A stretch of DNA of 64,000 nucleotides from a candidate division WOR-3 bacterium (GTDB lineage: Bacteria > Hydrothermota > UBA3073 > JACQXS01 > JAGMCI01), in assembly GCA_023129325.1 (NCBI GenBank), contig JAGMCI010000014.1:2123-66122 (forward strand), in the 5' to 3' direction. Shown here piece after piece: positions 1 through 64,000 of this stretch; positions within the stretch are counted from its first letter, which is position 1, and the number at the start of each line of letters is the position of its first letter. The notes below the pieces were generated by a model. That model was not told the origin of the DNA and made no database searches. It worked only from the letters and a program-made list of their open reading frames with translations. The position numbers and the translations under genes were made by a program.

Positions 1-54
1 CACACAGAAACTTTTTAATTTTTGCATTTTGATTTTTAATTTTTAAAAGGGTTA

Positions 55-261
55 ATGCATTAGAATTAGTTTCCTTGTCTCTACATAGTCTCCAGCTGAA
101 AATTTTACAAAGTAGATACCTCCTAGGTAGTCTCCAGCATCCCATTTGGCTGAATAGTAGCCTGGTTCTTTGTTACAATTAACAAGGATATTAATTAAGC
201 TACCCGTAACATAAAAAATCAAATTTGTCAAGTTTTTTTTATTTTCTTTGTTATCGCAAAG
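55..261 (-). pseudogene. Remnant of a T9SS-type C-terminal sorting domain (no start codon)
   Basis: Minus-strand translation ends ...FYVTGSLINILVNCNKEPGYYSAKWDAGDYLGGIYFVKFSAGDYVETRKLILMH*. This matches the C-terminal tails of the secreted proteins at 28809-30308 and 30535-33642. Only 69 codons are open, bounded by an in-frame stop, with no ATG. Confidence 0.45.
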
Positions 262-405
262 CTAAAATGTCTCCTCTTTTCATGTCATTACAAATAGATT
301 TTTTGCTTTAGGGCATTAATATGGCAAGACTTAACTGTAGAAAGGCCCGAAAACTATAAATGGAGTAGCTATCGATATTATTGTTTCGAACCATTTCAAT
401 ATTAA

Positions 406-535
406 ATTGGGATAAATTATTCGGCTGTATCTAAAGCAACAAAGCGGTTAGAGAAGGACAAAACAGCTGAAAGCAAGATTGAGAAAATAGAAAGAAAGAT
501 TATTAATGTCTAATGTCAAGACGCGACCCTATGGA
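406..535 (+). pseudogene. Degenerate fragment resembling the C-terminal HTH tail of IS200-like (Y1) transposase-associated proteins
   Basis: Plus frame reads IGINYSAVSKATKRLEKDKTAESKIEKIERKIINV*CQDATLW, broken by stops. The family assignment is from memory only. The end motif AAGAYGCGACCCT recurs at 517-530 and 595-608. Confidence 0.3.
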
Positions 536-638
536 TCTTTACTATTTGAACTCTACCACAGTTTTTAACATTTGTCAAGAAAAATCTTAAATTTTAAGAT
601 GCGACCCTTTATAGACTTGTCTTCTAACCACCTATTTG

Positions 639-1091
639 CTACTTAATGTAATACCCTGAAACCCTCCATTTACCATCTTTATCTTTCATAGGACTGACGG
701 TCTCAATAGCACTTTTCTTTTTTTCAAAAGAAGTCTCATATTCCATGACAACATATTCTCCATCTGGAGCACCAGGCAATGACTTGCAATATTTTTTTGA
801 CTTAACAATCCTGCTAATTAATTTTCCGAGAGGTTTCCTAACTCCACTTAAAGAACTCTGAAATTCCTCCTTTGTTACTGCACTCTTCAAATATCCTGCT
901 GCTTTATCCCATGCTTCACCATAATTTTCCGAATCCACCAATTCAAGCCAATGACTAGCAATTTCTTGCGCTATCCTTTCCTCCTCTGTATGTCCTTTCG
1001 AGATTTCTTTTTCTTTCTTACCACAAGAAATAAGACTTGTACATAACATCAAAACAATAATAACCGATAGCATTGGTGATATTTTTCTCAT
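639..1091 (-). CDS. Lipoprotein, DUF4019-like
   Basis: ORF track. The signal peptide has a lipobox-like LISC followed by GKKEKE. The remainder resembles DUF4019 proteins from memory. Confidence 0.65.
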   Translation of the reverse strand: MRKISPMLSVIIVLMLCTSLISCGKKEKEISKGHTEEERIAQEIASHWLELVDSENYGEAWDKAAGYLKSAVTKEEFQSSLSGVRKPLGKLISRIVKSKKYCKSLPGAPDGEYVVMEYETSFEKKKSAIETVSPMKDKDGKWRVSGYYIK

Positions 1092-1384
1092 TCAAAACCC
1101 CCTTTCTCTATATTTTTGGTTATATCAGATATCTTGTGTAAAATTCAAGATACCTTCATAAACCCATTTCAAATATATCCTGGCTTTAAGATATGGTTAC
1201 AAATTGACATACCAGAACCTCTTCTCTTTCACTTCCTCTCCTGGTAAAATTATCCCCTAAAATTGTTTTTTCTATCATCTCCCCTTTGCTTCTCATCTTA
1301 TCTGCTCCTATTTTTATTTTATTACTTCTCACCTCTTTTGTCAAATCTTTTTTTGAGCTTTTTGATAAATGTTATTCTCTTTAT

Positions 1385-1679
1385 TTACAGCTTCCATAAT
1401 TTTGCCTTTGCTCTTTTATCCAAATATTGTAACCATCACTTAAAGATACTACACATCATAATAGCCTGCACCAAAAGAGTATGTTTCCCCAGCAACCTTA
1501 AACCCGCCACCAGCACACTCCTGCACTGAAAAGCCAAAGGCCCAATCACTTCCGCCATAAGTTTTAGTCCACAGCGTATCAGGTGCCTGTGCATAAAGTG
1601 CGGATCTAACCAAGCAGTAGCAAGCTACTGCACTCCAATTGAAGCCTCGCACTACAAATTTTATATTATGCATACCCAT
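1385..1679 (-). pseudogene. Truncated paralog of the beta-propeller-repeat secreted protein at 28809-30308
   Basis: The 76-aa ORF (1449-1679) has a signal peptide plus one repeat (WTKTYGGSDWAFGFSVQECAGGGFKVAGETYSFGAGYYDV) and then a stop. Downstream frames still read YL*V and DGYNIWIKE, consistent with a decayed continuation of the next repeat. Confidence 0.5.
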
Positions 1680-1816
1680 CCCCTAACAAAAATACTCCAG
1701 CCCGCCTTTAGCGAAACAGGTCTCTCCAACCGGGGTATGTAATGAAATAACTCACTTTTCTCCTTTAATTTGATAATATATTAGGTTTTATCAAGTTTTT
1801 AAAAAACAGGTGCTAT

Positions 1817-2044
1817 CTATAACGCATAGACCGGCACTTTTATAACCTCTATTGGTTTTGCCTTCCTTATTTTTTCCTCCATCGCTTTCTCACTTTCTGC
1901 AGGTATATAAATTTCGCCGCACTTTTTGCAAACTTTTGCCTTTACTTTCCTGAATACATAAAGCTTTTCATCACGCCAGCGCTCAATTTGTGTTACCATC
2001 TCTTCTTTCTCTCCACCACATAAAGCACATAAATCTTTACGCAT
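1817..2044 (-). CDS. YgiT-type zinc-ribbon protein, putative antitoxin (MqsA N-terminal-like)
   Basis: Two CxxC pairs (CALCGG ... CKKCGE). It is 75 aa and lies 13 nt downstream of the DUF4258 gene. Confidence 0.7.
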   Translation of the reverse strand: MRKDLCALCGGEKEEMVTQIERWRDEKLYVFRKVKAKVCKKCGEIYIPAESEKAMEEKIRKAKPIEVIKVPVYAL

Positions 2045-2057
2045 TATCTCCTCCTTC

Positions 2058-2351
2058 TCACGGTGTAACCCATTCTTTTGGGGTAAGCCAATGAGTTGTT
2101 ACAATATAAAGCATCTCTTCACCAAGAGCACATAGAATATAGAGAGACTCTCCTCTGGTATAACCTTGAATTAGATGAGAAGGATATGGTCGGTCATTAG
2201 GATACGACTTAATAATCTTACCTTCCATTATTGCAGATGAGATTTCATCCAACCAGATTCCTCTCTCATCCATTCTCTTTATAGCATGAAGTGTTAATTC
2301 ATATTTACCCTCACTAAACAATTCTCTTATTTTCTGAAGTATATTATTCAT
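2058..2351 (-). CDS. DUF4258-family putative toxin
   Basis: 97 aa. The N-terminal YELTLHAIKRMDERGI motif is typical of DUF4258. It is paired with a zinc-ribbon partner. Confidence 0.7.
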   Translation of the reverse strand: MNNILQKIRELFSEGKYELTLHAIKRMDERGIWLDEISSAIMEGKIIKSYPNDRPYPSHLIQGYTRGESLYILCALGEEMLYIVTTHWLTPKEWVTP

Positions 2352-2410
2352 TATCTAAAAGTTTCTCCTTTGATTTGTTAATGTTAATATAATCAAATTT
2401 TGTGGCATTG

Positions 2411-3364
2411 TCAAGCTTTCAATTTCGGGGATAATTTTTCTATCATATCTTTTGTCATTTTGGGGAGGTCGTATTCTGGCTTCCAGCCCCATTCCTCTCG
2501 TGCTGCTGAATCATCTAAAGATTTGGGCCAGGAATCAGCAATAGCTTGCCTAAAGTCAGGCTTATATTCACAGGTGAATTCAGGTATTATCTCTTTAATT
2601 GAATCAGCCAATTCTCCAGCAGAGAAACTCATTGCAGTGACATTAAAATCAGTGTGATGTTTTAATTTAGATAATGGTACATCAGCCAAATCTATAATTG
2701 CCTTCACACAGTCAGGCATATACATCATAGGGAGAACCGTATTTTCACGCACAAAACAAGTATATTTTTTATGTTTTATTGCCTCATAATATATCTCAAC
2801 AGCGTAATCTGTGGTTCCACCACCAGGTAATGTCTTATAACTAATAATTCCAGGAAGTCTCAAGCCTCTCACATCTAACCCAAAGCGGCGGAAATAATAA
2901 TTGCCTAAAAGTTCACCAGTCACTTTGGTAATACCATACATAGTTGTGGGAAGTAAAATTGTTTCATTAGGAGTATTGTCTCTCGGGGTTTCTGGTCCGA
3001 AAACAGCAATTGAACTTGGAATAATAATCTTTTCAAGTTTATATTTAAGTCCTATCTCTAATACATTGTAAAGTCCTAATATATTTACCTGAAATGCAAG
3101 TTGCGGCTTTTGCTCACCCACAGCTGAAAGGATAGAAGACATATGATAAAAAGTGCCTATATTATATTTCACAATAAATTTTTCAAGAGCCTCTTTATCA
3201 AGAATATTAACAAACTCAAAGGGACCTGCTTTACGCATCCCTTCTGTTGGTTGTGTCTTATGGCCAGCTGCTATAACAGAATTATTACCATACTTTTCTC
3301 TAAGTTTCTCTACTAATTCTGACCCTATCTGCCCAACAGCACCAGTTACTAAAATATTTTTCAT
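2411..3364 (-). CDS. NAD-dependent epimerase/dehydratase-fold SDR, L-threonine 3-dehydrogenase-like
   Basis: VTGAVGQIGSEL Rossmann motif and YGITKVTGE (YxxxK). The start is moved to the ATG at 3364 (MKNILV) because a GGGGGG RBS lies just upstream. Confidence 0.8.
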   Translation of the reverse strand: MKNILVTGAVGQIGSELVEKLREKYGNNSVIAAGHKTQPTEGMRKAGPFEFVNILDKEALEKFIVKYNIGTFYHMSSILSAVGEQKPQLAFQVNILGLYNVLEIGLKYKLEKIIIPSSIAVFGPETPRDNTPNETILLPTTMYGITKVTGELLGNYYFRRFGLDVRGLRLPGIISYKTLPGGGTTDYAVEIYYEAIKHKKYTCFVRENTVLPMMYMPDCVKAIIDLADVPLSKLKHHTDFNVTAMSFSAGELADSIKEIIPEFTCEYKPDFRQAIADSWPKSLDDSAAREEWGWKPEYDLPKMTKDMIEKLSPKLKA

Positions 3365-3402
3365 ATTACCCCCCATTTTTTTGAATGTTATGTAAAATAT
3401 CT

Positions 3403-3481
3403 AACCACAGAGTTCACAGAGTCAAAGAAATTCAAATATTTGAATTTTGATATTTAATATTATTCTGTGTCCTCTGTGGTT
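3403..3481. repeat. Inverted CACAGAG-type element around a perfect AT palindrome
   Basis: AACCACAGAGTTCACAGAG (3403-3421) faces CTGTGTCCTCTGTGGTT (3465-3481). The palindrome AAATTCAAATATTTGAATTT lies between them. The element sits between two minus-strand genes. Confidence 0.65.
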
Positions 3482-3487
3482 CATTTT

Positions 3488-4390
3488 TTAAGATGTTTTA
3501 GCAAATTCACAGACGATTTTTGATACCTCTTTACCGATTCTTGACTGGGCTTCTTTAGTTGCGGCTCCGATGTGTGGAGTAAAAGTAACATTAGGAAGCT
3601 CCATAAGTTCAGTTTTAGGTGGTGGTTCAGTCTTAAAGACATCAAGCCCAGCTCCTCCCACTTTTCCACTTTTAAGAGCTTCAAGCAATGCTTGTTCGTC
3701 AACTACTCCACCCCGGGCACAGTTTATAATAATTACTCCATCTTTCATTTTTTCAAATTCATTCTTTCCAATGAGATGCTTGGTTTCAGGAGTAAAAGGT
3801 ATATGAAGAGATATATAATCTGATGTATTAAGTAAAGTATCGAAATCTACCGATTCTACCCCCTCCACATTTTTAACATAGGGGTCATAACCAACAACAT
3901 TCATTCCAAGAGCAGTTGCCTTTTTAGCAAGCTTTTTCCCAATCCTTCCAATACCTATGATTCCAAGTGTCTTGCCAGATAATTCAATTCCTTTCAATAT
4001 CTTTTTCTCCCATTTGCCCTCTTTTATGGATTGTGTGCCTCTTGCAATATGTCTTGAAAGTGCAAACATATGAGCAAGCGTGATTTCAGCTACAGACGAT
4101 GATGATGCAAGAGGAGTATTGGTAACTTTTATTCCTTTAGTAGTTGCATAATCTACATCTATATTGTCAAGTCCTACACCGCCTCTTACAATAAGTTTCA
4201 TTTGCTCCATCTTGTCAATCATTTCTTTCCTAACTTTAGTAGCGCTTCTTACAACCATAACATCAAAGTCTTTGACTTTCTCTGGCAGTTCCTCTTTTGG
4301 GACGCCAGATAAATCCTGCACATCCACTCCTGCTGATTTCATTTCCTCAATTGCTTGAGGTGAAGTTGGGTCTGCTATAAGAACTTTCAT
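3488..4390 (-). CDS. serA: D-3-phosphoglycerate dehydrogenase / D-2-hydroxyacid dehydrogenase, short form
   Basis: GIIGIGRIGKKLA NAD-binding motif, CARGGVVDE and HIGAAT motifs. It is adjacent to a class V aminotransferase. Confidence 0.8.
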   Translation of the reverse strand: MKVLIADPTSPQAIEEMKSAGVDVQDLSGVPKEELPEKVKDFDVMVVRSATKVRKEMIDKMEQMKLIVRGGVGLDNIDVDYATTKGIKVTNTPLASSSSVAEITLAHMFALSRHIARGTQSIKEGKWEKKILKGIELSGKTLGIIGIGRIGKKLAKKATALGMNVVGYDPYVKNVEGVESVDFDTLLNTSDYISLHIPFTPETKHLIGKNEFEKMKDGVIIINCARGGVVDEQALLEALKSGKVGGAGLDVFKTEPPPKTELMELPNVTFTPHIGAATKEAQSRIGKEVSKIVCEFAKTS

Positions 4391-4402
4391 TTTGCCTCCT
4401 AT

Positions 4403-5542
4403 TTATCCTCTTAGAATTTCTTCTGCTGATTTCACACCTTTTCCAATCTCAACTGGATGTCCCATATCTTTTAAAGTCATTTCAACAGCAGATATGGCAG
4501 TAATGATATCAAATGTTCCCATATATCCTAAATGAGCAATTCTGAATATCTTACCTTTAAGGTGAGCCTGTCCACCAGCGACTTTAACACCATACTTATT
4601 ATCAAGTATCTTTTTAAGTTCCAATCCATCAATTCCATCTGGTACCTTAACTGCAGTGACTGCGTTGGCAGGGTATTTTGAAAGGAGTTCGAGTCCAAGT
4701 GCCTTAATTCCAGCTCTTGTGGCATCTGCAAGTCTGTTATGTCGTTTTAAGACATTATCAATTCCTTCTTCTTTCAACATCTTAAGCGACTGGTCCAGAG
4801 CAATAACCAATGAAATTGCGGGCGTATAAGGCGTTTGCCCTTTTGTTTCAAGAGACTTTTTTGCCTTTTTCCAATCAAAATAATACTTAGGAAGATTTGA
4901 GGTTTCAGCAAATTTCCACGTTTTTTCATTAACTGATGCAAATGCAAGTCCTGGTGGCAACATAAGTCCTTTCTGGGAGCCTGAAACACAAATATCAACA
5001 TTCCAATTATCAACCTCTATATCACAAGCCCCAAGTCCAGAGATAGCATCAACCACAAGTAAGGTATTATCTCTTTTTTTTATAATCTCACCATACTCCT
5101 TTATTGGAGACAGAGTGCCAGTTGATGTTTCACAAAGAGTAGTGAATACTGCTTTAATATCTGGTTCCTTATTAAGACAGTCTTCAATCACCTGTGGTTT
5201 TGCTGTATCGCCCCATTCTACATCTACAGGAATTACCCGAACTCCATAAACTTCACATATTTCAGCCCATCGCTCGCCAAATTTACCACCTCTTATAACT
5301 AATGCTTTATCACCCTGAGATAAAGTATTAATTATTGCCCCTTCCATAGCTCCTGTTCCAGATGAAGCAAAAGTAAGAACAACATTCTTTGTTTTGAAAA
5401 TAAGCTTTAAATTTTCTGATACTCTTCTAAAGATTTCCGCATGTTCAGCTGTCCTGTGATGTATAATTGGCTGTGCTTCAGCCAATCTAACTGCATCAGG
5501 AACTGGAGTGGGACCCGGGGTTAAAAGATATTCTTTTTTCAT
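4403..5542 (-). CDS. Class V aminotransferase (serine-pyruvate / phosphoserine aminotransferase type)
   Basis: LTPGPTPVP N-terminus and SGSQKGL PLP-lysine motif. The start is moved to the ATG at 5542, which is preceded by GGAGGGATT. Confidence 0.85.
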   Translation of the reverse strand: MKKEYLLTPGPTPVPDAVRLAEAQPIIHHRTAEHAEIFRRVSENLKLIFKTKNVVLTFASSGTGAMEGAIINTLSQGDKALVIRGGKFGERWAEICEVYGVRVIPVDVEWGDTAKPQVIEDCLNKEPDIKAVFTTLCETSTGTLSPIKEYGEIIKKRDNTLLVVDAISGLGACDIEVDNWNVDICVSGSQKGLMLPPGLAFASVNEKTWKFAETSNLPKYYFDWKKAKKSLETKGQTPYTPAISLVIALDQSLKMLKEEGIDNVLKRHNRLADATRAGIKALGLELLSKYPANAVTAVKVPDGIDGLELKKILDNKYGVKVAGGQAHLKGKIFRIAHLGYMGTFDIITAISAVEMTLKDMGHPVEIGKGVKSAEEILRG

Positions 5543-5561
5543 AATCCCTCCTTTTATCTCA

Positions 5562-5590
5562 AATATATAAACTATTTGTTCCTTTGTCAA
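5562..5590 (-). promoter_or_regulatory. Sigma-70-like promoter for the serC/serA operon
   Basis: The minus strand reads TTGACA, a 17-nt spacer, then TATATT, ending about 20 nt upstream of the ATG at 5542. Confidence 0.5.
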
Positions 5591-5607
5591 GTCTTTTTAA
5601 AAAAATC

Positions 5608-5635
5608 TTGACAATTTTTAAAAGTCTAATATAAT
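5608..5635 (+). promoter_or_regulatory. Sigma-70-like promoter for the tRNA cluster
   Basis: TTGACA (5608-5613), a 16-nt spacer, then TATAAT (5630-5635). Confidence 0.55.
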
Positions 5636-5677
5636 TGCTACAGAGTAAGTATGGCTCAAGGATAGAGTTTTTGATGG

Positions 5678-5749
5678 GCCGGCATAGCTCAGTGGTAGAG
5701 CAGCTGTTTTGTAAACAGCAGGTCATTGGTTCGAATCCGATTGCCGGCT
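5678..5749 (+). tRNA. tRNA-Thr (anticodon UGU)
   Basis: Hand-folded cloverleaf. Acceptor GCCGGCA/TGCCGGC, D arm GCTC..GAGC, anticodon stem GCTGT/ACAGC with loop TTTGTAA, T arm ATTGG TTCGAAT CCGAT. Confidence 0.9.
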
Positions 5750-5929
5750 ACTTTTGTCTATCAAGAGGAATTGATTTCCTCTGTTGGCTTTTACCAAGAT
5801 AATCACTAGAGCAAAGTAAAATCTATCTACCAGCTTGAAATTGATAAACGGTAATTGGCTATCAGCAAATAGGCACAGATTATTATGAAATGGTTATGTA
5901 TTGAGCTAATAACCAATTACCAGTTTTTT

Positions 5930-6012
5930 GGGCAGGTACCCAAGTGGACAACGGGGGCAGACTGTAAATCTGTTGGCGTATGCCTTCGAAGGTTCGAATC
6001 CTTCCCTGCCCA
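5930..6012 (+). tRNA. tRNA-Tyr (anticodon GUA), long variable arm
   Basis: Acceptor GGGCAGG/CCTGCCC, anticodon loop CTGTAAA, long variable arm TGGCGTATGCCTTC, T arm GAAGG TTCGAAT CCTTC. Confidence 0.9.
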
Positions 6013-6020
6013 AATTTTAT

Positions 6021-6183
6021 GCGGAGGTAACTCAATTGGTAGAGTATTCCGATTACAAGTGCGGGAGTAGCTCAGTTGGTAGAGCATTGGCCTTCCAAGC
6101 CGAGTGTCGCGGGTTCGAGCCCCGTCTCCCGCTGTTTTGCTTTCCAATCGGAATGGTTGCGGGTTCGAGTCCCGTCCTCCGCT
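6021..6183 (+). other. Split Gly-like tRNA whose halves flank the intact tRNA-Gly
   Basis: The 5' half (6021-6051) is GCGGAGG TA ACTC AATTGGTA GAGT A TTCCG. The 3' half (6149-6183) is CGGAA TGGTT GCGGG TTCGAGT CCCGT CCTCCGC T. Acceptor, D, anticodon and T stems all pair, and 97 nt lie between the two anticodon-stem strands. Confidence 0.5.
6061..6133 (+). tRNA. tRNA-Gly (anticodon UCC)
   Basis: Acceptor GCGGGAG/CTCCCGC with discriminator T, anticodon stem TTGGC/GCCGA, loop CTTCCAA, T arm GCGGG TTCGAGC CCCGT. Confidence 0.9.
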
Positions 6184-6305
6184 TTAAAATTAATCCCCAA
6201 TAGTATATCTTGATTGAAAATTATTAACAAAATTCAAATTGTTTCACCTGCTTAAAAATTAAAACTTCAATAAGCTATTGTTTTCCTTTATGTCAAACAA
6301 AAATC

Positions 6306-6334
6306 TTGACAACCATTAGCATTTAAGATAGTAT
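6306..6334 (+). promoter_or_regulatory. Sigma-70-like promoter at the start of the glycan locus
   Basis: TTGACA (6306-6311), a 17-nt spacer, then TAGTAT (6329-6334). It lies upstream of the first locus gene at 6381. Confidence 0.5.
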
Positions 6335-6380
6335 AAAAACTAACTTTAAACCTTTGTGAGTTATCAATATTTATTCAACA

Positions 6381-6938
6381 ATGAGTTCATTACTTACTCC
6401 CTATCTTCGTGAAAGACGAATCAATGTTATAAAGCCGTATCTAAAATTTAATATTTTAGACCTTGGATGTGGTTCGGCGTTGTTATCTACTTATTTAAAT
6501 AAAAATTATTCCTATACGGGTATTGAGTTAAATCGCGAATATGTTAAATGGCTCGAGAAAAAATATCCAATATATAAATTTTATCAATGTAATATTGAAG
6601 TTGATAAATTACCCAATTTTGGCAAAAAATTTGATACAATAACAATGATTGCTGTAATAGAACATTTAAAAAATCCAAGAAATATTTTTAAACAATGCCA
6701 TCATTTACTTAATGAAGAAGGAAATTTAATTATCACTACTCTCCTACCCATTGGTAATCAAATTCATAGAATAGGGGTTAACCTTGGACTGACAAGTAAA
6801 GATGCGGCAGAGAGACACTATTGCCTATATTCCTATCAAAAAATGAAAGAATTACTTCAGGAGGTAAAATTTAAAATAGTTGTATATGAAAAATTTGAAT
6901 TTAACTTGAATCAACTATTTATATGCAAAATACAATGA
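6381..6938 (+). CDS. Class I SAM-dependent methyltransferase
   Basis: ILDLGCGSA motif I and the AVIEHLKNP region. Confidence 0.8.
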   Translation: MSSLLTPYLRERRINVIKPYLKFNILDLGCGSALLSTYLNKNYSYTGIELNREYVKWLEKKYPIYKFYQCNIEVDKLPNFGKKFDTITMIAVIEHLKNPRNIFKQCHHLLNEEGNLIITTLLPIGNQIHRIGVNLGLTSKDAAERHYCLYSYQKMKELLQEVKFKIVVYEKFEFNLNQLFICKIQ

Positions 6939-8053
6939 AAATTTGGGTCTTAGGACCAACTTATCCATTTAGAGGTGGTATAGCTCATTATACAACCTTG
7001 CTTGTGAAAAGTTTAAGAGAAAAATATCAAGTTAAATTCATCTCTTTTAAACATCAATATCCTTCATTTTTATTCCCTGGTAAAAATCAACTTGACATAA
7101 GTAAAATACCCCTTAAAATAAAAAATGAACCAATTTTTAACCCATATAACCCAATGACTTGGTTTTACATAGTTACAAGAGCTAAAAAAAGTATACCCGA
7201 TATGTTCATTTTTAATTGGATTACTCCATTTTTTGCATTACAATTTTTAATTATTATATATCTATTAAAACAGTTCACAAAAATTAAGATTTTAATGATA
7301 TGCCATAATGTAAAAACTCATGAAAGAATGTTAGGAGAAAATATCCTTACGAAACTGACCTTTGGCAAGGTGGATTATTTCATTGTTCATTCGAAAAAGG
7401 GTTTAAAAGCTCTAAAGGAAATAAAGCCAAATGCATATATAAAAAAACATCCGCTTCCAATTTATGACTTTTTTAAATATAAAAATATTTCAAAAGATGA
7501 AGCTCAAAAGAAAATAAATGTTTCTGGAAAAGTTATTCTTTATTTTGGTTTTGTGCGAAAATATAAGGGATTAATATATCTTATTCAAGCTATGCCATTA
7601 GTGTTAAAAGAATATGATGTAAATCTTTTAATTGTAGGTGAATTTTGGGAAAATAAAGAAAACTATCTTAAAGAAATTAAAAAACTTAATATTATAAAAA
7701 AAGTGCAAATAATTGATAAATATATTCCAAATGAAGATGTTAATTTATACTTCTCATCAGCAGATGTTGTAGTTTTACCCTATATTTCTGCTACCCAAAG
7801 TGCTATAATTCAAATTGCTTATGGCTTTGATAAACCTGTAATAAGCACTAAAGTAGGAGGAATTCCGGAAGTTGTAAAAAATGGAATAGCTGGGTTTGTC
7901 GTTCCACCCGAAAACCCAAAAGCTTTAGCTCGTGCTATTATATCATTTTATAAAGATAACAAAGGGAAAGAATTTATAAAAAATATAAAAAAAGAAAAAA
8001 AGAAGTTTGAATGGAATAAGTTAGTAAACGCCATAGAAGAATTGGTAAAATGA
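6923..8053 (+). CDS. Glycosyltransferase, GT4-like (GT-B fold)
   Basis: C-terminal region LPYISATQSAIIQIAYGFDKPVISTKVGGIPEVV, a divergent EX7E-type block. Confidence 0.75.
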   Translation: MQNTMKIWVLGPTYPFRGGIAHYTTLLVKSLREKYQVKFISFKHQYPSFLFPGKNQLDISKIPLKIKNEPIFNPYNPMTWFYIVTRAKKSIPDMFIFNWITPFFALQFLIIIYLLKQFTKIKILMICHNVKTHERMLGENILTKLTFGKVDYFIVHSKKGLKALKEIKPNAYIKKHPLPIYDFFKYKNISKDEAQKKINVSGKVILYFGFVRKYKGLIYLIQAMPLVLKEYDVNLLIVGEFWENKENYLKEIKKLNIIKKVQIIDKYIPNEDVNLYFSSADVVVLPYISATQSAIIQIAYGFDKPVISTKVGGIPEVVKNGIAGFVVPPENPKALARAIISFYKDNKGKEFIKNIKKEKKKFEWNKLVNAIEELVK

Positions 8054-9249
8054 ATATTTTAATAATAACACCTAAATTTCCTTATCCTTTAGATGATGGA
8101 CACAAAATAAGATTATTTAATCTTATAAAACATACTTCTAAAAATCACCGTATTTCACTTATTTCACTTTGCGATTCTCCTGTAGGGGCGATTCATGAAT
8201 CGCCCCTACAAAAATACTGTGAAGTCATTGAACTTGTTAAAGTAAACAAATATAGTATGAAAAGATTTGTAAAACTTGCCCCGGCTTTATTCTCTAATAC
8301 TCCAATTTCAGCAAAATTCCTTTTCTTTCCCAAAATGGCAGAAAAAATTAAAAACTTGCTTCAAGTAAGGGCGAGGTCACCTCGCTCCTACTCTCTTGTT
8401 CAAATTGAGCATTCATATATGGGGCTTTATCTTGATGTCATTAAAGAGTTTAATGTTCGTAAAATACTTACTGTCCATAATCTTGAATTTTTAAGATTTC
8501 CAAGAATGTTTAAAGCATCAAGACCTGGTGGACGAAAACTTGCCTTTTTCATTGATTCAACAAGAATGTGTTACTGGGAACCAGAATTAGCCAAGAAATT
8601 TGACCACATAATTACGGTATCCGAGAGAGATAAAGAAACATTATCTGCCATAGAACCAGAATTAAATATATCAGTAATTCCAAATGGCGTATCTCTTGAA
8701 TATTTTTCTCCTTCAGTAATTCCGCCGGAACCTAATTCACTACTCTGGGTTGGTTCTTTACTTTATGAAGCAAATAAAGATGCAGTAATTTACTTTATAA
8801 ATTCAATTTTACCATTAATAAACAAAGAAATACCAGATGTAAAATTACACATAGTTGGAAAAATTACTCCTAAATTTGAAAATAAACTAAAGAAATACAA
8901 AAATGTAATAGTAGAAGGTTATGTATCTGATGTAAGACCTTATATTGAGCGATGTGAAGTTTTTATAGTTCCATTAAGAGCAGGTGGTGGCACAAGACTT
9001 AAAATCCTTGAAGCAATGGCTATGGAAAAACCTGTAGTTTCAACCTCTATTGGCTGTGAAGGCATAGATGTCGTCCATGGCAAAAACATTCTTATTGCAG
9101 ATACTACAAAAGATTTTGTCAAAGAGACTGTGCAACTTTTGCAAAACAAAGAAGTAAATGAAAAAATTAAAAAAAGTGCCCGAAAATCTGTTGAACAGAA
9201 ATATAATTGGAAAAAAATAGCCAAGCAATTAGGAACAATTTATTCATAA
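8050..9249 (+). CDS. Glycosyltransferase, GT4-like, carrying two in-frame palindromic insertions
   Basis: PLRAGGGTRLKILEAMAMEKPVVST block. The odd peptides SPVGAIHESPLQ and VRARSPRSYS are encoded by palindromes. Confidence 0.8.
   Translation: MNILIITPKFPYPLDDGHKIRLFNLIKHTSKNHRISLISLCDSPVGAIHESPLQKYCEVIELVKVNKYSMKRFVKLAPALFSNTPISAKFLFFPKMAEKIKNLLQVRARSPRSYSLVQIEHSYMGLYLDVIKEFNVRKILTVHNLEFLRFPRMFKASRPGGRKLAFFIDSTRMCYWEPELAKKFDHIITVSERDKETLSAIEPELNISVIPNGVSLEYFSPSVIPPEPNSLLWVGSLLYEANKDAVIYFINSILPLINKEIPDVKLHIVGKITPKFENKLKKYKNVIVEGYVSDVRPYIERCEVFIVPLRAGGGTRLKILEAMAMEKPVVSTSIGCEGIDVVHGKNILIADTTKDFVKETVQLLQNKEVNEKIKKSARKSVEQKYNWKKIAKQLGTIYS
8181..8210. repeat. Perfect 30-nt palindrome in frame within a CDS
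   Basis: TGTAGGGGCGATTCA/TGAATCGCCCCTACA. It is 10 codons long and encodes PVGAIHESPL. A degenerate relative lies at 8364-8392. Confidence 0.85.
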
Positions 9250-9282
9250 GTAATAAATTTTGTCTTTTATATCACCCATTTA

Positions 9283-10824
9283 ATGAGAACTTCACGCAAG
9301 TGGTGGTTGATAAGCATAATAGCTCTTGTCGTAATCTCTTTTATCCTATATGTTGCTACATTAACTCCTTTAATGGGGTTTAGTGGTGACGATGCTTTGT
9401 ATGCTACACTTGGAAAATCAATAGCTACCGGTAATGGATATAGACCAATCAATCTTCCCCATAATCCAATTAAAATTAACATACCACCATTTTATCCATT
9501 AGTTCTTTCCGGAGTATGGAAGGTATTCCCCATTTTTCCACAGAATGTACTTGCTATGAAATTTATATCTATAATTTTTTCTCTTATTTTTACAATATTA
9601 GCTATTAAGTTCATATCAAATCACACTATACAATGGATAGCCTTAAGTGCAGGATTATTAGCTGCAATTACTCCTTTAAGAGTGAGTATTTCAACACAAA
9701 TTATGACTGAGATGCTTTACTCAGTCCTCAGTGTAAGTGTCCTTCTTTTTGCAAGCAAGATAAACAGCAAAACAAGTCCTGTTTACTTGATTTTGTTGAG
9801 CTTAGGGATTATTATTACTTTTTGTACAAGAGCAGTTGGAAGTATATTAATTTTTGCAACAGGCTATTTTCTGGCACATAGACGATACTGGAAAAAATTT
9901 GCCTTATTTACCACTGTTTCTCTGGTATTAAGCTTTATTTGCATATTTTATATCTTTAAAGGGAAAGCTCCTGTCACTGGATTTCTTCGTAAGAGTTTTG
10001 AAATTTCCATTCCAGGTCCTCTCACTGTAATAGATTTTGGAAAACGAATATTTGAGAATAGTTGGACACTTATATCCTATGGTATACTTGGGCTCTTTTG
10101 TCCAATAAATAAGATTATGCTCTTTTTCACAAAGTTTACAGGTCTATCTAATCCTGTTATACCACGAATAATTGGTTTGATACTTAATGGCTTGGCTATT
10201 TATGGTTTTATATCTTCTATTAAAAAGTCTATTGGTGTACTTGAAATATATGTTATTGTATATATATTGGGACTCTGTTTTTATCCCTGGCCATCTGATA
10301 GGTTTCTTATTCCACTTGGCCCGTTTTTATTTTATTACTTCTTGAAAGGCATAAGCTTACTTTGCAATAAATTACATTTAAAAAAGAGCGTTGTGTTGAG
10401 TGTTCTTGTGGTATTTATAACTATTGGCGCCTTAAAATTAGATTTATATCTTGCAGGAAGGAAAGAAAGATATAAAATCCGAGATTCAGAATTTATACAT
10501 GCTTGGAATTGGATAAAATCTAATACTCCAAGAAATGCAATTTTGGGATGTATAAATCCCAATCAGTTCTATCTCTATACAGACCGCCATACAATTGCTT
10601 GGCTTAAAACCTTGAACTTAGACAAAAAGATAAATTGGGTAAACGAGAATAAAATTGACTATGTAATAAAAGCACCTTTTGCAGGGACAACAATTAACGA
10701 GGACTTGAGTAATTTATTCATACAACCTGTTTTAGACTCATTTCCCAATTTCTTTATGAAAGTATATAAGTCATCCCTTGGTTATATCTATATTTATAAG
10801 GTAAAAAGTAGCGAATTAAAATGA
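9283..10824 (+). CDS. Polytopic membrane protein, GT-C / ArnT-PMT (GT39/83)-like glycosyltransferase
   Basis: Many predicted TM helices. The N-terminal loop GDDALYATLGKSIATGNGY resembles the ArnT/PMT first-loop motif. Confidence 0.6.
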   Translation: MRTSRKWWLISIIALVVISFILYVATLTPLMGFSGDDALYATLGKSIATGNGYRPINLPHNPIKINIPPFYPLVLSGVWKVFPIFPQNVLAMKFISIIFSLIFTILAIKFISNHTIQWIALSAGLLAAITPLRVSISTQIMTEMLYSVLSVSVLLFASKINSKTSPVYLILLSLGIIITFCTRAVGSILIFATGYFLAHRRYWKKFALFTTVSLVLSFICIFYIFKGKAPVTGFLRKSFEISIPGPLTVIDFGKRIFENSWTLISYGILGLFCPINKIMLFFTKFTGLSNPVIPRIIGLILNGLAIYGFISSIKKSIGVLEIYVIVYILGLCFYPWPSDRFLIPLGPFLFYYFLKGISLLCNKLHLKKSVVLSVLVVFITIGALKLDLYLAGRKERYKIRDSEFIHAWNWIKSNTPRNAILGCINPNQFYLYTDRHTIAWLKTLNLDKKINWVNENKIDYVIKAPFAGTTINEDLSNLFIQPVLDSFPNFFMKVYKSSLGYIYIYKVKSSELK

Positions 10825-11954
10825 AAGTAGCAATTTATTCACCAGTTTATCCACCTTCTAAGGGAGGATTAGAATATGTAAGTTCTTCAATGGCAGAGTC
10901 TCTTACAAAATTATGTGATGTGTCTGTATTTACTACTAATGTAGAATTAGGGACAGGCAAAAAAATTTGTAATGATTTCAAAGGAATAAAAGATGGAGTA
11001 GTTGTAAAAAGATATACTCCAAAAATATTCTCTCTTTGCAAATTAATTCATCCTCAACTGTATTCATGGGACTTAGTAAAAGACCTTTGTGAGCATAAAG
11101 TAGATGTCATTCATCTTTATGGTTTTTTTCAATTTCCAATGCTTCTTTCAATATTAAAATATGTAAAATGCCCTACAATTTTATCACCAGTAGCTATATT
11201 TGAGAATTCAGAGACATTTATGCATTCGCTGCTAAGGAGATTTTTACTTAGAAGCATCTGCAAATATATTTCAAGAAAAGTAGTTAAAGTTATAGCTTCC
11301 ACATCCCAATATAGAGAGTTGCTTATATCTCTGGGATTTGATAGAAAAAAAATAGTAAATTCTCTAATCCATGGAATTAATTATAATAAGTTTTCTCACA
11401 TAGTAAGGAAAGAAGAAGACTTAATATTATGTATAGGAAGATATGCCTGGAATAAGGGCTTCCATATATTGATAGAATCTGCTAAATCTATATTAAAACT
11501 TAATCCTAATCTTAAATTCATTATAGCAGGTAAAGTATTTGATAAAAAATATTATGCCAAACTGAACAAAATGATAGTGGGTGAAGAAAGGATAGAATTA
11601 AAAACCAATATTACTGAAGAAGAAATTTTAAACCTTTACTCAAGAGCAAAAATATTTATCTTCCCCTCAATAGCAGACAGTTTTGGGATTGTTAATTTAG
11701 AAGCGATGGCATCAGGAATTCCTGTTATAGCAACAAAAGTAGGAGCAGCTCCTTCATTCTTAAAAAACAATATAGATGGAATATCGATAAAACCTAATAA
11801 TAAAGAAGCCCTAACGAATGCAATCATTGAATTATTAAAAAATGAAAGAAAAAGAGAGTTCTTTAGCCTCAAAGGGGAAGAGACAGTCAAGAAATATGGA
11901 TGGGACAAAATAGCACGAGAGACATTAAAAGTCTACGCGGAAGTAAAGAGATGA
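10821..11954 (+). CDS. Glycosyltransferase, GT4
   Basis: FPSIADSFGIVNLEAMASGIPVIATKVGA block. Confidence 0.85.
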   Translation: MKVAIYSPVYPPSKGGLEYVSSSMAESLTKLCDVSVFTTNVELGTGKKICNDFKGIKDGVVVKRYTPKIFSLCKLIHPQLYSWDLVKDLCEHKVDVIHLYGFFQFPMLLSILKYVKCPTILSPVAIFENSETFMHSLLRRFLLRSICKYISRKVVKVIASTSQYRELLISLGFDRKKIVNSLIHGINYNKFSHIVRKEEDLILCIGRYAWNKGFHILIESAKSILKLNPNLKFIIAGKVFDKKYYAKLNKMIVGEERIELKTNITEEEILNLYSRAKIFIFPSIADSFGIVNLEAMASGIPVIATKVGAAPSFLKNNIDGISIKPNNKEALTNAIIELLKNERKREFFSLKGEETVKKYGWDKIARETLKVYAEVKR

Positions 11955-11968
11955 GCAATATAAATCTA

Positions 11969-11997
11969 TTGACAATATATAAAAGTGGGCTTATATT
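11969..11997 (+). promoter_or_regulatory. Sigma-70-like promoter
   Basis: TTGACA, a 17-nt spacer, then TATATT, just upstream of the flippase gene. Confidence 0.45.
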
Positions 11998-12008
11998 AAA
12001 GAGATAAT

Positions 12009-13499
12009 ATGGACAACTTTCTTGAACCCAGAGGGAGTCTTACCCAGCGTGCTATCCGCAGTGGAGCTTGGGTGTTTGCACTACAAATTACTAATCGCTT
12101 ATTTATGTTTGTCCGTACAATTATTCTGGCACGACTTCTGGCACCAAACGACTTTGGACTATTTGGAATTACCCTATTGGTGATAGCCGCATTAGAGGTT
12201 TTCTCTCAGACAGGGTTTAAGAGTGCTTTGATTCAAAAAAAGGAAAACACCAACGAGTACCTGGATACTGCTTGGACTGTTTCAGCTCTTAGAGGCATTA
12301 TTTTATTTGCCATATTGTTTTTCACAGCACCACTCGTCGCACTCTTTTTTAAGGTTCCGGAAGCAAAACTCATTGTCAGGATAGTTGGAGTTTTACTCTT
12401 GTTAGATGGCTTTGCAAATATCGGCATAGTTTACTTCAAAAAAGAATTGGAGTTTAATAAACAATTTATTTATCAATTAAGTGGAATCCTGGCAGATGTG
12501 GGAGTGGCTATCACTCTGGCTTTTATCTTAAGAAGCGTCTGGGCATTGGTTTGGGGATTGCTTGCTGGTGGAGTTGTGAGATGTATTGTTTCATATTTTA
12601 TTCACCCATATAGACCTCATATCAAACTTGAAATGGGCAAAGCTAAAGAATTGTTTACTTTCGGCAAATGGCTTTTGGGTGGCAGCATAGTGACTTTTTT
12701 AGCTACTCAGGGAGATGATGGTTTTCTTGGCAAAGTCCTGGGGGTAACGGCACTTGGTTTTTACCAGTTAGCTTTTCGTTTTGCATCTCTTCCGGGCTCA
12801 GAAATTGGTGTAATATCAAGAGTGGCATTTCCAACTTACTCAAAGCTACAGGACGATATTCCTAAACTGAGAAACACTTATTTAAAAGTATTAAAATTTG
12901 TTACTTTCTTTGCCATACCTCTTGCAGGTGGAATATTCATACTTGGTCCAGAATTTACCAGAATCTTCTTGGGAGAAAAGTGGTTGCCTATGGTTCCAGC
13001 ATTAAAGATACTGGCTATTACAATGATGATTAAAACTACCGTTGATACCAGTGGTGCTTTGTTTAACGGCATAGGAAGACCAGATATAACATTTAAAATG
13101 GTTCTTGTTAGAGTGATAATTCTTGCTGCTATCATATATCCATTAACTATATTATATGGAATTGCAGGCACCGCCCTATCTGTCCTTTTAGGTATTTGTC
13201 TCAGCATCCCCGTGTGGCTTTTAGGAACTTTCAAAGAAATCAAGGTTAAAATAAATGACTATCTCTCAATACTCTGGCCCCCTTTGGTGGGCACGGTTAT
13301 AATGTCTGCCATTATATCTGCTCTCAAATTATTACTTGGGCCATTCCAATTAATTGCATTTCTTATCTCTACATTTGCTGGTATCGTAACTTACTTTGGC
13401 TTTATTTTCCTGGCTCAAAGGTTTTCAAGATATGCTATATTTAAAGACTTAAGATTTATCCTTGCTTCATTAGGGATAGAAAACAGAATAAAAACATGA
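12009..13499 (+). CDS. wzx: Wzx-type polysaccharide flippase (MOP superfamily)
   Basis: 496 aa and highly hydrophobic throughout. The N-terminal region and overall layout are typical of polysaccharide biosynthesis protein/Wzx. Confidence 0.75.
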   Translation: MDNFLEPRGSLTQRAIRSGAWVFALQITNRLFMFVRTIILARLLAPNDFGLFGITLLVIAALEVFSQTGFKSALIQKKENTNEYLDTAWTVSALRGIILFAILFFTAPLVALFFKVPEAKLIVRIVGVLLLLDGFANIGIVYFKKELEFNKQFIYQLSGILADVGVAITLAFILRSVWALVWGLLAGGVVRCIVSYFIHPYRPHIKLEMGKAKELFTFGKWLLGGSIVTFLATQGDDGFLGKVLGVTALGFYQLAFRFASLPGSEIGVISRVAFPTYSKLQDDIPKLRNTYLKVLKFVTFFAIPLAGGIFILGPEFTRIFLGEKWLPMVPALKILAITMMIKTTVDTSGALFNGIGRPDITFKMVLVRVIILAAIIYPLTILYGIAGTALSVLLGICLSIPVWLLGTFKEIKVKINDYLSILWPPLVGTVIMSAIISALKLLLGPFQLIAFLISTFAGIVTYFGFIFLAQRFSRYAIFKDLRFILASLGIENRIKT

Positions 13500-14497
13500 A
13501 AGAGGCAATTAACTTCCCAATACATATATTACCAATAAGAAAGCGAATTTTGAGAAAATGTTTTCTAACAACGATTTTTCCTTTAATCCACCCGAAGAAA
13601 ATGAAAAGGTTAAAAAGGTCATTGCTGAATTGTAGAATAGCCATAAAAGCCACGTCTGACTTTGAGCGAAATTTATATACTCGCCTACAATATGGTGATT
13701 ACTGGGTTAAGTATGAACTAATTAAAGTATTTGGAGAAATGGGATGTATTGTTACAGACGAATATCCGAATATTGTTATCCATTTGTTTGGCAGGCAAAC
13801 CAAATTACCTAAAACTACTTATAACCTCATCTGGATATACAGTCATCCAGATGAGGTTACTCCAAAGTTATTAAGACAATATGATAAGATATTTTGTTTA
13901 TCATCTTCATTTATCAACAAAATCAATCAGATGGGTTTTGAAGCAAAATTGATGCTTGGAGCAACAGTCAAGAAACCTATCGTAAGTGATATAAAGTATG
14001 ATATTGTATTTGTAGGTAATGCCCGTCCAGAATTACCTTACGGACGAAAAATTATTCAAGATGTTGGAGAAACTGCTTATAATTTTAAGGTATGGGGATA
14101 TGGATGGAAGAACATATTGCCCAAAAAATATTACGGAGGAGCATATTTTGATAATCAGAGGCTTAATGAACTATACGCTTCCTCTTTGATTACACTAAAC
14201 GACCATTTTGAAGACATGGCAAATGAGGGATTTGTAGCAGTGAGAATTTTTGACATCTTAGCCAGTGGTGGGTTTTGTATTTCGGATAAAAATTCTGGAA
14301 TTAAAGAAATCTTTGGAGACACTGTTCCACAGTATAAGTCTGCAGAGCATTTGAGAAAACTCATTGATTTTTATATTAACAATCCCGACGAACGGTTAGA
14401 ACTGATGAAAAAGGGCCAAAAAATAGCTCTATCTCATCCCTGGCAAGAAAGGGCAAAGCAGTTCTTGGGGGACTTAATAAATACTAAAAATGAATGA
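13496..14497 (+). CDS. CgeB-family (Glyco_trans_1_2-like) glycosyltransferase
   Basis: C-terminal signature VAVRIFDILASGGFCISDKNSGIKEIFG...YKSAEHLRKLIDFYINNPDERLELMKKGQ. The true start may be an internal Met. Confidence 0.65.
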   Translation: MKEAINFPIHILPIRKRILRKCFLTTIFPLIHPKKMKRLKRSLLNCRIAIKATSDFERNLYTRLQYGDYWVKYELIKVFGEMGCIVTDEYPNIVIHLFGRQTKLPKTTYNLIWIYSHPDEVTPKLLRQYDKIFCLSSSFINKINQMGFEAKLMLGATVKKPIVSDIKYDIVFVGNARPELPYGRKIIQDVGETAYNFKVWGYGWKNILPKKYYGGAYFDNQRLNELYASSLITLNDHFEDMANEGFVAVRIFDILASGGFCISDKNSGIKEIFGDTVPQYKSAEHLRKLIDFYINNPDERLELMKKGQKIALSHPWQERAKQFLGDLINTKNE

Positions 14498-16121
14498 AAT
14501 TGCAAGAAACTCTATAAAGCCATGGATAGACAATCCCCAGTTTAATGGATTGGATGTATGTTGTGGCAAAGACAAGGTGCTTCCAACTGCTATTGGTGTA
14601 GATATTGCTCGAGGAAAAAATGTAAATCCTGAACTTGTTGGGGATGCTGTAGATTTGCCATTTAAACCGAACACAATGGATTATGTCGTATGTAATCATG
14701 GACTGGAACATCTTGAGGACTCAGTAAAGGCACTAACAGAGTGGAAGAGAATTTTGAAGCCAAATGGTTTATTAATTGTTTTGGTCCCGGATGCAAGATA
14801 CCACAATGTTTTAAAAAGCGACCCTACACACATTCATGCATTTATTCCTGAGAGCTTAAAGGCTATCTTCTTAAGTATTGGGGGGCTTGAAATTTTACAA
14901 ATGGATACCATTGACCCTCAAGGCATATACATATCACCGGGAGGCGGAGGAACATTGGGATTTGAAATTATAGCAAAAAAAACAAAAAAACCTGTCGCAG
15001 GAGCCACAAAAACCAATCAAATTCGGAGAACACTAAAAAAGGCAGTTTTGCTTCATAAACTTAGACAGCTACGAAGGCTTATCAGAGACATCATTAAACA
15101 TACACTTGCATTAAACAAGTATAAATATTTTCAAGTGAAAAACACTAAAAATGGAGTAAAGATATTTTACATTGATGATTTTGCTCCCGAACATTCTAAC
15201 TTTTACTGGTTAAAAAACTTCCAAAAATTTGGTGAAGTAAAAATATTTGATATCAGACAACAAAACCAAGAGCTAATTGCCAAAAAAGTAATGAGTTTTG
15301 AGCCAGAACACATCCATTTAGGTGGAAGTGTAAAAAACAATATGGTCTCTTCTCAACTTCTGTATAAGTTTAAGCAGAAATTAAATTGCACTATATCTGC
15401 ATTTTATGGAGATGCATCATATTCAGTGTATCATTCTAGGTTGGCAGAAGTTGTAGACTATATATATGTATCAAATAAGACTCATATTAAACTGAATAAG
15501 AAAAAGGGACATAGTAATTTTGAGTATATGCCTTGTCCCACCGACCCAGATATTTTTAATCACCAAAAGTGTAAAAAGGCTTATGATATAGTCTTCATCG
15601 GGAATAATAACCAAGCTTCCCGCTTGCCATTATTAGAAAAATTAGCAAATAATTTCAATCTCAAGGTTTTTGGCAATGGTTGGGAGGGAACTGGATTGAA
15701 CTATGGAAGACCTGTTTACGGTAGAACATTTAGTAAAGTTTGTAATAAGGCAAAAATATGCCTTGGAATTTTAGACAATAAATGGGTAAAGTTAGAAGCA
15801 TATTTTTCCAATCGTTTGGCTAACACTTTGGCCGCAAGGTCTTTCTACCTTCAGCGTTATACTCACGGGATAGAGAAGGTTTTTGCTAACCAAAAGCATT
15901 TACTCTGGTATAAAAGTGAGAAGGAGTTAATTGAACTTATTAAATATTATTTGGTTCACGAAACTGAGAGAGAAAAAATTGCTTTAGAGGGTCAGCAGGA
16001 AGTTTATAAGAAATATACTTATGAAAAAAGCGTTCAAAGAATCCTTAATGATGTGAAAAAGATAAAGTTGAAAACATTGGCAGGAATATATGCGAAAAAG
16101 AAGGGAGATGCAGTTATTTAA
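14490..16121 (+). CDS. Fusion protein: N-terminal SAM methyltransferase plus C-terminal CgeB-family glycosyltransferase
   Basis: The N-terminus has LPFKPNTMDYVVCNHGLEHLED...RILKPNGLLIV (Methyltransf_11-like). The C-terminus has NRLANTLAARSFYLQRY...KSEKELIELIKYYLVHETEREKIALEGQ. Confidence 0.7.
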   Translation: MNEIARNSIKPWIDNPQFNGLDVCCGKDKVLPTAIGVDIARGKNVNPELVGDAVDLPFKPNTMDYVVCNHGLEHLEDSVKALTEWKRILKPNGLLIVLVPDARYHNVLKSDPTHIHAFIPESLKAIFLSIGGLEILQMDTIDPQGIYISPGGGGTLGFEIIAKKTKKPVAGATKTNQIRRTLKKAVLLHKLRQLRRLIRDIIKHTLALNKYKYFQVKNTKNGVKIFYIDDFAPEHSNFYWLKNFQKFGEVKIFDIRQQNQELIAKKVMSFEPEHIHLGGSVKNNMVSSQLLYKFKQKLNCTISAFYGDASYSVYHSRLAEVVDYIYVSNKTHIKLNKKKGHSNFEYMPCPTDPDIFNHQKCKKAYDIVFIGNNNQASRLPLLEKLANNFNLKVFGNGWEGTGLNYGRPVYGRTFSKVCNKAKICLGILDNKWVKLEAYFSNRLANTLAARSFYLQRYTHGIEKVFANQKHLLWYKSEKELIELIKYYLVHETEREKIALEGQQEVYKKYTYEKSVQRILNDVKKIKLKTLAGIYAKKKGDAVI

Positions 16122-17223
16122 ACCTAATATATCTGAAGCGGCTATTGAGGCAACTGCTAAAGTCTTAAGGTCGGGCTGGATTGGTCTGGGCCCAAAAGTA
16201 GCAGAATTTGAAGAGAAGTTCGCCAAGTATGTTGGAGCTAAATATGCTGTAGCCACTAATTCCTGTACCTCAGCATTGCACCTTGCTTTAATAGTGAGTG
16301 ATACCAAAGATGGTGATGAGGTAATTACTACTCCTCTTACTTTTGTTTCCACAAACCATGTTATCCTATATCAAAGAGCAATACCTGTCTTTGCAGATAT
16401 TGACCCAAGAACATATTGTATAAGTCCAGAGTCTATTAAGAAAATGATTACAAATAAAACAAAGGCAATTATTTGTATGCATCACGGAGGACATCCTTGC
16501 AATTTAGATAGAATCTACGCGATAGCAAAGAAACATAATCTAAGAGTAATTGAAGATGCTGCCCACGCCTGTGGCTCAGTATGTAAAGGTAAAAAAATAG
16601 GTTCGCTTGGTTTAACTTGTTTCAGCTTTCACGCTGTTAAAAATCTACCTGTTGGAGATGGGGGAATGGTAACTACAAATGATGGAAAACAATATGAAAG
16701 ATTGAAAAAGTTACGCTGGCTTGGAATAAATAAGGATACATATAGTAGAACCAAAGAAGACAAAGGAAAGGCAAGTTCCTATGCTTGGAAATACGATGTG
16801 CCGGAATTAGGATATAAATATCATATGAACGATATCACTGCTGCAATTGGTATAGAACAATTAAAGTTAGTAGAGGAACAGAATGCTTATCGCCGAAAAT
16901 TAGCTGGGATTTATAATCAGGAATTACACAATTCAGATATTATATCTTTACCTTATGTCTCTCCCGATGTAATAACTTCACAACACTTATATGTGATTCA
17001 AATAAAAAGACGGGACGACCTTATAGCTAAACTTAAAGAGAACGAGATTGCTCCAGGAGTCCACTATATTCCCAACAATACTTTCCCTATGTATAGAAAT
17101 TGTAAAGCTGATGTAAAAAACGCTATAAAAACAGCAAAAAATATTATTTCTCTTCCTATGCACACATTATTAACGAAGAAAGATGTTTATAAAGTAATCA
17201 GAATAATTAACGAAGGCTGGTAA
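16090..17223 (+). CDS. DegT/DnrJ/EryC1/StrS-family sugar aminotransferase
   Basis: FSFHAVKNLPVGDGGMVTTND contains the PLP lysine. The layout is typical of the family. An alternative start is at 16108. Confidence 0.85.
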   Translation: MRKRREMQLFKPNISEAAIEATAKVLRSGWIGLGPKVAEFEEKFAKYVGAKYAVATNSCTSALHLALIVSDTKDGDEVITTPLTFVSTNHVILYQRAIPVFADIDPRTYCISPESIKKMITNKTKAIICMHHGGHPCNLDRIYAIAKKHNLRVIEDAAHACGSVCKGKKIGSLGLTCFSFHAVKNLPVGDGGMVTTNDGKQYERLKKLRWLGINKDTYSRTKEDKGKASSYAWKYDVPELGYKYHMNDITAAIGIEQLKLVEEQNAYRRKLAGIYNQELHNSDIISLPYVSPDVITSQHLYVIQIKRRDDLIAKLKENEIAPGVHYIPNNTFPMYRNCKADVKNAIKTAKNIISLPMHTLLTKKDVYKVIRIINEGW

Positions 17224-17224
17224 A

Positions 17225-17719
17225 ATGCACTTCACTTTATTGCTCTTAAAGAAAAAACACCTTGAGTTCTTGAGAAAAGCACGAAACTCCCCTCAAATAA
17301 ATAGATATTTATTCACAGATGTCCATATTTCAAAAAGAGACCAGGAGAAATGGTATCAAAAATACTTAAAGAATAAAAAATACCTCATATTTGTTGTTCA
17401 GGCTGATTGTCTTATCGGATATACTCAAATAACCCACATAGATAATGCTAACCGCTCTTGCGAGGTGGGCTTTTGTATTGCTCCCGGATATCAAGGTGAG
17501 GGTTATGGAAAAGAACTGGTGAGAAAAATAGTAGATTATGCGTTTAAGAAATTAAATATGCATCGAGTCTATTTGGAACTCTTTGCTGATAATGAGAGGG
17601 CAATAAACTTATATAAAAAATGTGGATTCAAGAAAGAAGGACTCTTACGAGACAAGATACTCAAAAGAGGAAAATTTCGGGATGTAGTAATTATGAGTAT
17701 TATAAAAGTTAATGCCTAA
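17225..17719 (+). CDS. GNAT N-acetyltransferase, PseH-like
   Basis: GYQGEGYGKELV acetyl-CoA motif and NERAINLYKKCGFKKEG. It directly follows the aminotransferase. Confidence 0.75.
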   Translation: MHFTLLLLKKKHLEFLRKARNSPQINRYLFTDVHISKRDQEKWYQKYLKNKKYLIFVVQADCLIGYTQITHIDNANRSCEVGFCIAPGYQGEGYGKELVRKIVDYAFKKLNMHRVYLELFADNERAINLYKKCGFKKEGLLRDKILKRGKFRDVVIMSIIKVNA

Positions 17720-18641
17720 AAATCATCTCAAAGTTTATCTCATTCACGATACCCGGAAAGGAACCTCTCCCCATTTACATAATCTTCGCCGAGGGCTCTC
17801 CCATGCCGGTGTAAAAACAATAATCAGTCTTCCTTTCGCCTTGAGAAGAGATTTTCCTAAATTTTTAACACTTCGTAATCTTGGGAGACCCGAAGTAAAA
17901 GTGCTTCATTATATTTGGGGAGATATTCATCCCTTTTCTTATGTCATTACTAAACTCTTTACGCATAAAAAAATCATAGTTCATTGGATGGGGAGTGATG
18001 TGCTTCAAATTCTCTCTTCCCCTTGGAAGAGAATTCTCTGGAGAATGATAAAGAAAGTAATCAATGTCCATTGCACAGATTTTTATGCTACCGCATTGGA
18101 ACTTCGGACTATAGGAATAAAAGCAAAAGTAATTCCACTGATACCTGACTTATCCTTTAGTCCTATGAAAACTATCTGGCCTCCTGGAAAAGTAGTGTTT
18201 ACCTATATACCGGAGTCAAGGGAAACATTTTATGGGAGTAAGATTATCTTTGCTTTAGCCAAGAGATTAAAAGATGTGGAATTCCTAATAGTAGGTACCA
18301 CTGGTAAGAATTGTCCCCAATTACCCAATGTTAAATATTTAGGATTTATTGAAGATATGGAACAAAAGATATGGAATAAAGTAAAAGGATATATTAGAAT
18401 TACTAAACACGATGGCTTATCTCATTTAGTAATTGAAGCTTTGGCACGAGGGAAATATGTCATTCGTTCTTATAAATTTCCTTACTGTTTTTATGCCCGT
18501 ACTCTTGGGGATACTGAACAGGCACTTCGACAAATCCTGCAAAAAAAGGAACCCAATTTTGCTGGAATGAATTATGTAAATACCAGATTTCATCCCTTAA
18601 TACTCGCGCGTAACCTAAAAAAACTATACATGGAAATTTAA
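17712..18641 (+). CDS. Hypothetical GT-B-fold glycosyltransferase-like protein
   Basis: DGLSHLVIEALARGKYVI aligns by eye with the GT1/GT4 EAMA block. There is no other recognisable motif. Confidence 0.45.
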   Translation: MPKNHLKVYLIHDTRKGTSPHLHNLRRGLSHAGVKTIISLPFALRRDFPKFLTLRNLGRPEVKVLHYIWGDIHPFSYVITKLFTHKKIIVHWMGSDVLQILSSPWKRILWRMIKKVINVHCTDFYATALELRTIGIKAKVIPLIPDLSFSPMKTIWPPGKVVFTYIPESRETFYGSKIIFALAKRLKDVEFLIVGTTGKNCPQLPNVKYLGFIEDMEQKIWNKVKGYIRITKHDGLSHLVIEALARGKYVIRSYKFPYCFYARTLGDTEQALRQILQKKEPNFAGMNYVNTRFHPLILARNLKKLYMEI

Positions 18642-18651
18642 GGATAACTTT

Positions 18652-19827
18652 ATGAAGATTGCTTATTTTTCATTTGATGTGCATATTCCGGCTAAACATG
18701 CTGGATTCGTGCATATAAGCGAACTCATAAATGCCTTAAGAAAAAGAGGATATGAAGTAATTCTTTATTCATTGCCAAGAATTCCTGAACTTCTAAATCC
18801 TTTTAGATGGAATAGTTCTTATAACAATTTACCAATTAAATATGTAAGATTTACACTTTCATTTAAACCTTATACTTTCCTTTTGTGGTGGTTAAATATG
18901 ATAAGTTATATAAAGACATTAAATTCACTTAGAAAAGAAAAACCTGATTTAATTTATGAGCGATTTCGCGCTCCCAATCCATTTAGTAGAATTTTAGCCA
19001 AGAGTTTAAAAATCCCACGAATAGTTGAGGTAAACACTTTGTTTATTGAGGAAAAGAAGTGTAGCAAAACTTATAGAAAACTACTTGAACTTGACCGTAT
19101 CAATCAGTTTAAATCTGCAAGTGCAATAATTACACCTACCCTTACATTAAAGGAAGCACTTAAAAAAGTTACCCGCACTCATACACCAATATATGTAGTC
19201 CCAAATGGAGTAAATACAAAAAAGTTTAAACCCGGTATTAACACTTATGGACTAAGAACAAAACTTGGTATTAGTCCTCAAGATATAGTGGTGGTATATA
19301 CTGGCTCTTTTAAAAGGTGGTATGGTGTTCACCAAATATTAGAGTTTGCTAAAGCACTAAAGGGAGTAAAATTTTTACTTGTAGGTAAAGGCAAATTATT
19401 TAACAAAATCAATAAATTAAAGTCAGACAACATAATTTTAACCGGGGCAAAAGAGCCTGACAAACTTCCAAAATATCTTGAGATTTCAGATATAGCAATA
19501 GCACCGTATGACATAACAGGTTATGAATGTATCACAAAATTTGGTTTTAGAGGAGGGCTTAAAGTTTATGAATATATGAGTGCTGGAAGACCCATTGTGG
19601 CTTATGGATATGAGGAGATAAGAAAAGTTGTAAGGGATGCAGGATTATTAGCACCTCCTAATAATTTACACCAGTTTATAGAAAACATAAGAACATTAGT
19701 TAATAATAAAGATTTAAGAGAAAAATTAGGCGAAAAGGGAAGAAAAATAGCCGAACAAGAATATAGCTGGGACACGAGAGCCCAAGAAACCGTTAAAATC
19801 TTCCAAACTTGTTTTAAACCCAAATAA
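18652..19827 (+). CDS. Glycosyltransferase, GT4-like
   Basis: GT-B layout, with LKVYEYMSAGRPIVAYGYEEIRKVV as the C-terminal block. Confidence 0.75.
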   Translation: MKIAYFSFDVHIPAKHAGFVHISELINALRKRGYEVILYSLPRIPELLNPFRWNSSYNNLPIKYVRFTLSFKPYTFLLWWLNMISYIKTLNSLRKEKPDLIYERFRAPNPFSRILAKSLKIPRIVEVNTLFIEEKKCSKTYRKLLELDRINQFKSASAIITPTLTLKEALKKVTRTHTPIYVVPNGVNTKKFKPGINTYGLRTKLGISPQDIVVVYTGSFKRWYGVHQILEFAKALKGVKFLLVGKGKLFNKINKLKSDNIILTGAKEPDKLPKYLEISDIAIAPYDITGYECITKFGFRGGLKVYEYMSAGRPIVAYGYEEIRKVVRDAGLLAPPNNLHQFIENIRTLVNNKDLREKLGEKGRKIAEQEYSWDTRAQETVKIFQTCFKPK

Positions 19828-19928
19828 TGTTTAAAGAAAGTAAGATTTTTTAGTCAGACAAAAAAGAGATATTGTAATAACCATATAATTGAAGGCAACT
19901 TTTCATAAATCTACCATAAAAAAGTATA

Positions 19929-20083
19929 AACCACAGAGAGCACAGGAATAACAAAGAGAACACAGAGTAATTCAAATTCTTATATTAACAGGGATTTTAA
20001 GAGATTCATTTTTTATCTTTGTTTTCTTACCCAGCACATAATTTATGTGCTGGGTGGCTATTTTTCTCTGTGTCCTCCGTAGC
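19929..20083. repeat. CACAGAG-type inverted element enclosing a hairpin
   Basis: AACCACAGAGAGCACAGG..AACACAGAG (19929-19967) faces CTCTGTGTCCTCCGTAGC (20066-20083). An 11-bp-stem hairpin lies at 20030-20054. Confidence 0.6.
20030..20054 (+). terminator. Possible intrinsic terminator
   Basis: CCCAGCACATA ATT TATGTGCTGGG followed by TGGCTATTTTT. It lies downstream of the GT4 gene that ends at 19827. Confidence 0.45.
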
Positions 20084-20093
20084 TAATTATTTC

Positions 20094-20121
20094 TTGACAA
20101 ATCTTATAAATATGCTATTAT
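20094..20121 (+). promoter_or_regulatory. Sigma-70-like promoter immediately upstream of wzm
   Basis: TTGACA (20094-20099), a 16-nt spacer, then TATTAT (20116-20121). The ATG is at 20129 with no visible SD. Confidence 0.45.
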
Positions 20122-20128
20122 TAAATAA

Positions 20129-20902
20129 ATGATTGCCATATTTAAAGAAATTTATAAATACAGAGAATTGCTTTTAACCCTTGCTTTAAGAGATGTAAAA
20201 TCAAGATATAAACAGTCGGTACTTGGTATAACTTGGGCTTTATTTGTGCCTCTTATAGCTATGCTGGTGTTTACATTTGTTTTCTCAAAATTCGTTAAAG
20301 TTGATACCGGTGGAATACCTTATCCTATTTTTGCTTATTGTGGTATCCTCCCGTGGACATTCTTTGCGGCTTCACTTAATACTTCAATAAATTCACTTGT
20401 TGCAAATGGTGGACTTGTAACTAAAATTTACTTTCCAAGAGAAGTATTTCCACTTGCTTCTATTGCTGCAAGTTTTGTTGATTTCTGTATTGCAACTCTT
20501 GTATTATTAGGATTAATGCTCTTTTATCATATTCATTTCCATCTGACAATTCTTTTGGTAATACCTATATTATTGCTTCAAATTATGCTAACAGCTGGTT
20601 TAGGTTTTATATTTTCAATGGCAAACTTATTCTTTAGAGATATTAGATATTTATTTCAGGTAATTATTCCTTTATGGATGTTTGCTACTCCAGTAGTATA
20701 TCCAATACCAGAAAAATTTAGATGGCTTTATATCATAAATCCAATGGCACCTATTATTTCATCTTACAGGTCTTTAATTATTGAGGGAAGTTTACCTGAT
20801 ATGACTACATTTAGCATATCTATTTTAATTTCTTTAACAATATTTATTATAGGAGCATTATGGTTTCATCGCGCTGAATATCTATTTGCAGAAAATATAT
20901 AA
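20129..20902 (+). CDS. wzm: ABC-2 type polysaccharide exporter permease
   Basis: YRELLLTLALRDVKSRYKQSVLGITWAL N-terminal signature and six hydrophobic segments. Confidence 0.85.
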   Translation: MIAIFKEIYKYRELLLTLALRDVKSRYKQSVLGITWALFVPLIAMLVFTFVFSKFVKVDTGGIPYPIFAYCGILPWTFFAASLNTSINSLVANGGLVTKIYFPREVFPLASIAASFVDFCIATLVLLGLMLFYHIHFHLTILLVIPILLLQIMLTAGLGFIFSMANLFFRDIRYLFQVIIPLWMFATPVVYPIPEKFRWLYIINPMAPIISSYRSLIIEGSLPDMTTFSISILISLTIFIIGALWFHRAEYLFAENI

Positions 20903-20956
20903 AAGATAGGGTACAGGGGGTAGCGTATAGGGTGTAGAGAATGATGTGGAGGAACG

Positions 20957-21310
20957 ATGAAAAGTTATAAAGAATTGATAGCATATCAAAAAGGGTATCA
21001 ATTGTGTCTGAAAGTTTATAAGACAACAACAAATTACCCAAAGCAAGAGATTTATGGATTGGTATCGCAGATGCGAAGAGCGGCGGTATCCATACCCTCA
21101 AATATAGCTGAGGGATATAGGAGAAAAACACGAAAAGCATATACCCAATTTCTTAGAATTGCTTTGGGTTCATGTAGCGAATTAGAAACTCAGATTTCAT
21201 TATCTAAGGATTTGGGATTTATAGGGGCTAAGGATTACAGGGTACTATATGAGTTACAAGTTGAAGTTACCAAGTTATTAATTAAATTAATAGCTTCTTT
21301 AGAAAAATGA
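20957..21310 (+). CDS. Four-helix-bundle protein (23S rRNA intervening-sequence protein / Avd-like family)
   Basis: YQKGYQLCLKVYKTTTNYPKQEIYGLVSQMRRAAVSIPSNIAEGY...FLRIALGSCSELETQ is the family signature. Confidence 0.85.
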   Translation: MKSYKELIAYQKGYQLCLKVYKTTTNYPKQEIYGLVSQMRRAAVSIPSNIAEGYRRKTRKAYTQFLRIALGSCSELETQISLSKDLGFIGAKDYRVLYELQVEVTKLLIKLIASLEK

Positions 21311-21385
21311 CCCTACACCCGGAATTTATCCCGCACCAAGCGGAACCCTACACCCTGCACCCTTTACCCTATACCCTGATGTATT

Positions 21386-22633
21386 ATGGCAGTAATTGAA
21401 TTTAATCACATCTGGAAGAAATTCAAGAAAGGCGGAGGGGGTGCATCGCTCAGAGACCTCATAAGTAATATGATTTCCCGCCTACACCCGGAATTTATCC
21501 CGCATCAAGCGGGACCCTACACCCTACACCCTGATTCTATCTTCTGGGCATTAAAGGATGTATCATTTGAAGTAAATGAAGGCGAGGCGCTTGGTATAAT
21601 AGGACCAAATGGAGCTGGGAAGACAACAATCTTAAAACTTTTATCAGGCATAATGAGACCAACTAAAGGGAATATAAATATAAAAGGCAAATTATCAAGC
21701 TTAATTGAGTTAGGAGCTGGCTTTCATCCGGAGCTAACTGGAAGAGAAAACATATACTTAAATGGCCAAATTTTAGGGATGCACAGAGATGAAATAAAAC
21801 GCAAATTTGATTCAATAGTAGATTTTTCAGGCATAGAAGAATTCCTTGATATGCCAGTAAAGAGGTATTCCTCGGGAATGTATGTCCGTCTCGGCTTTGC
21901 CATAGCAATTCATGTAGATTTTGATGTCCTATTAGTAGACGAAGTCTTAGCCGTAGGCGACATCAATTTTCAAAAGAAATGCTTTACTAAAATGGGGGAA
22001 TTTCGGGAAAAAGGAATGACAATTGTACTAATCTCCCATTCTATGTCAAATATTTCAAGAACATGTAACCGAGCTATATTTTTAGACCGTGGAAAAGCTG
22101 AATTTAAAGGCGTTTCCGACAAAGCAATAGAGGCTTATTATAATAGTATAGATAAAAAGGCACAAGATATTATATCTACAAAGATATATAAAGTGGGAAC
22201 TGGAGAAGTTTCTATAAGTAATGTGAAAGTATTTCAAGAAAATAATAATATAAAAAGTAATGAAATTGAGTTTGGAAAAAATATTGTTATAGAAGCAAAT
22301 TATAAAATAAATAGTGAAAATATTCCTGACGATATTGAATTTAGGGTAGGAATATTAACTCTTGAAGGTTATGACTTTATGAAGTTAATTCATAGAGAAT
22401 ATAAACCCTCTCGAAATGGTCAGGTACAATTTATAATAAAATCTCCAAAATTATTTCCACGAACTTACAAAATAAATATAGCAGCCTGTCCTTTAGATAT
22501 GGATTATCATATGGGAGGCATTGGTAATGCAGCTACATTCACTATAAAAAAACCTGATAATAAAAAAATTAGTAAATTTGAATATGGGAATACATATTTA
22601 GTTTACTTTGACTATGAAAGTAAAGCTTTATGA
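21386..22633 (+). CDS. wzt: Polysaccharide ABC exporter ATPase with extra C-terminal domain
   Basis: Walker A GPNGAGKTT, signature YSSGMYVRLGF, Walker B VLLVDEVLAVGD, and about 150 further C-terminal residues. It carries the in-frame insertion LHPEFIPHQAGPYTLHP. Confidence 0.85.
   Translation: MAVIEFNHIWKKFKKGGGGASLRDLISNMISRLHPEFIPHQAGPYTLHPDSIFWALKDVSFEVNEGEALGIIGPNGAGKTTILKLLSGIMRPTKGNINIKGKLSSLIELGAGFHPELTGRENIYLNGQILGMHRDEIKRKFDSIVDFSGIEEFLDMPVKRYSSGMYVRLGFAIAIHVDFDVLLVDEVLAVGDINFQKKCFTKMGEFREKGMTIVLISHSMSNISRTCNRAIFLDRGKAEFKGVSDKAIEAYYNSIDKKAQDIISTKIYKVGTGEVSISNVKVFQENNNIKSNEIEFGKNIVIEANYKINSENIPDDIEFRVGILTLEGYDFMKLIHREYKPSRNGQVQFIIKSPKLFPRTYKINIAACPLDMDYHMGGIGNAATFTIKKPDNKKISKFEYGNTYLVYFDYESKAL
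21479..21535. repeat. Hairpin-plus-heptamer module in frame in wzt
   Basis: CTACACCCGGAATTTATCCCGCATCAAGCGGGACCCTACACCCTACACCCT. Related copies are at 21310-21379 (intergenic) and 34028-34080 (in a CDS). Confidence 0.8.
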
Positions 22634-23379
22634 ACAAAATTAAAAGTTTTATTTTTAACATTATAATAAAAACATTAGGCAGAAAATACTATATCGTGCC
22701 AAAAGCTATAACAATAATTGCTGATAAAAGAGCTCAATTAATTATAGATAAGAATAAATACATCTTACGATTACGGAGGGATAAGACTTTTATACAGAAA
22801 CCGAGAGATGCTTTTAGTAAATCTGATTGGGATAATTTTTGGCAAAATAAATCAAATATAAATCAATATTTAGAAGTAAATAGAATAGACTTTTATAAAG
22901 AAGTTATTGATAAAATTCAACCTTATCTAAAAGGCAAGATAATTGATGTTGGATGTGGGACAGGCGATTTTCTAAGATTGCTTAAGAATAAGTATCCCTC
23001 ATGCTTGGAAATATTTGGTTCAGACATCTCAGATGCCTCTATTGAGAGATGTAAAAATATTATACCTGATGGAAAATTTATACAGTCGGATATATTTCAT
23101 TTGAATTTTAAAGATAAATATTTTGATGTTGTAATATGTATGGAGCTTCTTGAACATATTGAATTTCCACACGACGCCCTTAAAGAACTCACTCGCATAT
23201 GTAAAACAAATGGTTATGCAATCCTCACAGTTCCGAATGGGGAAATCGATACTTTTGAAGGGCATTTAAATTTTTGGAATTTAGAGAGTTTCAAAGTTTT
23301 TTTAAGTAGTTACAAGATAGTTGAAATAAATTATATAGATAATAAAAATGTAATTATAGCAATCGTGAAAAATATATGA
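22630..23379 (+). CDS. Class I SAM-dependent methyltransferase
   Basis: IIDVGCGTGDFL and CMELLEHIEFP motifs. Confidence 0.8.
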   Translation: MNKIKSFIFNIIIKTLGRKYYIVPKAITIIADKRAQLIIDKNKYILRLRRDKTFIQKPRDAFSKSDWDNFWQNKSNINQYLEVNRIDFYKEVIDKIQPYLKGKIIDVGCGTGDFLRLLKNKYPSCLEIFGSDISDASIERCKNIIPDGKFIQSDIFHLNFKDKYFDVVICMELLEHIEFPHDALKELTRICKTNGYAILTVPNGEIDTFEGHLNFWNLESFKVFLSSYKIVEINYIDNKNVIIAIVKNI

Positions 23380-24524
23380 GGTTCTTGATTGTAAACACAG
23401 ATTATTCTGTTTTTATTGAAGATATGTATCGCAACGATCCAGGGTTAAAAAATGAAAGCTTTGATACCCAGTATAAAGCACGAATGGATAGTCTTTTTGG
23501 GACGGCAAACTTTTATTCAATGAATTTAAAGAAATTGGGGTATAAAGCCATTGATATTATTTTTAATCATGAATATTTACAGAAAAGATGGGTTTTGGAA
23601 AATGGCTTTTATAAAACACCAAAAGCTATCTTGAATAGAATTCCTTGGAGTAGAGCTCCAATTCTTCGTAGATATTTTTCCACTCCTGACATAATGTCAG
23701 AAATTTTTAAAGCTCAAGTTAGATATTATCAACCTGATATAATTTACAATATGGCAATGGAAAGCGTAACTTCTCCTCTTTTAAATAAAATCAGAAGGGA
23801 AGTGGGAAGTATTAAATTAGTGATTGGCCAGAGTGCATCTCAAATTAGCGATAGAATGAAAGACTTGTCAGGGTATGATTTAATACTTTCTTCTTTACCA
23901 AATCAAGTTGAATACTTCAAAGAAAATGGTAAGCCAAGCGAATACTTTAAACTTGGGTTTGAATCTCAGGTTCTAAATAAACTATCAGAAAGAGAAAAAG
24001 CATATGATTTGTCTTTTGTAGGTAGTTTTTCTTGGAACCATTTAGAAGGTATGAAGACTATGAACGATGTATTTGCTAACTTTAAAAATGCAGTAATATT
24101 TGGATGTTATGACAATAGTATAGACAGATTTCCTTTACTTAAAAAAAGAATTACAGGACACGCCTGGGGACTTGATATGTATAATATTTATTATAATTCT
24201 AAAATTACTTTTAACAGACATGGTACTATTGATGGGAATTATGCAAGTAGTATGAGACTATTTGAAGCTACAGGCGTGGGAGCATTGTTATTAACCGACT
24301 ATAAAGATAACTTAAAAGATTTATTCGAGATAGGAAAAGAAGTGGTAACTTACAAAAATGCTAAAGAGGCAGTTAAAAAAATTAAATACTATTTAGAGCA
24401 CGAAGATGAACGAGAAAAGATAGCAAAAGCAGGACAGAAAAGGACACTAAAAGACCATACTTATTACAATAGAATGCAAGAGTTAGTGGATATAGTAAAA
24501 AAATACATAGAATATATAAGATGA
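23376..24524 (+). CDS. CgeB-family glycosyltransferase
   Basis: SMRLFEATGVGALLLTDYKDNLKDLFE...AKEAVKKIKYYLEHEDEREKIAKAGQ. Confidence 0.7.
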   Translation: MRFLIVNTDYSVFIEDMYRNDPGLKNESFDTQYKARMDSLFGTANFYSMNLKKLGYKAIDIIFNHEYLQKRWVLENGFYKTPKAILNRIPWSRAPILRRYFSTPDIMSEIFKAQVRYYQPDIIYNMAMESVTSPLLNKIRREVGSIKLVIGQSASQISDRMKDLSGYDLILSSLPNQVEYFKENGKPSEYFKLGFESQVLNKLSEREKAYDLSFVGSFSWNHLEGMKTMNDVFANFKNAVIFGCYDNSIDRFPLLKKRITGHAWGLDMYNIYYNSKITFNRHGTIDGNYASSMRLFEATGVGALLLTDYKDNLKDLFEIGKEVVTYKNAKEAVKKIKYYLEHEDEREKIAKAGQKRTLKDHTYYNRMQELVDIVKKYIEYIR

Positions 24525-25276
24525 AGCACCTATTTTCAGCTTTTAGCAAAAGCAATATTGAGAAATTAAAAAGAATGCCCAAGAGAAAATCTGGAGTTAT
24601 TCAGATTAATGCCTTTTCTGTTAAATATATTAACCCACTTTCCATTTATTATGAGTATAAGGATATATTTAAAAATAGGATTTATCATTTCAACACTAAA
24701 AAACATCATCCTTTTATAATTGACGCTGGAGGATACATAGGGATGTCTGCCCTATATTTTAAAAGTATATATCCTAATTCAAAAATAATAGTTTTTGAAC
24801 CTGACCCTAAAATATATAAAGTTCTCTTAAGAAATATTAAACAGAATAAACTTACAGGTATTAACGCCATAAATGCAGGTCTTGGGAGTGAAAATAAAGA
24901 AGTTGATTTTTATCCAGATGGTGCAGATGGGGGTTCTCTCTATTTATTAGGGAAAACCCAGAAAATTAAGGTCAAAATAGTCCAGTTAAGTAATTATATT
25001 ACAGAGAGAGTAGATTTTTTAAAAATGAACATTGAAGGTGCTGAATATGAGGTTTTTAAAGAAATAGAGAAAAAATTGCCTTTAATTGAACAACTTGTAT
25101 TTGAATATCATGGTTTCTATAATTTAAAACAAAATCTTCATAACATATTATCAATTCTTGATAAGAATTCTCTCAAGTATGTAGTAACAGATGCCTGTAA
25201 TGCAAAAATAAAGGTTCCTTTTGATTTACCTGATAATTATAGATATTTTAACATTGTCTATGCGAGACAAGGGTAA
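24521..25276 (+). CDS. FkbM-family methyltransferase
   Basis: IIDAGGYIGMSALYF and LKMNIEGAEYEVF motifs. Confidence 0.8.
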   Translation: MKHLFSAFSKSNIEKLKRMPKRKSGVIQINAFSVKYINPLSIYYEYKDIFKNRIYHFNTKKHHPFIIDAGGYIGMSALYFKSIYPNSKIIVFEPDPKIYKVLLRNIKQNKLTGINAINAGLGSENKEVDFYPDGADGGSLYLLGKTQKIKVKIVQLSNYITERVDFLKMNIEGAEYEVFKEIEKKLPLIEQLVFEYHGFYNLKQNLHNILSILDKNSLKYVVTDACNAKIKVPFDLPDNYRYFNIVYARQG

Positions 25277-25279
25277 CTC

Positions 25280-25924
25280 ATGAGATTTTTCTTGAGAAGA
25301 AGACTAAAACCCTACAGTGTTTTTGCGCTTGATAGAGGAAAACCTATAGATAGATATTATATTGAGAATTTTCTTAACAAAAACAAATCACATATCAAAG
25401 GGCATGTTCTTGAAGTTGCAGAAAATACATACACACTAAAGTTTGGTGATTCTGAAGTAGAGAAATCTGATATTCTTCATCTCACACAAGATAATCCCAA
25501 TGCAACAATCGTAGGAGATATTACGAAAAAAAATATCTTACCTGAAAATACATTTGACTGCTTTATAATGACACAAACTTTACTTGTTGTTTATGACATA
25601 AAATCAGCTATAAAAAATTCTATAAAAGCATTGAAGACGGGCGGTGTCCTGTTGGTCACAGTCCCAGGGATAAGTCAAATTTCAAGATATGATATGGATA
25701 GATGGGGTGATTACTGGCGGTTTACAGATTTATCTCTTCGTAGACTTTTTGAAGAAGTAGTTCCACCCGAGAACATTGAAATAGAAGTTTATGGTAATGT
25801 TCTTTCTGCTGTTGCGTTCCTTTATGGTCTTGCACAACATGAACTAACTAAAAAAGAATTAGATTATGAAGATAAAGATTATCAAGTAATAATTGCTGCC
25901 GTGATTAGAAAGCCGAAAAGTTAA
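25280..25924 (+). CDS. Class I SAM-dependent methyltransferase
   Basis: The sequence FIMTQTLLVVYDIKSAIKNSIKALKTGGVLLVTVPG fits methyltransferase motifs II-III. Confidence 0.65.
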   Translation: MRFFLRRRLKPYSVFALDRGKPIDRYYIENFLNKNKSHIKGHVLEVAENTYTLKFGDSEVEKSDILHLTQDNPNATIVGDITKKNILPENTFDCFIMTQTLLVVYDIKSAIKNSIKALKTGGVLLVTVPGISQISRYDMDRWGDYWRFTDLSLRRLFEEVVPPENIEIEVYGNVLSAVAFLYGLAQHELTKKELDYEDKDYQVIIAAVIRKPKS

Positions 25925-25925
25925 A

Positions 25926-26912
25926 ATGTTAGATTATAGATTTCTATTTCGTAAGATTAGAAAAATTGTTATACCCAAATCAATTATTTTACTTTATCAC
26001 CGTGTTGCTAATATTGAAAGCGACCCTCAGTTATTAGCAGTATCTAAAACCAATTTTGAAGTTCAGATGCAATACTTGAAACAAAACTATAAAATTTTGA
26101 GTCTTTCCGAACTCGTAAATTTCCTTAGAAACAATAGAGTTCCAAGACATAGAGTTGTTATTACATTTGATGATGGTTATGCAGATAACCTTTACAATGC
26201 AAAACCAATACTTGAAAAGTTTGAAATACCTGCTGATGTCTTCATTGTTGCAGGGATGATTGATAAGAATAGAGAATACTGGTGGGATGACTTAGAAAGG
26301 ATATTTTTGTTAGGAAAAAAACTTCCAGAAACTCTTGAACTTGAAATAAATAAAAAAAATTATTTATGGAACTCACGCAATTCTGGTGAATACAAAAAAG
26401 TGTATCAAGAACTTCAATATCTCTTACGCTTTTTGTCAGCGAATGATTTAGAAGAAAAGATTAAAGAGATTTTAAAATGGGCAAATTTACCTCTTGAAGG
26501 TCGTGAAACATATAGATGCCTGACATCTGAAGAAATTAGGAAACTAGTAAGAAGCAATCTGATAGACATAGGCGCACATAGTATGGGTCATCTTGTTCTA
26601 TCTTCACAATCACTTGAACAGCAGAAATGGGAGATAGAAAATAGCAAACAGATATTGGAGAATATTCTGGGGCGCAAGATATTTTCTTTTTCTTATCCAT
26701 TTGGAACATCAACTGATTTTACATCAGAAACAGAAAACTTAGTTCAAGAAGCGGGCTTTAAGAGTGGAGTTGCTGATATACAGACAAATGTGAGGTCTCC
26801 TTTTAATTTATATGCTTTACCGAGGAGAATAATAAGAAACTGGAACTTATCTAAATTTAAGGAAAATATAGAGAAATATTTCAATGGAAAATCTGTAAAT
26901 ATTATCTCGTAA
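25926..26912 (+). CDS. Polysaccharide deacetylase (NodB homology)
   Basis: ITFDDGYADN and IGAHSMGH motifs. Confidence 0.8.
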   Translation: MLDYRFLFRKIRKIVIPKSIILLYHRVANIESDPQLLAVSKTNFEVQMQYLKQNYKILSLSELVNFLRNNRVPRHRVVITFDDGYADNLYNAKPILEKFEIPADVFIVAGMIDKNREYWWDDLERIFLLGKKLPETLELEINKKNYLWNSRNSGEYKKVYQELQYLLRFLSANDLEEKIKEILKWANLPLEGRETYRCLTSEEIRKLVRSNLIDIGAHSMGHLVLSSQSLEQQKWEIENSKQILENILGRKIFSFSYPFGTSTDFTSETENLVQEAGFKSGVADIQTNVRSPFNLYALPRRIIRNWNLSKFKENIEKYFNGKSVNIIS

Positions 26913-26921
26913 AAATGGCCT

Positions 26922-28166
26922 ATGAGAATTTTAGTTATCTCTAATTTTTATCCTCCTCATCATTTTGGAGGGTATGAACTACGGTGTAAAGACATCGTTA
27001 GCAATTTGCAGAAAAAAGGTCATAAGACTGTCATTCTTACCAGCATTTATAGAGTTCATAAGACTCAAGTAAAAAATAATATCTATAGAGCGCTTTCTTA
27101 TCAGCTTAAATATTTTAATAAAACATCCCTCAAGAATACCATTATTAAAGAATTAAGGGACATCCACACTTTAAAGAGTCTGATTAACTGGTGGAGACCT
27201 GATTTAATTTATATTTTTAATATGGGATGTTTAAGTAAATCATTATTAAGAACCATATCTTCGTGTAAATTACCCGTTGTTTATGACATTTCTGATTCCT
27301 GGCTTATCAAGAACTGGATTTGTGATAATTGGTTAATTTACTGGCAGTCCTCTTCTGATTTAGCGTTTATTCGGTTTCTCAAATTGAAATTTTTGGGATT
27401 AATTACAAAAAAATATATTAAGAAATATTCTAAATATATACTCCCAATAGATTCCCTTACTTTAAATTTGAAATATGTCTATTTTACTAGCAATTTTCTC
27501 AAGACTGTATATTTTAGAGGTGGTTTTCATGTAGGAAAAGCACCCATAATCCCTTGTGGTATCCCAATGAGTTTAATAGCCCTGAGAGGAGAGAAAAGAA
27601 GTCCGCTAAAATTACTGTATGTGGGAAACATACAAAGAGATAAAGGTATTCATACTGCAATTGAAGCAATCTCAATATTGACGAAGAAAACTCCTATTCA
27701 TAGCTTGAGCATCATTGGTGGTATTGTAGATATAGAATATACAGAAGAGTTAAAAGTTAAGAGAGAAGTAGAAAATTTACCAGTAATGTTTATTGGTCAA
27801 TTCCCACGTGATAAAGTATTGGGTATTTATAAAAAACATGACATTTTGATATTTCCTTCTATTTGTGAAGAGTCGTTTTCTCTTGTCATTCTTGAAGCAA
27901 TGGCAAGTGGATTAGCTGTTATATCCACTGCTACAGGAGGTAATAAGGAGTTTTTAAAAGATGGTAAAAATTGCCTCATATTCCGTCCCGGTGATGCTAA
28001 TGACCTTGCCTCAAAAATAGAAATCCTTATCAAAAATCCTGACTTACGGAAGAGACTCGGAAACAATGCATCTAAATTTGTAAGAAAAAACTTTGATATT
28101 GAAAAAATAGTGGATAAAATAGAGGAATATCTGAAATGGGTGGTGGAAGATTTTAAAAATGCCTAA
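26922..28166 (+). CDS. Glycosyltransferase, GT4
   Basis: FPSICEESFSLVILEAMASGLAVISTATGG block. Confidence 0.85.
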   Translation: MRILVISNFYPPHHFGGYELRCKDIVSNLQKKGHKTVILTSIYRVHKTQVKNNIYRALSYQLKYFNKTSLKNTIIKELRDIHTLKSLINWWRPDLIYIFNMGCLSKSLLRTISSCKLPVVYDISDSWLIKNWICDNWLIYWQSSSDLAFIRFLKLKFLGLITKKYIKKYSKYILPIDSLTLNLKYVYFTSNFLKTVYFRGGFHVGKAPIIPCGIPMSLIALRGEKRSPLKLLYVGNIQRDKGIHTAIEAISILTKKTPIHSLSIIGGIVDIEYTEELKVKREVENLPVMFIGQFPRDKVLGIYKKHDILIFPSICEESFSLVILEAMASGLAVISTATGGNKEFLKDGKNCLIFRPGDANDLASKIEILIKNPDLRKRLGNNASKFVRKNFDIEKIVDKIEEYLKWVVEDFKNA

Positions 28167-28790
28167 ATACCTAAATGCCTAAAAGAAAGAATATTTGCTG
28201 AAAGACCAAAGACATAAGACTAAAGACTCAAGACTAAAGGAGATAAACCTGAAATTCTGTGGCTTGAATTTAAATTCTTGACTCTTTAAACCGCAGACTT
28301 GTCCCGATACGGAACGGGTCGGGAGGACATAGAGATAAAATCAATAATATTAACCGCAAATGGACGCAGATAGCCACAGATTAAACAAAGAAAAACTTTA
28401 TCACTGAAATACGGAATGACTGGAACACGGAGAATTCTTTAATTCACAAAAAGATTGTAACTCAAGGCTTTAGCCTTGATATCAACCCTAAAGAGTTAAG
28501 TTACAAATCTACCTGTCAGCAGACAGTTTTCTGTGTTCCCTTCTTTTTCCCGTGCTTTCGCGATAAAAAAATCTTTTGACTTGACAAAATACTTTTTAAT
28601 GATTATATTATAAAAAAGAAACTTTTTAGCTACAAAGGACACGGATGACAAAAAAATCTCAAAATTCAAATCGCAAATTTCAAACAAGCATCAATGTTCA
28701 AAATTCTAATGCCTAAAACTGTTTTGATTTTGGGATTTTGGATTTGTTTGGGATTTGGTACTTTGGATTTGGGATTTCCCTGTATCTGTG
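28158..28790. repeat. About 600 bp of non-coding mosaic made of heptamer arrays and hairpins
   Basis: Arrays include CCTAAAT (28158-28186), NAAGACN x5 (28201-28242), AAATNNC (about 28645-28680) and its inverse GGGATTT/TGGATTT (about 28722-28785). Hairpins include TCCCGA..TCGGGA (28302-28324). Confidence 0.7.
28581..28609 (+). promoter_or_regulatory. Sigma-70-like promoter
   Basis: TTGACA, a 17-nt spacer, then TATATT, about 200 nt upstream of the beta-propeller gene. Confidence 0.4.
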
Positions 28791-28808
28791 TCTAAAAAAG
28801 GGGGGATT

Positions 28809-30308
28809 ATGTATAAATTATTTTTTATGTTATGTTTCTTGCTTCCCATTTCTCACTTTTCACTTCTCACTTCTTCTTTCGCCGCCACCTGGGAAAAGAC
28901 TTTTGGAGGGACAGGTCAGGATGAGGGATGGTCTGTTGAGCAAACCACAGATGGTGGATTTATTATAGCTGGAATGACATCCTCATTTGGAGCAGGTGAA
29001 AGCGATGTATATTTGATAAAATTAGACAGTCTTGGTAATGAGGTATGGATGAAGACTTTTGGTGGAGACAGTGCAGATGAGGGACGATGTGTTAAACAAA
29101 CTCAAGATAGCGGATTTATCATAACCGGATATACAAAATCATACGGAGCAGGTGATAAGGATATATGGCTTATAAAAACAAAGAGTTCTGGTGATACCAG
29201 TTGGACAAAAACTTTTGGAAGTAATAAACCAGATGAGGGATGGTCTGTTGAGCAAACGACAGATGGTGGATTTATTGTAGCTGGAGCAACGCATTCATGG
29301 GGAGCAAAAGAGAGTGATGTGGTTCTGATAAAAACAAATAGTCTCGGTAACGATGTTTGGGGGGAAATTTTTGGGGGAGCCGATGATGATGAAGGACGCT
29401 GCGTTAGGCAAACGGCAGATAGTGGATTTATTGTAGTTGGGTATACAAAATCTTATGGGAGTGGGGATAAAAATGTATGGCTCATAAAAACAAAGAGTTC
29501 TGGCGATACCAGTTGGACAAGAATTTTTGGAGGAGGAAACCCGGATGAAGGAATGTCTGTTGAGCAAACGACAGACGGTGGATTTATTGTAGCTGGATAT
29601 ACAGAGTCGTATGGAGCAAGTGACAGGAATATATGGCTTATAAAAACAGATAATTCTGGCAATCCTGATTGGGATGAAACCCTTGGAGGAGAAGCCCCGG
29701 ATGAAGGAATGTCTGTTGAGCAAATCGCAGATGGTGGATTTATTGTAGCTGGAGCAACGCATTCATGGGGAGCAAAAGAGAGTGATGTGGTTCTGATAAA
29801 AACAAATAGTCTCGGTAACGATGTTTGGGGGGAAATTTTTGGGGGAGTTGATGATGATGAAGGACGCTGCGTTAGGCAAACGGCAGACGGTGGATTTATT
29901 ATAGTTGGGTATACAAAATCCTGTGGAGCAGGTTCCTCTGGTGTATATGTTATAAAAACAGATTCCCTTGGCAATGTTGGGGTTGAAGAAGCAATTTCTC
30001 AGTTACCAACTTATTATAGTTTATCCCAGAACTCACCAAATCCATTTAACAAAACTACAGTGATAAGCTTTCAGTGCCCAGTGACCAGTGGAAAAGAAAG
30101 AACCACCTTGAAGATTTATAACTTGAGTGGAAGACTGATTAAGACCTTATTCGATAAGACACTAACCACTAACCACTTGCCACTGACTACTACTGTCTCC
30201 TGGGATGGCAGAAATGAATCTGGCAAATTAGTAGCTAATGGAGTTTATTTTTATAAGCTAAATAGCACAAATTTCGCATCCACGAGAAAACTCATCGTCT
30301 TAAAATAG
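28809..30308 (+). CDS. Secreted seven-repeat (beta-propeller-type) protein with T9SS C-terminal sorting domain
   Basis: Start moved to the ATG at 28809, after AAGGGGGG. Signal peptide ends SSFA. Seven repeats of about 48 aa follow the pattern W.KTFGG...DEG.SV.QT.DGGFI..G.T.S.GAG..D..LIKT. The tail is PNPFNKTT...GVYFYKL...KLIVLK. Confidence 0.8.
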   Translation: MYKLFFMLCFLLPISHFSLLTSSFAATWEKTFGGTGQDEGWSVEQTTDGGFIIAGMTSSFGAGESDVYLIKLDSLGNEVWMKTFGGDSADEGRCVKQTQDSGFIITGYTKSYGAGDKDIWLIKTKSSGDTSWTKTFGSNKPDEGWSVEQTTDGGFIVAGATHSWGAKESDVVLIKTNSLGNDVWGEIFGGADDDEGRCVRQTADSGFIVVGYTKSYGSGDKNVWLIKTKSSGDTSWTRIFGGGNPDEGMSVEQTTDGGFIVAGYTESYGASDRNIWLIKTDNSGNPDWDETLGGEAPDEGMSVEQIADGGFIVAGATHSWGAKESDVVLIKTNSLGNDVWGEIFGGVDDDEGRCVRQTADGGFIIVGYTKSCGAGSSGVYVIKTDSLGNVGVEEAISQLPTYYSLSQNSPNPFNKTTVISFQCPVTSGKERTTLKIYNLSGRLIKTLFDKTLTTNHLPLTTTVSWDGRNESGKLVANGVYFYKLNSTNFASTRKLIVLK

Positions 30309-30492
30309 CTCAACAGTTATTAACCATTGATTATTATTTGGGTAATTCGTGGTTAAGTAAAAAAACGTTTTAACCACAGACTTATAAATATAAAAACATG
30401 AATCACTCTATGTTCCTTTTGTCACCTCTGTGCTCTCTGTGGTTTACGCTTTTATCCGTCTAATCTGTGCAATCCGTGGTTGCAGATTTTTC

Positions 30493-30521
30493 TTGACTTT
30501 TTGATAATTTTATATTATATA
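30493..30521 (+). promoter_or_regulatory. Sigma-70-like promoter
   Basis: TTGACT, a spacer of about 17 nt, then TATATA/TTATAT, upstream of the ATG at 30535. Confidence 0.4.
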
Positions 30522-30534
30522 AAATAAAGATGCT

Positions 30535-33500
30535 ATGAGAAAATCATTTTTTATCTTCCTTTTCACTGCTTACTGCTTACTACTTACTACTTACTCTTCT
30601 TTCGCCGATACCTGGACCCAAACTGACTGGAGTGGAGAAAGTGGACAATTATTCTATGAAGATACAACAAAGTATTGGCAAGGAAGCGGAATCGACGGAA
30701 TAGTAGATAGAGGGGTTTTGACTCTATATAAAGAAGGTATTTGGGATACAATATTTACAGTTCCAAATCAGACAAAGGTATATACTATTATTAATGGTCC
30801 CGACAGTATTCTTTTTTTGGGTTCGGGAGACAACACCTTAAAGAGCATCTACAGGTCTATAGACAATGGGAAAACATGGGCTCCTTTTATCTCTAATATG
30901 CTAAATATTGTGCCTACTCTTTTGATTGCTTTCTCTAATCTGTATATAGGAGGACGTTATTCAACAAATACTATTGCTCAGATTATCCGATTTCCTGATT
31001 TATCAAGCAGTTACGACTACTACCTTACAGTTCACGATATGTATACTTTCTATTCATTATGTAAATCATCCTCATATCTATTTGGAGCAGGTGGAGCACC
31101 AGAGGGAAGAATATATCGTTCAACAGATGAAGGAGTATCTTGGAATTGGTGTTTTACTTGCTTAGATGATAAAATATTTTCTTTACTTGCAACTAATGAT
31201 GGCACTGTATATGCAGGTACAGGAGATACCTATGGAAGAATATATAAATCTATAAATTATGGTAGTAATTGGACTGAAACAGGTGAGTTGCCAGGTGCAA
31301 AGTCTGTCTATAGTCTTACCCAAGGAGCTGATAGTGCAATATATGCTGGAACTGATACTGCTGGGATAGTGTATAAAACTACGGGTGAAGGAAACACCTG
31401 GATTTCTACTGGAAAACTTCAAGGAGCTACAAAAGTTTATTCTCTAATATGCGGGCCCAACGGTTATCTCTATGCAGGATGCAAATGTGAAGATGATAGT
31501 GCGCGTATATTTGCTTCTATTGATAATGGTGATAATTGGACAAATATAGGAATACTCCCTGGGGCTACTTCTGTTACCTGTCTTTTATTTACAAATAATA
31601 GCTCTTTACTTGCCGGAACAGATTATAATGGCGTCATATTTAAAGCTCCAAAATTTGATACATCTGGATATCTTGTATCTTCTATTTATAATATAGGAAC
31701 AGCTAATGGAAGTGTTGAATATGGGACTATATTATGGGATGCAACTGCTGATACACAAGATATTATTGTTAAAGTGAGAACATTTCAGGATACTGTGAGC
31801 TGGAGCGATACCACTGCCTGGGATAGCGATAGCTGTGTTCCAGTCGCAAATGGACAAGATATATCTGAAATACCTTCTGTAGATGATGGTGACCAATTTG
31901 TTCAGTATAGAGTTGAGCTTTCAACTCAAAGTCCGTTTGTAACTCCAATATTTGATGAAATATCAATAAATTATTCTTTAGATACTATTGCACCTGTGAT
32001 TGTCACGGCTGTCGCTTATGGTAACGAGGAATTAATTCCACCAGATTCAATAATCTCTCAAGACAGAGTAATAATTTCGTTTAGTGAGCAGGTAGATACA
32101 AGTCATGCACATATTAATGTATCCAATATTGACTCTATCTTGAGGTTAAGTAATAATCATTCCTGGCTTGATAATTCTGGAACTTTTCAATCTATTGTAT
32201 GGGAAGACTCAACTACTTTAAAAATTACTCTTGGTGAAGATATATGGTCTGGTATGGTTGCTTCAGGAGATACTATAACTCCTTTGCCTGATAGTATTAA
32301 AGATAAATGGGGAAATCCAGCTACATCTTATTGTGTTATTACTGGTTCTTTTGCTCCAAATATTGATTCTATAATTGTTTCTGATGGCTCTGATTCAATT
32401 GAATATATTGATAACGATGATTATGTTAGTTTTTATTTTTCAAAGCGCACAAATAAACCAAAAATTGATAAAAATAATATAAATTCCGTTCTTCAAATCC
32501 CTGAACATACCTGGCTTGATGGATTGGCTGAACTTAGAGGAGATTCCGCTATTTGGGATACATTTGGATTTACACTTACTTGTTCTTTAAAAATAGATAG
32601 TTTAAGACCTACAATTCAGATTGGTGACACGGTATTTCCTGATGGAATTACAATATGGGATAAATTTTTGAGAGACTCGGTTGCAAATCCAGCTATAATT
32701 GGAGGTACTTTTGGAGATTATGGACCTGTTCCGGAATCTGCCATCGCTTATGAATTTGGTCCCCCTGAATCAGGAATTGGAGATGGTGATATAGTATGGA
32801 TTTTCTTTAATGAACTTATAGATACTAATATAAATTGGGATTCTGTAGACCTTGATACTATATTAACCCCACAAAAAAATGGTATCCAGCACACCTGGCA
32901 TCCTGATAGTTTATCATATGATGTTCAGCCCATAGATATGCAAGACCCACAAGGAATACCATATACTGTGCTTTATATATCTTTTTTCTATCCAGGAGTA
33001 GAAGAGTTTTTTCCCTCAATTACTTCTTATAAACTATTTCAAAACTTTCCAAACCCATTTTCTAAAGGCACACTTATTAAATATCAAATATCAGATATCA
33101 GATATCAGATATCAGAGGTCAGAGGTCCCGATATGAAATCGGGATCCTCATTTTTGTATTCAAATCAAAGACTTGAACAAAAATGGGATAAGAAGACAGA
33201 AGTAAGACCTAAATACCAATTACCAATTACCAATTACCAGATTCTCCCCATTGCTATTGGAGATACGCTTTATCCGGATTCAAGCACAATTCAGGATTTT
33301 AAGGGACATAAATGTATAAAGCCAGTTGTTCTTCAGGGCGCATTCAAAAAACAGGGTAAAGGGCAAAGGGTGAAGGGTAAAGTCAAAACTCTTAACCCCG
33401 TCTGCCAAAGCGAAGCGGCGGGCAGGTCACAACCCACAGCTACTCCGGTTTCCTTAAGAATTTATGACATTGCAGGGCGCTTGGTTCGAACACTAATAAA

Positions 33501-33642
33501 TGAGTCTAAAGTAGCTGGCAGTTACGAAATTTACTGGGACGGAAAAGATTCAGAAGGCAGAAAAGTAAAGAGTGGTATTTACTTTTATAAACTAACTGTA
33601 GGAGAACATACTTTCATAAGAAAAGCAATTTGTATAAGATAA
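30535..33642 (+). CDS. Large secreted BNR/Asp-box repeat protein with an interrupted T9SS C-terminal sorting domain
   Basis: Signal peptide ends SSFA. Asp-box-like motifs are SIDNGKTW, STDEGVSW, SINYGSNW, TGEGNTW and SIDNGDNW. The tail FQNFPNPFSKGTLIKYQI ... PVSLRIYDIAGRLV...GIYFYKL is split by about 360 nt. Confidence 0.8.
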   Translation: MRKSFFIFLFTAYCLLLTTYSSFADTWTQTDWSGESGQLFYEDTTKYWQGSGIDGIVDRGVLTLYKEGIWDTIFTVPNQTKVYTIINGPDSILFLGSGDNTLKSIYRSIDNGKTWAPFISNMLNIVPTLLIAFSNLYIGGRYSTNTIAQIIRFPDLSSSYDYYLTVHDMYTFYSLCKSSSYLFGAGGAPEGRIYRSTDEGVSWNWCFTCLDDKIFSLLATNDGTVYAGTGDTYGRIYKSINYGSNWTETGELPGAKSVYSLTQGADSAIYAGTDTAGIVYKTTGEGNTWISTGKLQGATKVYSLICGPNGYLYAGCKCEDDSARIFASIDNGDNWTNIGILPGATSVTCLLFTNNSSLLAGTDYNGVIFKAPKFDTSGYLVSSIYNIGTANGSVEYGTILWDATADTQDIIVKVRTFQDTVSWSDTTAWDSDSCVPVANGQDISEIPSVDDGDQFVQYRVELSTQSPFVTPIFDEISINYSLDTIAPVIVTAVAYGNEELIPPDSIISQDRVIISFSEQVDTSHAHINVSNIDSILRLSNNHSWLDNSGTFQSIVWEDSTTLKITLGEDIWSGMVASGDTITPLPDSIKDKWGNPATSYCVITGSFAPNIDSIIVSDGSDSIEYIDNDDYVSFYFSKRTNKPKIDKNNINSVLQIPEHTWLDGLAELRGDSAIWDTFGFTLTCSLKIDSLRPTIQIGDTVFPDGITIWDKFLRDSVANPAIIGGTFGDYGPVPESAIAYEFGPPESGIGDGDIVWIFFNELIDTNINWDSVDLDTILTPQKNGIQHTWHPDSLSYDVQPIDMQDPQGIPYTVLYISFFYPGVEEFFPSITSYKLFQNFPNPFSKGTLIKYQISDIRYQISEVRGPDMKSGSSFLYSNQRLEQKWDKKTEVRPKYQLPITNYQILPIAIGDTLYPDSSTIQDFKGHKCIKPVVLQGAFKKQGKGQRVKGKVKTLNPVCQSEAAGRSQPTATPVSLRIYDIAGRLVRTLINESKVAGSYEIYWDGKDSEGRKVKSGIYFYKLTVGEHTFIRKAICIR
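33081..33243. repeat. Composite module in frame: heptamer arrays, hairpin, heptamer array
   Basis: ATATCAA then (ATATCAG)x4 and (AGGTCAG)x2 at 33081-33127. Hairpin TCCCGAT ATGAA ATCGGGA at 33126-33144. (TACCAAT)x3 at 33214-33234. Confidence 0.85.
33352..33426. repeat. Composite module in frame: GGGYRAA heptamers plus GC-rich hairpin
   Basis: GGGTAAA GGGCAAA GGGTGAA GGGTAAA, followed by CCCCGTCTGCCAAAGCGAAGCGGCGGGCAGG. Confidence 0.8.
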
Positions 33643-33648
33643 TTCTAA

Positions 33649-33806
33649 AACCACAGAGAACACAGATTTGAATAAGATAAATAATCCCGCACTTATGTGT
33701 AAGTGCGGGACTGTGTAAATCTATTTTATCTGTGAGAATCTGCGTGCTAATGTTTTTGAATTTTGAAAATGGAATTTGTTTGGGATTTGGTCCGTCAGCT
33801 AACGGA
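33649..33806. repeat. Intergenic mosaic: CACAGAG inverted element, 11-bp-stem hairpin, TTTTGAA-type arrays, TCCGT hairpin
   Basis: AACCACAGAGAACACAGAT (33649-33667). Hairpin TCCCGCACTTA TGTG TAAGTGCGGGA (33685-33710). CTGTGTA..TCTGTGA..TCTGCGT (33711-33750). TCCGTCAGCTAACGGA (33791-33806). Confidence 0.7.
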
Positions 33807-33833
33807 TTGATATTTAACTTTTGATTTTGCTAA

Positions 33834-34211
33834 ATGTGGGTTAATATTCGTGATTCAAGGATTGTTAAGAAGATAGAAGATGGATTCAAGAAAAGGAAGG
33901 AACTGTATAAAAAACTAAAAGTAAAAGCTCTGGATATAAAATACTCTACAACTCCTATTAAAAACAAAAAATTACTTTATAACTTATATCTTCTTAAAAA
34001 AAGACTATATCAGATAGATATGGTTTTCCCCTTTACCCTGCGCCCGGAATTTATCCCGCACCAGGCGGGACCCTGCACCTTTTTTTTAAACAAGCTTTGT
34101 AGAAAAATTGGAAAATTCTTATTAAAAGATTACATTGACAAACAAAAGAATTTTAACGAAGCAGTAATTGAGGCAATTGAAGAATTGACAAGAGAAATAA
34201 ATGAGGGTTGA
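33834..34211 (+). CDS. Hypothetical protein carrying an in-frame hairpin module
   Basis: ORF track. It overlaps the next GT4 gene by 11 nt. The peptide TLRPEFIPHQAGPCTFF is encoded by the module at 34028-34080. Confidence 0.45.
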   Translation: MWVNIRDSRIVKKIEDGFKKRKELYKKLKVKALDIKYSTTPIKNKKLLYNLYLLKKRLYQIDMVFPFTLRPEFIPHQAGPCTFFLNKLCRKIGKFLLKDYIDKQKNFNEAVIEAIEELTREINEG

Positions 34212-35298
34212 CCAATTTATTCCTGGATTGTATCCTGGCAACTCTATGGCAGAAGATGCTATAGAAATTAAAAAGAGCTTAAAAAATTTAGGCTATGCTT
34301 CTGAGATTTTCTCTCTTGAAATTGCTTCAGAAGTTGGTAGTGAAGGTTGCTTTGTAAAGTCATATATTCCGTTTAAAAATAGTATCATTATCTACCATCT
34401 TGGCGAGGGGTCGCCTCTTATTGATTTTTTCCTAGAACTTCCTGAAAGAAAAATTCTTCTCTACCACAACATAACTCCACCTGAATTTTTTAAAGATATA
34501 CATAAACAAATTACTACCACAGGTGGAATAGAAGATATTAAACTTTTTAAAGATAAAATAGTTCTTGCCCTTGCAGACTCAGAATATTCAAGGCAAGAGC
34601 TTAAATCTCTTGGTTTTAGAAAAACAGGAACTTTACCTATAATTCTCAATTCTGATAAATATAAAACTTTAAAGAATAATGACTCTCTCATCAAAAAGTT
34701 CAAGGATGATTGGGAAAATATACTATTTACAGGAAGACTTGTTCCGAACAAAAAAGTGGAGGATGTGATAAAGGTATTCTATTATTATAAGAAAGGAATA
34801 AATGAGAATACAAGACTCTTTCTTGTTGGGACATACACAAATTCTCCGACTTATATAGCTTTCTTAAAATCACTTATCTCAAACCTTAAACTCACTGATG
34901 TATATATACCAGGCTATGTTGATTTTACAGATTTTGTCGCCTATTATAGAATATCAGATATATTTATATCTATGAGCGAACATGAAGGATTTGGAATTCC
35001 CTTTCTTGAGTCTATGTATTTTAATATCCCAATAATTGCCTATAATTCAACAGCAATTCCTTATACCATTGGCGATGCCGGAATTATTGTGAATGAGAAA
35101 AATTACCCTAAAATTGCTGAACTTATAAATGTTATACTTACTGATAAAGATTGGAGAAAAGAAATTATAAAAAAGCAAAGAGAGCGGCTTAAAGAATTTT
35201 CAAGAGAAAAGATAGAGAAGAAATTGAAACAGTATATTGAAATGGTTAGAAAAGAGGAACTACAGATTGACACAAGATTTTCGCAAGGTAAAAAATAA
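34201..35298 (+). CDS. Glycosyltransferase, GT4
   Basis: MSEHEGFGIPFLESMYFNIPIIAYNSTAIP block. Confidence 0.8.
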   Translation: MRVDQFIPGLYPGNSMAEDAIEIKKSLKNLGYASEIFSLEIASEVGSEGCFVKSYIPFKNSIIIYHLGEGSPLIDFFLELPERKILLYHNITPPEFFKDIHKQITTTGGIEDIKLFKDKIVLALADSEYSRQELKSLGFRKTGTLPIILNSDKYKTLKNNDSLIKKFKDDWENILFTGRLVPNKKVEDVIKVFYYYKKGINENTRLFLVGTYTNSPTYIAFLKSLISNLKLTDVYIPGYVDFTDFVAYYRISDIFISMSEHEGFGIPFLESMYFNIPIIAYNSTAIPYTIGDAGIIVNEKNYPKIAELINVILTDKDWRKEIIKKQRERLKEFSREKIEKKLKQYIEMVRKEELQIDTRFSQGKK

Positions 35299-35320
35299 TT
35301 CTCAAAGAATTTGTGTAAGA

Positions 35321-35470
35321 ATAGGAAAAATGGAAAAAGTGGGGAAAAGGGAAAGAAAGATATAAAGATATAAAGAGATAATTGTATAATCTTTATATTT
35401 TCAAAGAAGTTAAAAGGCATTTCCCATTTTCCCATCCGCCTGAGGCGGATTCCCCTTTTCCCTTATTTAC
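35321..35470. repeat. MITE-like imperfect palindrome built from GGAAAAN arrays, with an internal hairpin
   Basis: The left arm is AGGAAAAATGGAAAAAGTGGGGAAAAGGGAAAG...ATATAAAGAT. The right arm is ATCTTTATAT...CATTTCCCATTTTCCC [ATCCGCCTGAGGCGGAT] TCCCCTTTTCCCTT. Confidence 0.6.
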
Positions 35471-35531
35471 ACCATAAATCTGGTGCAAATCTTGTAGTTT
35501 AAATTGGCATATCTTTACACATAATTTACTA

Positions 35532-36587
35532 ATGAAAATATTCAAGGAAAAAAAAGAACTCAGAGATACAATTATTCAAAAAACTACAATTCCATCAGCA
35601 AAATTTCTTGATGGCTATGTCCCTTTTGGTCCTGGCACTATTTGTCTTGAGCCTACAAATAGATGTAATTTGAAATGTAAAATATGTGCACGTAGTTACT
35701 GGAATTCAAAAATACAGCTTGGAGATATGCCTATGAAAACCTTTAAAAAGATTATCCCTTATTTTTCAAAAAGAGTTAGTGTAAGCTTACAGATGTTTGG
35801 TGAACCATTTATGGCACCAAATTTCTTTGAAATGTTGCATATTAGCAAAAAAAAAGCCCTTGAGATTGTTATCAATACAAATGGGACACTATTTACACCA
35901 GAAGTTTCTGCTCGTATAGTTAAAGAGGGAATTGATTTACTTGCTATATCAATAGATGGAATTAAAACTTTAAAATCTATTAGAGGTATAGATATTAACC
36001 TAATAATAAAGAACATTAAAAATCTCAATAAGGCAAAAGAGAAAACAAAGAGTCAAAAGCCAAAACTTACTATTGCTTTTGTATCAATGAAAGAAAATAT
36101 TGAGGAACTTCCAGATATGATTGATTTTGCTAAAAATTATGGATTTTCTGGAATCCATGGCGTACATCTAAATATACACTCAAAAACTTTACTAAACGAA
36201 ACTTTGTTCAAGCATAAAAAGTTAGCTACTCATTACTTTAATCTTGCCAGGAAAAAAGCTAAAGAATTAGGGGTCGGCATTTCGCTACCTTCTATTAGTG
36301 AAGAAACCCATTTTTGCAGACAGCCATTTGAATCATTATGGATATCATGGAATGGTGATGTCCGTCCTTGCTGTGCCTCAAATGTTCATGAAAAGGGGTC
36401 CATTGTTTTAGGAAATATTAATGAATCTTCACTTGACAAAATATGGAATAATGAACGAATGCGGAGGTTAAGAAAAGAACTTCTTGGATTCTTTCCGCTA
36501 AACGAATATTGCAAAGGATGTCCTTTATACAGCACAAAACCAGAAAATTTCATAAGGTTGCTTGATGAAAATAGCAGTAATTCATAA
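35532..36587 (+). CDS. Radical SAM enzyme with C-terminal SPASM-like cysteine cluster
   Basis: CNLKCKICA (CxxxCxxC). The C-terminus has CRQPFESLWISWNGDVRPCC...CKGCP. Confidence 0.85.
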   Translation: MKIFKEKKELRDTIIQKTTIPSAKFLDGYVPFGPGTICLEPTNRCNLKCKICARSYWNSKIQLGDMPMKTFKKIIPYFSKRVSVSLQMFGEPFMAPNFFEMLHISKKKALEIVINTNGTLFTPEVSARIVKEGIDLLAISIDGIKTLKSIRGIDINLIIKNIKNLNKAKEKTKSQKPKLTIAFVSMKENIEELPDMIDFAKNYGFSGIHGVHLNIHSKTLLNETLFKHKKLATHYFNLARKKAKELGVGISLPSISEETHFCRQPFESLWISWNGDVRPCCASNVHEKGSIVLGNINESSLDKIWNNERMRRLRKELLGFFPLNEYCKGCPLYSTKPENFIRLLDENSSNS

Positions 36588-37779
36588 TCTTCCATCTGGA
36601 GGAGCGAAAGTAGTCTTATATTGGTTTGTGAAAATACTTAAAAACAATCATTTGATTGATGAATACTGTCTTTCAACTTCAGAAAGAAAGTTTTATAATC
36701 TAAGTGAAATGGTTAATAAAACATATATTTTCTCATATACTCAAACAAAAAAGTTTAAGACTATTCTCTGGCGTTTTAACTTTGTCCTTAACTTCCTCGA
36801 CCTTTTTCGCTTGAATCGTATATACAAAGAGATTGCTAAAAAAGTAGATGTTGAGGGATATGATGTTGTTTTGATGACGCATGATAGATTTATACAAACT
36901 CCTTCTTGCTTACGATATTTAAAGACTCCCACCCTTTATTATTGCCATGAACCATTTTCAAAGTTCTACAGGAAGCATAAAAAAGAATCAATTCGTAAAT
37001 TAACTCTTCCATCATTTTCTCAACTATATGATAAGACTCTTAAATGGATAGATAAATCTAACATAAAATTTGCTCAAAAGATATTAGTAAATTCCAAGAA
37101 TACAAAAGAAAATTGTAAAAAAGCTTATGGAATAGAAAGTAAAGTGTGTTATCAGGGTGTAAACACAGACATATTCCGTCCACTCAACAATGTAGGCACG
37201 AATTCAATTCGTGCAATTGAGGAGGAAAATTTTGTCCTCTCGGTGGGTGCTTTAGACCCAGTCAAGGGACACGATTTCATAATAAGAGCACTTGGCAAAA
37301 TAGATAAAGAGATAAGACCCTCACTTAAAATTGTATACGAGAGAACCACTGAAGGATATAAAGAACATCTTTCAAAATTTGCAAAAAAACAAGATGTAAG
37401 GGTTCATTTTTTATGTCGCATTTCATCAGGAGAACTTATAAATCTCTATAATAAAGCAAAATTTCTTATCTGTGCTCAATATAATGAACCCTTTGGACGC
37501 ACCCCATTAGAAGCAATGGCCTGTGAGATACCGGTAATTGCTGTAAATGAGGGAGGATTTAAAGAAACCATTTTACATAAAAAGACAGGCCTCTTGGTTA
37601 AAAGAGATATTAATGAACTTTGTAATGCAATAAATATGTTACTCTGTAGTCCCAAAAAAAGAAAAGAATATGGAAAAAACGGACGCAAGTATATTTTAGA
37701 CAATTGGACCTGGGAATCTGCAGCAAAAAAGTTAGAAACATATCTATACCAGGTTTCTGAAGGAGGTAAAGGTGTTTAA
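36562..37779 (+). CDS. Glycosyltransferase, GT4
   Basis: AQYNEPFGRTPLEAMACEIPVIAVNEGG block. An in-frame palindrome GCACGAATTCAATTCGTGC lies at 37196-37214. Confidence 0.8.
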   Translation: MMKIAVIHNLPSGGAKVVLYWFVKILKNNHLIDEYCLSTSERKFYNLSEMVNKTYIFSYTQTKKFKTILWRFNFVLNFLDLFRLNRIYKEIAKKVDVEGYDVVLMTHDRFIQTPSCLRYLKTPTLYYCHEPFSKFYRKHKKESIRKLTLPSFSQLYDKTLKWIDKSNIKFAQKILVNSKNTKENCKKAYGIESKVCYQGVNTDIFRPLNNVGTNSIRAIEEENFVLSVGALDPVKGHDFIIRALGKIDKEIRPSLKIVYERTTEGYKEHLSKFAKKQDVRVHFLCRISSGELINLYNKAKFLICAQYNEPFGRTPLEAMACEIPVIAVNEGGFKETILHKKTGLLVKRDINELCNAINMLLCSPKKRKEYGKNGRKYILDNWTWESAAKKLETYLYQVSEGGKGV

Positions 37780-39487
37780 GGGAAAAAACTTACAAATTTT
37801 AATTTTGCTTTTAATAGTGGTTATAAGTCAATGGATTATTATTACAAAATTTCTACCCAAAAATGTTTTCTTTATGGGTGATACAGGAGTAAAATTTATA
37901 CAAACGGAAAATATAAAGAATAATAACTTTAAAAACTTTTATATAAAATATCCTGGAGAAAATATAGACCCTGAACATAAATTTACTCCTTTTTTATATC
38001 CTTTTTATTCAGAGAGAGGAGGAAAATTTTATTCTTTTTATGCACCTGCTTTTACCTTTCTTTCTGCGATTCCTTATAAGTTATTTGGATATTACGGATT
38101 ATACATAATTCCCTCTTTATCTTTTCTGTTAATAATTATTCTTGTCTTTAATATTGGAAAGATGATAGGTAAAAAAATAGGTTTAGGAGCTGCTATTGTT
38201 ACTGCATTCGCCTCCCCACTGTATTTTTATGGTATCACATTCTGGGGGCATACTTTAAGTATTTTTTTAGGATTATTATCTTTATTTTTATTTTTAAAGG
38301 GCTCTCTCAAAAAAAGAATTTATCTTTTCTTTTGGGCAGGTTTCATAGCAATAGCTGGAATAATGACAAGAGAAGAAATTTATGCAATAATACTTGCCTT
38401 TCCAATTGCTTATCTTTTATCAGGTAAGATTTCTAAATATAATTTAAAAGAAATTTTAATATTTTTATCAACAGCTATCTTTGCTGTTATTATTTACCTT
38501 ATAATTACTTCTATAGTTACAGGAGTGATAGGAGGTTATCATCTTAATTTTTACCTATCTTTTACAGAAAAGACAATAGGAACTTTTCTTAAAAAGAAAA
38601 TTGATTTAATAAATAATATGTTAATCCCTTTATGGAATAGAAAAGTAATACTTGGTCTTTTAATGCCTTTTATAATATTTATTGGATGTAAGGTCTTTAA
38701 AACAAAGGGAAATGTTGCTAAAGGAGTTTTTGCTTCTTCTGTAATCTTGGCAATAATTTACGGAACTGCTTTTACCTTTCATAGAAGATTCTGGTGGAGC
38801 ACAGACTTGCTTATAGGATTCCCATTAGTGCTATTTACATACTTTGGACTTTGGGTCTCTTTAAAAAGAGAAAAAAAGAAATTAGCTAATACTACTGAGA
38901 ACTTTATAATGAAATTTACTATGTGGAGTAGTATATTCTTTGTAATTTTTGTGATGATTGCGGTCCACTCCTGGGGAGGTTCACAATGGGGTCCCAGATA
39001 TATTCTTTTTATATGTCCCTTGCTCGCAATTCTAATAATGGGAATTTTTAAAAAAGCTATTTTAAAAGGAACATTCCTTGGGAAAGGAGTTATATCTTTA
39101 CTATTTATATATCTCATTATATTCAGTATTATAATGCAAGGATATTCTTTATATTACATATACTCATTTAAAAAAATGGATAAAAAAATAAATGATATAA
39201 CCTTAAACACAACTCCTGAAGTAATTTTAACTGACCGATGGTGGTTTCATCAAGTATGCGCACCAATATTTTATGAAAAGAAAATCTTCTTCCTTGAAGA
39301 TATGTCAAACTTCTGGGAATTTGTGGAGGCATTACGGAAACATAATGTAGATAAATTTTCACTTGTAACATCTCGCAAAGCTTCTCTTTTATCTATAAAA
39401 GTTCCCGAAAGATATGGACTAAAAATTATAGAAAAGAAAAGCATAAAAGAGAGAGAGCTGGATTATATCACCTATACATTAGAATAA
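37772..39487 (+). CDS. Polytopic membrane protein, possible GT-C-type glycosyltransferase or polymerase
   Basis: 571 aa with many hydrophobic segments and a soluble C-terminal region. There is no diagnostic motif. Confidence 0.5.
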   Translation: MFKGKNLQILILLLIVVISQWIIITKFLPKNVFFMGDTGVKFIQTENIKNNNFKNFYIKYPGENIDPEHKFTPFLYPFYSERGGKFYSFYAPAFTFLSAIPYKLFGYYGLYIIPSLSFLLIIILVFNIGKMIGKKIGLGAAIVTAFASPLYFYGITFWGHTLSIFLGLLSLFLFLKGSLKKRIYLFFWAGFIAIAGIMTREEIYAIILAFPIAYLLSGKISKYNLKEILIFLSTAIFAVIIYLIITSIVTGVIGGYHLNFYLSFTEKTIGTFLKKKIDLINNMLIPLWNRKVILGLLMPFIIFIGCKVFKTKGNVAKGVFASSVILAIIYGTAFTFHRRFWWSTDLLIGFPLVLFTYFGLWVSLKREKKKLANTTENFIMKFTMWSSIFFVIFVMIAVHSWGGSQWGPRYILFICPLLAILIMGIFKKAILKGTFLGKGVISLLFIYLIIFSIIMQGYSLYYIYSFKKMDKKINDITLNTTPEVILTDRWWFHQVCAPIFYEKKIFFLEDMSNFWEFVEALRKHNVDKFSLVTSRKASLLSIKVPERYGLKIIEKKSIKERELDYITYTLE

Positions 39488-39538
39488 GCGTTTTGTTAAG
39501 CAATGTGAAATAATCTTTTGCGATAGAAACAAAAATTA

Positions 39539-40666
39539 ATGAAACAGAAATTGCCAAAAGTTTCTATAATAATTCTTGATTGGAATGGTGGGAAAGATAT
39601 AATAGAGTGTTTAAAATCAATTAAAGGGATAAATTACACCAATTATGAATTAATCGTTGTTGATAATGCTTCTTTTGATAACTCTGTTAATCTCATAAGG
39701 GAGAAATTTCCAAATATAAGAATAATTCAAAACAAAGAGAATCTTGGTTTTGCAGGAGGAATGAATACAGGAATAGTGCAAAGTGTAAAGTGCAAAGTGC
39801 AAAGTGATTATGTGTTACTGCTTAACCAAGATACAATAGTAGGGAAGAATTTTTTAAAGGAGCTTGTAAAAGTAGCTGAATCAGACCCAAAAATTGGGAT
39901 TGTTGGTCCAAAAATATATTACTGGAAGGAGTCAAGGAGTCAAGGGGTCAAGCTATCGAGCTATCGGGCTATCAGTAACCAATTACCAATTACCAATTAC
40001 CAATTACCAAATATTATTTGGTCTTGCGGAACAAAATTTGCAACTGGAAGTATATTTAAAATGGAAGTTCCTTACATAGCACCTGTCCCTATTGGATGTG
40101 GCAAGAAAGATAGAAGTGAGAAGCAAGAAGCAAGAGGTGAGAAAAGGGAACTCCCCAATTCTCAATCCTCAATCCTCAATTCTGATAAGGAAGTAGACGC
40201 GATTACTGGCTGTTGTATGCTTATAAAATTTGAAGTAATTGATAAAATTGGACTCTTGGATGAGAGATTTTTTATAATTCACGAAGATGATGATTATTGT
40301 GTAAGGGCAAGAAAGGCAGGATATAAAGTATGCGTGGCACCTAAATCAATAATCTGGCATAAAGTATCAACCAGTCTACTTCCCACTTCCTACTTCCCAC
40401 TTCCCACTTCCAAATCATATGAGGCAAATCCTATGACAATTTATTACGGATACAGAAATTGGTTAATAGTGTTAAGAAAACATTTTGGGAGCTTTTTTAT
40501 TAGAGTCTTTTTTACCTATATAGTTAAAGTTTTTCCGCTATCCTTTATAAATCTGATCAGGGAGCGTAAACTATCCTTGAGAATTACCCTCTCATATTTA
40601 TACATTATTCTTGATACCTTTCTGTGGAGAATGCCAAAAAGGTTCTTAAAACTTGACAAATCATAA
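39539..40666 (+). CDS. Glycosyltransferase, GT2, with four in-frame repeat insertions
   Basis: VSIIILDWNG...YELIVVDNASFDNS and LLLNQDT (DxD-type) motifs, plus ITGCCMLIKFEVIDKIGLLDERFFIIHEDDDYCVRARKAGYKV. Confidence 0.85.
   Translation: MKQKLPKVSIIILDWNGGKDIIECLKSIKGINYTNYELIVVDNASFDNSVNLIREKFPNIRIIQNKENLGFAGGMNTGIVQSVKCKVQSDYVLLLNQDTIVGKNFLKELVKVAESDPKIGIVGPKIYYWKESRSQGVKLSSYRAISNQLPITNYQLPNIIWSCGTKFATGSIFKMEVPYIAPVPIGCGKKDRSEKQEARGEKRELPNSQSSILNSDKEVDAITGCCMLIKFEVIDKIGLLDERFFIIHEDDDYCVRARKAGYKVCVAPKSIIWHKVSTSLLPTSYFPLPTSKSYEANPMTIYYGYRNWLIVLRKHFGSFFIRVFFTYIVKVFPLSFINLIRERKLSLRITLSYLYIILDTFLWRMPKRFLKLDKS
39775..39809. repeat. Heptamer array in frame
   Basis: AGTGCAA AGTGTAA AGTGCAA AGTGCAA AGTGATT, encoding VQSVKCKVQSD. 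Confidence 0.85.
39928..40012. repeat. Three consecutive arrays in frame (8-mers, 8-mers, 7-mers)
   Basis: (GGAGTCAA)x3 at 39928-39951, (GCTATCGR)x3 at 39952-39975, and (ACCAATT)x4 at 39978-40005 plus ACCAAAT. Together they encode SRSQGVKLSSYRAISNQLPITNYQLP. Confidence 0.9.
40112..40181. repeat. Two heptamer arrays in frame, joined by a short palindrome
   Basis: AGAAGTG AGAAGCA AGAAGCA AGAGGTG AGAAAAG, then GGGAACTCCCC, then CCCAATT CTCAATC CTCAATC CTCAATT. Confidence 0.85.
40377..40411. repeat. Heptamer array in frame, inverse orientation of the AGAAGTG array
   Basis: TACTTCC CACTTCC TACTTCC CACTTCC CACTTCC, which is the reverse complement of GGAAGTR. It encodes LLPTSYFPLPTS. Confidence 0.85.
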
Positions 40667-40681
40667 AATTTCTGATAATCT
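40653..40681 (+). promoter_or_regulatory. Sigma-70-like promoter inside the 3' end of the GT2 gene
   Basis: TTGACA, a 17-nt spacer, then TAATCT, upstream of the nucleotidyltransferase gene. Confidence 0.4.
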
Positions 40682-40711
40682 AATATTCAGATAACCTGAT
40701 AATATCTATTT

Positions 40712-41206
40712 ATGTATTACGAATCTGTATTTCGGGGATTAAATGAACAAGGGGTAAAATACCTCGTAATCGGTGGTATAGCAGTTAATCTTTACGGTAT
40801 CATGCGTGCTACAGCAGACCTTGATATTATGGTAGATTTATCACAAGAAAATGTTGAAAAGTTAGTGATTGCTTTGGAAAACTTAGGCTATAAGCCAAAA
40901 GTTCCAGTAAAGGCTATAGAATTTGCTGACCCAGAAAAGCGAAAGATGTGGCAGGAGAAGAAACATATGCATGTCTTTTTATTCTTTCATCCAGAGAAAC
41001 TATTTGAAGAAGTTGATGTTTTTGTTGAGAACCTAATTGATTTTGAGACTGTTGGTAAAGATAAAAAAATTGTTAGAGCAGAGAACATAGAGATTCCCAT
41101 TATTTCCATTAAACACTTGATTGATTTAAAAAAGAAAGCTGGGAGGAAACAAGATATATCTGACATAGAGGCGTTAGAGCAAGTAAGGAGAATTAATGAA
41201 ATCTAA
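40712..41206 (+). CDS. Minimal nucleotidyltransferase-fold protein (TA-like module component)
   Basis: VIGGIAVNLYGIMRATADLDIMV fits the GG-x-R-x-T-x-D-x-D pattern. The C-terminal part is KHLIDLKKKAGRKQDISDIEAL. Confidence 0.6.
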   Translation: MYYESVFRGLNEQGVKYLVIGGIAVNLYGIMRATADLDIMVDLSQENVEKLVIALENLGYKPKVPVKAIEFADPEKRKMWQEKKHMHVFLFFHPEKLFEEVDVFVENLIDFETVGKDKKIVRAENIEIPIISIKHLIDLKKKAGRKQDISDIEALEQVRRINEI

Positions 41207-41381
41207 AACCAAAAAAGGAGGATATTCTCATTATCATTCTGATGAAGAAATCAGGAAATATATGGACTGGCCTGCAAAAACAAAGCTTGATTGGCTTGAA
41301 GAGATAAACGAGTTTTTATACAAGGCAATGCCTCCTGAAAATAGAAAGATAATGGAAAAGTTCAGGAAGGGAGAGATATAA
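41196..41381 (+). CDS. Small partner protein of the nucleotidyltransferase
   Basis: 61 aa. It overlaps the upstream gene by 11 nt. No motif was recognised. Confidence 0.45.
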   Translation: MKSKTKKGGYSHYHSDEEIRKYMDWPAKTKLDWLEEINEFLYKAMPPENRKIMEKFRKGEI

Positions 41382-41429
41382 GGAATTTTGAAATTTAGGA
41401 ATGCTCTTTACACGAGAGTTAATTTCGGA

Positions 41430-41460
41430 GCGGCAACCCCGATTTTATCGGGGTTGCCGC
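41430..41460. repeat. Perfect 14-bp-stem GC-rich hairpin
   Basis: GCGGCAACCCCGAT TTT ATCGGGGTTGCCGC, flanked by GATTT-type heptamer arrays (41383-41400 and 41505-41550). Confidence 0.75.
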
Positions 41461-41558
41461 AATGCAAAACCACCGATAGTAAGGCTGGAAGCCTCACCTG
41501 TTATGGTTTAGGATTTTGTATTTAGGATTTGTTTGAGATTTATGATTTGAAATATAAT

Positions 41559-42674
41559 ATGCGTGTTGGGATAGATGCAAGAGTTCTCCAAACAGGACTC
41601 AGGAATAAAGGAATTGGAACATATACATATAATCTAATAAAAAAGTTGATTGAACTAAACACAAAGCATGAATTTATATTTTATGTTTTCAAAAATGAAC
41701 CTATTCCTGAGATGTTGAGAGAGTTTGAGTTAATTAAAGTAAATAGATATAAAAGATTAAATTTCATCTGGCAGCAATTTACAGAATCCAAAGGAGATAT
41801 AGATATTTTTCACACTCTTGTTTGTCTGGGGCCCACAAGAGAGATAATCTTGCCATATTTCCAACGGATACCCACAATTGCAACTATTTACGACCTTAAT
41901 TTGATGCACCTTAATGATGAATGGCCAAGATATTTCTCAAGAACACGGGATTACAGAATTCAATTGCGTTCCATCAAAAAGGTAAGTAAGATAATAACTA
42001 TTTCTAATTATGTAAAGAAGGATATTATTAATACTTTATATATTGATAAAGACAAGATTGAGATAATCTATCCGGGTATTTCAACAAATGTTTTTAAGCA
42101 ACTTGAAGATACGGATTTATTGGAGCACGTGAAGCAGAAATATAACATCAGCTCGCGCTTCCTCTTTGCTGTTGGGGAACAGCCTAACAAGAATATAGGA
42201 GTTATATTTAGAGTTTTAAGAGAACTTAGAGATGATATACAACTTGTTGTAGTAGGCAAGAAAGAAAACTGTAAAGAGATTTATTTCCTGAAAGATTTGA
42301 GATTGGAAAATAGAGTTATATTTACAAACGAGATTCCAGAGAAAGAATTGGTAATTTTTTATAATCTTGCAGCTCTTCTTATTTTTCCTTCCTTGGCAGA
42401 GGGTTTTGGGTTGCCAGTTTTAGAAGCTATGGCATGTGGATGCCCTGTAGTAGCATCAAATGCTTGGTCACTTCCTGAGGTTGTTGGGACGGGTGGTTTA
42501 ATGTTTTCTCCATATGACATAAAAGGAATGGCAAATGCAATAATACAAATTTTAACAGATAAAAAATTTAAGAAAGAACTTATTATGAGAGGATTTGAAC
42601 AAGCAAAAAAATTCTCTTGGCAAAAATGTGCTAAAGAGACATTAGAGCTATATGAAGAGGTAATAAATAGCTAA
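41559..42674 (+). CDS. Glycosyltransferase, GT4
   Basis: FPSLAEGFGLPVLEAMACGCPVVASN block. The start is moved to MRVGIDARV because the upstream 30 nt belong to a heptamer array. Confidence 0.85.
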   Translation: MRVGIDARVLQTGLRNKGIGTYTYNLIKKLIELNTKHEFIFYVFKNEPIPEMLREFELIKVNRYKRLNFIWQQFTESKGDIDIFHTLVCLGPTREIILPYFQRIPTIATIYDLNLMHLNDEWPRYFSRTRDYRIQLRSIKKVSKIITISNYVKKDIINTLYIDKDKIEIIYPGISTNVFKQLEDTDLLEHVKQKYNISSRFLFAVGEQPNKNIGVIFRVLRELRDDIQLVVVGKKENCKEIYFLKDLRLENRVIFTNEIPEKELVIFYNLAALLIFPSLAEGFGLPVLEAMACGCPVVASNAWSLPEVVGTGGLMFSPYDIKGMANAIIQILTDKKFKKELIMRGFEQAKKFSWQKCAKETLELYEEVINS

Positions 42675-42684
42675 AATCTATAAG

Positions 42685-43620
42685 ATGAAGAAAGTACTTG
42701 TTACAGGGGGAGCTGGTTTTATTGGTAGTTGGCTTGCAGAAGCCCTTGTTAAAAAAGGTTATAGGGTAAAAATAGTAGATAATTTATCTAATGGTAGTGT
42801 TAATAATTTAGATAGGGTTAAAAACTCTATAGAATTTTACAAAATAGATGCCAGAGAACAAAATTTTTTAAATCTTATTCTCAAGGAGAATTTTGAAATA
42901 ATATTTCATCTGGCAGGAATTTCTTATGTCCCACCTTCAATTAAGAATCCCTGGTCTGATTTCCAAAATACGCTCCTCCCAACTTTTAAGATTTTAGATT
43001 GCATTAGAAAAAATGCTTTAAAATCTAAATTAATTATAGCTTCAAGCGCTGCTGTTTACGGCAATCTTTCTAAAACACCTATAAAAGAACAAGATACTTT
43101 AAATCCAATATCTCCTTATGGTGTTACACGATTAGCAATAGAAAAATATGCTTCAGTATTTAGTAACTTATACCAAATAAATGTATTATCCCTGCGTTTT
43201 TTTTCTACTTATGGACCGAGACAAAAAAAACAAGTAGTGTATGACTTTATAAAGAAATTAAGTCGAAATCCAAAAGAACTTGTGATACTGGGAAATGGTA
43301 AACAGGTTAGAGACCTTGTATATGTAAAAGATGTTGTAGATGCAATAATTAAAACAGCTATTAATGGGCAGTTTAATGGAGAAGCATACAATGTTGCGAC
43401 TGGCGTTGGGATAACAATAGTTGAGCTTGCAAAGTTGATTGAGAAAATAATGGGTGTTAATCCGAAATACAAATTTACTGGCTCTATCCGTCTGGGCGAC
43501 CCAGAAAAATGGATAGCAGACATTAGCAAAATAAGGAAACTCGGATATAAACCCCATTATTCTTTAAAGGAAGGTCTCGATGAGACAATTAATTGGTATT
43601 TTAAAAACTTCAAGACTTGA
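42685..43620 (+). CDS. NAD-dependent nucleotide-sugar epimerase/dehydratase (extended SDR)
   Basis: VTGGAGFIGSWL and YGVTRLAIEKY (YxxxK) motifs. Confidence 0.85.
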   Translation: MKKVLVTGGAGFIGSWLAEALVKKGYRVKIVDNLSNGSVNNLDRVKNSIEFYKIDAREQNFLNLILKENFEIIFHLAGISYVPPSIKNPWSDFQNTLLPTFKILDCIRKNALKSKLIIASSAAVYGNLSKTPIKEQDTLNPISPYGVTRLAIEKYASVFSNLYQINVLSLRFFSTYGPRQKKQVVYDFIKKLSRNPKELVILGNGKQVRDLVYVKDVVDAIIKTAINGQFNGEAYNVATGVGITIVELAKLIEKIMGVNPKYKFTGSIRLGDPEKWIADISKIRKLGYKPHYSLKEGLDETINWYFKNFKT

Positions 43621-43630
43621 CTTATAAGGA

Positions 43631-44821
43631 ATGAAAATAGTTTTTGTCATCCCAAGGTATCCGCCTGCAATAGGAGGACTTGAGCTTTTAACACAAAGTA
43701 TTGCACAATTCTTAGTAAAAAGGCATAAAGTGAGAGTCCTTACCCACACTAATAAACAATTACCCTTAGAGCCAGCTACAATGAGCACTTTTGCTCCAAA
43801 AATGAAGAATTATGTAGACAAGGGAGTGGAAATAATCAGTCTTACTCCTTCTTTTATTGAAAGGATAGGTCTCATTCCTGTATTGATTTATTACATTCCA
43901 AAATTAAGAAGGTGGTTCTTTGAAGCTATATTCAAATTAAGCATTTACTTTTATGACTTGATTATGGCTCAAAAAATTGGTAAATTGTCAAAAGAATTTG
44001 ATATTATATGTTCTATCCTTGGATGTCACCTTGGGTCAGCGGCGCAAAGAGCATCAGATAAATTAGACATCCCATTTACTATTCTTCCTTCTGCTCATCC
44101 TGAACAATACGGAGATGATAAATTGAATATAGAATTGTATAAAAAAGCCGCAATAGTTTTTACTCTCTTAAAAAAAGAAAAGGACTTTTATATAAAAAGG
44201 GGAGTTTTAAAAGAAAAGATTTTTACCATAGGAGCATTTCCTAATATCCGGGTGGATGAGAGCCTCTGCTCTCATTTTAGAAAAAGGTATAACATCAAAC
44301 AAGAAATGATACTATTTATTGGACGGCAAAGTGAATATAAAGGAGTTACTTGCCTATTAGAAGCAACTAAAATTGTTTGGGAAGAATTTCCAGATACAAA
44401 ATTTGTGTTTATAGGACCTAAAGAGGGTAAAAACTTAATAAAGATAAAAGATGAGAGAATTATTGATATGGGAAAAGTTGATGAAATTACCAAATCCTCT
44501 GCGATTGCCAATTGTGACATATTTTGTTTGCCATCAAAATATGAAGTATTACCAATTTCTATACTTGATGCCTGGTATTTTAAGAAAGCAGTAATTGCGG
44601 GAAACACAGAGTACCTCCGCGAATTAATAAACGATGGAGTAAATGGGATTTTGACAAATCAAAATCCTGAGGATATTGCCAATGCTATATTAAAATTACT
44701 TAAAGATAATAATTTAAGGAAACGGTTGGGAGAAAATGGATATAAAAAACTGATGAAAAATTATAATAAAGAGTTGGTAATTGGAAAGATAGAGAAAGAA
44801 TTTCAAAGTCTTTTAGATTAG
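43631..44821 (+). CDS. Glycosyltransferase, GT4-like
   Basis: GT-B layout, with LPSKYEVLPISILDAWYFKKAVIAGNTEYLRELI as a divergent EX7E block. Confidence 0.7.
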   Translation: MKIVFVIPRYPPAIGGLELLTQSIAQFLVKRHKVRVLTHTNKQLPLEPATMSTFAPKMKNYVDKGVEIISLTPSFIERIGLIPVLIYYIPKLRRWFFEAIFKLSIYFYDLIMAQKIGKLSKEFDIICSILGCHLGSAAQRASDKLDIPFTILPSAHPEQYGDDKLNIELYKKAAIVFTLLKKEKDFYIKRGVLKEKIFTIGAFPNIRVDESLCSHFRKRYNIKQEMILFIGRQSEYKGVTCLLEATKIVWEEFPDTKFVFIGPKEGKNLIKIKDERIIDMGKVDEITKSSAIANCDIFCLPSKYEVLPISILDAWYFKKAVIAGNTEYLRELINDGVNGILTNQNPEDIANAILKLLKDNNLRKRLGENGYKKLMKNYNKELVIGKIEKEFQSLLD

Positions 44822-44823
44822 AA

Positions 44824-45783
44824 ATGAGTAAGCCAATTATTAGCATCGTAATACCGACCTATAACAGGAGAAAATATCTTAACAGCATTCTCAATTCTTT
44901 AAACGAAATGGAATTTAAAAAAGAAGATTATGAGATTATTGTGGTAGATGATGGTTCTACTGATGGAACAGAACAGATAATTGTAAATTGTAATCCGCCT
45001 GAGGCGGAGCAAATTGCAAATTTAAGGTATTTTAGGCAAGAGCATAAAGGGGCATCTGCTGCCAGGAACTTGGGAATAAAAAGTGCAAAAGGAGAAATAA
45101 TTGCATTTACAGATTCTGATTGTATAGCAGATAAAAATTGGTTAAAAGAAATAGTAAAATCGTTATGTTCAGGGATTAAGGAGTCTCAGCTAGAGGCTGA
45201 TGAGTCTCAGGCTCAAAGGAGTCAAGGAATCCAAGGTTCTTTCAATAATAAAGAGGCAATAGCAGTTGGGGGGAGAACGACAAGTATTTCAGAAAAAATT
45301 ACTCCTTTTACCCATCAGGTAATAACAGATGGAAAAACTTTCACGAGTTGCAATATGGCAGTGAGAAAGGAAATTTTATTAAAGATGGGTGGATTTGATG
45401 AAGATTTTATTTATGGGCACGAGGATACAGACATTTATTTCAGGCTACAAAAATTGGGTAAAATTATCTATAATCCAAGTGCTATTGTTTGCCATCCACC
45501 AATACCACTAAGTTTTTTGCAATTTATAAGAAGAATAGAAATAAGTTACAGGAATGAAAAACTGCTTTATAAAAAATATCCTGAACTATATGAAAGGAGA
45601 AGCTTTATTTCTGCAATCATCCGAGTTATTGGGATAAGGGCTTTCATTTTACAATTAAATGAGTGGAGTGGATATTTTTTAAAGAATCCATTTAAATATC
45701 TCTTATTCTTGCTTGGACTTTTACTGCAGAGAGTCTATCTTAGCAAATTAATTATAAACAATAAAGAATCGAAAGGATGTTAA
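44824..45783 (+). CDS. Glycosyltransferase, GT2, with two in-frame repeat insertions
   Basis: ISIVIPTYNRRKYL...YEIIVVDDGSTDGT and FTDSDC motifs. Confidence 0.85.
   Translation: MSKPIISIVIPTYNRRKYLNSILNSLNEMEFKKEDYEIIVVDDGSTDGTEQIIVNCNPPEAEQIANLRYFRQEHKGASAARNLGIKSAKGEIIAFTDSDCIADKNWLKEIVKSLCSGIKESQLEADESQAQRSQGIQGSFNNKEAIAVGGRTTSISEKITPFTHQVITDGKTFTSCNMAVRKEILLKMGGFDEDFIYGHEDTDIYFRLQKLGKIIYNPSAIVCHPPIPLSFLQFIRRIEISYRNEKLLYKKYPELYERRSFISAIIRVIGIRAFILQLNEWSGYFLKNPFKYLLFLLGLLLQRVYLSKLIINNKESKGC
44979..45022. repeat. Hairpin module in frame
   Basis: AATTGTA AATTGTA A TCCGCCTGAGGCGGA GCAAATT GCAAATT, encoding VNCNPPEAEQIAN. The same hairpin is intergenic at 35434-35450. Confidence 0.85.
45174..45238. 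repeat. Repeat module in frame
   Basis: GGAGTCTCAGC TAGAG GCTGATGAGTCTCAGGCTCAAAGGAGTCAAGGAATCCAAGG, encoding IKESQLEADESQAQRSQGIQGS. It shares GGAGTCAA units with 39928-39951. Confidence 0.75.
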
Positions 45784-46832
45784 GAAATATTGAATTTATC
45801 TGTCCAAACTGTCATAGTCATTTGCATAGAGTTAAAGCACATTTTGTTTGCGACAAATGTTTTACTAAGTGGCCAATAAATGAAGATATTCCCAATTTTT
45901 GTACTCATTATAAAGAAAGTAAAAGTTTATATTTGATGGATAAAGAGAACCAGAACGAATTACTTAATATTGCAAAAAAAGAAGGCTGGCAATCAGCCTT
46001 AAAAAAAATATATGCTTCATCATGTGATTTTCTTTATGATTACGCATATGGGGAAGGGAGATTAGACTGGCATTATCTTTTACCCATATCAACTGATACA
46101 AAAGTATTAGACATTGGTTGTGGTTGGGGTTCAATTTCCCTATCACTTTCTAATCTTTGTAAATTCGTGGTTTCTGCTGATGTCGTGGATGTGACTTTAA
46201 AATTTTTAAACATAAGAAAAGAACAAGAAAGAATTACTAATGTGCAACCAGTAAAAATAGACCCGTTAGATTATGGTAAATTGCCATTTCCAGACTCATA
46301 TTTTGACTTATCCATCCTCATAGGTGTATTAGAATGGGTTGGAACTCAAAAAATGAATAAATCCCCCAGAGAGCTGCAAAAGTCAGCACTGAAAGAGATA
46401 AGAAGAGTATTAAAACCCGATGGTGTTCTTTACATTGGTATAGAAAATAGATATGCAATTTCCTATTTTTTTGGGAATCCTGACCACAGTGGATTACCAT
46501 TTGCATCAGTATTGCCAAAAAGGTTAGCAAACTTTTATAGCAGGATTGTCAAAAAAGAACCATATAGAACTTATATATATTCCTATAAGGGATACAAACA
46601 ATTGCTTAGTGAGGCTGGCTATTCTGATGTAGAAATTTATTTATTGGCGCCATCTTATCAGTTTCCTTTATATATAGTTCCATTAAATAAAAGACCGTTT
46701 TATTATTATACAAATTACATACAACATCAAACCAATTTATTCAAACTGCTCGTTAAGAAGGCTTTCTTCGCATTAGGAGCCGAGAATGCTTTTTGTCATG
46801 ATTTTGGCATAATAGCAAAGGTTACAAAATGA
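45777..46832 (+). CDS. SAM methyltransferase with N-terminal Trm112-like zinc ribbon
   Basis: CPNCHSHL...CDKCFTKWPINEDIPNF, followed by VLDIGCGWGSIS. Confidence 0.75.
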   Translation: MLRNIEFICPNCHSHLHRVKAHFVCDKCFTKWPINEDIPNFCTHYKESKSLYLMDKENQNELLNIAKKEGWQSALKKIYASSCDFLYDYAYGEGRLDWHYLLPISTDTKVLDIGCGWGSISLSLSNLCKFVVSADVVDVTLKFLNIRKEQERITNVQPVKIDPLDYGKLPFPDSYFDLSILIGVLEWVGTQKMNKSPRELQKSALKEIRRVLKPDGVLYIGIENRYAISYFFGNPDHSGLPFASVLPKRLANFYSRIVKKEPYRTYIYSYKGYKQLLSEAGYSDVEIYLLAPSYQFPLYIVPLNKRPFYYYTNYIQHQTNLFKLLVKKAFFALGAENAFCHDFGIIAKVTK

Positions 46833-47836
46833 TTCTACAGTTAAAAGATTTTTTATTATCCAATTGGGATAACCTTCACATCCCACACGAAAAGCCAGAT
46901 GATTTAGTATTTATCAAATTTCCATCAAGACAACAAGTTAAAGGGGCATTAACATCTTTCCTAATATTTAGCTCCTGTTCACGAGGACCGCTTCTTTATG
47001 CTAAAATAGCAATTACTACTCCTACTATAACAAGTCTGAATAATGAATATTATAACTTAGTTGCTATACTTAAGAAGGTTAAAAGTATTTCTTTAAAAAA
47101 GACATTCCCAAAGCCACTATTTTTGGGTAAAATAAATAATAAAGAATATGTTTTGTTAGAAACTGCTTCTGTTGGTAGAGATATGATTGACGATATATGC
47201 GTTAAAGGAATATTTAGAGAGAGAACAATAAGCCAATATTTTCATACAGCTTTAAGCTGGCTTATCCAATTTCAAAAGGAGACAGAAGCGGCGAGGGTAA
47301 GAGTAGTTGATAAATTTAAAGATTTTATACAAGAACCAATAGTTCAATTTAAACATACTTTTCCTCGTGAAGGAAAAGAATTTTCATCCTTTTTTATGAG
47401 ACTAAAAAGCCATTTCAAAAAATTTAAAAACGAATCCTTTCCCATAGTAAGTATTCATGGAGACTTTAACTTTTACAATATTTTTGTAAAAAATGACACT
47501 CTCTCAGTAATAGATTGGGAAGATAGCATAGTTGAGTTCCTTCCATTTATAGATGCTTTTCATTTCCCCACCGTAAGTGCTATTCAGTTAAGTAATACAG
47601 GAGACCTTAAAAAGGGGCTTACACACAGCCATATAGGAACAAACTGGCTTCATCCAATAATAACAGGTTATTATAATCGTTATTGCACAGAGATTGGAAT
47701 TAATCCTGCCCTTCTTTCTTTATTTTTCCCAATTTATTTAATCATTATGGCAAATAAAGCTATGGCTCCTTACAGGAACCATCCAGAGTTAGCTCAAGTG
47801 AGGCTCAATTTACTTCGTTCTGCTATAGGTGGATAG
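46829..47836 (+). CDS. Protein-kinase-fold phosphotransferase (APH / choline-kinase-like)
   Basis: The sequence VSIHGDFNFYNIFV...LSVIDWEDS matches the HxDxxxxN ... D motif pair. Confidence 0.7.
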   Translation: MILQLKDFLLSNWDNLHIPHEKPDDLVFIKFPSRQQVKGALTSFLIFSSCSRGPLLYAKIAITTPTITSLNNEYYNLVAILKKVKSISLKKTFPKPLFLGKINNKEYVLLETASVGRDMIDDICVKGIFRERTISQYFHTALSWLIQFQKETEAARVRVVDKFKDFIQEPIVQFKHTFPREGKEFSSFFMRLKSHFKKFKNESFPIVSIHGDFNFYNIFVKNDTLSVIDWEDSIVEFLPFIDAFHFPTVSAIQLSNTGDLKKGLTHSHIGTNWLHPIITGYYNRYCTEIGINPALLSLFFPIYLIIMANKAMAPYRNHPELAQVRLNLLRSAIGG

Positions 47837-47974
47837 TAAAAACCAGTGGATGGGTATGGTAAAATGGTGAGTAGTAAGCAACAGACTCCTAATTACAATA
47901 TTCCTCCTTGTATTCACTCCTTAATTTCTATTCATTAATAAATTCTTTATCTGTTACTCAAAGGTTAAAATGGC

Positions 47975-48003
47975 TTGACAAATCTGTAAAAACAAAGTAT
48001 ATT
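47975..48003 (+). promoter_or_regulatory. Sigma-70-like promoter
   Basis: TTGACA, a 17-nt spacer, then TATATT, 13 nt upstream of the ATG at 48016. Confidence 0.5.
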
Positions 48004-48015
48004 ATAAAAGAATAA

Positions 48016-48861
48016 ATGACTACATTAAAAGAAGTTGATGAATATTATGCAAAAGAATCTAAAAAAAGGATACATCACATAAATCCTGATTTGCTAACAA
48101 CTAAGGATTTAAAAAATTATTATGAACAAACCTATCCCACAACTGGGCTGTATGACAAGAGTAATCATAGTTTCTACTTTGACATCAAAAGGAAGAATAT
48201 AATTAAAAATTACATATGCAATTTAAAAAAGGAGAAGCGGAAAGATTTTTTAGATTTAGGGTGTGGTGATGGAACTTTTCTTTTTGATTTACAAAACTTC
48301 TGTAATAAATTAATTGGCATAGATATTGCATATTCTAAATTAAGCGCAACAAAAAAGAAAAAAGCAATAAAGAATTACCAATTTATAGTAGCTTCAGCAG
48401 AAAATTTGCCCATCAAGTCTAATGTTTTCTCCATTGTACTATGCAGCGAAGTCATTGAGCATCTTAAAAAGCCAGAGTCATGCATTTCTGAGCTCTACAG
48501 AGTAACAAAAATAGGCGGAAAGGCTATAATAACCACCCAACCAGCTTATTATCCTCATCGCATATTTACAGACATTTTGGGAATAAGAGTCAAGAAAACT
48601 TATAAACATAAATTGAATGCAGATGGACATATTTGGGAATTCAATCCTAAAGACCTTGTGGGCAAGATTAGAAAAATAGGGTTCAGACCCATCAAAATAC
48701 AAGCTACTCCAAATCTTGTGTTTCATGGTATTACTTATTTATTATTTAATAACTTTCTTTTCCAGTTCCTATCATTTATAGACCGATTGATGTCAACTTT
48801 CCCTCCAATCAACAGATATTATGGCGAACACTTAATAATAATTGCAGAAAAATTAAAATAA
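48016..48861 (+). CDS. Class I SAM-dependent methyltransferase
   Basis: FLDLGCGDGTFL and CSEVIEHLKKP motifs. Confidence 0.8.
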   Translation: MTTLKEVDEYYAKESKKRIHHINPDLLTTKDLKNYYEQTYPTTGLYDKSNHSFYFDIKRKNIIKNYICNLKKEKRKDFLDLGCGDGTFLFDLQNFCNKLIGIDIAYSKLSATKKKKAIKNYQFIVASAENLPIKSNVFSIVLCSEVIEHLKKPESCISELYRVTKIGGKAIITTQPAYYPHRIFTDILGIRVKKTYKHKLNADGHIWEFNPKDLVGKIRKIGFRPIKIQATPNLVFHGITYLLFNNFLFQFLSFIDRLMSTFPPINRYYGEHLIIIAEKLK

Positions 48862-48871
48862 TATTTGCAAT

Positions 48872-49753
48872 ATGGCTTTAGATTTAACTATATCAATTGT
48901 TCATCACAAGAATAGAAAATTCCTTGAACAATGCTTAGATTCTATATTCAAAGAAACGAAAGATATAGACTTTGAGATTTTTGTTGTAAATAATTGCTTA
49001 AACAATGGAATCCTTGAGTTAATTAGAGAGAAGTATCCGATAATTAAACTAATTCAGAATGAGAAACCAGAGGGGTTTGCTAAAAATCATAATAAAGTCT
49101 TGCGTCAAGCAAATGGAAAATATGCGCTTGTTTTAAATGATGATACTGTTATTTTAGATAATGCATTTGATAAATTAGTTAAGTTTATGGAAAATAATTC
49201 TAAAGTAGGGGCAGTTGGGTGCAAAATGTATTCCACTGACGAGTTAACTCCTCCTCAAGTTGGTTGTTACAGGAAATTTCCTACACCATTTCGCCTTTTT
49301 TGTCATACTTTTATGGGTGTTGCAGGTCTTAGAAGGATTTTCCCAAGTTCTCATTTTCTCAGAGAAATAGGATTAGGTGAATCAGAGCCCAATAAAGAGT
49401 GTGACGCTGCTGAAGTGTCCGGATGTTGTATGATGGTAAGAAAAGAAGTAATCAAGGATATTGGATATTTAGATGAATCATTTTATATGTATCTTGAAGA
49501 CACTGATTGGTATTACAGAATGAACAAAGCTGACTGGCGAATACATTATTATCCTAAAGCATCTATAATTCATTATGGAAGTGGCTCACTTGGATTTCAT
49601 AGTATGAAAAGGGAACAACTGTATCAACAAAGCATCAATCATTTTTTTATGAAACATTATGGGAAAAAAAGCGTATTCTTATATTTATGCTTCTCGGCTT
49701 TGTTGTTTCCTATTTCAGGTATTCATAAACTGTATTTAAAATGGAAGAAATAG
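48872..49753 (+). CDS. Glycosyltransferase, GT2
   Basis: LTISIVHHKNRKFLEQCL...FEIFVVNN, LVLNDDTV and CCMMVRKEVIKDIGYLDESFYMYLEDTDW motifs. Confidence 0.85.
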   Translation: MALDLTISIVHHKNRKFLEQCLDSIFKETKDIDFEIFVVNNCLNNGILELIREKYPIIKLIQNEKPEGFAKNHNKVLRQANGKYALVLNDDTVILDNAFDKLVKFMENNSKVGAVGCKMYSTDELTPPQVGCYRKFPTPFRLFCHTFMGVAGLRRIFPSSHFLREIGLGESEPNKECDAAEVSGCCMMVRKEVIKDIGYLDESFYMYLEDTDWYYRMNKADWRIHYYPKASIIHYGSGSLGFHSMKREQLYQQSINHFFMKHYGKKSVFLYLCFSALLFPISGIHKLYLKWKK

Positions 49754-50664
49754 ATTTATCAATTTGTATCACATCATATAATGCAAGGGGTTTCCTTAAA
49801 AATTGCCTAACTTCTATTTATGAAAATCCACCATCCTGTAAATTTGAAGTAATAGTTACCGATGGAAATTCAAAAGATGGAACTTATGAAATGGTTAGCA
49901 GCGATTTTAAAAAAGTTATATTAAAGAAGTTAAAAGAAAATCCTGGCTTTGCAGCATCTATAAATGAAGCAATTAAAATGGCAAAAGGGAAATATATTAT
50001 GTCACTGAACGCTGATACAATAATTGAACCCGATGCATTGGATAATATGATTAATTTCTTATCTCATAATCCTCAAGCTGGAATGGTAAGTGCTAAAATA
50101 CTGAATTTAGATGGAAGTTTACAGCCCACAGGGAGAAAGTTTCCAACTCCTATCTCTATTTATATAGATAAATTCAGGCAGAAATTCCAATTAGGTAATA
50201 TATTTTATAAAAGTTATAGGAATTATAATAAAGTAGAGGAAGTTGATGAGGTTGGTATAATGGGAGTAATGTTGCCAAGAAATGTTATTGAAAAAGTAGG
50301 ATTAATAGACGAAAAGCTTAAATTTATGTATACTGATATAGATTGGTGCTTTAGAATAAAAAAAGAAGGGTTTAAAGTATATTACTTACCAGATACGCTA
50401 ATTAAACATTATTATGGAGGTCATACCTATAAAGTACCTCTATTAAAACCTGCCATAAATGGATATAATAGTCAATTATATTTTTTTAAGAAACATTACT
50501 CATTTTATAAAATCTTACTCTTGAAGTTTATTATGTGGATAGAATTAAGTTTTCATCTGTTACAAATTTTATTCTTTTGGATATTTAATGTAAAAAGCAA
50601 GAAAGAATTACAAGAAAAATATGAACTGCGAAAATTTATTTTAAATTTATTACTTAAGAAATGA
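49741..50664 (+). CDS. Glycosyltransferase, GT2
   Basis: LSICITSYNARGFL...FEVIVTDGNSKDGT, SLNADT, and a C-terminal TM segment. Confidence 0.85.
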   Translation: MEEIDLSICITSYNARGFLKNCLTSIYENPPSCKFEVIVTDGNSKDGTYEMVSSDFKKVILKKLKENPGFAASINEAIKMAKGKYIMSLNADTIIEPDALDNMINFLSHNPQAGMVSAKILNLDGSLQPTGRKFPTPISIYIDKFRQKFQLGNIFYKSYRNYNKVEEVDEVGIMGVMLPRNVIEKVGLIDEKLKFMYTDIDWCFRIKKEGFKVYYLPDTLIKHYYGGHTYKVPLLKPAINGYNSQLYFFKKHYSFYKILLLKFIMWIELSFHLLQILFFWIFNVKSKKELQEKYELRKFILNLLLKK

Positions 50665-51461
50665 ATAAACAAATTCAGGATGAAGAAAACGAATTCAGTT
50701 TTGAAGCTTTGCTTAAAGCGACTTTAAGCAACTTTGAAGTAAGAAAACAAGGAAATATTCCTCTCCTCAAGTTAATTGAGAAAGAAATACAATGTAAAAC
50801 TTGGCCGTTAAAGATATTAGAAGCGGGATGTGGCAGTGGGGTTGACTCTTACTTGCTTAAACAATGGAACCCAAATAAGTTAGAGGTTTTCGCTCTTGAT
50901 ATTGACCTAAATTCTATAAAGACTGTTCAGTGGTGGAGGAAGTATTTTCAGTATCCCATTAAACTTATCCAGACCAACCTTTACTCTATGCCTTTTCTTA
51001 ATGAGGCCTTTGACTTAATCTTTAGCCAAGGAGTACTTGAGCATTTTAAGAATCCTAACCCTTTGATGCAAGAACAAATTAGGATATTAAAATCAGATGG
51101 TACTTTAATAATTGATGTGCCACAAAAATATAGTCCTTATACTATTGGTAAATATTTGGATAAGAAAAGAGGAAAATGGAAAATAGGCTATGAAACTCAA
51201 TATTCTTATCATGAACTCGTGAAATTAGGAATGGCTCACGGACTCAAAGCGGTTCACTCCTTGGGTTACGGGCATAACAGGTTATTTCGTTTTCTCAGGA
51301 ATCCTTATCGTATTTTGCAAAAATACCGCATTATTCCTCACGGATTATTTCCCTCTTTTCGTTATGTGGATCGTGTCTTGGAACGATTCTGGGAACGATT
51401 AGATTGGACTTTGGGGCGTTATTTTGCTACTTCAGTAGTTGTAAGCTTTAAACGAGTATGA
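50661..51461 (+). CDS. Class I SAM-dependent methyltransferase
   Basis: ILEAGCGSGVDS and SQGVLEHFKNP motifs. Confidence 0.8.
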   Translation: MNKQIQDEENEFSFEALLKATLSNFEVRKQGNIPLLKLIEKEIQCKTWPLKILEAGCGSGVDSYLLKQWNPNKLEVFALDIDLNSIKTVQWWRKYFQYPIKLIQTNLYSMPFLNEAFDLIFSQGVLEHFKNPNPLMQEQIRILKSDGTLIIDVPQKYSPYTIGKYLDKKRGKWKIGYETQYSYHELVKLGMAHGLKAVHSLGYGHNRLFRFLRNPYRILQKYRIIPHGLFPSFRYVDRVLERFWERLDWTLGRYFATSVVVSFKRV

Positions 51462-52639
51462 AGATTTGTATAGTATCACATAATTTTCCTCCTACTATAT
51501 GTGGGGTAGGAGATTACAGTTATTGGCTTGCGAATGAACTTGAGAATTTGGGTAATAATGTGAGTGTAATTACATCTAAAATTGGGTCATCGGGTTATCG
51601 GGTCATTGAGTCATCGAATCAGGTAAAGATATTTCCTATAATTGAAAAATGGGATGTATTTCATATCTTTAAAATAATCGGCATTTTGAAATGCATAAAG
51701 CCCAATATTATAATAATCCAATATGTATCTCAATTATATGGAAGGGCAGGTATTGCACCAGGAATTATATTTTTTCTAACGCTTATAAAATTGTTCAATG
51801 TTTCACACATTCAAATAATCACCACTTTACACGAACTTTATCTCCCCTGGGGCTCAAAGGATTTTATATTAGGAGCAATTCAAAGGCTTCAAGCTTTTAT
51901 CCTTGTTTTAATCTCAGATGCAGCCATTGTTACCACTAAGTCAAGAAAGAAAATACTTAATTCCCTCTTCCCTTGGAAAAGAGTATATAAAATCTCTGTA
52001 GGGTCTAATATACCAATGGGAAGTAGGAAGCGGGAAGTGAGAAGTAGGAATCACAAAGATGATAGGCTAATTTTGGGTACTTTTGGAACTCTTCATCCGG
52101 AAAGGGACTTATTAACAGTTCTTAAATCTCTCTCTATGATTCAAGTAGGGGCGTATTGCTATACGCCCCTACTTCAAATTATAGGGGAAATAGATAAAGA
52201 CTCAGAAAATTACCGCATTTTAAGAATTACAGCGAAAAAACTTGGAATAGAAGAAAGGATACGCTGGATGTCAAACATTTCTAATCAAGAAATAGCTAAT
52301 TGTTTGGCGAATTCTGATATTTATTTATCACCAGAACTTGATGGTGCTTCAGGAAGGAGGACAACTTTAATGGCTGCCCTTTCACTTGGGCTCCCAATAA
52401 TTGCTTATAATGGAAGGGAAACGGAGTCTGTATTTAAGAATTATGAAAACATAATCCTTATTCCTCCTCATAATTCTAAAATACTGACTGAAAAGATAAT
52501 GGAACTTATCAAGAATAAAAAGCTTCGGGATTCTTTGGGTAAAAAAGCAAAGGAAACTTTTAATACTTATTTTAGCTGGGATATTATAGGTAAAGAATAT
52601 GAAAAGATTTTCAAAACTATCTATCATACAACGAATTAA
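51458..52639 (+). CDS. Glycosyltransferase, GT4-like, with two in-frame repeat insertions
   Basis: GT-B layout, with GRRTTLMAALSLGLPIIAYNG as the C-terminal block. Confidence 0.7.
   Translation: MKICIVSHNFPPTICGVGDYSYWLANELENLGNNVSVITSKIGSSGYRVIESSNQVKIFPIIEKWDVFHIFKIIGILKCIKPNIIIIQYVSQLYGRAGIAPGIIFFLTLIKLFNVSHIQIITTLHELYLPWGSKDFILGAIQRLQAFILVLISDAAIVTTKSRKKILNSLFPWKRVYKISVGSNIPMGSRKREVRSRNHKDDRLILGTFGTLHPERDLLTVLKSLSMIQVGAYCYTPLLQIIGEIDKDSENYRILRITAKKLGIEERIRWMSNISNQEIANCLANSDIYLSPELDGASGRRTTLMAALSLGLPIIAYNGRETESVFKNYENIILIPPHNSKILTEKIMELIKNKKLRDSLGKKAKETFNTYFSWDIIGKEYEKIFKTIYHTTN
52018..52051. repeat. Heptamer array in frame
   Basis: GGAAGTA GGAAGCG GGAAGTG AGAAGTA GGAATCA, encoding GSRKREVRSRNH. 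Confidence 0.85.
52144..52173. repeat. Palindromic hairpin in frame
   Basis: AGTAGGGGCGTAT TGCT ATACGCCCCTACT, encoding VGAYCYTPLL. Confidence 0.85.
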
Positions 52640-54062
52640 TATTCTGGGGAAAGTACCTGAAAATACCTTGCAAGGTATAGGATTTTTCCTTATACTTATA
52701 GCAACTTCTTTCTTTTTTGCACAAGGAATCATAAATAACAATATAAGGATTATAATTTGTGCATTTCTTGCCTTGGTTCTTGGAGTTTTTTGTCTCAAAA
52801 TAGAAACAGGTGCAATTGCTATCCTTATATATCTTCCATTTATGGCACTTATAAGGAGATGGATATATTTATTTAATCCTTATGTTAAATTTGACCCAAT
52901 ACTTATACTTTCATCAGCACTTACTGTTTTTATGTTCGGTTATATATTCATATTTTACGGAGATAAAATCTTAAAACAAACAAAAAACAATAAACTACTA
53001 AGATATATGACATACTTACTTATTTTATTTATATTAGAAGTTTTTAACCCATTTCAGGGAGGGTTAGCAGTTGGATTTTCTGGGATTATGTATTATATTA
53101 TACCACTTTTATGGTTTTATTTTGGATTCTTCGTCCCCCAAAAAAGAATACCTGCAATCTTTTACATAATTGTTATAATTGGAATTATAACTGCATTTTA
53201 TGGATTGCATCAGTTATACCATGGATTTCTTCCATTTGAAAAATACTGGATTAAATATGGCGGTCCTTCAAGTTTATTAGTTAAAGGATTTATAAAACCA
53301 TTCTCAACATTTACTAATCCCCAAGAATATGCTGGATATGTCCTACTTGCTGGAGCAATTGTCTTTATGTATTTATTTAAGAAACCACTTTTATATCCCT
53401 TATGGATAGGCAGTTTTCTTGTTTTGATGTATGGGATGTTTATGACCTCTTCAAGAATGGAAATCTTCTTTTTCTTTATCTTGGTGAGTATATTTTTAGC
53501 ATTACGGCTTGGAAATTGGAAAAAAGCCCTCTTAGCAAACATAATATTTCTCAGTATAATATTTTTTGGAATCTCTAAAATAAATCCACCATCAAGTATG
53601 ATAGCTGCTGGTTCTGCAAAAGAAGCACATCTTGAACATTTAATTACAGGAGTGAAGCATCCCACAGCCAAAGGGTCTACATTTTGGGTTAGAGTTGACA
53701 TGACTAAGTGGGTTTTTAATGATTTAAAATATTATTGGTTTGGGAGAGGGCTCGGAGCCACAACTCGCGGAACTGCTAAATTTGGAGGCAAGAGTGCTGC
53801 TGGAGCAGAAATATTCCAATATGCTATATCTGGCTCTTGTGGTTTTCCAGGAATTATTCTTTATTTCTTAATTATGTATTGGGTCATTAAGAGTTCTATT
53901 TTTCTTGTGAAAAAGGATTTAAATATTTATTGGATTCCAGCAACACTTGCCATTTGGCTTACTTTCGCACTTGACCCCAGACTTTATTCAATTGGCCCGT
54001 TTGTTTATCTTTTATGGGGTTGGATTGCAAAGGAATATTCAAGATATGAGAAAGAAAATTAA
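52599..54062 (+). CDS. O-antigen ligase/polymerase-like (Wzy_C-type) membrane protein
   Basis: About 10 or more hydrophobic segments, with a central MTSSRMEIFFFFIL region typical of O-antigen ligase-like proteins. The true start may be internal. Confidence 0.65.
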   Translation: MKRFSKLSIIQRINILGKVPENTLQGIGFFLILIATSFFFAQGIINNNIRIIICAFLALVLGVFCLKIETGAIAILIYLPFMALIRRWIYLFNPYVKFDPILILSSALTVFMFGYIFIFYGDKILKQTKNNKLLRYMTYLLILFILEVFNPFQGGLAVGFSGIMYYIIPLLWFYFGFFVPQKRIPAIFYIIVIIGIITAFYGLHQLYHGFLPFEKYWIKYGGPSSLLVKGFIKPFSTFTNPQEYAGYVLLAGAIVFMYLFKKPLLYPLWIGSFLVLMYGMFMTSSRMEIFFFFILVSIFLALRLGNWKKALLANIIFLSIIFFGISKINPPSSMIAAGSAKEAHLEHLITGVKHPTAKGSTFWVRVDMTKWVFNDLKYYWFGRGLGATTRGTAKFGGKSAAGAEIFQYAISGSCGFPGIILYFLIMYWVIKSSIFLVKKDLNIYWIPATLAIWLTFALDPRLYSIGPFVYLLWGWIAKEYSRYEKEN

Positions 54063-54822
54063 AGAGGCACAAAGACTCCAAAAGCTTGCATATTCTAAAG
54101 ATAGGTTTAACCGAGCTTATCCTAAAAAGGCTTTAGCAATAGAAAAACTTCTTATAGAAAGAGCATTTTCTCTTGCCTTAGAGTATATCCCTCCGGGAGC
54201 TCATGTCCTTGATATTGGATGCGATGATGGAACTATTGCGAGAATGGCAATTAAAAGGGCATCTATAGTTATCGGAATTGATATAAGTGAAGCAAATATC
54301 AGAAGAGCCAAACAAGTTACTCAGAATCCATCTATCCAATTTTATTACTCTCCAATAGAAAATTATAAAACAAATTTAACATTTGATGTTATACTGATGT
54401 TTGAATTGATTGAGCATCTTGGAGACCCTATAATGGTATTGAAAAAAGTGAACAATTTTCTTAAGGAGAATGGCACACTAATATTATCCACTCCAAATTT
54501 TAGGTCTTTAACCAGAGAATTAAAACGGTGCCTTAACCGAATCCCTATTGTAAGAGAAATCTGTAGTAAAATTTCTCTCAAACCTCCTGATGAGATATAT
54601 AAGTTACATATAAAAGAATATGACCTCTCTGAGATAAGAAAAATGTTAAATTGTTCTGGTTTTACAATAAAAAGCAAGAATGGATTAATTCTATTTCCAT
54701 TATTGTTCAAAATTTTTAAATGGAATACATGGTTGACAAAGATTGTAATCTCATCAGGTTCTCTGTTTCCGAGTCTGGCTGGACACATACTTTTAGCAGC
54801 TAAGAAATATGAAAAAACTTAA
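54046..54822 (+). CDS. Class I SAM-dependent methyltransferase
   Basis: VLDIGCDDGTIA and MFELIEHLGDP motifs. The start is moved to MRKKIKE (54046) because the upstream ORF portion overlaps the preceding membrane-protein gene. Confidence 0.75.
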   Translation: MRKKIKEAQRLQKLAYSKDRFNRAYPKKALAIEKLLIERAFSLALEYIPPGAHVLDIGCDDGTIARMAIKRASIVIGIDISEANIRRAKQVTQNPSIQFYYSPIENYKTNLTFDVILMFELIEHLGDPIMVLKKVNNFLKENGTLILSTPNFRSLTRELKRCLNRIPIVREICSKISLKPPDEIYKLHIKEYDLSEIRKMLNCSGFTIKSKNGLILFPLLFKIFKWNTWLTKIVISSGSLFPSLAGHILLAAKKYEKT

Positions 54823-55927
54823 ACTATTAATCATTCAGGGATATGGGACTCAAGAAGGGGGTAACATCACCTTCATACGCCACTTGGTAAATTATATTGA
54901 CAAAACAAAGTTTGAAACAACGTTGTTATTCTTATCACCTGGCAAACTTGTAAACGAATTTCATAATAAAAGATTTAATGTAGCGGTCATAAAATCTGGA
55001 AAAGTTAGAAATATTTCACTTGGAGTAATAACTATTCTTAGAATTGTCTTTTTTATACATAAACACAAATTCAATGTTGTCTTCAGTAATGATTGCCGTG
55101 AACATATATACGGCGGCACCGCCGCCTGGCTTGCAGGTGTCCCATCAACTTTTTTCTGGCATGGTTTCTTTGCGCCTTTACCTTTACTTAAACTTGCACT
55201 TCTTGTTCCGACAAGTGCTATATTTACGAATAGTAAAGAAATCAAGCAAGCAATTGATAATTACTTAAATTATAAAAAGAAAACACGGTTTATAACACTT
55301 GGAGTAGAATTACCAAATTTACCATCTAAAAACGAACTTCGTGCCAAATTGGGTTTTGACTCCTGTATTCCAATAATTACACAAGTTTCCGTATTTCTGC
55401 CTTTTAAAGGACACAGGTATTTAATTGAAGCATCTTTAAAAATAATAAAAATCTTTCCTGAAACGAAATTTTTCATTGTAGGAAATGCTCCTTTTCCCGA
55501 GTTTAAATCATACAAAACCAAAATGGAAAACATAGTAAAGAACTTGGGATTGGAGAAAAACATTATGTTTTTGGGACACAGAGAAGATGTTTTAGAAATT
55601 ATGTCTGCTTCTGATATAATAGTTCATCCAATTGTAGCTCCTGAGCCATTTGGATTTATAATTCCAGAATCTTGGTCTTGTGCAAGACCTATAATTGCAT
55701 CAAATATAGGTGGACCAAAAGAAATTATAGAAGACGGAGTAGATGGAATTTTAATTCCCCCAAAAGACTCCAATACGTTAGCAAAAGTAACTTTACGACT
55801 TCTTAAAAATAAAAAACTTTGTAAAGAAATGGGCAAAAATGGAAGAAAAAAAGTGGAAAAATATTTTCGGGCAAACAAGATGGTAAAAGAAATAGAGGAA
55901 ATATGGCTCAATTTAATACACTCATAA
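54809..55927 (+). CDS. Glycosyltransferase, GT4
   Basis: HPIVAPEPFGFIIPESWSCARPIIASNIGGPKEII block. Confidence 0.8.
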   Translation: MKKLKLLIIQGYGTQEGGNITFIRHLVNYIDKTKFETTLLFLSPGKLVNEFHNKRFNVAVIKSGKVRNISLGVITILRIVFFIHKHKFNVVFSNDCREHIYGGTAAWLAGVPSTFFWHGFFAPLPLLKLALLVPTSAIFTNSKEIKQAIDNYLNYKKKTRFITLGVELPNLPSKNELRAKLGFDSCIPIITQVSVFLPFKGHRYLIEASLKIIKIFPETKFFIVGNAPFPEFKSYKTKMENIVKNLGLEKNIMFLGHREDVLEIMSASDIIVHPIVAPEPFGFIIPESWSCARPIIASNIGGPKEIIEDGVDGILIPPKDSNTLAKVTLRLLKNKKLCKEMGKNGRKKVEKYFRANKMVKEIEEIWLNLIHS

Positions 55928-56667
55928 ATAAAGTAATAACTTCAGAAAGATGGTTTCCGGAAACTTTTAAAAAAGATATAGACTTTAGATATCTTCTTAC
56001 AAAACATTATTGCAAAGACAAAGTCGTCTTAGATGCCGGATGTGGAGTTGGATATGGAGCTACTATATTAGCTGCCACTGCAAGAAAGGTTTTCGCTGTG
56101 GATTATTCGAAAGAGACCATAAATTATGCAAAAACTAATTATAAAGCATCGGAACTTTCATACCTTGTCATGAATGTAAAAGAACTTGGTTTTAAACCTC
56201 ATAGCTTCGATAGAGTAGTAACCATTGAAGTTTTTGAGCATTTCCGTGAATATAATACTTTCCTTTTTGAAGTTAAAAGAGTATTAAAAACAAATGGCAC
56301 TTTTATTATGAGTACTCCAAACAAAGTTTTCCATACCATTGACCAAAAGGGCTTAAAATATTATGAACCTTACCATGTAAACTTAGTTAACTTCAAGACT
56401 TTAAAAAAAATCTTAAATAACTATTTTTCATCTGTGAAAATATGGGGAATAGGAAAACATAAAAATCATTTTTATAAATTATTGCAACTGCTTGACTTTT
56501 TAAATTTCCGACTTTTTTTAAAAGAGAAACAGCGAAAAATAATTAAAAAAAATCCTGTATTTATAAATAATAGTGATTTAAAATATAAGGAAGAAATTGA
56601 ATTAAAATCTGTAAATCATTGGAATGCTCATACATTTCAAGGATTCTTTGCTGTATGTGAAATATGA
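55903..56667 (+). CDS. Class I SAM-dependent methyltransferase
   Basis: VLDAGCGVGYGA and TIEVFEHF motifs. Confidence 0.8.
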   Translation: MAQFNTLINKVITSERWFPETFKKDIDFRYLLTKHYCKDKVVLDAGCGVGYGATILAATARKVFAVDYSKETINYAKTNYKASELSYLVMNVKELGFKPHSFDRVVTIEVFEHFREYNTFLFEVKRVLKTNGTFIMSTPNKVFHTIDQKGLKYYEPYHVNLVNFKTLKKILNNYFSSVKIWGIGKHKNHFYKLLQLLDFLNFRLFLKEKQRKIIKKNPVFINNSDLKYKEEIELKSVNHWNAHTFQGFFAVCEI

Positions 56668-57461
56668 AAATTAAAATATGCATAACAGTAGATATGGAAC
56701 AAGATATCCCTCCAATTATGCAAACATATAAAGGAATAGAAATTGGTATTCCCTATCTTTTAAATATCTTCAAGACTTATAAAGTAAAAGCAACATTCTT
56801 TGCAACAGGTAATATCGCAGATAAATATCCAAAAATAATTTCTGAAATAATAAATAGAGGTCACGAGATTGGCTGTCATGGAATGTGGCATGAAGATTTA
56901 AGCGCATCGAATTACCAAGATAAGTCAAACAGAATTAGTGAAGCGACTCGGATAATAGAAGATATTGTGGGAGAAAAAATTGTGAGCTTCAGAGCTCCTT
57001 ATCATTTGATAAATGCTGAATTGCTTTCTGTTTTGGAGTCACACGGTTATCTTATAGAAGCATCTAAATTTCAGAAGTCAGAAGTCAGAAGTCAGAAGTC
57101 AGATATGCCTTACTATCCAAATAATATGAAGATATTGAGAGTGCCATTATCTCTTCCTCCCGCTTCTTACTTCCCGCTTCTTACTTCCCGCTTCTTACTT
57201 TCTTTATACAATATGTCCTGGATTCTTGGATATAAATATGCAGTTTTCAAACAAAGAAGAGAAAAAATAAAAGTTATAATTCTTGGCTCTCATTCATGGG
57301 AATTCGTGGACATTCCTGAATCTCCTGAGAATTATAGGAAAATATATGGTAAACACTCACGGGATAAATTAAATGAATTATTTAAATATTTGAATCCGTC
57401 AGCTGACGGAAAGAATGTAGAATTTATAACTATAAAAGAACTGCTTAAATATGATTTCTAA
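56664..57461 (+). CDS. Polysaccharide deacetylase-family protein with three in-frame repeat insertions
   Basis: KATFFATGNIADKYP...GHEIGCHGMWHE and SFRAPY motifs. Confidence 0.8.
   Translation: MKIKICITVDMEQDIPPIMQTYKGIEIGIPYLLNIFKTYKVKATFFATGNIADKYPKIISEIINRGHEIGCHGMWHEDLSASNYQDKSNRISEATRIIEDIVGEKIVSFRAPYHLINAELLSVLESHGYLIEASKFQKSEVRSQKSDMPYYPNNMKILRVPLSLPPASYFPLLTSRFLLSLYNMSWILGYKYAVFKQRREKIKVIILGSHSWEFVDIPESPENYRKIYGKHSRDKLNELFKYLNPSADGKNVEFITIKELLKYDF
57071..57105. repeat. Perfect heptamer tandem array in frame
   Basis: (TCAGAAG)x4 at 57071-57098 followed by TCAGATA, encoding QKSEVRSQKSD. Confidence 0.9.
57151..57202. repeat. 14-nt tandem array in frame, roughly inverse to the TCAGAAG array
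   Basis: (CCCGCTTCTTACTT)x3 at 57159-57200, encoding PASYFPLLTSRFLL. Confidence 0.9.
57395..57410. repeat. Perfect 16-nt palindrome in frame
   Basis: TCCGTCAGCTGACGGA, encoding PSADG. Relatives are at 33791-33806 and 59554-59569. Confidence 0.8.
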
Positions 57462-58659
57462 AATACCAGTTGCCGAACCAGTAATAGGTGAAAAAGAGTT
57501 TAAATATGTAAATGATGCTTTAAAATCCTGCTGGGTATCCTATGGTAAATATATTGATGAGTTTGAAGCAAAATTCGCTTCATATTGCGGAGCAAAGCAT
57601 GGAATTGCTGTAACTAATGGCACAGTAGCTTTACACCTCGCATTGGTAAGTCTTAATATAGGGGAGAAAGATGAAGTTATACTTCCCACTCTTACATTTG
57701 CCTCTACTTGTGAAGCTGTTCTATATACACATGCAAAACCTGTATTTTGCGACTCAGAAAAGGATACCTGGTGTATTGACCCCACTAAAATTGAGAAAAA
57801 AATTAATCCAAATACAAAAGTTATAATTCCTGTGCATCTTTATGGTCATCCAGCTAATATGAAACCGATACTTGAAATTGCAAAAAAATATAATTTGTAT
57901 GTAATTGAAGATGCCTGTGAAGCTCATGGGGCAGAAATACAGATGTCAGAAGTTAGAAGTCAGAAGCAAGGGAATAAAAAGTCTTGGAAGAAAGTAGGAA
58001 GTTTTGGAGACATAGGAGTCTTTAGTTTTTATGGGAACAAAATCATCACTACAGGTCAAGGCGGAATGCTCATAACTGATAACAAAAAAATAGCTGATAG
58101 AGCAAGACTTTTGTATCAACATGCAATGGACCCACAGAAAAGATATTGGCATCTTGAACTTGGATACAATTATCAATTTACAAATCTTCAAGCCGCATTA
58201 GGAGTTGCACAGCTTGAGCAAATAGACTATTTTATAAAAAGAAAAAGGGAAATTGCAGAACTTTATACTTCACTTTTTAAAGATATCCCAGGTATAACAA
58301 CTCCAAAAGAAAAACACTGGGCAAAATCTGTTTTCTGGATTTATTCAATACTCATAGAACCAGAATTTGGAATCACAAGAGACAAATTGGCAATTAAATT
58401 AAAGGAACATGGAATAGAAACCAGACCAGTATTTTATCCATTACATCAAATGCCCCCTTACCTGCCTCGCCGTCTCCGTCCCGCTTCGCTTGTCGGAGCG
58501 GGGCAGGCAGGCAAGACTGGTGAACATTTTCCAGTGGCTGAAGAAATATCAAAAAAGGGATTAAGTTTGCCATCAAGTGTAAAGTTAAAAAAGAGTGATA
58601 TTAAAAAAGTAGTAAATGCAATTATAACAAGGGTTCAAGGAATCAAGAAGTCAAGCTAA
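57451..58659 (+). CDS. DegT/DnrJ/EryC1/StrS-family sugar aminotransferase with two in-frame repeat insertions
   Basis: FSFYGNKIITTGQGGMLITDN contains the PLP lysine. The layout is typical of the family. Confidence 0.85.
   Translation: MISKIPVAEPVIGEKEFKYVNDALKSCWVSYGKYIDEFEAKFASYCGAKHGIAVTNGTVALHLALVSLNIGEKDEVILPTLTFASTCEAVLYTHAKPVFCDSEKDTWCIDPTKIEKKINPNTKVIIPVHLYGHPANMKPILEIAKKYNLYVIEDACEAHGAEIQMSEVRSQKQGNKKSWKKVGSFGDIGVFSFYGNKIITTGQGGMLITDNKKIADRARLLYQHAMDPQKRYWHLELGYNYQFTNLQAALGVAQLEQIDYFIKRKREIAELYTSLFKDIPGITTPKEKHWAKSVFWIYSILIEPEFGITRDKLAIKLKEHGIETRPVFYPLHQMPPYLPRRLRPASLVGAGQAGKTGEHFPVAEEISKKGLSLPSSVKLKKSDIKKVVNAIITRVQGIKKSS
57946..57972. repeat. Heptamer array in frame
   Basis: TCAGAAG TTAGAAG TCAGAAG CAAGGG, encoding SEVRSQKQG. 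Confidence 0.8.
58457..58514. repeat. Long GC-rich imperfect hairpin in frame
   Basis: CTTACCTGCCTCGCCGTCTCCGTCCCGCTTCGCTTGTCGGAGCGGGGCAGGCAGGCAAG, encoding LPRRLRPASLVGAGQAGK. Confidence 0.8.
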
Positions 58660-58676
58660 TAAACTATAGTAAAAAG

Positions 58677-59966
58677 ATGAATATTTTAATAGCTGGTAAT
58701 GCTGACCTACCTCCCCCTTATGGAGGAATGGCAAGAAGAATTTCAAATAATGTTCGTGAATGGGAAAAATCTCATTTTGTTTCTATATTAACTTTTGGCA
58801 GAAAACCAAATCCCGGCTTAAAACATACAAAATTTTATAGTCTATATCCTGTAATTCACGAGTCTTTAAGAAAAATAGATTTCCTTAAAGGATTTATTAT
58901 TGCAAGTCAGAAAAGTGTAATACTTCTATTTTATTACTCATCGCTCTATAAGATAATAAAAAGGACTTTTGAATTGGTGCCGAGGGATTATAAATACGAG
59001 TTACTTCATTATCTTGGCTATGCTTGCAAATTATTGAAAATCATCAACAAGGACAAAATAGATATTATAGAGGCACAATGTGCATTTAAATATAGTCTTA
59101 TAGCTGAATTAGTAGGGGAATTTTCAGGTATCCCTGTCGTTATTTCTTCTTATGCTGAAGCAATATATTGGGAAGACAGAAAGGGTAAAGATTTAAGCAA
59201 ACGATACGATACGCTTTATAAATTGGTATATAATAAGGCCAAGAAAGTAATTTCTGCAAGTAAACATTGTGCTAAAGGACCTTTAAAATATATTTCTAAG
59301 AATAAGGTGGAAGTGGTTTACTCAAGCATTGACACACATCAATTTGATTCTTATTTTGATAAAGAGAAAGAAATCAAAAAAGAACTTGGTTATATTGATA
59401 ATAAAATTGTTTTATTTGTTGGACAGCTTTACTTAAGAAAAGGGCCTCAATACCTTGCAAAAGCATCAAGTGATATCATATCTCAATTTCCCAAGGTTAA
59501 AATTATATTTGTTGGCGAAGACTTTGGTGCAAAGAAAACAATTGTAGGAGCAATCCGTCGGCTGACGGATGAATTGCCCCTACATTCAAATAATATAATT
59601 TTCACAGGAAGGATAGATGATGAATATTTAAGGAAACTGTATGTTATTTCAGATGTTTTTGTCTTTCCAAGCATAACTGAAAATGAGTGCATGGGTATGT
59701 CAGCAAAAGAAGCGCTATCGGCAGGTGTCTCCGTAGTGGCATTTAAGATTGGCGGAATACCTGAAGCTGTGATAAATGGAAAAACAGGTTATCTTGTACC
59801 ACCAAGAGATGAGAAAAAGTTAGCTCAAAGTATTGTAAATTGCTTAATGCAAAATACAAAAGCAAAAATGAGAAATGAATGTCGTAAAAGAGCAAAAGAA
59901 TTATTTGATATAAAGGTCTCTGCTCAAAAGGAACTTCAAATATTAAAAAAGGTGAGAGGATTGTGA
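58677..59966 (+). CDS. Glycosyltransferase, GT4, with one in-frame hairpin insertion
   Basis: FPSITENECMGMSAKEALSAGVSVVAFKIGGIPEAV block. Confidence 0.8.
   Translation: MNILIAGNADLPPPYGGMARRISNNVREWEKSHFVSILTFGRKPNPGLKHTKFYSLYPVIHESLRKIDFLKGFIIASQKSVILLFYYSSLYKIIKRTFELVPRDYKYELLHYLGYACKLLKIINKDKIDIIEAQCAFKYSLIAELVGEFSGIPVVISSYAEAIYWEDRKGKDLSKRYDTLYKLVYNKAKKVISASKHCAKGPLKYISKNKVEVVYSSIDTHQFDSYFDKEKEIKKELGYIDNKIVLFVGQLYLRKGPQYLAKASSDIISQFPKVKIIFVGEDFGAKKTIVGAIRRLTDELPLHSNNIIFTGRIDDEYLRKLYVISDVFVFPSITENECMGMSAKEALSAGVSVVAFKIGGIPEAVINGKTGYLVPPRDEKKLAQSIVNCLMQNTKAKMRNECRKRAKELFDIKVSAQKELQILKKVRGL
59543..59584. repeat. Nested hairpin in frame
   Basis: TGTAGGAGCAA TCCGTCGGCTGACGGA TGAA TTGCCCCTACA. 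It is 14 codons long and encodes VGAIRRLTDELPLH. Confidence 0.85.
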
Positions 59967-60032
59967 AAGGTGAAATGTTAAATGTGAAAGGCGAAAACAT
60001 AAAACATTTAACAATTTTAATATTTTACTAAT

Positions 60033-61202
60033 ATGCGTATAGCCATAGTAGCTCATAATATTGTTAAGGAGGGAGACGGACAAGGAAAAGCAAATTATAA
60101 ACTTGCTCAATGGTTAATAGAACAAGGGCATAAAGTTTACTTATACGTCAATAAGGTAGAACCAAGTTTGAAAGGTACCGCAATTATCCATAGGATAAGA
60201 GTCCCTAAAAGACCTTTGATTTTGAAGATTCCTCTATTTTTAATTTTTGCAACTTTAAAGCTTCTTTACAAGAAATACAACATAATTCATATAAATAGTG
60301 GCACTTATTTTGGACATTACAATTTTTTGACTTGTCACTTTTGTCATACAGCATTTTTGAGTTATGAAACTGGTATTTACCATAAAGTTTACACATTATT
60401 CAATTCATGGATTGAGAGATTGATTTTCAAGAGAAGCGGTAAGATAATAACAGTATCATATCGTTTAAAAAAAGAACTAATAAATCTCTTAGGTGTTTTA
60501 CCTGAGAGAATTTTGGTCATGCCAAATGGAGTAGATACGAATAAGTTTAAACCACTCCGTGGTAAAAGTCGTGGTGAACCGCAGGTTAGAAAATTTAAAG
60601 ATAGATGCCAGTCGCGTTTTAAGGCAACTGAGGAGTCGCCGAAGGTAACCAAGGGCGAGCTTATCTTGCCAACTATAAAACTTCTTTTTATAGGTGAAAA
60701 TTCAATAAGGAAAGGATTGGATTTTTTAATTAAAGCAATGCAAGGAATAGATAAAGACATAACACTCCTAATAGCAGGTAGAAAAAAACATAAATATGAA
60801 AAGTTAGCAAAAGGACTGCAAGTAAAATTCTTAGACTTTTGTAAAAATAATGCTGAGTTGTACCATAATGCAGACATTTTTATACTTCCTTCTCTCTATG
60901 ACCCATTTGGAATTGTAGTATTAGAGGCAATGGCATCAGGTATTCCTGTGCTTGTATCTGAGTTAGCTGGAGTAAGTGAATTAATTCAAGACGGGGAAAA
61001 TGGTATACTAATAAATAATCCGAGAAACATAGATGAATTAAGAAGTAAAATACTCCTTCTCGCAAAAGATGAAGAGCTACGGAGTAGACTCAGCATTAAA
61101 GGAATAAAAACAGCAAACAGATATACCTGGTCTAAAATATTGGACCAGAAAGGAAACTTGTATTATGAAAGTCTTAATAGTAAGTCATTCGTGCATTATT
61201 GA
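60033..61202 (+). CDS. Glycosyltransferase, GT4, with a repeat-derived linker segment
   Basis: LPSLYDPFGIVVLEAMASGIPVLVSELAG block. Confidence 0.85.
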   Translation: MRIAIVAHNIVKEGDGQGKANYKLAQWLIEQGHKVYLYVNKVEPSLKGTAIIHRIRVPKRPLILKIPLFLIFATLKLLYKKYNIIHINSGTYFGHYNFLTCHFCHTAFLSYETGIYHKVYTLFNSWIERLIFKRSGKIITVSYRLKKELINLLGVLPERILVMPNGVDTNKFKPLRGKSRGEPQVRKFKDRCQSRFKATEESPKVTKGELILPTIKLLFIGENSIRKGLDFLIKAMQGIDKDITLLIAGRKKHKYEKLAKGLQVKFLDFCKNNAELYHNADIFILPSLYDPFGIVVLEAMASGIPVLVSELAGVSELIQDGENGILINNPRNIDELRSKILLLAKDEELRSRLSIKGIKTANRYTWSKILDQKGNLYYESLNSKSFVHY

Positions 61203-62322
61203 TGTAAATCAAAAGTATTTAATTGAATTAGCTAAATATCCGAAACTTAAAATTGGATTAATTGTCCCAAGTATTTTCCGTGATGACACTTTAAGAGTTA
61301 TAAGATTCAAGAAACATCCTAAACTTTGTATAAAGACATATGCTTTACCCCCTTTATTAAGTAACATACCAAATTTGAACATAAATCTTCACTTTTATCC
61401 AGTTTATAGAGAAGTTATAAAGAACTTTAAGCCAGACATTATTCACATAGAGGAAGAGCCCTACAGTTTATCTGCCTTTCAATTCACCTTAGCAAGAGGG
61501 GCATCCAAGAGTTTATTTTTTACAGAACAAAACATTTATAAAAAATATCCATTTCCTTTCAACAAATTTGAAAACTATGTCTATCATCAATCCTGTTGTG
61601 CCACAGCAGTGAGTGAAAATGCAAAGGATGTATTATTAAGAAAAGAGTACAGTAAAAAGATATTTTTAACCCCTCATGGAGTAGATTTAAAAATATTTCA
61701 TAAAAGAGCTGTAAATTCTCTAAAAGCAGATTTACATCTAAAAGGCTTTATAATAGGCTACATAGGGAGATTAACTCCAGAGAAAGGAGTGGAGATACTA
61801 ATAAAAGCAGCAAGCAAGTTAAGAAATATTTCAAAGACAGCTTTTTCTCTGCTCATTATTGGGAGTGGTATCCAGAAACACAGGATTCGTAATTTAGTAA
61901 ACAACTCAGGGCTAAAAGAAAGGACGCGTATTATTATAGGAGGTATTCCGCATAGTCTCGTCCCAGAATATTTAAATTGTATGGATGTTCTTGTTCTCCC
62001 ATCATTGACAATGAAAAATTGGAAGGAACAATTTGGTAGAGTTTTAATAGAAGCTTTAGCATGTGAAGTTCCAATAATAGGCTCTGACTCCGGCGAGATA
62101 CCCCATATTATTAAGAAAACAGAAGGTGGGCTCATTTTTTCTGAGGATAATGCAGAGTCTTTATCACATGCAATTATGACTCTAATAAAATCTCCCAAGC
62201 AAGGAAAGGAACTTGCAAGAAAAGGTGAGAAAATAGTTACTGAGTATTATTCCTTTAAAGCCGTTGCTGAAAGATTTTATAAAATATATGAGTATGTATC
62301 AAATTCAACAAAAACTTTTTAA
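61165..62322 (+). CDS. Glycosyltransferase, GT4
   Basis: EQFGRVLIEALACEVPIIGSDSGEIPHII block. Confidence 0.8.
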   Translation: MKVLIVSHSCIIDVNQKYLIELAKYPKLKIGLIVPSIFRDDTLRVIRFKKHPKLCIKTYALPPLLSNIPNLNINLHFYPVYREVIKNFKPDIIHIEEEPYSLSAFQFTLARGASKSLFFTEQNIYKKYPFPFNKFENYVYHQSCCATAVSENAKDVLLRKEYSKKIFLTPHGVDLKIFHKRAVNSLKADLHLKGFIIGYIGRLTPEKGVEILIKAASKLRNISKTAFSLLIIGSGIQKHRIRNLVNNSGLKERTRIIIGGIPHSLVPEYLNCMDVLVLPSLTMKNWKEQFGRVLIEALACEVPIIGSDSGEIPHIIKKTEGGLIFSEDNAESLSHAIMTLIKSPKQGKELARKGEKIVTEYYSFKAVAERFYKIYEYVSNSTKTF

Positions 62323-63016
62323 AACTTTTTTTGCTCATCCTGACAATATAAGATTGTTTTCTCAAGCTCCTATTGTTAGAAAATACATTAATTCAGTGGG
62401 ACAGACATCTTGTCTGTCATCAATTGCAATAGATATTGGTTGTGGTACTGGACGGTATACAAAATTTTTAACTCAAGTTTCTAATTTTGTAGTTGCAATT
62501 GACCCAAATTTTGAAGCATTAAAAAGAGTTCGTGCCAAACATATACCTGCGAAACTTATTCAAGGAGAAGTAGAAAAGCTCCCTTTTAAATCAAAATCTT
62601 TTTCGCTTGCTCTTTTATTAGAAGTTATAGAACACATATACAATGATAAATCTGGATTAAAAGAAATCAACAGAATTTTAAAACTTGACAAAAACCTTAT
62701 ATTAAGTACTCCTTATCCACCCCCAGTTTACCCTGATAAGCTTCACAAAAGGGTTGGATACACCAAAAATCAAATATTTAACTTACTTAAAAGTTCGGGT
62801 TTTAAACCAATAAGTTATAATCTTTGTATGTTCTGGTGGTCAAGAATCCTCTTAAAATTTGCAGTTAACTTTATGTCAATATTTAAATTTCCTCCTCCAA
62901 TACTTCCTTTGCTTAAAATTGAGAAAGTACTTAAAAGAAAAAACCCGTTTGATATTATCGTAAAAGCGAAAACTTATTTATCAATAGGAAAAAATGAAAA
63001 GAGTTATAGTTTGTAA
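62264..63016 (+). CDS. Class I SAM-dependent methyltransferase
   Basis: AIDIGCGTGRYT and LLEVIEHI motifs. The true start is probably an internal Met at 62288 or 62294. Confidence 0.75.
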   Translation: MLKDFIKYMSMYQIQQKLFKTFFAHPDNIRLFSQAPIVRKYINSVGQTSCLSSIAIDIGCGTGRYTKFLTQVSNFVVAIDPNFEALKRVRAKHIPAKLIQGEVEKLPFKSKSFSLALLLEVIEHIYNDKSGLKEINRILKLDKNLILSTPYPPPVYPDKLHKRVGYTKNQIFNLLKSSGFKPISYNLCMFWWSRILLKFAVNFMSIFKFPPPILPLLKIEKVLKRKNPFDIIVKAKTYLSIGKNEKSYSL

Positions 63017-63728
63017 AATTATATTTCTAATTTCATTGTTATTGGAAGTTTTTACTATAATCAATGTAGAAAAAGATAATAGATTATTTGATACCATTGT
63101 GAGAGAAACAACTCTTAATAAAAAAGAAAAAGAGAAAATATTAGCCCTTTTCAACTGGACTCATATAAATGTAAAAATCAGAAATGGCTTACCACCTTTT
63201 GATTGGTTTATAACACCAAGAAGTGTATTGACTCATGGTTCAAATTGTGGCGGTTTCTCAAAGGTTTTTGCTGTTCTTTTAAGAAGAGACGGCTTCCCTG
63301 CAAGATTACTTTTCCTTTACCAGAATAAAATTCCAGTCCATGTGGTCACTGAAGTATATCATAAAAAGAGATGGGTTGTGTTTGACCCTTTCTATGGATA
63401 TTATTATCCAATGAACGATACACTTCTTGCTACTGCAGAAGATTTAAAAAGAAACCCAAATTTACTTCAAAAGTTTGTAAATAGAACTAAATACCCTATA
63501 AATTTTTATACCTATCAAGATGTAAGAAGAACAAACTGGACAAAAATTCCTATTATTTCGTCTAAAGTATATAAATTAATTAGAATAATCATAGGAGAAA
63601 AAGTAGATAAGATTGCTTTAAATGTGATTACCTTAAGAATAAAAATTCTTCTTACATATTGTCTCTTAATTCCAATAGTTATTTGTGGTTTCTTTATTGT
63701 TAAGTCAAACTTAAGAAAATCCAAATAA
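62994..63728 (+). CDS. Membrane-anchored transglutaminase-like cysteine protease-fold protein
   Basis: N- and C-terminal TM segments. Candidate Cys-His-Asp triad in GSNCGGFSKVF, HVVTEVY and VVFDP. Confidence 0.65.
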   Translation: MKRVIVCKIIFLISLLLEVFTIINVEKDNRLFDTIVRETTLNKKEKEKILALFNWTHINVKIRNGLPPFDWFITPRSVLTHGSNCGGFSKVFAVLLRRDGFPARLLFLYQNKIPVHVVTEVYHKKRWVVFDPFYGYYYPMNDTLLATAEDLKRNPNLLQKFVNRTKYPINFYTYQDVRRTNWTKIPIISSKVYKLIRIIIGEKVDKIALNVITLRIKILLTYCLLIPIVICGFFIVKSNLRKSK

Positions 63729-64000
63729 TGATTAATCACATTTTCAAGGAAAACGGTCTTATTGCCAAAAAGATGCCTGATTATGAGGAAAGGCAAGAGC
63801 AAATACTTATGGCTCAAGCTATAGATAACATTATAAAGCAGAAAAAGCCTGTCTGCCGACAAGTCAGGCACCTTATTTGTGAAGCCGGAACTGGGGTAGG
63901 CAAATCGCTTGCTTATCTTGTTCCTTTTATACTCTGGGCTAAAAATAACAAAAAGAAAATAATAGTTTCCACTTACACAAAAACACTCCAACATCAGCTA
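63728..64000 (+). CDS. DinG/Rad3-type ATP-dependent DNA helicase, N-terminal part (runs off the window)
   Basis: My own translation from the ATG at 63728 (TAATG overlap) gives MINHIFKENGLIAKKMPDYEERQEQILMAQAI...CEAGTGVGKSLAYLVP...VSTYTKTLQHQL. The ORF is not in the supplied track because it is open-ended. Confidence 0.75.
   Translation, partial: MINHIFKENGLIAKKMPDYEERQEQILMAQAIDNIIKQKKPVCRQVRHLICEAGTGVGKSLAYLVPFILWAKNNKKKIIVSTYTKTLQHQL

Follow-up and report, generated by a model that had tools for sequence, protein, structure and literature searches.

The wzm and wzt genes in the window, i.e. the whole 64-kb stretch of DNA that was analysed, are separated by a cassette of about 472 nt (20906-21377/9), which consists of a gene for a four-helix-bundle (4HB) protein with its own Shine-Dalgarno sequence and two inverted arrays of heptamers. 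The identity and anatomy of this cassette are given with high confidence. Comparison with homologous loci indicates that it is an insertion and that the combination of a gene with inverted arrays is a family-wide property. The intervening sequence (IVS) of rRNA is a special case of this general cassette, in which a gene is bracketed by inverted 7-8-mer arrays. The explanation that we favour, and hold to be probable if well short of certain, is that an IVS-type 4HB cassette of selfish or accessory nature was inserted in the wzm-wzt operon, and that its arms provide a self-delimiting, processable stem.

The features of the locus are listed in Table 1. A 4HB gene between wzm and wzt, bracketed by inverted arrays, had been reported in the preliminary description, and this was correct, including the limits of the arrays. 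The stop codon of wzm (TAA, 20900-20902) is followed by AAG, and the left arm begins 3 nt past the stop. At the other end, the outer right arm stops 6 nt short of the ATG of wzt (21386), and each side of the 4HB gene is made up of five units. The right arm is interrupted, after CCCTACACCC, by a segment of 21-24 nt that carries a CCCGC-ACCAA-GCGG hairpin at about 21330-21343. No terminator-like site was found between wzm and wzt, so that wzm, the cassette and wzt are expected, from their sequence, to be expressed as one transcript. An Rfam search of 20700-21700 matched no family.

Table 1. Positions of the features at the wzm-wzt locus, numbered from the first letter of the window
Feature	Position	Strand	Remarks
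Terminator-like hairpin	20027-20057		Closes the unit preceding wzm
Promoter-like site, TTGACA-16-TATTAT with TG	20094..20121	+	Just upstream of wzm
wzm, ABC-2 type polysaccharide export permease, 257 aa	20129..20902	+	PF01061, E=2e-15
Left arm, ATAGGGT ACAGGGG GTAGCGT ATAGGGT GTAGAG	20906..20939	+	Five degenerate G-rich heptamers
Shine-Dalgarno GGAGGA of the 4HB gene	20948..20953	+	Lies in the loop, past the left arm and ahead of the ATG; read directly
4HB protein gene, 117 aa	20957..21310	+	PF05635 / TIGR02436
Inner segment of the right arm, CCCTACACCC	21311..21320	+	Right after the 4HB stop TGA; pairs with 20929-20939
Hairpin-bearing segment, stem CCCGC/GCGG, loop ACCAA	21321..21344	+	Interrupts the right arm
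Outer right arm, ACCCTAC ACCCTGC ACCCTTT ACCCTAT ACCCTGA	21345..21379	+	Five C-rich heptamers
wzt, ABC transporter ATPase, 415 aa	21386..22633	+	ABC_tran and Wzt_C domains
Second copy of ACCCTAC and the hairpin module	21479..21535	+	Inside wzt, in frame; ..RLHPEFIPHQAGPYTLHP..; adds ~18 residues absent from the L084 Wzt

With 21,312 clusters at 50% identity, PF05635 ranks among the large uncharacterised families of small bacterial proteins. The window protein matches PF05635 with E=3e-37 (127.4 bits, cut-off 33.8, residues 5-109) and TIGR02436 with E=3e-35 (120.6 bits, cut-off 24), and it carries the RxxxSxxxNxxE core as R41-S45-N49-E52 within ..QMRRAAVSIPSNIAEG.., so both profile and core motif place it in the family of the 23S rRNA IVS protein (S23p). 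The identical protein is named 'four helix bundle protein [candidate division WOR-3 bacterium]' at NCBI. Among known structures it matched the crystal structure of XCC0516 (2gsc, E=1.2e-21) and 2rld (E=3e-5), both deposited with five chains; the two are described as pentameric, like bAvd, the Avd protein of diversity-generating retroelements (DGRs). A dN/dS of 0.037 between the window gene and its 81%-identical copy in locus L082 indicates strong purifying selection on the protein; as the protein is clearly maintained, it must have some role. A purely 'RNA module' view leaves this purifying selection unexplained. No other 4HB gene was found within the 64-kb window.

The window protein has the fold and superfamily of Avd, with weak matches to PF22296 and NF033474. 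It was rejected as a DGR Avd, as both matches are below their cut-offs (NF033474, the equivalog model, by a wide margin, 26.7 bits against 80; PF22296, 28.4 against 40) and there is no adjacent reverse transcriptase or template and variable repeats, the immediate neighbours being wzm and wzt. To our knowledge, Avd genes have not been described as bracketed by inverted short-repeat arrays.

It had also been claimed that wzm and wzt are normally adjacent and that the 4HB gene was inserted between them, and the comparison with relatives bears this out. A metagenome scan with Wzm gave 80 homologous loci, and in the ~24 relatives whose Wzt could be aligned from the N-terminus, a gap of 2-11 nt separates the wzm stop from the wzt start. 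The locus with the closest Wzm, L084 (63% identity), reads TAA-AAACAA-ATGTAT, a 6-nt spacer without a 4HB gene, while the window junction reads TAA-AAG-[cassette]-ATGTAT. The ATGTAT at 21378-21383, which adjoins the right arm, matches the wzt start of L084 and is likely to be the ancestral start of wzt; the present ATG sits 8 nt downstream of it. The cassette therefore occupies what was a spacer of ~6 nt, and it is an insertion. There was no recognisable direct duplication at the boundaries of the window cassette, for which the empty site of L084 is too diverged (63%) to give exact ends.

The same junction has been entered more than once. In L135, whose Wzm is 40% identical, the junction holds another 4HB gene (27-28% identical), with arms of a different unit type (GTNTCAG / CTGANAC heptamers). 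The left arm runs from the wzm stop onward as GTGTCAG GTTTCAG GTGTCAC GCGTCAG, and the right arm, CCTGACA CCTGAGA CTTGATA CCTGAGA CTTGATA CCTGAAA, ends 3 nt before the wzt ATG. The L135 cassette is an independent entry into the junction. The nearest relative of the window 4HB gene (81-82% identity) is in L082, from a sister sample, directly after a wzm-like gene, with GGGTGTA-type heptamers upstream and the same GGAGGA Shine-Dalgarno sequence as in the window, but the Wzm of L082 is only ~43% identical to that of the window. With L082 filled at ~43% Wzm identity and L084 empty at 63%, the distribution of the cassette is therefore incongruent with Wzm. The idea of the wzm-wzt junction as a specific target was toned down, as in the clade with ~40% Wzm identity the spacer also collects REP-like palindromes or hairpins and solo heptamer arrays. 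The junction thus looks permissive rather than specifically targeted.

To place the cassette in its family, species-representative genomes, a collection to which the source genome does not belong, were scanned, which gave 80 loci with 86 homologous genes of 42-64% identity in Elusimicrobiota, Desulfobacterota, Planctomycetota, Bacteroidota, Verrucomicrobiota, Nitrospirota, the Candidate Phyla Radiation (CPR) and other phyla. For an inverted-flank score, the 150 nt upstream of each gene were aligned to the 150 nt downstream in reverse complement. The controls were 395 ORFs of at least 150 aa from the same loci rather than size-matched small genes. The median score was 31 for the 4HB genes and 16 for the controls, and a score of at least 24 was reached by 76% of the 86 4HB genes as against 3.3% of the 395 controls (Mann-Whitney p=4e-37). 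The score of the window, 31, is exactly the family median and corresponds to the 99th percentile of the control ORFs. Flank scores in direct orientation stayed at the control level (9% vs 3.8%) and were never high without the inverted signal.

The arms themselves are short tandem arrays. A strict periodicity screen (at least 70% self-match over 35 nt) missed most of the degenerate arrays, and a lag analysis within the arms was used instead; the best internal period was 7 or 8 nt in 112 of 118 arms (lag 7 in 43, lag 8 in 69), with a median arm length of 30 nt. Units such as AAGGCAC, TAGGGGA, AGTTGACG, GGATTCAA and AGTTTTTA were seen, and array length varies widely, with L058 reaching about 20 units. 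Of 65 cassettes, 60 have a G-rich 5' arm and 61 a C-rich 3' arm. The cassettes occupy operon spacers; the median distance from the upstream stop codon to the left arm is 2.5 nt, and 55 of 77 share the orientation of both neighbours. The association also holds in the other direction, since 66 of the 95 strong inverted pairs with a spacing of 250-900 nt in 1.1 Mb enclose a 4HB gene detected by HMM and one more encloses a divergent 4HB gene. Arms were likewise present in four of six distant 4HB genes (28-45% identity) met by chance in the Wzm loci. Taken over the sequences compared, the gene with its inverted arrays is a property of the family. The earlier view of the locus as a self-contained cassette is upheld by this recurrence in other contexts and phyla and by the independent entry in L135.

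The family data also decide on coincidence, the explanation that two like arrays happen to flank a small gene in a repeat-rich genome. Period-7 arrays number in the dozens in the window, some of them in genes, and shuffling the order of the units (see below) leaves the complementarity of the window arms unlowered, both of which would suit this explanation. It is nevertheless effectively refuted by the position of the window among the control ORFs, by the orientation-specific arrangement in three quarters of the homologues across many phyla, and by the 4HB genes of L082 and L083, which carry the unit of the window next to them.

The flanks were proposed to pair and loop out the ORF, and in silico folds agree with this. 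In the minimum free energy fold of 20895-21390, the two arrays pair with each other (z=-3.55). With a GAAA loop as the linker, the arms by themselves reach -44.7 kcal/mol compared with -30.1 +/- 3.4 for shuffles (z=-4.3), and 0 of 200 shuffles folded as well. When only the order of the heptamers in the right arm was shuffled, however, the complementarity score was 28.3, not significantly lower than the 31 of the window (p=0.27). Across the cassettes of the family, register-specific complementarity in the same kind of shuffling was weak, with a median z of about 1. Arms that mirror each other unit by unit were rejected on these grounds. The pairing potential is therefore that of inverted arrays of one unit family, and arms made of one repeated unit could zip in many registers, which explains why a shuffled unit order hardly lowers the score. 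The stem of the window is imperfect, with 23 of 28 positions paired in the best segment and the hairpin module breaking it.

Mismatches between the arms, read on the sense strand, were G:U-compatible in 55 cases and A:C in 60. This is no excess and is neutral; there is therefore no RNA-specific signature, and complementarity at the DNA level would look alike. Across eight related cassette pairs, 186 pairs were unchanged and 5 had become wobble pairs; 7 double changes were compensatory, where chance would give about 1, and 19 single changes were disruptive. These counts suggest that arm pairing is maintained by compensatory change, in a small sample with a slippery alignment of the arrays.

The gene and its arms appear to travel together. 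Protein identity and the sharing of 6-mers between arms were correlated (Spearman 0.40, where the maximum of 500 permutations was 0.116). AAGGCAC units are common to cassettes of Opitutales, Nitrospirae, Syntrophaceae, Emticicia and Planctomycetota, and different cassettes within one locus have different units (L042, L038). The 4HB gene of L083, 68% identical to that of the window and in another context with higher GC, has window-like GGGTGTA / TACACCC arms. From these comparisons we infer that the 4HB gene and the arms are inherited and spread together as one unit. Derivatives of this unit were also found, in the form of ORF-less hairpins of cassette units (L038:1869-1933, L038:6681-6736, L049:2916-3012 and L056:8610-8687) and of a decayed cassette with an internal deletion, L008:7048-7245, in which only the C-terminal end of the 4HB ORF lies between the arms. 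These derivatives mirror the relation of autonomous to miniature elements and that of ORF-bearing to ORF-less rRNA IVSs.

Such derivatives bear on another explanation, which we consider possible but rather unlikely, namely that the cassette is an element at the DNA level. The arrays would then serve as subterminal binding sites, or as the terminal inverted repeats, of a transposable cassette that is non-autonomous. It would resemble either a MITE that carries a passenger gene or a REPIN/RAYT system in which the 4HB protein acts in trans, and any RNA stem would be incidental. The ORF-less inverted arrays in the same loci and the decayed copy are in line with this, as are the distribution incongruent with Wzm, with independent insertions at one junction, and the unit type, which accompanies the gene from phylum to phylum and varies among the cassettes of one genome. 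The mismatches without a G:U bias, the presence of arms whatever the orientation of the neighbours, and the 70-75 convergent GGGAATC array pairs of Xanthomonas (PMC4692102) can be added. However, no target-site duplication was seen at about 50 homologous cassette boundaries, there is no transposase or recombinase inside or next to the cassette, no catalytic activity is known for the 4HB fold, the ends of the arms are not sharply conserved, and the only experimental data on family members are of RNA processing (PMC4990558). The DNA-level element and the RNA stem are not mutually exclusive.

Compared with REPIN-RAYT systems and MITEs, the cassettes share an inverted short repeat that flanks a gene, is also dispersed as ORF-less intergenic hairpins (L038, L049, L056) and sits in operon spacers. 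Unlike in REPIN-RAYT systems, the arms are tandem 7-8-nt arrays and not a single palindromic REP, and the enclosed protein is a four-helix bundle and not an HUH/Y1 transposase, the only matches being to PF05635 and bAvd. There are also many 4HB cassettes per genome, each with its own gene, which sets them apart from REPIN-RAYT systems and MITEs, and no target-site duplications were seen.

The comparison with rRNA IVSs is closer, and the IVS analogy made in the preliminary description proved apt. In Coxiella burnetii, the IVS is 428 nt long and sits within helix 45 of 23S rRNA; it contains the S23p ORF, and its terminal inverted repeats pair into a 28-bp stem that is cut mid-stem by RNase III in vitro, with the ends mapped by RACE (PMC4990558). 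Three to four tandem heptamers (GACAGAT), variable in number between strains, precede its ATG (PMC4990558). The window cassette shares with the ORF-containing 23S rRNA IVSs of Coxiella and Leptospira a PF05635-family ORF, terminal inverted repeats that can form a stem enclosing the ORF, and a length of about 430-480 nt, and with the Coxiella IVS the tandem heptamers between the 5' stem and the ATG, of which the window has five (20906-20939). The 23S rRNA IVS is seen as an element that is selfish or has moved horizontally, and older ideas, quoted in the same source, saw IVSs as transposition remnants or as mobile elements with an ORF aiding mobility (PMC4990558).

There are also differences. 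The 23S rRNA IVSs lie in helix 25 or 45, whereas the host transcript of the window cassette is the coding operon of wzm and wzt; both arms in the window are arrays of repeat units, unlike in Coxiella; and the window protein is intact, with a strong Shine-Dalgarno sequence and under purifying selection, while the Coxiella ORF is decaying and probably untranslated. Excision by RNase III was shown for the Coxiella IVS and would apply to the window cassette by analogy. In 13 loci, mostly from CPR, no cassette was found inside rRNA; two tRNAs were the only such genes there.

In the explanation that we favour, the cassette entered the ~6-nt spacer of the translationally coupled wzm and wzt genes and would be transcribed within their operon. 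In the transcript, the 5' arm, rich in G, could then pair with the C-rich 3' arm to give an imperfect stem of about 30 bp, which would bring the stop of wzm beside the start of wzt and enclose the ORF, with its own Shine-Dalgarno sequence, as a loop. RNase III may process this stem as it does in the rRNA copies, and by this analogy we have moderate confidence in the processing of the cassette stem in the operon mRNA. The arms would thus make the insert self-delimiting and allow it to be tolerated inside essential transcripts such as rRNA and tightly coupled operons, where the cassette could behave as a selfish or accessory element. A literature search found no report of RNase III cleavage of a cassette embedded in mRNA. 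Cutting the operon mRNA between wzm and wzt could also harm expression rather than protect it.

A different role for the arms would be that of a host regulatory module, in which a pentameric 4HB protein binds the units in the leader and trailer of its own mRNA in a TRAP-like manner, as a domesticated regulator that autoregulates the 4HB gene or tunes the flanking genes. The strong purifying selection, the correlation of protein similarity with arm unit type, the five chains in 2gsc and 2rld next to arms that hold about 4-5 units, and the G-rich 5' arm adjoining the Shine-Dalgarno sequence and ATG are what such a regulator might look like. Binding of the units is putative, though, and we find this explanation doubtful given that the distribution is patchy and incongruent over many unrelated operons (wzm-wzt here; cmr3-cmr2, PMC3936711), that array length is highly variable, as in L058, and that ORF-less copies are scattered in intergenic regions. 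A 4HB ring that reads tandem units would still be an attractive idea.

The components of the cassette have been noticed separately before. PF05635 genes were seen in cas operons, e.g. between cmr3 and cmr2 (PMC3936711), and in rRNA insertions of CPR (PMC11270868). The GGGAATC heptamer arrays of Xanthomonas, including the convergent pairs, were described as G-quadruplex repeats (PMC4692102), and XCC0516, the prototype of the family with a crystal structure, has a four-unit GGGAATC array over its gene start, 6 nt from bccP (supplement of PMC4692102). These arrays and those of cyanobacteria and Beggiatoa (STRR-like, TAACTGA) are, like the cassette arms, tandem G-rich heptamers in intergenic positions within operons and often form convergent inverted pairs, but the papers on Xanthomonas and cyanobacterial arrays view them as G-quadruplex or regulatory repeats and do not connect them with 4HB genes or IVS-type cassettes. 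No prior report of inverted 7-8-mer arrays bracketing 4HB genes outside rRNA was found in a search that was thin on subscription journals, and the architecture thus appears undescribed outside rRNA.

What ORF-bearing rRNA intervening sequences are for has been an open question since the early 1990s. With a general cassette that occurs in ordinary operons of different phyla, gives rise to ORF-less hairpins and can strike one junction twice, this question is now testable through RNase III cuts at the arms, binding of the protein to its own units and the mode of movement. Many intergenic heptamer or octamer arrays that are so far unexplained, including the Xanthomonas 'G-quadruplex' pairs, would also be traced back to the cassette, as would small genes that interrupt cas, acc, leu or wzm-wzt operons. 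Annotation would improve, and the repeat-rich arms may be places where metagenome assemblies break.

A more far-reaching possibility, speculative and on present evidence unlikely, is that 4HB cassettes are a very large unrecognised class of autonomous selfish elements, in which the ring protein recognises its own 7-8-nt units in RNA or single-stranded DNA and promotes maintenance or spread. If true, ORF-less inverted arrays, including the ORF-less rRNA IVSs and the Xanthomonas GGGAATC pairs, would be non-autonomous derivatives, as perhaps would part of the unexplained heptamer-repeat load of such genomes, and GxxExxY cassettes would be a parallel branch. Four distinct GxxExxY loci had inverted arrays in two cases and direct arrays in two, and a GxxExxY scan of viral contigs gave no matches.

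The cassette had further been put forward as a clue to what spreads the heptamer arrays of the window, and this is not supported. The window has dozens of period-7 arrays of many units, many of them in frame in genes of the cluster, and one 4HB gene with one unit type cannot account for the others. The dispersed ACCCTAC modules are direct arrays with a small hairpin and not inverted arrays. That the ends are of a repeat type found inside a neighbouring gene was confirmed for one arm, which shares its unit and hairpin module with the in-frame insert in wzt. ACCCTNNACCCT was counted 7 times in the window, where 0.14 would be expected, and the hairpin module of the right arm is present in three copies, the third of which is in frame in the ORF at 33834-34211.

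The junction between wzm and wzt is occupied by repeat elements in other genomes as well. In locus L135, it is filled by an independent cassette of the four-helix-bundle (4HB) family, whose protein is 27-28% identical to the 4HB protein of the window and whose arms consist of GTNTCAG/CTGANAC heptamers. Members of a more distant Wzm clade have a spacer of 50-190 nt between wzm and wzt, which carries REP-like palindromes or solitary arrays of C-rich heptamers but no ORF.

ORF-less inverted arrays were also found at loci with a full 4HB cassette, together with one internally deleted 4HB remnant, and in each case the units matched those of the full cassette of the same locus. Array-flanked cassettes can also carry GxxExxY genes (TIGR04256/PF13366), for instance in a cassette that separates leuD from leuB. 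The arrays around these genes consist of CGCGGATT-type 8-mers and were inverted at two loci and direct on both sides at two others. In addition, inverted short-unit arrays enclosed a PilZ-like small ORF (recognised by eye, with no NCBIfam match) and an ORF resembling clan-AA aspartic proteases (weak TIGR02281 match), therefore cargo genes other than 4HB may exist in inverted-array cassettes.

Repeat elements in the window and at loci from other genomes or metagenomes (L-numbers)
Feature	Location	Remark
4HB cassette at wzm-wzt junction	L135:2180-2645	
ORF-free repeat-bearing wzm-wzt spacers	L118, L125, L115, L158, L130, L143	
ORF-less inverted arrays / 4HB remnant	L008:7048-7245; L038:1869-1933, 6681-6736; L049:2916-3012; L056:8610-8687	
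GxxExxY cassettes	L038:7226-7695; L172:~970-1450; L164-L170	
Inverted arrays around PilZ-like / clan-AA-protease-like ORFs	L002:9112-9634; L085:5273-6087 / L086:4315-5137	
ACCCTAC hairpin module	window 21311-21379	cassette right arm
ACCCTAC hairpin module	window 21479-21535	wzt
ACCCTAC hairpin module	window 34030-34080	ORF 33834-34211
In-frame tandem arrays	window 57071-57103, 57158-57200, 57940-57966, 33081-33440	examples; many more present
Long tandem repeat	window 28895-29930	period 156/312 nt

Within the window, a module of ~45-54 nt, in which a CCCGCAYCARGCGGG hairpin lies amid ACCCTAC-type heptamers, is present in three copies. Two of the three are in frame within coding sequence, both translated as ..PEFIPHQAGP.., which recalls the in-frame colonisation of genes by palindromic elements. 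Many other tandem heptamer and 14-mer arrays, with differing units, lie in frame within the polysaccharide-cluster genes and the large ORF 30535-33642, often adjoined by a short unique hairpin. These in-frame arrays are a genome-wide repeat phenomenon, which the lone 4HB cassette does not explain. The long tandem repeat, with 5-6 copies of ~70% identity, is presumably a repeated protein domain.

Most metagenomic contigs in the protein hit list for close 4HB homologues were just ~0.5-2 kb long, which would fit short-read assemblies being broken by the repeat arms. For XCC0516, the crystallised family prototype from Xanthomonas campestris, the start codon is overlapped by a four-unit GGGAATC array located 6 nt from bccP (XCC0517) (supplement, PMC4692102). 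That paper, on GGGAATC repeats, draws no connection to the 4HB family.

Follow-up and report, generated by a model that had tools for sequence, protein, structure and literature searches.

Background

Miniature palindromic repeats (REP, RPE, SDR) are already known, and their origin, their enzymes and their effects on proteins are poorly understood. The SDRs of cyanobacteria, as Elhai and colleagues are said to have described in 2008, are reportedly hairpins of 21-27 nt that lie in STRR heptamer repeats, the two being mutually nested and encoding no protein. Frequent in-frame coding copies are not known as a feature of SDRs. These elements have been reported only in the Nostocaceae lineage (PMC5861425). 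REPs often lie near gene ends, and intragenic REPs have also been documented (Di Nocera et al. 2013, PMC3733652). The RPEs of Rickettsia are palindromes that sit in frame in unrelated genes, where they encode a conserved and tolerated peptide (Minnick 2024, PMC10969869). Here we set against these systems a hairpin module found in a 64-kb window (the whole stretch of WOR-3 DNA that was analysed), whose 25-nt core is identical in two phyla, with a covarying outer helix in one of them and none in the other.

Results

Three hairpin modules nested in heptamer arrays

The first-pass annotation of this window had reported a hairpin module in three copies, flanked by CCCTNNA/ACCCTNN heptamers, and both statements held. 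A pattern search of the window allowing up to 3 mismatches gave exactly 3 matches to CCCGGAATTTATCCCGCAYCARGCGGRACCCT, all on the + strand (21318-21349 with 1 mismatch, 21487-21518 and 34043-34074), and there were 0 matches in 100 dinucleotide-preserving shuffles of the window. The copies and the genes around them are the following:

20129-20902, + strand: wzm, an ABC-2 permease
20906-20937, + strand: G-rich array of about 4 NNAGGGT heptamers, marking the left edge of the four-helix-bundle gene cassette
20957-21310, + strand: four-helix-bundle gene (PF05635, 23S_rRNA_IVP, E 3e-37), inserted between wzm and wzt
21311-21380, + strand: composite copy 1, intergenic, an ACCCTNN heptamer array with nested hairpin module and a G-to-A stem mismatch
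21321-21345, + strand: 25-nt core of copy 1 (in-phase 28-nt unit 21321-21348)
21386-22633, + strand: wzt, an ABC ATPase with a Wzt_C domain, host of copy 2
21479-21537, + strand: composite copy 2, in frame in wzt at residues about 32-51 (core 21490-21514)
33834-34211, + strand: 125-aa ORF hosting copy 3, coding status unsupported
34026-34080, + strand: composite copy 3 (core 34046-34070), about 4 NNNACCC-type units followed by a T8 run

In the unit common to all copies, which comprises 25 nt, the single-stranded 8-nt tag GGAATTTA precedes a GC hairpin of 6-7 bp with the order TCCCGC(C), variable loop, (G)GCGGGA; the mismatch of copy 1 (GCGGAA for GCGGGA) costs it one stem pair. Each WOR-3 copy is embedded in ACCCTNN heptamers, ACCCTNNACCCT occurring 7 times against 0.14 expected, with 6 of the 7 at copies 1 and 2, and TRF arrays being found at 21345-21377 and 21514-21532. 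Excision in silico of 28 nt (4x7) from each of the 3 copies left a seamless, uninterrupted heptamer array, which indicates that the module is nested in phase inside the array. The WOR-3 unit may be regarded as the 25 nt with a CCC duplication added, amounting to 28 nt or four heptamers, and the possible 3-4-nt duplication (CCC/ACCC) beside the WOR-3 copies is not separable from the heptamer register. The repeated entity in the window is the whole array-module-array composite of 57-70 nt, with a GC content of 56-64% against 33% for the window, and 5 of the module's 6 reading frames contain no stop codon. As had been claimed, copies 1 and 2 are direct repeats, with 94% identity over 52 nt and starts 169 nt apart. 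Their two ends are alike (CCTACACCC ... ACCCTGAT), copy 2 being two heptamer units shorter, and because both array ends are shared, a single composite most likely gave rise to the two by duplicating locally or by gene conversion.

Besides the module, many other families of arrays and hairpins fill the window, coding regions included. We counted about 33 short tandem arrays, of which 22 lie within ORFs, and further hairpins nested in arrays or in one another lie at 35420-35470, 44979-45020 and 59544-59583. The density of arrays amounts to 6.2 per 10 kb in the window against 0.5-1.4 on the contigs with the nearest homologues (L032 and L033), from which we conclude that those organisms are without the phenomenon.

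Copy 2 in wzt and copy 3 in an ORFan

Position and translation agree with the earlier claim that copy 2 lies in frame in wzt upstream of Walker A: it encodes residues 33-50 (LHPEFIPHQAGPYTLHPD), about 25 residues before that motif. In the alignment of Wzt proteins that the first-pass annotation had proposed, none of the top 59 homologues carries the module peptide (0/59), and an unrelated, variable linker of 11-13 residues occupies its position, which supports the view, at the level of sequence comparison, that the module is foreign to wzt. In the AlphaFold model of Wzt, residues 37-48 are the sole segment with pLDDT below 50 and form a very-low-confidence loop that follows helix 22-33 and precedes strand 52-64. 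Clustering at 90% identity leaves Wzt and GT2 each alone in its cluster.

Copy 3 was likewise said to be translated in frame in ORF 33834-34211. It does lie in frame, but its translation is unsupported because the host ORF is an ORFan, with no Pfam match and no homologue besides itself among 1.84 billion representative proteins; the ORF may be a false gene call.

A dispersed family outside the window

Had the three copies been the only ones, a mobile family would have been unlikely according to the first-pass annotation. The nucleotide search that it recommended gave, with the pattern CCGGAATTTATCCCGCNNNNNGCGG, 30 matches among species-representative genomes and another 21 on JGI metagenome contigs, L001, L004, L006, L009 and L040 being discounted as coincidental or coding matches. 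On other contigs (Chitinophagaceae, other Bacteroidota genomes and metagenome contigs) the 25-nt core was identified in at least 47 distinct copies, several of them in frame in unrelated proteins, and single Ferruginibacter and Taibaiella genomes have at least 6 copies each; the module is thus a member of a dispersed family. No match to it came from viral contigs, phage records or plasmid records, and no papers were found in the literature for the module 14-mers, the G-rich tail or the peptides. The WOR-3-type junction pattern GGAATTTATCCCGCNNNNNGCGGRACCC had no match in JGI metagenomes, so that this search revealed no close relative sharing that flank.

A covariance model built solely from the 47 distinct non-WOR-3 copies, and searched with filters off, recovered in the 64 kb exactly the three window copies and nothing else, locally at model positions 9-33, with scores of 27.4 bits for copy 1 (E 3e-4), 30.6 for copy 2 and 32.7 for copy 3 (E range 2e-5 to 3e-4). 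The non-WOR-3 copies, with the consensus nnnnCCCCGGAATTTATCCCGCnAnnGGCGGGAGGGGG, present an extra outer helix that makes of them a bulged hairpin of about 37 nt, and this helix is absent from the WOR-3 copies. The outer helix covaries (CG to GC, AU or UA), with 42 double-change cells where shuffles gave 21 (none of 500 reached 42), and 86% of its cells are paired against 53-59% with the partner slid. The WOR-3 copies may be inert relics.

The flanks of the non-WOR-3 copies are inverted C and G runs, and these copies are mostly intergenic, often within 20 nt of a gene end, and adjoin diverse housekeeping genes. A link to a single neighbour gene family was rejected given this diversity, the exception being a Terminase_2-like cluster in Chitinophagaceae. 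In orthologous Chitinophagaceae loci (L003/L019, L005/L021 and L020/L029) the module is kept at the same place, and many copies are therefore old or conserved and not recently mobile.

At least 5 non-window copies lie in frame inside unrelated Pfam-supported proteins, four of them reading PEFIPQKAGG and the fifth, on the opposite strand, PPAVGGINSG. The hosts are as follows:

Locus L042: DUF5107/TPR protein
Locus L054: lycopene cyclase
Locus L045: HATPase_c protein
Locus L038: PQQ_2 protein, copy in the N-terminal end, ahead of the Pfam match (residues 152-341), which leaves the true start codon uncertain
Locus L046: glyoxalase/methylmalonyl-CoA epimerase, read on the opposite strand, with ~19 aa inserted in comparison with PDB 3oa4

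The peptide PEFIP(H/Q)(Q/K)AG(P/G) is hence found in Wzt and in the first four of these proteins.

Discussion

A probable miniature palindromic repeat

Taking the repeat family, the array nesting, the in-frame copies and the Wzt alignment together, we find it reasonably probable that the module belongs with the miniature palindromic dispersed repeats, as a REP/RPE-like element, and is not part of wzt. We infer that it is probably mobile. The tag and the hairpin would then be recognised by an enzyme that acts in trans and has its gene in another part of the genome, the obvious candidate being a single-strand-specific HUH/Y1, RAYT-like transposase, which would copy the unit into C-run or heptamer targets. 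This enzyme is a conjecture, because the 64-kb window encodes no transposase, recombinase or reverse transcriptase. Since five of the six frames are stop-free and the preferred frame encodes a peptide rich in Pro and Gly (PEFIP..AG), copies with a length divisible by three could survive in protein surface loops, for example after the Wzt N-terminal helix, and would be neutral for the host.

A far-reaching version of this proposal, which we put forward only tentatively, is that the GGAATTTA-tagged hairpin represents an undescribed cross-phylum mobile family of ~25 nt, with a dedicated ssDNA enzyme and, in this WOR-3 lineage, dispersed heptamer arrays as landing pads and the in-frame rewriting of surface loops. 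If true, it would be among the smallest mobile elements known, the loops of dozens of proteins would be rewritten, and the protein loops of cell-envelope polysaccharide genes would have a source of variation that is genome-wide and possibly ongoing. The compact, searchable signature allows the enzyme to be sought through co-occurrence across genomes and insertions to be dated, and it lets one ask whether the loops that such repeats encode are carried along neutrally or supply material on which protein evolution can work. In WOR-3 genomes, ortholog alignments, domain boundaries and gene calls will also be distorted where, as here, a single polysaccharide locus holds about 20 in-frame arrays and hairpins.

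A possible structured motif serving the host

Covariation of the outer helix suits a host-functional RNA equally well as a mobile repeat. In such a scenario the bulged hairpin would be a structured motif of use to the host (bound by a protein as RNA or ssDNA, or serving to stabilise mRNA 3' ends, to terminate transcription or to mark a place of processing), a conserved host protein would read the GGAAUUUA bulge, and the coding copies would be accidental or secondary. We regard this as unlikely, though the least improbable of the three alternatives. In the alignment of 47 copies 20 invariant positions are fixed by the search pattern, and adjacent positions that it did not impose are nearly invariant as well (44-46 of 47) in at least two phyla; the WOR-3 copies, however, are without the outer helix that covaries elsewhere, and in copy 1 an inner pair is broken too. 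Numerous copies are found no more than 20 nt from a stop codon or 18-40 nt upstream of an initiation codon, and the module is retained at orthologous loci, but the neighbours are unrelated housekeeping genes and at least 5 copies stand inside unrelated coding regions, on either strand. The members of a high-GC subfamily (L034, L036, L043 and L047) are followed by a T-rich tail and resemble intrinsic terminators, whereas no terminator-like call fell on the three window copies, the T8 run of copy 3 beginning 10 nt past the stem, and an intrinsic terminator was rejected for them. Nor did Rfam yield any family at the curated gathering threshold in the window or in 18 loci, or any at E <=10 around copies 1 and 2, and a known RNA family was discarded.

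A possible switch for surface-polysaccharide genes

Repeat-driven phase variation of polysaccharide loci is well established in other bacteria, and the window is one long polysaccharide locus whose arrays in ORFs fall mostly in glycosyltransferases. The repeats might act there as a switch, either by heptamer slippage in wzt or by deletion between copies 1 and 2, and we deem this improbable. Slippage at the perfect run ACCCTACACCCTACACCCT in wzt would shift the frame with each 7-nt change, the unit length of 7 being indivisible by 3; the arrays hold, however, only 3-5 units, many of them imperfect, all array-bearing ORFs are intact in the assembly, and length variants of Wzt and GT2 are absent from the protein collection. 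The high identity and close spacing of the 52-nt direct repeats would favour the second route, by which the wzt start codon and the first 31 codons would be lost, and such a deletion of the wzt 5' end, raised by the first-pass annotation, is structurally possible as judged from the repeats themselves. Against either route, the units recur at unrelated loci in both orientations, which argues for dispersal over local origin, and the module is present in non-surface genes of other phyla.

A possible border of the four-helix-bundle cassette

Copy 1 begins, as had been noted, at the stop codon of the four-helix-bundle gene, the TGA of ORF 20957-21310, and it belongs to inverted heptamer arrays that bracket this cassette. 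The array at 20906-20937 corresponds in inverted orientation to the ACCCTNN array at 21345-21377, with arms of 28-30 nt that are 77-82% complementary, and the minimum-free-energy fold of 20895-21392 pairs both arrays around the ORF (-130.4 kcal/mol, z = -4.05, 0 of 100 shuffles as low). Members of PF05635 occur in rRNA intervening sequences with a bounding stem, which the brackets resemble. The composite could thus be the border of a mobile or processed cassette whose arrays would base-pair, as transcript or as ssDNA, and thereby permit excision or RNase III processing, copy 2 being a spill-over duplication of the right border. The cassette does split wzm and wzt, which lie 3 nt apart on the homologous contig L033, but the pairing of the arms is a prediction only. 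No four-helix-bundle gene lies close to copy 3, and none was found by tblastn at the first 30 module loci, those of the genome scan (<=8 kb each, match included), so that for this set an association of module and gene was rejected. We give this explanation little credit; it accounts for the arrays here and not for the 25-nt module or its copies in other phyla. A reading of the four-helix-bundle gene as DGR/Avd fails outright, with no RT domain in any window ORF, no TR/VR pair, and a bAvd score of 28.4 bits (cut-off 40) against 127 bits for 23S_rRNA_IVP.

Comparison with described repeat systems

Placing the module as a REP/RPE-like repeat requires that its differences from the known families be taken into account. 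The REP/REPIN-RAYT system (PMC3733652; Bertels and Rainey 2011, PMC3116915) shares with it a GC-rich imperfect palindrome of 20-40 nt with a short conserved unpaired tag, many dispersed and mostly intergenic copies per genome at 20 nt or less from ORF 3' ends, compensatory stem changes and occasional in-frame intragenic copies. In size and dispersal the module behaves as a REP, given its 25-nt core, its ~37-nt bulged hairpin and its 47 distinct copies elsewhere. REP super-families are defined, however, by a GTAG or CGTC end tag, whereas the module has neither and bears instead the internal 8-nt bulge GGAATTTA, GTAG preceding the outer stem in a few copies only (L046 and L047). REPINs are inverted pairs, whereas the module copies are singletons or direct repeats, and the sharing of a 25-nt core by different phyla and its nesting in heptamer arrays in WOR-3 are also unlike REPs. 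No IS-like terminal inverted repeat, as MITEs would have, was seen at the module.

With the RPEs the module has in common in-frame insertion with a conserved encoded peptide. RPEs measure about 100-150 bp and are restricted to Rickettsia, whereas the module has 25 nt (57-70 nt as a composite) and is found in free-living Bacteroidota and in WOR-3; the two share no sequence similarity, and the module is not a member of the RPE sequence family.

The SDRs in STRRs are likened to the module by description, as hairpins nested in tandem heptamers, an arrangement that the 28-nt excision, by restoring the array, bore out in 3 of 3 copies. Among heptamer repeats, the TAACTGA units of Beggiatoaceae, Cyanobacteria and Bacteroidetes (MacGregor 2015, PMC4679880) resemble the window arrays in their 7-nt units, their preference for about 4 of them and their position near ORF ends, and the antisense strand of ACCCTNN is a G3N4 repeat like the G-quadruplex-forming GGGAATC and GGGGAYT (Rehm et al. 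2015, PMC4692102). Those heptamers are mainly intergenic and under-represented in coding DNA, whereas 22 of the 33 arrays described here lie in ORFs, and, unlike them, the window contains many different units, most of which are not G-rich.

Copies of the module in the window

The first-pass annotation had described a hairpin module in three copies with heptamer flanks, two of them translated. We confirmed the observation, whereas its interpretation found support in part only. Allowing up to three mismatches, a 32-mer matched the window exactly three times, always on the + strand, and never in 100 shuffles. The ACCCTNN flanks are real, with ACCCTNNACCCT occurring 7 times against 0.14 expected and TRF arrays at the module flanks (21345-21377 and 21514-21532). 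At 33% GC, the window is a single long + strand polysaccharide-biosynthesis locus on ENA ERZ23498859 scaffold_42. Its Wzt shows 100% identity to a WOR-3 protein at NCBI, whose taxonomy now places WOR-3 under the phylum Caldifarciminota.

Matches of the 32-mer in the window
21318-21349, + strand, copy 1 (intergenic), one mismatch, GCGGAA for GCGGGA
21487-21518, + strand, copy 2 (within wzt)
34043-34074, + strand, copy 3 (within ORF 33834-34211)

Copy 1 starts at the TGA of ORF 20957-21310 (PF05635, 23S-rRNA-intervening-sequence protein), and copy 2 reads in frame within wzt (21386-22633) as LHPEFIPHQAGPYTLHPD. Copy 3 is also in frame in its ORF, which has no Pfam match and whose sole match among 1.84 billion representative proteins is itself; its translation is therefore unsupported. 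The cores of copies 2 and 3 show two differences (CAT CAA vs CAC CAG), both synonymous, and the only stem-breaking, non-synonymous change lies in the untranslated copy 1, an anecdotal contrast given the very few differences.

With 28 nt (4x7; GGAATTTATCCCGCnnnnnGCGGrACCC) deleted, each copy becomes an unbroken NNNACCC array, of 6 units in copy 1 and about 4 in each of copies 2 and 3, so that the module is nested in phase within a heptamer array or, equivalently, is a 25-nt unit with a CCC duplication on its flanks. Because copies 1 and 2 have both array ends in common (CCTACACCC ... ACCCTGAT) and differ by two units, the whole composite of array, module and array appears to have been duplicated locally; the array ends of copy 3 are unlike theirs. 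Composite GC is 56-64%. The sole consistent fold is the inner 6-bp hairpin, the folding energy of 76-81-nt segments was unremarkable compared with shuffles, and no Rfam family matched the window copies. A terminator reading was rejected, none of the three copies being terminator-like.

Relatives in other genomes

The pattern CCGGAATTTATCCCGCNNNNNGCGG (20 specified bases) identified 21 contigs in the JGI metagenomes and 30 loci among the species-representative genomes, with as many as 6 in one genome and about 25 of the 30 belonging to Chitinophagaceae or other Bacteroidota (Ferruginibacter, Taibaiella, Flavipsychrobacter, Draconibacterium); five matches (L001, L004, L006, L009, L040) were excluded as chance or coding. 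Viral contigs, phage records, plasmid records and the literature yielded no match. Non-WOR-3 copies follow the layout CCCC-GGAATTTA-TCCCGC(C)-loop-(G)GCGGGA-GGGG, a hairpin with a 5'-side bulge of 8 nt, and a high-GC subfamily has CCGACC/GGTCGG in place of the C and G runs. Metagenome contigs L034, L036, L043 and L047 (55-59% GC) carry this subfamily, with the outer stem GGCCGACC/GGTCGG, a T-rich tail and, before some copies, GTAG.

In an alignment of 47 distinct copies (A3) the outer helix covaries, with 42 double-change cells against 21 in shuffles (0/500 shuffles reached 42) and 86% of its cells paired against 53-59% with the partner slid. The covariance model built from the same 47 copies (R1), when scanned across the entire window without filters, found only the three known copies, as local matches of 27-33 bits to model positions 9-33 (bulge and inner hairpin), and the unit common to the phyla is therefore 25 nt. 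WOR-3 copies have direct CCC flanks where the others have inverted C and G runs.

Most relatives are intergenic and adjoin unrelated housekeeping genes, many of them no more than 20 nt from a stop codon or 18-40 nt upstream of a start codon, the same placement near gene ends as in REPs (Di Nocera et al. 2013, PMC3733652), and orthologous Chitinophagaceae loci keep their copies. At L005 and L021 the module lies about 25 nt upstream of a Terminase_2-type gene. In Chitinophagaceae, genes that encode an N-terminal Terminase_2 domain (small terminase; L020 1777-3036, L007, L010, L027) have long low-complexity C-terminal tails that consist of module copies, in the PEFIP or PRNLSR frame, and other small GC hairpins.

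Copies within proteins

Alignment of Wzt orthologs, which the first-pass annotation had proposed, found the peptide of copy 2 in 0/59 homologues; at its place is an unrelated, variable linker of 11-13 residues, compared with 19 in the window Wzt, and in Aquifex Wzt (8dku) the part ahead of the first conserved strand is shorter by 18 residues. In the AlphaFold model (mean pLDDT 86.7) residues 37-48 (FIPHQAGPYTLH) are the sole segment with pLDDT below 50 and lie between helix 22-33 and strand 52-64, so that the insert is predicted to be a tolerated surface loop.

Copies in other proteins
L042, DUF5107/TPR protein, 1104 aa, in frame, SPEFIPQKAGGDLGV
L054, lycopene cyclase, in frame, PPEFIPQKAGGGGGG
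L045, HATPase_c domain, in frame, PPEFIPQKAGGGRS
L038, PQQ_2 protein, in frame, N-terminus, upstream of the Pfam match; true start codon uncertain
L046, glyoxalase/methylmalonyl-CoA epimerase, in frame on the opposite strand, PPAVGGINSG

By alignment with PDB 3oa4, about 19 residues are inserted in the L046 protein at this place. By reading of the sequence, 5/6 reading frames through the module are open. The PEFIP frame is used in 4/5 domain-supported cases (Wzt, L042, L054, L045) and an opposite-strand frame in L046, a preference for which p is roughly 0.03, the copies not being independent. A host-functional structured motif remains a rival explanation on the strength of the outer-helix covariation and the positions at gene ends, but it is weakened by the copies inside coding regions and because WOR-3 copies lack the outer helix.

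The four-helix-bundle cassette

The wzm-wzt spacing is 483 nt in the window compared with 3 nt on the homologous contig L033, and this stretch holds the PF05635 four-helix-bundle gene with inverted heptamer arrays on both sides.

Arrays around the PF05635 gene
20906-20937, left array, G-rich
21345-21377, right array, C-rich

These arms (28-30 nt, 77-82% complementary) are predicted to pair around the ORF in the minimum-free-energy RNA fold of 20895-21392 (z = -4.05), and as modelled would look like a ribosomal intervening-sequence stem. That the composite is the border of this cassette also remains a rival, although it accounts for the arrays at the wzm-wzt locus only. A third rival, a role as substrate for phase variation or for the deletion that the first-pass annotation suggested at the wzt 5' end, is structurally possible. 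Upstream of wzm lies an intergenic perfect palindrome with a 12-bp stem (20029-20055).

Short tandem arrays and other hairpins

The window contains about 33 short tandem arrays of period 7, 8 or 14 (commonest length 33 nt), and under a strict criterion 9 of period 7 against 0 in shuffles. Twenty-two are in frame inside long Pfam-supported ORFs and 11 lie in intergenic DNA, which is 9.4% of the window; the first 16 kb have none. The same units reappear at separate loci in both orientations.

Arrays between 20900 and 60000, and recurring units
28842-28874, 30160-30192, 33081-33127, 33214-33239, 39775-40411, 57071-57103 and 57940-57966, example arrays
33214 and 39978, unit ACCAATT
57071 and 57940, unit TCAGAAG
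39926, 45208 and 58629, unit AAGGAGTC

The GT2 gene 39539-40666 has seven arrays. Comparison with eleven orthologues shows two of them to be loop insertions (+22 and +18 residues) and two others to replace segments of nearly the same length, one of which directly precedes the conserved LLLNQD motif. GT2 homologues P0128 and P0129, from other uncultured bacteria, have their own 10-20-residue insertions at a different site (GT2 alignment A2, columns 34-52). Array density is low on the two contigs encoding the nearest Wzt and GT2 homologues, and few arrays occur in L032, the 14-kb locus around P0128. A polysaccharide deacetylase ORF has three repeats of the 14-nt unit TCCCGCTTCTTACT (57158-57200) and a GT1 ORF about two of its reverse complement GGGAAGTAAGAAGC (52018-52044), so that coding DNA tolerates the same array in either orientation. 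A 156-nt (52-aa) tandem repeat (28890-29970, about 6 copies, 66-74% identical) in ORF 28755-30308, a repeat protein with a C-terminal T9SS sorting domain (Por_Secre_tail), bears no relation to the short arrays.

Perfect GC-rich hairpins number about 25 against about 4 in shuffles, and they form families, some of the hairpins lying inside arrays or inside other hairpins. Perfect 13-14-bp palindromes GTAGGGGCG...CGCCCCTAC lie in glycosyltransferase ORFs (8181-8210, 52143-52174 and 59544-59583, the last interrupted by a nested hairpin ATCCGTCGGCTGACGGAT); their GTAG/CTAC ends recall REP tags, and their GTAGGG is the reverse complement of the ACCCTAC heptamer motif. The hairpin (A)TCCGCCTGAGGCGGA(T) matches the 25-nt module in architecture and occurs twice (35420-35470 and 44979-45020, the latter in frame in GT2 ORF 44824-45783), each time with short tandem repeats on either side (TTTCCCA-type, and AATTGTA / GCAAATT). 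A third family, TCCGTC(A/G)GCT(G/A)ACGGA, has two members in ORFs and one intergenic (57395-57410, 59553-59570, 33787-33810). Two hairpins start with TCCCG as the module does: TCCCGCACTTATGTGTAAGTGCGGGA (33685-33710), intergenic and terminator-like on the - strand, and TCCCGATATGAAATCGGGA (33126-33144), in ORF 30535-33642 directly 3' of an ATATCAG/AGGTCAG array. A perfect palindrome with a 15-bp stem (13822-13859) lies within ORF 13496-14497, and three tRNA genes (5678-6133) mark where genes turn from the - to the + strand and GC skew flips sign.

Comparison with known repeats

The best-supported reading is that the module is a miniature palindromic dispersed repeat acting like REP or RPE elements, with tag and hairpin presumably recognised in trans. 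We infer its mobility and a mobilising enzyme; the 64-kb window encodes no transposase genes, and the copies kept at orthologous Chitinophagaceae loci weigh against recent movement. The interest lies in a 25-nt core common to two phyla and in the unusual in-frame repeat load of the WOR-3 genome. The module is like REPs in its tag plus hairpin and in its sites between genes, but it has neither their defining GTAG or CGTC tag nor their defining inverted pairs. With RPEs it shares in-frame sites in protein loops, although it is far smaller. Cyanobacterial SDRs are nested in heptamer repeats, and this nesting is common to them and the module.

Follow-up and report, generated by a model that had tools for sequence, protein, structure and literature searches.

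Probable interleaving of an Ig-like domain and a type IX sorting domain by an old segment swap in a WOR-3 cargo protein

A gene of a candidate division WOR-3 bacterium (GenBank assembly GCA_023129325.1, contig JAGMCI010000014.1) encodes a 1035-aa protein that ends in a C-terminal sorting domain (CTD) for a type IX secretion system (T9SS). This domain appears to be broken by about 360 nt of short tandem arrays, hairpins and a peptide that resembles earlier segments of the same protein. The locus thus raises the question of whether repeats have recently placed a fragment of the cargo inside its own secretion signal, as the original prediction held, or whether the arrangement has another origin. 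Positions are given for the 64,000-nt stretch of this contig that was analysed (the window; contig positions 2,123 to 66,122, forward strand) unless another contig is named.

Layout of the protein and its split sorting domain

The protein consists of a signal-peptide-like start, a BNR/Sortilin-like propeller, three Ig-like domains (A, B and C) and a type A CTD (Table 1). Judged by eye, its N-terminus forms a putative Sec signal peptide, MRKSFFIFLFTAYCLLLTTYSSFA, with D as the following residue. Like the T9SS type A CTDs described by TIGR04183 and PF18962, the sorting domain carries the motifs FPNPF...IKYQI and then VSLRIYD..GRLV...GIYFYKL, at the extreme C-terminus and after an Ig-like domain. 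Unlike them, it has its strand 1 separated by 119 aa from strands 2-7.

We compared the alignment of both CTD models with and without the intervening residues. On the native protein, TIGR04183 aligned only from model position 16 to 69 (aa 967-1031) with 26.3 bits, above its cut-off of 23, and PF18962 aligned from 18 to 74 with 21.5 bits, which is under its cut-off of 27. When aa 852-970 were deleted in silico, TIGR04183 aligned continuously from 2 to 69 with 37.3 bits, an increase of 11 bits, and PF18962 aligned from 2 to 74 with 30.1 bits, now over its cut-off. The split of the CTD is confirmed by these data, because TIGR04183 becomes continuous and PF18962 passes its cut-off only once aa 852-970 are removed. 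In place of a single continuous C-terminal domain of ~70-100 aa, TIGR04183 positions 2-15 and 16-69 are found 119 aa apart. This interruption (aa 852-970, about 360 nt) compares with 63-114 aa in the other homologues. The original prediction had described a split of about this length, with arrays and hairpins on both sides of a middle peptide; the split was borne out, and every one of the elements was found at the place given for it. One other partial CTD match in the genome (C4:102580-102762) was examined for a similar split and proved to be a CTD of the usual kind whose start has diverged.

Table 1. Features of the T9SS cargo gene and of the repeat modules within it (positions in the window)
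Feature	Position	Strand	Basis
T9SS cargo gene, 1035 aa	30535..33642	+	ORF list; Pfam and NCBIfam matches
Ig-like domain A, complete, aa 486-606	31990..32352	+	domain HMM positions 1-119
Ig-like domain B, complete, aa 607-726	32353..32712	+	domain HMM positions 1-119; AF2 pLDDT 95
Domain C first part, aa 727-819	32713..32991	+	domain HMM positions 1-58 at aa 730-804
CTD first block, aa 820-852: PGVEE linker and strand 1 FQNFPNPFSKGTLIKYQI	32992..33090	+	TIGR04183 2-15, insert removed
Spacer 1, aa 853-903, hypervariable	33091..33243	+	TRF; 12% identity, 15-51 aa among the ten interleaved homologues
Putative displaced domain C end, aa 904-937, LPIAIGDTLYPDSSTIQDFKGHKCIKPVVLQGAF	33244..33345	+	domain HMM positions 78-119, i-E 6.6e-10
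Spacer 2, aa 938-970, hypervariable	33346..33444	+	TRF; 13% identity, 13-47 aa among the ten interleaved homologues
CTD remainder, aa 971-1035, PVSLRIYDIAGRLV...GIYFYKL...ICIR	33445..33639	+	TIGR04183 16-69, FlgD_ig
ATATCAG/AGGTCAG arrays, spacer 1	33081-33127		TRF
Hairpin TCCCGAT(ATGAA)ATCGGGA	33126-33144		part of the double hairpin
Double hairpin, spacer 1	33115-33190		-26.5 kcal/mol, z -4.5
TACCAAT array, spacer 1	33214-33239		TRF
AGGGTAA-type array, spacer 2	33353-33382		TRF
GC hairpin, spacer 2	33396-33427		dispersed family CCCGCCTGCC-N10-GGCGGGCAGG

One concern with repeat-rich DNA from a metagenome-assembled genome is that the tail of the protein could be an assembly artefact or a decaying pseudogene end. 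This explanation is hardly credible here. The frame is open over 1035 aa, with all spacer and middle-piece elements in frame; an identical 1035-aa protein is present on a separate public ENA assembly scaffold; and the same architecture was recovered from independent genomes.

The middle piece and the order of blocks among relatives

The DNA from about 33241 to 33345 codes for the middle peptide ILPIAIGDTLYPDSSTIQDFKGHKCIKPVVLQGAF. Its likeness to earlier body segments, noted in the original prediction, is significant at the protein level, with Smith-Waterman scores of 62 to aa 693-726 and 49 to aa 574-606, neither of which was reached in 500 shuffles. By repeat search, blastn-short and word-7 blastn, no DNA copy of the piece (33244-33345) was found in the genome, and no direct DNA repeat was found to link it to the upstream body-domain segments, so that the likeness lies at the protein level only.

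An HMM of 119 positions, built from complete copies of the repeated body domain, gave four matches to the 1035-aa protein. The first two are complete (1-119 at aa 486-606 and at aa 607-726), the third covers positions 1-58 (aa 730-804) and the fourth positions 78-119 (aa 867-937). The same pattern was found in an orthologue (P0002). Because the last two matches are complementary, the third copy of the domain is present as two parts, and what lies between these parts is the first block of the CTD together with spacer 1; a complete and contiguous third copy was thus not found with this model. The first part of domain C ends in ...YTVLYISFFY and lacks the last strands, and a lineage-specific stretch (aa ~790-812) precedes its presumed penultimate strand. 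The middle piece retains the last-strand motif P.I.IGDT.YPD..I.D...G......V.L.G.F. It is 56-62% identical to the third-domain ends of six relatives in which the blocks are collinear, vs 32% and 38% identical to the ends of the protein's own domains A and B. In a small tree of such tails, the middle pieces cluster together (support 90/83), and the third-domain ends of the collinear relatives are their neighbours, although this second join is weak (84/40). Judged from these sequences, the middle piece is the C-terminal third that the third Ig-like domain of this protein otherwise lacks.

We also determined the order of the blocks in homologues. An order of domain C start, CTD strand 1, domain C end and CTD rest is common to ten homologues from several WOR-3 families. 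It was found in the orthologues of six genomes of the same taxonomic order (G002, G003, G006, G007, G008 and G009), in those of two further genomes of the same class (G015 and G018), and in the database proteins P0002-P0006, P0080, P0081, P0083 and P0098. The consensus of its N-terminal half is ...YT.LYISF..G[VI]EE, then YPNPF...I.YQ and a variable spacer; that of its C-terminal half is P[VI].VGDTIYP....I.D..G....K.VVLQG.F, a second variable spacer and VSLRIY..G.LV.... The normal, collinear order is present in G022, P0007-P0013, P0091, P0110, P0117, P0174 and a paralogue from the same genome (P0211), an example being ...PTVTVGDTIYPDSITITDVSGRPCIHPVVLTGSF-NPGVEE-...FPNPS...ISYSIP...VTIDLFDITGRK. 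When the collinear order was restored in silico, the two non-collinear HSPs obtained against each of three collinear relatives merged into one full-length HSP; relative to the native order without spacers, the three scores increased (97 to 124 bits, 81 to 117 bits and 97 to 136 bits).

A maximum-likelihood tree was calculated from the N-terminal part alone, with the rearranged region left out. A branch supported at 100/99 separated all ten interleaved proteins from the rest. On the evidence of these sequences the segment swap is old and of single origin.

The degree of conservation differs sharply between the blocks and the spacers. Mean identity among the ten interleaved homologues is 45% for the first part of domain C (81-98 aa), 37% for the CTD strand-1 block (32-36 aa), 50% for the middle piece (34 aa, 37 in one) and 51% for the CTD remainder (65-66 aa), vs the low values found for the two spacers (Table 1). 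By this comparison, both displaced blocks and both domain cores are conserved while the two junction spacers evolve freely. A conserved middle piece of fixed length between hypervariable spacers argues for an old segment swap that has been under selection. The spacers of the orthologues contain period-7 arrays of their own, with units unrelated to those of this genome; the repeats have thus settled at these two floppy junctions later and more than once.

These results bear on the explanation from which the analysis started, namely that a recent rearrangement, mediated by the heptamers and hairpins now seen, copied an upstream fragment into the CTD and possibly crippled secretion. This reading draws on the modules that flank the middle piece on either side, on the resemblance of the piece to aa 693-726 and 574-606, and on the fact that spacer 1 of this genome, at 51 aa, is the longest of all homologues. 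It is nevertheless very improbable. The piece has no DNA similarity to the upstream segments, and a recent copy does not account for a third domain that lacks exactly the displaced part, for a piece that most closely resembles the third-domain ends of relatives, or for the conservation of its fixed length. The claim of a copied upstream segment did not survive the complementary HMM halves. Nor was that of a rearrangement mediated by the present repeats supported by the comparison with orthologues, since diverged orthologues from other genera and families, confined to one group on the tree, have the same segment in the same order, even though their spacers hold heptamer arrays of their own.

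One orthologue (locus L005, the G007 protein P0004) also has a K/R-rich low-complexity insertion of ~48 aa, YNQSKKKPQDFTRLSQERKPRITRIERIMKESNKKSGENLRNLRSKNQS, after the propeller at aa ~405-455. This insertion is absent from the 1035-aa protein of the window and resembles another in-frame element insertion.

Folding, secretion and a possible route to the interleaved form

We consider it probable that two neighbouring beta-sandwich domains of a T9SS cargo protein have become interleaved by an old swap of adjacent blocks of ~34 aa. The order in distant relatives is [domain C part 1][domain C end][PGVEE + CTD strand 1][CTD rest], and the two middle blocks would have exchanged places in the WOR-3 subclade to which this genome belongs. 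As a result, the third Ig-like domain would have its final ~34 aa within the loop between strands 1 and 2 of the CTD. Each of the two domains would in that case be complete, yet they would be mutually discontinuous, the floppy spacers giving the slack needed for the chain to pass between them.

Domain B alone, modelled by AF2 from a 69-sequence alignment, gave a mean pLDDT of 95. The top Foldseek matches of this model were to the S-layer protein SbsC (4uic, 4uj6 and 2ra1; probability 0.99-1.0, E 3e-3 to 1e-2), and the match to the SbsC Ig-like domains is moderate, with a TM of 0.45-0.48; at that level of similarity the model has an SbsC-like beta-sandwich fold. The equivalent of the displaced piece supplies the strand elements 93-96, 102-103 and 114-118 of domain B, a substantial share of the sandwich. 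An AF2 model of aa 607-1035, built from a 7-sequence alignment, had a mean pLDDT of 41.8 and no confident packing. From the conservation of the blocks, the fixed length of the displaced piece and the complementary halves, we infer a fold in which domain C regains its displaced strands and the CTD its strand 1.

A different reading accepts the ancient swap and supposes that the 34-aa piece does not complete domain C, the first part of which would be degenerate or refolded, and that it has taken on a new role, for example as a partner-binding CTD loop or a processing determinant. We regard this as unlikely. It would fit the weak HMM match (i-E 8e-5) with which the first part of domain C covers no more than positions 1-58, the lack of confident packing in the AF2 model, and the tolerance of the same CTD loop for inserts in a neighbouring gene and a paralogue. 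Against it, the piece contains the full last-strand motif at a constant length and is conserved along with the first part of domain C, and its equivalent in the domain B model comprises three strand elements, without which a sandwich would presumably be deficient.

The preferred reading, in which the piece completes domain C, has partial parallels in other systems. Donor-strand complementation of incomplete Ig-like folds is known from chaperone-usher and type V pilins. The CTD of RgpB, for its part, forms a dimer by swapping of its C-terminal strand (PMC4804311). As in these cases, an Ig-like sandwich would here be completed by strands from a non-adjacent part of a chain; unlike donor-strand complementation, the exchange would be intramolecular and genetically fixed. 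Periplasmic binding proteins show an interlaced two-domain topology that arose from duplication and segment or domain swapping, termed 'domain dislocation' (PMC9815098, PMC10601554). The WOR-3 proteins are similar in that the chain crosses between domains more than once (A1-B1-A2-B2) through rearranged adjacent segments. They differ in that the domains are unrelated beta-sandwiches, the blocks are of ~34 aa, the crossings are long, disordered and repeat-derived, and collinear relatives are extant. For protein evolution, they offer a clean case of adjacent beta-sandwich domains exchanging segments, with the collinear and the swapped forms both surviving.

The swap is likely to have proceeded by duplication and loss, in which a block would have been copied into a tolerant loop and the original lost later, all intermediates remaining foldable. 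Neither spacer 2 nor the junction of domain C part 1 and the CTD gave any trace of a duplicated block; in four homologues whose spacer 2 was examined for a degenerate second copy of CTD strand 1, the TIGR04183 match began at model positions 12-15 each time, and no such copy was seen. Because no such remnant was found, this route is a conjecture.

The capacity of the genome for type IX secretion was assessed from its core genes. Homologues of PorU (457.6 bits, cut-off 420), SprA (SprA_N, 56.5 bits) and PorV (55.3 bits) are encoded, as are about 45 other CTD-bearing frames, from which a working T9SS is likely. Conservation of both CTD halves argues that the signal is still in use, and the interleaved protein presumably continues to leave the cell through this T9SS. 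Our search of the literature found nothing that deals with WOR-3 and type IX secretion together.

The CTD of RgpB is a seven-stranded Ig-like sandwich, and PorU cleaves it off at the linker that joins it to the Ig-like domain before it, processing being governed by structural features of both adjacent domains (PMC4804311). In the WOR-3 proteins the insert holds strands of the preceding domain, so that no single linker parts the cargo from the signal. By analogy with RgpB, a PorU cut at the usual junction would, in the interleaved clade, take the final strands of domain C away as well. Cargo domain and signal could in that case be interlocked, such that the CTD is kept (as in PorU and PorZ), is cut non-canonically in a spacer, or undergoes a cleavage that unzips and remodels the terminal domain at the cell surface. 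This interlocking is doubtful; if true, it would provide a natural experiment on what the T9SS recognises in a CTD. The proteins represent a conserved natural T9SS signal in which the first strand lies 63-119 aa from the rest, the insert probably including strands of the neighbouring domain. If they are still exported, as their conservation suggests, T9SS recognition would tolerate a discontinuous CTD.

Repeat modules in the spacers and across the genome

The modules found in the two spacers belong to elements that are dispersed in the genome, the same units recurring at many genic and intergenic loci. The double hairpin of spacer 1 has a 92% copy in an intergenic region of another contig (C22:20397-20472), where it is flanked by other heptamers; the GC hairpin of spacer 2 has about 25-30 genomic copies; and TACCAAT arrays occur at at least six loci, one of them in frame in a GT2 gene (39978-40010). 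The middle piece is not part of a dispersed element, as it has no DNA copy elsewhere and is kept in orthologues as protein. Arrays of period 7 are the commonest period class in the 2.02-Mb genome (G000), with 508 arrays (~252 per Mb) made up of 176 distinct units, and 238 of the 508 (47%) are located 30 nt or more within stop-free frames of at least 150 aa. A change of one unit shifts the reading frame, so period-7 arrays in the genome could act as contingency switches.

Following the swap, this genome-wide class of 7-nt arrays has filled both spacers lineage by lineage. In the present genome the spacers also contain an intergenic-type element with a double hairpin and a dispersed GC hairpin, and these additions bring the insert to ~360 nt, compared with about 270-350 nt in the other homologues.

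Short repeats in frame within bacterial coding regions are known from the Rickettsia palindromic elements (RPE) and from the heptanucleotide STRR arrays and small dispersed repeats of cyanobacteria. By description, the modules analysed here resemble RPE and STRR in that short hairpins and 7-nt arrays lie in frame in protein loops and occur in both genic and intergenic DNA. To our knowledge, again by description, the WOR-3 elements have no sequence relation to RPE or STRR and belong to a different phylum. The parallel accounts for the spacers only and not for the conserved middle piece. Annotation of repeat-rich WOR-3 genomes calls for caution in this regard, as heptamers and hairpins that accumulate in tolerant loops can give an old architecture the look of a recent rearrangement mediated by repeats.

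Similar repeats were seen in other genes. In the GT2-type glycosyltransferase (39700-40500), no fewer than six short tandem arrays lie in frame within loops, four of them with 7-nt units (AGTGCAA, ACCAATT, TCCTCAA and ACTTCCC) and two with 8-nt units (AAGGAGTC and AGCTATCG); its ACCAATT unit also occurs in spacer 1 of the BNR gene. The T9SS cargo gene next to it (28755..30308) carries heptamer-derived QCPVTSGK and TLTTNHLPLTTT in a CTD loop (30072-30192), and the paralogue P0211 carries heptamer-derived NDQLPMTNNLQ in its CTD strand1-strand2 loop (C4:98500-98600). Heptamer-derived peptides seem able to land in this loop and to be tolerated there.

Several WOR-3-type cargo proteins share a leader, LP[IV]TSY.L.QN, just before the NPF motif, as seen at 33007-33030 of the window and in P0013, P0006 and P0091. 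The TACCAAT array translates to LPITNYQLPITNYQ, which is like this CTD leader; either the array derives from the leader or the likeness is a coincidence. In the intergenic DNA 3' of the gene (33650-33800), heptamer-like CACAGAG/ACACAGA and TTTTGAA/TTTGGGA units surround a hairpin, CCCGCACTTATGTGTAAGTGCGGG, which may be the terminator of the BNR gene.

What the first reader, a model, noticed from the sequence alone, without database searches (positions are those of the whole stretch)
57071..57202. Perfect 7-, 8- and 14-nt tandem arrays inside CDSs could act as frameshift (phase-variation) switches
The deacetylase gene contains (TCAGAAG)x4 at 57071-57098 and (CCCGCTTCTTACTT)x3 at 57159-57200. 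GT2 39539 contains (ACCAATT)x4 at 39978-40005 plus two 8-mer x3 arrays. The BNR protein contains (ATATCAG)x4 at 33088-33115 and (TACCAAT)x3 at 33214-33234. None of these unit lengths is a multiple of 3. Gain or loss of one unit by slipped-strand mispairing would therefore switch the gene off or on. That is the classic contingency-locus logic for surface-glycan genes in Haemophilus, Neisseria and Campylobacter. Here the units would be unusually long and would occur in several genes of one locus.
Basis: inference. Interest (0 to 1): 0.7.

Follow-up and report, generated by a model that had tools for sequence, protein, structure and literature searches.

The report
Slippage-prone heptamer repeats inside glycan genes
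Short 7- and 14-base tandem repeats sit in frame inside sugar-coat genes of an uncultured cold-seep bacterium (WOR-3), and one of them differs by exactly one unit between two public assemblies, which breaks the gene; it is a real but unproven on/off switch of a known kind.

Summary

The window is a roughly 57-kb glycan locus of a candidate division WOR-3 bacterium from a South China Sea cold-seep sediment. The arrays lie inside intact genes as stop-free, net in-frame stretches. In the deacetylase model they are the only disordered segments.

One prediction came true. A second public assembly (GCA_030643605.1) matches the window over 28.4 kb apart from 2 substitutions and one 14-nt deletion. 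That deletion is exactly one unit of the 14-mer array (3 to 2 units). It splits the 265-aa deacetylase into 185-aa and 82-aa pieces.

No other array differs between the assemblies I could compare. The tracts are short (3-5 units), sit mid-gene, occur several per gene, decay by point mutation and are relatively commoner in intergenic DNA. The same units occur as arrays in many phyla.

They therefore belong to the known class of heptanucleotide long simple-sequence repeats. They can act as frameshift switches, but tuned, reversible phase variation is not shown, and an assembler error at the 14-mer is not excluded. Read-level counting in SRR13892596 would settle both points.

The parts
56664..57461 (+). 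Polysaccharide deacetylase gene (265 aa) that carries two arrays. This is the intact, 'ON' allele in the window.
   Evidence: ORF. Pfam PF01522, E 8e-26. Homolog alignment A1. AlphaFold pTM 0.81.
57071..57103 (+). (TCAGAAG) x4.7, a perfect 33-nt array encoding FQKSEVRSQKSD. It adds about 7-8 aa relative to homologs.
   Evidence: The encoded residues fall in the pLDDT<50 segment 132-145. The Logan k=31 contig ends inside it, at 57100.
57158..57200 (+). (TCCCGCTTCTTACT) x3.07, a perfect 43-nt array. It is POLYMORPHIC: 3 units here and 2 units in DAOWLA010000028.1, where the gene splits into 185-aa and 82-aa products.
   Evidence: The encoded residues fall in the pLDDT<50 segment 165-179.
57451..58659 (+). 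DegT/perosamine-synthetase-like aminotransferase gene with two in-frame insertions of exactly 14 aa.
   Evidence: Pfam PF01041, E 9e-123. PDB alignment to 3bn1. Alignment A2 with 8 homologs.
57943..57984 (+). 42-nt insertion (6 heptamer lengths) made of a decayed AAGTCAG-type array. TRF calls the array at 57940-57966, x3.9, 85% matches. It encodes MSEVRSQKQGNKKS.
58462..58503 (+). 42-nt in-frame insertion that is a GC-rich hairpin rather than a tandem array. It encodes LPRRLRPASLVGAG.
   Evidence: DNA fold -17.6 kcal/mol, z -2.98. GC island. A Logan contig starts at 58484.
39539..40666 (+). GT2 glycosyltransferase gene (375 aa; the homologs aligned are 315-331 aa) carrying seven arrays.
   Evidence: Alignment A3.
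39775..39806 (+). (AGTGCAA) x4.6. It overlies a variable loop, with a net gain of only about 1-2 aa relative to homologs.
39926..40010 (+). Composite of (AAGGAGTC) x3.4, (AGCTATCG) x2.9 and a perfect (ACCAATT) x4.7. It adds about 25 aa relative to most of the homologs aligned.
40119..40180 (+). (AGAAGCA) x2.4 and (TCCTCAA) x4.1, lying within an 18-aa insertion.
40378..40411 (+). (ACTTCCC) x4.9. The unit is related to half of the 14-mer, and the peptide PTSYFPLPTS resembles PPASYFPLLTS in the deacetylase. The net gain is only about 3 aa.
30535..33642 (+). Secreted 1035-aa protein with a T9SS C-terminal sorting domain. It carries arrays in the signal-peptide region and in an insertion of roughly 115-125 aa inside the sorting domain.
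33081..33127 (+). (ATATCAG) x5.1, perfect over 33088-33116, followed by (TCAGAGG) x2.3.
33214..33239 (+). (TACCAAT) x3.7, perfect. It is identical to the GT2 array at 39978-40010.
   Evidence: The self-BLAST match is 100% over 26 nt.
33353..33382 (+). (AGGGTAA) x4.3, imperfect.
51584..51616 (+). (GGGTCATC) x4.1, imperfect, inside GT4 gene 51458-52639.
52018..52044 (+). (GGGAAGTAAGAAGC) x1.9, the reverse complement of the deacetylase 14-mer unit, decayed, inside GT4 gene 51458-52639.
28157..28874 (+). Cluster of intergenic and gene-edge arrays: AAATGCCT, AAAGACT, a 14-mer, TTTGGAT and CTTCTCA. It shows that the arrays are not specific to CDSs.
20907..21377 (.). Inverted heptamer arrays (GTAGGGT-type and ACCCTAC-type) that bracket a 23S-rRNA-IVP-family gene.

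Best explanation
The arrays are genuine heptanucleotide-period simple-sequence repeats, with 8-nt and 14-nt derivatives. They are the same kind of long SSR that fills 'heptamer-rich' bacterial genomes.

In this WOR-3 bacterium many of them lie inside intact genes of a very large glycan-biosynthesis locus. There, only versions that are stop-free on the coding strand and net in frame have survived. Net in-frame gains seen here include 42 nt (twice), 54 nt and about 75 nt. They are translated into short disordered loops that the enzymes tolerate.

Because the unit is not a multiple of three, gain or loss of a single unit by replication slippage frameshifts the gene. For the 14-mer, only 0, 3 or 6 units are in frame. 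This has happened at least once in the source population: a 3-unit allele gives the full 265-aa deacetylase, and a 2-unit allele gives a 185-aa truncation that lacks the conserved C-terminal His motif.

The arrays are therefore de facto mutational on/off switches for glycan-modifying genes.

Shown: the arrays, their in-frame status, their loop character, one unit-number polymorphism, and the cross-phylum occurrence of the same units.

Inferred: slippage as the cause, and that OFF alleles are viable.

Not shown: that switching is frequent, reversible or selected. My reading is that these are by-products of a genome-wide repeat-generating process that incidentally give phase-variation-like behaviour, rather than tuned contingency loci.
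For: - Perfect period-7 arrays number 12, against 0.23 expected.
- Three independent assemblies reproduce the arrays base for base. ERZ23498859 is 100% identical over window 11386-29379 and 29793-50666. DAOWLA is identical apart from the changes listed next.
- Across 28.4 kb of DNA compared with DAOWLA, the only indel is exactly one 14-nt unit inside the 43-nt array, and there are 2 substitutions elsewhere. The 2-unit allele is called as 185-aa and 82-aa genes.
- In-frame insertions: two of exactly 14 aa in the aminotransferase against 8 homologs and PDB 3bn1; +25 and +18 aa in GT2; about 7-8 aa at each array in the deacetylase.
- In the AlphaFold model of the deacetylase, the only segments with pLDDT<50 are residues 132-145 and 165-179, which are the array-encoded stretches.
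- Decayed arrays at 57940-57966 and 52018-52044 sit beside perfect ones, which indicates turnover.
- (TCAGAAG)>=3 occurs in more than 120 contig stretches from many species representatives in at least 7 phyla. Period 7 also dominates in those loci (367 of 472 perfect arrays). 55 of 128 such arrays lie in stop-free spans of at least 150 codons.
- Literature: heptanucleotide units are the commonest long SSR in prokaryotes (Mrazek 2007 as summarised in PMC4679880). SSR frameshifting of glycan genes is an established mechanism (PMC2651432, PMC3315296).
Against: - There is only one polymorphic array. It is seen only between short-read assemblies that probably draw on the same sediment population, so an assembler mistake or a one-off pseudogene allele is possible.
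- GT2, the secreted protein and GT4 are identical in both NCBI contigs.
- No read-level data and no close relative exist in the databases. The next-best homologs are 44-57% identical.
- Two GT2 arrays add almost no net length. Simple expansion does not explain that.
- Recurrence of identical units in different genes and in unrelated organisms hints at a copy-paste or sequence-specific origin rather than pure local slippage.
Confidence: 0.6

Rival explanations
1. These are true, selected contingency loci. The arrays are maintained because rapid, reversible ON/OFF switching of several glycan genes diversifies the cell surface, for example against phages or grazers in the sediment.
For: - The arrays sit in glycosyltransferase, deacetylase, aminotransferase and secreted-protein genes of one roughly 57-kb glycan locus.
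- One ON/OFF polymorphism was found exactly as predicted.
- Several arrays are perfect, which suggests ongoing slippage.
- Only 1 perfect array was found in about 15 kb of flanking housekeeping DNA, against 16 in the 64-kb window.
Against: - The tracts have only 3-5 units, against mostly 13-38 for the H. influenzae heptanucleotide tracts whose unit counts are quoted in PMC2651432.
- Relative positions in the genes range from 0.01 to 0.91 with no N-terminal bias (compare PMC3315296).
- Seven arrays in one gene would make restoring the ON state improbable.
- Arrays are 2-3 times over-represented in the 8.8% of the window that is intergenic.
- Glycan genes at 6-20 kb and 41.6-51.5 kb lack convincing arrays.
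- The flank sample is too small to show enrichment (Poisson p about 0.1).
- About 18 other arrays are invariant between assemblies.
Confidence: 0.25
2. These are inert, tolerated in-frame repeats with no switching role. The 2-unit allele is either an assembler error in the third-party re-assembly or a dead-end pseudogene in a minor co-existing strain.
For: - All arrays are in frame in the window and encode disordered loops.
- Many arrays are decayed.
- All other arrays are identical across assemblies.
- The DAOWLA contig also differs at 2 SNPs, so the 2-unit allele may simply mark another strain.
- Short-read de Bruijn assemblers can mis-count tandem units.
Against: - A 43-nt array is shorter than the reads. 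With a 14-nt unit it forms no graph cycle once k is 30 or more. The published pipeline used MEGAHIT with k up to 141 and then metaSPAdes (PMC9357000), so a mis-count is unlikely. This is an inference.
- The only indel in 28.4 kb falls exactly on a repeat unit boundary inside an array that covers 0.15% of the compared DNA.
- In-frame arrays built from 3 or more non-triplet units imply either passage through frameshifted intermediates or multi-unit events.
Confidence: 0.3
3. The arrays are written into genes by a copy-paste or mobile process rather than grown in place. Candidates are template switching or gene conversion from other arrays, or a small mobile element that also carries the GC-rich palindromes. 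Selection then keeps only the in-frame insertions. This rival concerns origin. It is compatible with later slippage.
For: - Identical units occur in different genes: TCAGAAG in two adjacent genes; ACCAATT in GT2 and the secreted protein, 100% over 26 nt; ACTTCCC and the 14-mer family in three genes.
- Two insertions of exactly 42 nt lie in one gene, one an array and one a hairpin.
- The composite insertion in the T9SS domain combines arrays and hairpins.
- The same 28-nt stretch of the 14-mer array occurs in an unrelated, visibly GC-rich metagenome contig, and (TCAGAAG)n occurs in at least 7 phyla.
- Two GT2 arrays replace native sequence rather than add to it.
Against: - No transposase, target-site duplication or conserved element boundary was found.
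- The self-BLAST finds no shared sequence between insertions beyond the arrays themselves.
- The unit vocabulary shared with the 120 other loci is no greater than chance, apart from the unit that was searched for.
Confidence: 0.15
4. The arrays themselves are sequencing or assembly artefacts.
For: The sequence is a short-read metagenome assembly. Logan k=31 contigs break inside or beside arrays.
Against: - Independent assemblies (GenBank MAG, SPIRE/ENA, third-party NCBI) reproduce the arrays they cover identically, apart from the 14-mer, and a Logan contig matches up to its break inside the TCAGAAG array.
- The arrays keep the ORFs open.
- The same phenomenon occurs in isolate genomes of other phyla.
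Confidence: 0.02

Closest known systems
SSR contingency loci (slipped-strand phase variation) in LPS, capsule and adhesin genes of Haemophilus influenzae, Neisseria and Campylobacter
   Same: A non-triplet tandem unit lies inside the CDS of a surface-glycan gene. A change of one unit frameshifts and truncates the product. A unit-number difference between near-identical genomes was observed here. Heptanucleotide tracts inside ORFs are described for H. influenzae (PMC2651432).
   Different: The tracts here have 3-5 units, not about 10-40. They are mid-gene rather than 5'-proximal, with up to seven per gene. They are also abundant in intergenic DNA. The organism is a free-living, uncultured sediment bacterium. 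Reversibility, rate and phenotype are untested.
Heptanucleotide long simple-sequence repeats (LSSR; Mrazek, Guo and Shah 2007), cyanobacterial STRR repeats and TAACTGA repeats of Beggiatoaceae, Cyanobacteria and Bacteroidetes (MacGregor 2015, PMC4679880)
   Same: Period 7 dominates strongly. There are many arrays of 2-6 units, both intergenic and genic. Only the stop-free orientation is found inside ORFs. The same unit is shared across distant phyla. TAACTGA arrays (canonical form AACTGAT) co-occur in the fetched loci.
   Different: Many different units occur here rather than one favoured heptamer. A large share lie inside well-conserved enzymes as internal loop insertions, whereas in BOGUAY most are upstream of start codons or at protein ends (PMC4679880). 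The lineage (WOR-3) has not been reported for such repeats, as far as the papers I read show.
Rickettsia palindromic elements (RPEs), short repeats inserted in frame into protein-coding genes (from my own knowledge, not tested here)
   Same: Short repeated DNA is tolerated in frame within conserved proteins, apparently in surface loops. GC-rich palindromic in-frame insertions are also present here: 58462-58503 and 52143-52172.
   Different: RPEs are 100-150-bp palindromic elements with a family consensus. Most of the features here are tandem arrays of 20-45 nt with varied units. No family consensus was established.

Membership tests
SSR-mediated phase-variable (contingency) locus | A tandem tract whose unit is not a multiple of 3 lies within a CDS or promoter | tested here: met
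   Units of 7, 8 and 14 nt lie inside intact ORFs 56664-57461, 39539-40666, 30535-33642 and 57451-58659.
SSR-mediated phase-variable (contingency) locus | Unit number varies within a population or between close strains and toggles the reading frame | tested here: inconclusive
   One case: the 14-mer has 3 units in the window and 2 in DAOWLA010000028.1, which splits the gene into 185-aa and 82-aa products. About 18 other arrays are invariant. The comparison is between assemblies, not reads.
SSR-mediated phase-variable (contingency) locus | Switching is frequent and reversible (ON to OFF to ON) | not testable with these tools
   This needs read-level allele frequencies, culture or reporter assays.
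SSR-mediated phase-variable (contingency) locus | The tract is long enough to be hypermutable; most H. influenzae heptanucleotide tracts with quoted unit counts have 13-38 units | tested here: not met
   The arrays have 2.4-5.6 units, 17-43 nt. Comparison values come from PMC2651432.
SSR-mediated phase-variable (contingency) locus | Tracts are biased to the 5' part of the gene, so that frameshifts abolish function | tested here: not met
   Relative positions range from 0.01 to 0.91 with no 5' bias. The criterion is from PMC3315296. The deacetylase frameshift still removes a conserved C-terminal His motif.
SSR-mediated phase-variable (contingency) locus | The affected genes encode surface, glycan or restriction-modification functions | tested here: met
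   GT2, GT4, CE4 deacetylase, DegT aminotransferase and a T9SS-secreted protein, all within a glycan locus.
Heptanucleotide long SSRs (LSSR / STRR-like) | Statistical excess of tandem arrays with period 7 over other periods and over chance | tested here: met
   12 of 16 perfect arrays have period 7, against 0.23 expected.
Heptanucleotide long SSRs (LSSR / STRR-like) | Arrays are dispersed in both intergenic and genic DNA, and only stop-free orientations occur within ORFs | tested here: met
   About 24 arrays are in CDSs and 6-10 are intergenic or at gene edges, while 91% of the window is coding. TCAGAAG, ACCAATT and ATATCAG are stop-free only on the strand used, by direct reading of the sequence.
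Heptanucleotide long SSRs (LSSR / STRR-like) | The same kind of array occurs in other heptamer-rich lineages | tested here: met
   (TCAGAAG)>=3 occurs in more than 120 contig stretches from Cyanobacteria, Acidobacteriota, Nitrospirota, Planctomycetota, Verrucomicrobiota, Bacteroidota and Desulfobacterota. Period 7 dominates there too.
Heptanucleotide long SSRs (LSSR / STRR-like) | Arrays are distributed genome-wide, not in one locus only | tested here: inconclusive
   Only about 15 kb outside the window could be fetched. It holds one perfect 8-mer array, which is intergenic.

The most novel reading that the evidence does not exclude
The shared units may reflect a sequence-specific repeat-writing process. 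Identical 7-nt and 14-nt units form tandem arrays in unrelated phyla: TCAGAAG in at least 7 phyla, and CCCGCTTCTTACTT in this 32%-GC WOR-3 genome and in a visibly GC-rich contig. In one genome they recur in different genes, sometimes replacing native sequence without changing its length. Such a process might be enzyme- or element-mediated and shared or transferred across bacteria. It would install evolvable, slippage-prone loops in accessory genes. In this WOR-3 bacterium that would give combinatorial ON/OFF control over a 57-kb glycan locus.
Probability: 0.12. Interest if true: 0.8.

Novelty: new member of a known kind. Interest (0 to 1): 0.45.

Why it matters
If read-level data confirm length heterogeneity, this would extend SSR-based phase variation of surface glycans beyond host-adapted pathogens. 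It would reach an uncultured, free-living candidate phylum (WOR-3) in deep-sea sediment, where phage pressure rather than immunity would be the likely driver.

It also gives a clean example of non-triplet repeats persisting inside conserved enzymes as disordered loops. That bears on the old, unresolved question of why heptanucleotide repeats are so common in certain bacterial lineages and why the same units recur across phyla.

If the 2-unit allele proves to be an assembly error, the finding reduces to an ordinary case of tolerated simple-sequence repeats.

Tried and rejected
1. Read-level proxy through Logan k=31 contigs of SRR13892596. The contigs end at 57100, inside the TCAGAAG array, and restart at 58484, so none spans the 14-mer. 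No Logan protein fragments of the deacetylase or the aminotransferase turned up.

2. Third-assembly check. I tried to fetch the SPIRE/ENA scaffold_170 across the deacetylase. The look-ups returned other contigs or 'not on record'. Source labels suggest the ENA assembly carries the 265-aa form, but this is unverified.

3. One look-up was wasted on a minus-strand coordinate error.

4. I never obtained DNA from DAOWLA for window 11092-46663. Identity there rests on identical proteins, so the intergenic arrays in that stretch are uncompared with DAOWLA.

5. I searched for close relatives to compare unit counts between strains. None exist in the protein collection; the next-best hits are 44%, 57% and 45% identical.

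6. A JGI metagenome scan for the 14-mer array gave a single hit, in an unrelated organism.

7. I tested for a heptamer vocabulary shared between the window and 120 other loci. The overlap is no better than chance, apart from the unit searched for. An apparent AAGT enrichment among the window's units (4 of 11 against 5.5% background) was left as a note.

8. I looked for a mobile-element signature. The self-BLAST found no shared flanks between insertions, and Rfam found only three tRNAs.

9. I considered programmed ribosomal frameshifting, introns and inteins, and rejected them. The ORFs read straight through and the homolog alignments show simple loop insertions.

10. The Mrazek 2007 paper itself could not be fetched. 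It is cited only through PMC4679880.
Full report
**Observation**

The arrays are real. (TCAGAAG) runs perfectly over 57071-57103 (4.7 units). The 14-mer runs perfectly over 57158-57200 (3.07 units). Both lie inside the intact ORF 56664-57461.

(ACCAATT) x4.7 at 39978-40010 and two 8-mer arrays with one mismatch each lie in ORF 39539-40666. (ATATCAG) x4.1 and (TACCAAT) x3.7 lie in ORF 30535-33642.

Pfam confirms a CE4-type polysaccharide deacetylase, a GT2 glycosyltransferase and a large secreted protein with a T9SS/FlgD_ig C-terminal domain.

Of the 16 perfect arrays in the window, 12 have period 7. Simulated sequence with the same dinucleotide statistics gives 0.23. TRF adds about 30 imperfect arrays of period 7, 8 or 14.

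**Context**

The window is 91% coding. From about 6.4 kb to 63 kb it is one + strand glycan locus of glycosyltransferases, methyltransferases, sugar aminotransferases, deacetylases, a flippase and a Wzm/Wzt ABC transporter. A tRNA cluster sits at its edge.

The proteins are annotated in GenBank as candidate division WOR-3 bacterium (MCK43525xx). The sample is SAMN18200504 / SRR13892596, sediment sample RS_16 from the Site-F cold seep, South China Sea. It was assembled with MEGAHIT (k up to 141), and the bins were re-assembled with metaSPAdes (PMC9357000).

**What the arrays are in the proteins**

Alignments with homologs show that the arrays are loop insertions.

- The aminotransferase has two insertions of exactly 14 aa (42 nt) relative to 8 homologs and to perosamine synthetase 3bn1. 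One is a decayed AAGTCAG-type array (57943-57984). The other is a GC-rich hairpin (58462-58503).
- GT2 has insertions of +25 aa and +18 aa. It also has two arrays that overlie variable loops with almost no net length change.
- The deacetylase has about 7-8 extra residues at each array.
- In an AlphaFold model of the deacetylase (pTM 0.81), the only segments with pLDDT<50 are residues 132-145 and 165-179. These are the two array-encoded stretches.

Units used inside CDSs are stop-free on the coding strand. For TCAGAAG, ACCAATT and ATATCAG the opposite strand would introduce stops (direct reading).

The same units recur in different genes. TCAGAAG is in the deacetylase and in the adjacent aminotransferase. 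ACCAATT is in GT2 and in the secreted protein, 100% identical over 26 nt. The 14-mer occurs in reverse complement in GT4 at 52018-52044, and its ACTTCCC half occurs in GT2.

**The key test: unit-number polymorphism**

The closest database relative of the deacetylase is a 185-aa protein that is identical up to the 14-mer array. It lies on contig DAOWLA010000028.1 of assembly GCA_030643605.1, followed by an 82-aa ORF.

Over window 46664-64000 that contig has 0 mismatches and a single 14-nt gap. Direct alignment shows 2 units there against 3 in the window, with everything else identical. Over window 1-11091 it differs by 2 substitutions, at 7014 and 7260. It is therefore an independent consensus of a nearly identical population.

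With 2 units the frame shifts. The product then lacks the conserved C-terminal His motif (GSHSWEF) that is present in the window's protein and its four full-length homologs.

The array-bearing GT2, secreted protein, GT4 and ABC proteins are identical on that contig. The SPIRE/ENA assembly of the same sample is 100% identical to the window over 11386-29379 and 29793-50666.

So one of roughly 19 arrays compared differs. It differs by exactly one unit, and it is the only indel in 28.4 kb.

By inference, a 43-nt array with a 14-nt unit forms no de Bruijn cycle once k is 30 or more. Mis-assembly is therefore unlikely but not excluded. Logan contigs break at the arrays and cannot decide the matter.

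**Broader picture**

They come from Cyanobacteria (Okeania, Moorena, Crocosphaera), Acidobacteriota, Nitrospirota, Planctomycetota, Verrucomicrobiota, Bacteroidota and Desulfobacterota.

In those 850 kb, period 7 again dominates: 367 of 472 perfect arrays, with minor peaks at periods 6, 8 and 14. Of the target arrays, 55 of 128 lie in stop-free spans of at least 150 codons.

The 14-mer array itself occurs about 4 times in tandem in an unrelated, visibly GC-rich peat-type metagenome contig, in intergenic DNA.

This matches the known class of heptanucleotide long SSRs (Mrazek 2007, summarised in PMC4679880) and resembles the TAACTGA and STRR repeats (PMC4679880).

**Against tuned contingency loci**

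- The tracts have 3-5 units, against mostly 13-38 for the H. influenzae heptanucleotide tracts whose unit counts are quoted in PMC2651432.
- There is no N-terminal bias (compare PMC3315296).
- Up to seven arrays occur per gene.
- Decayed copies are present.
- Arrays are 2-3 times over-represented in the 8.8% of the window that is intergenic.
- About 15 kb of flanking housekeeping DNA holds one perfect array. That sample is too small to show enrichment in the glycan locus.

**Verdict**

The arrays are members of a known repeat class. They can frameshift glycan genes, and in one case apparently have done so. Adaptive, reversible phase variation remains to be shown. Counting reads in SRR13892596 would decide it.

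Noticed in passing
window 20907-21377, 21312-21363 / 21481-21532, 34043-34079: A 23S-rRNA-intervening-sequence-protein (bAvd-like) gene at 20957-21310 is bracketed by inverted heptamer arrays, 30-nt arms that are 77% complementary. A 52-nt segment just after it is duplicated 169 nt downstream, inside the annotated start of the Wzt ABC-transporter ORF. A related 37-nt copy lies in ORF 33834-34211. It looks like a small cassette bounded by a repeat stem.
   Followed up: partly
window 58462-58503, 33126-33146, 52143-52172: GC-rich palindromic hairpins lie in frame inside CDSs of this 32%-GC genome: the aminotransferase, the secreted protein and GT4. The first is an insertion of exactly 42 nt (14 aa) relative to 8 homologs. 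Logan contigs start at 58484 and 52146, within two of these hairpins, which suggests they are repeated elsewhere in the genome. They resemble REP or RPE elements.
   Followed up: partly
window about 33090-33450: The T9SS C-terminal sorting domain of the 1035-aa secreted protein is split by an insertion of roughly 115-125 aa, placed between FQNFPNPFSKGTLIKYQI and VSLRIYDIAGRLV. The insertion contains three heptamer arrays and hairpins, and it reads through in frame.
   Followed up: no
window 28895-29930: There are 156/312-nt tandem repeats, about 6.6 copies at 66-73% identity, inside ORF 28755-30308. This is a T9SS-secreted protein built of repeated 52-aa modules. The SPIRE assembly breaks here.
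   Followed up: no
L130 about 2300-2360 (JGI contig Ga0187781_10001089); L007-L126: The exact 14-mer unit forms a roughly 4-unit array in an unrelated, visibly GC-rich organism. (TCAGAAG)n arrays occur in at least 7 phyla, and TAACTGA arrays co-occur in those loci. No tool result explains why identical units recur across distant lineages.
   Followed up: partly
window 7014 and 7260: These are the only two substitutions (T>C, A>C) between the window and DAOWLA010000028.1 in 28.4 kb. Both lie within 250 nt in GT1 gene 6923-8053, which suggests a small strain-specific or recombined patch.
   Followed up: no
window 5677-6133: A tRNA-Thr / tRNA-Tyr / tRNA-Gly cluster lies exactly at the boundary between the minus-strand genes and the long + strand glycan locus.
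   Followed up: no
window-wide (units of the perfect period-7 arrays): 4 of the 11 distinct heptamer units contain AAGT/ACTT in some rotation or strand, against a 5.5% background. The non-target units in the other 120 loci show 11%. This may reflect a sequence preference of the repeat-forming process.
   Followed up: partly
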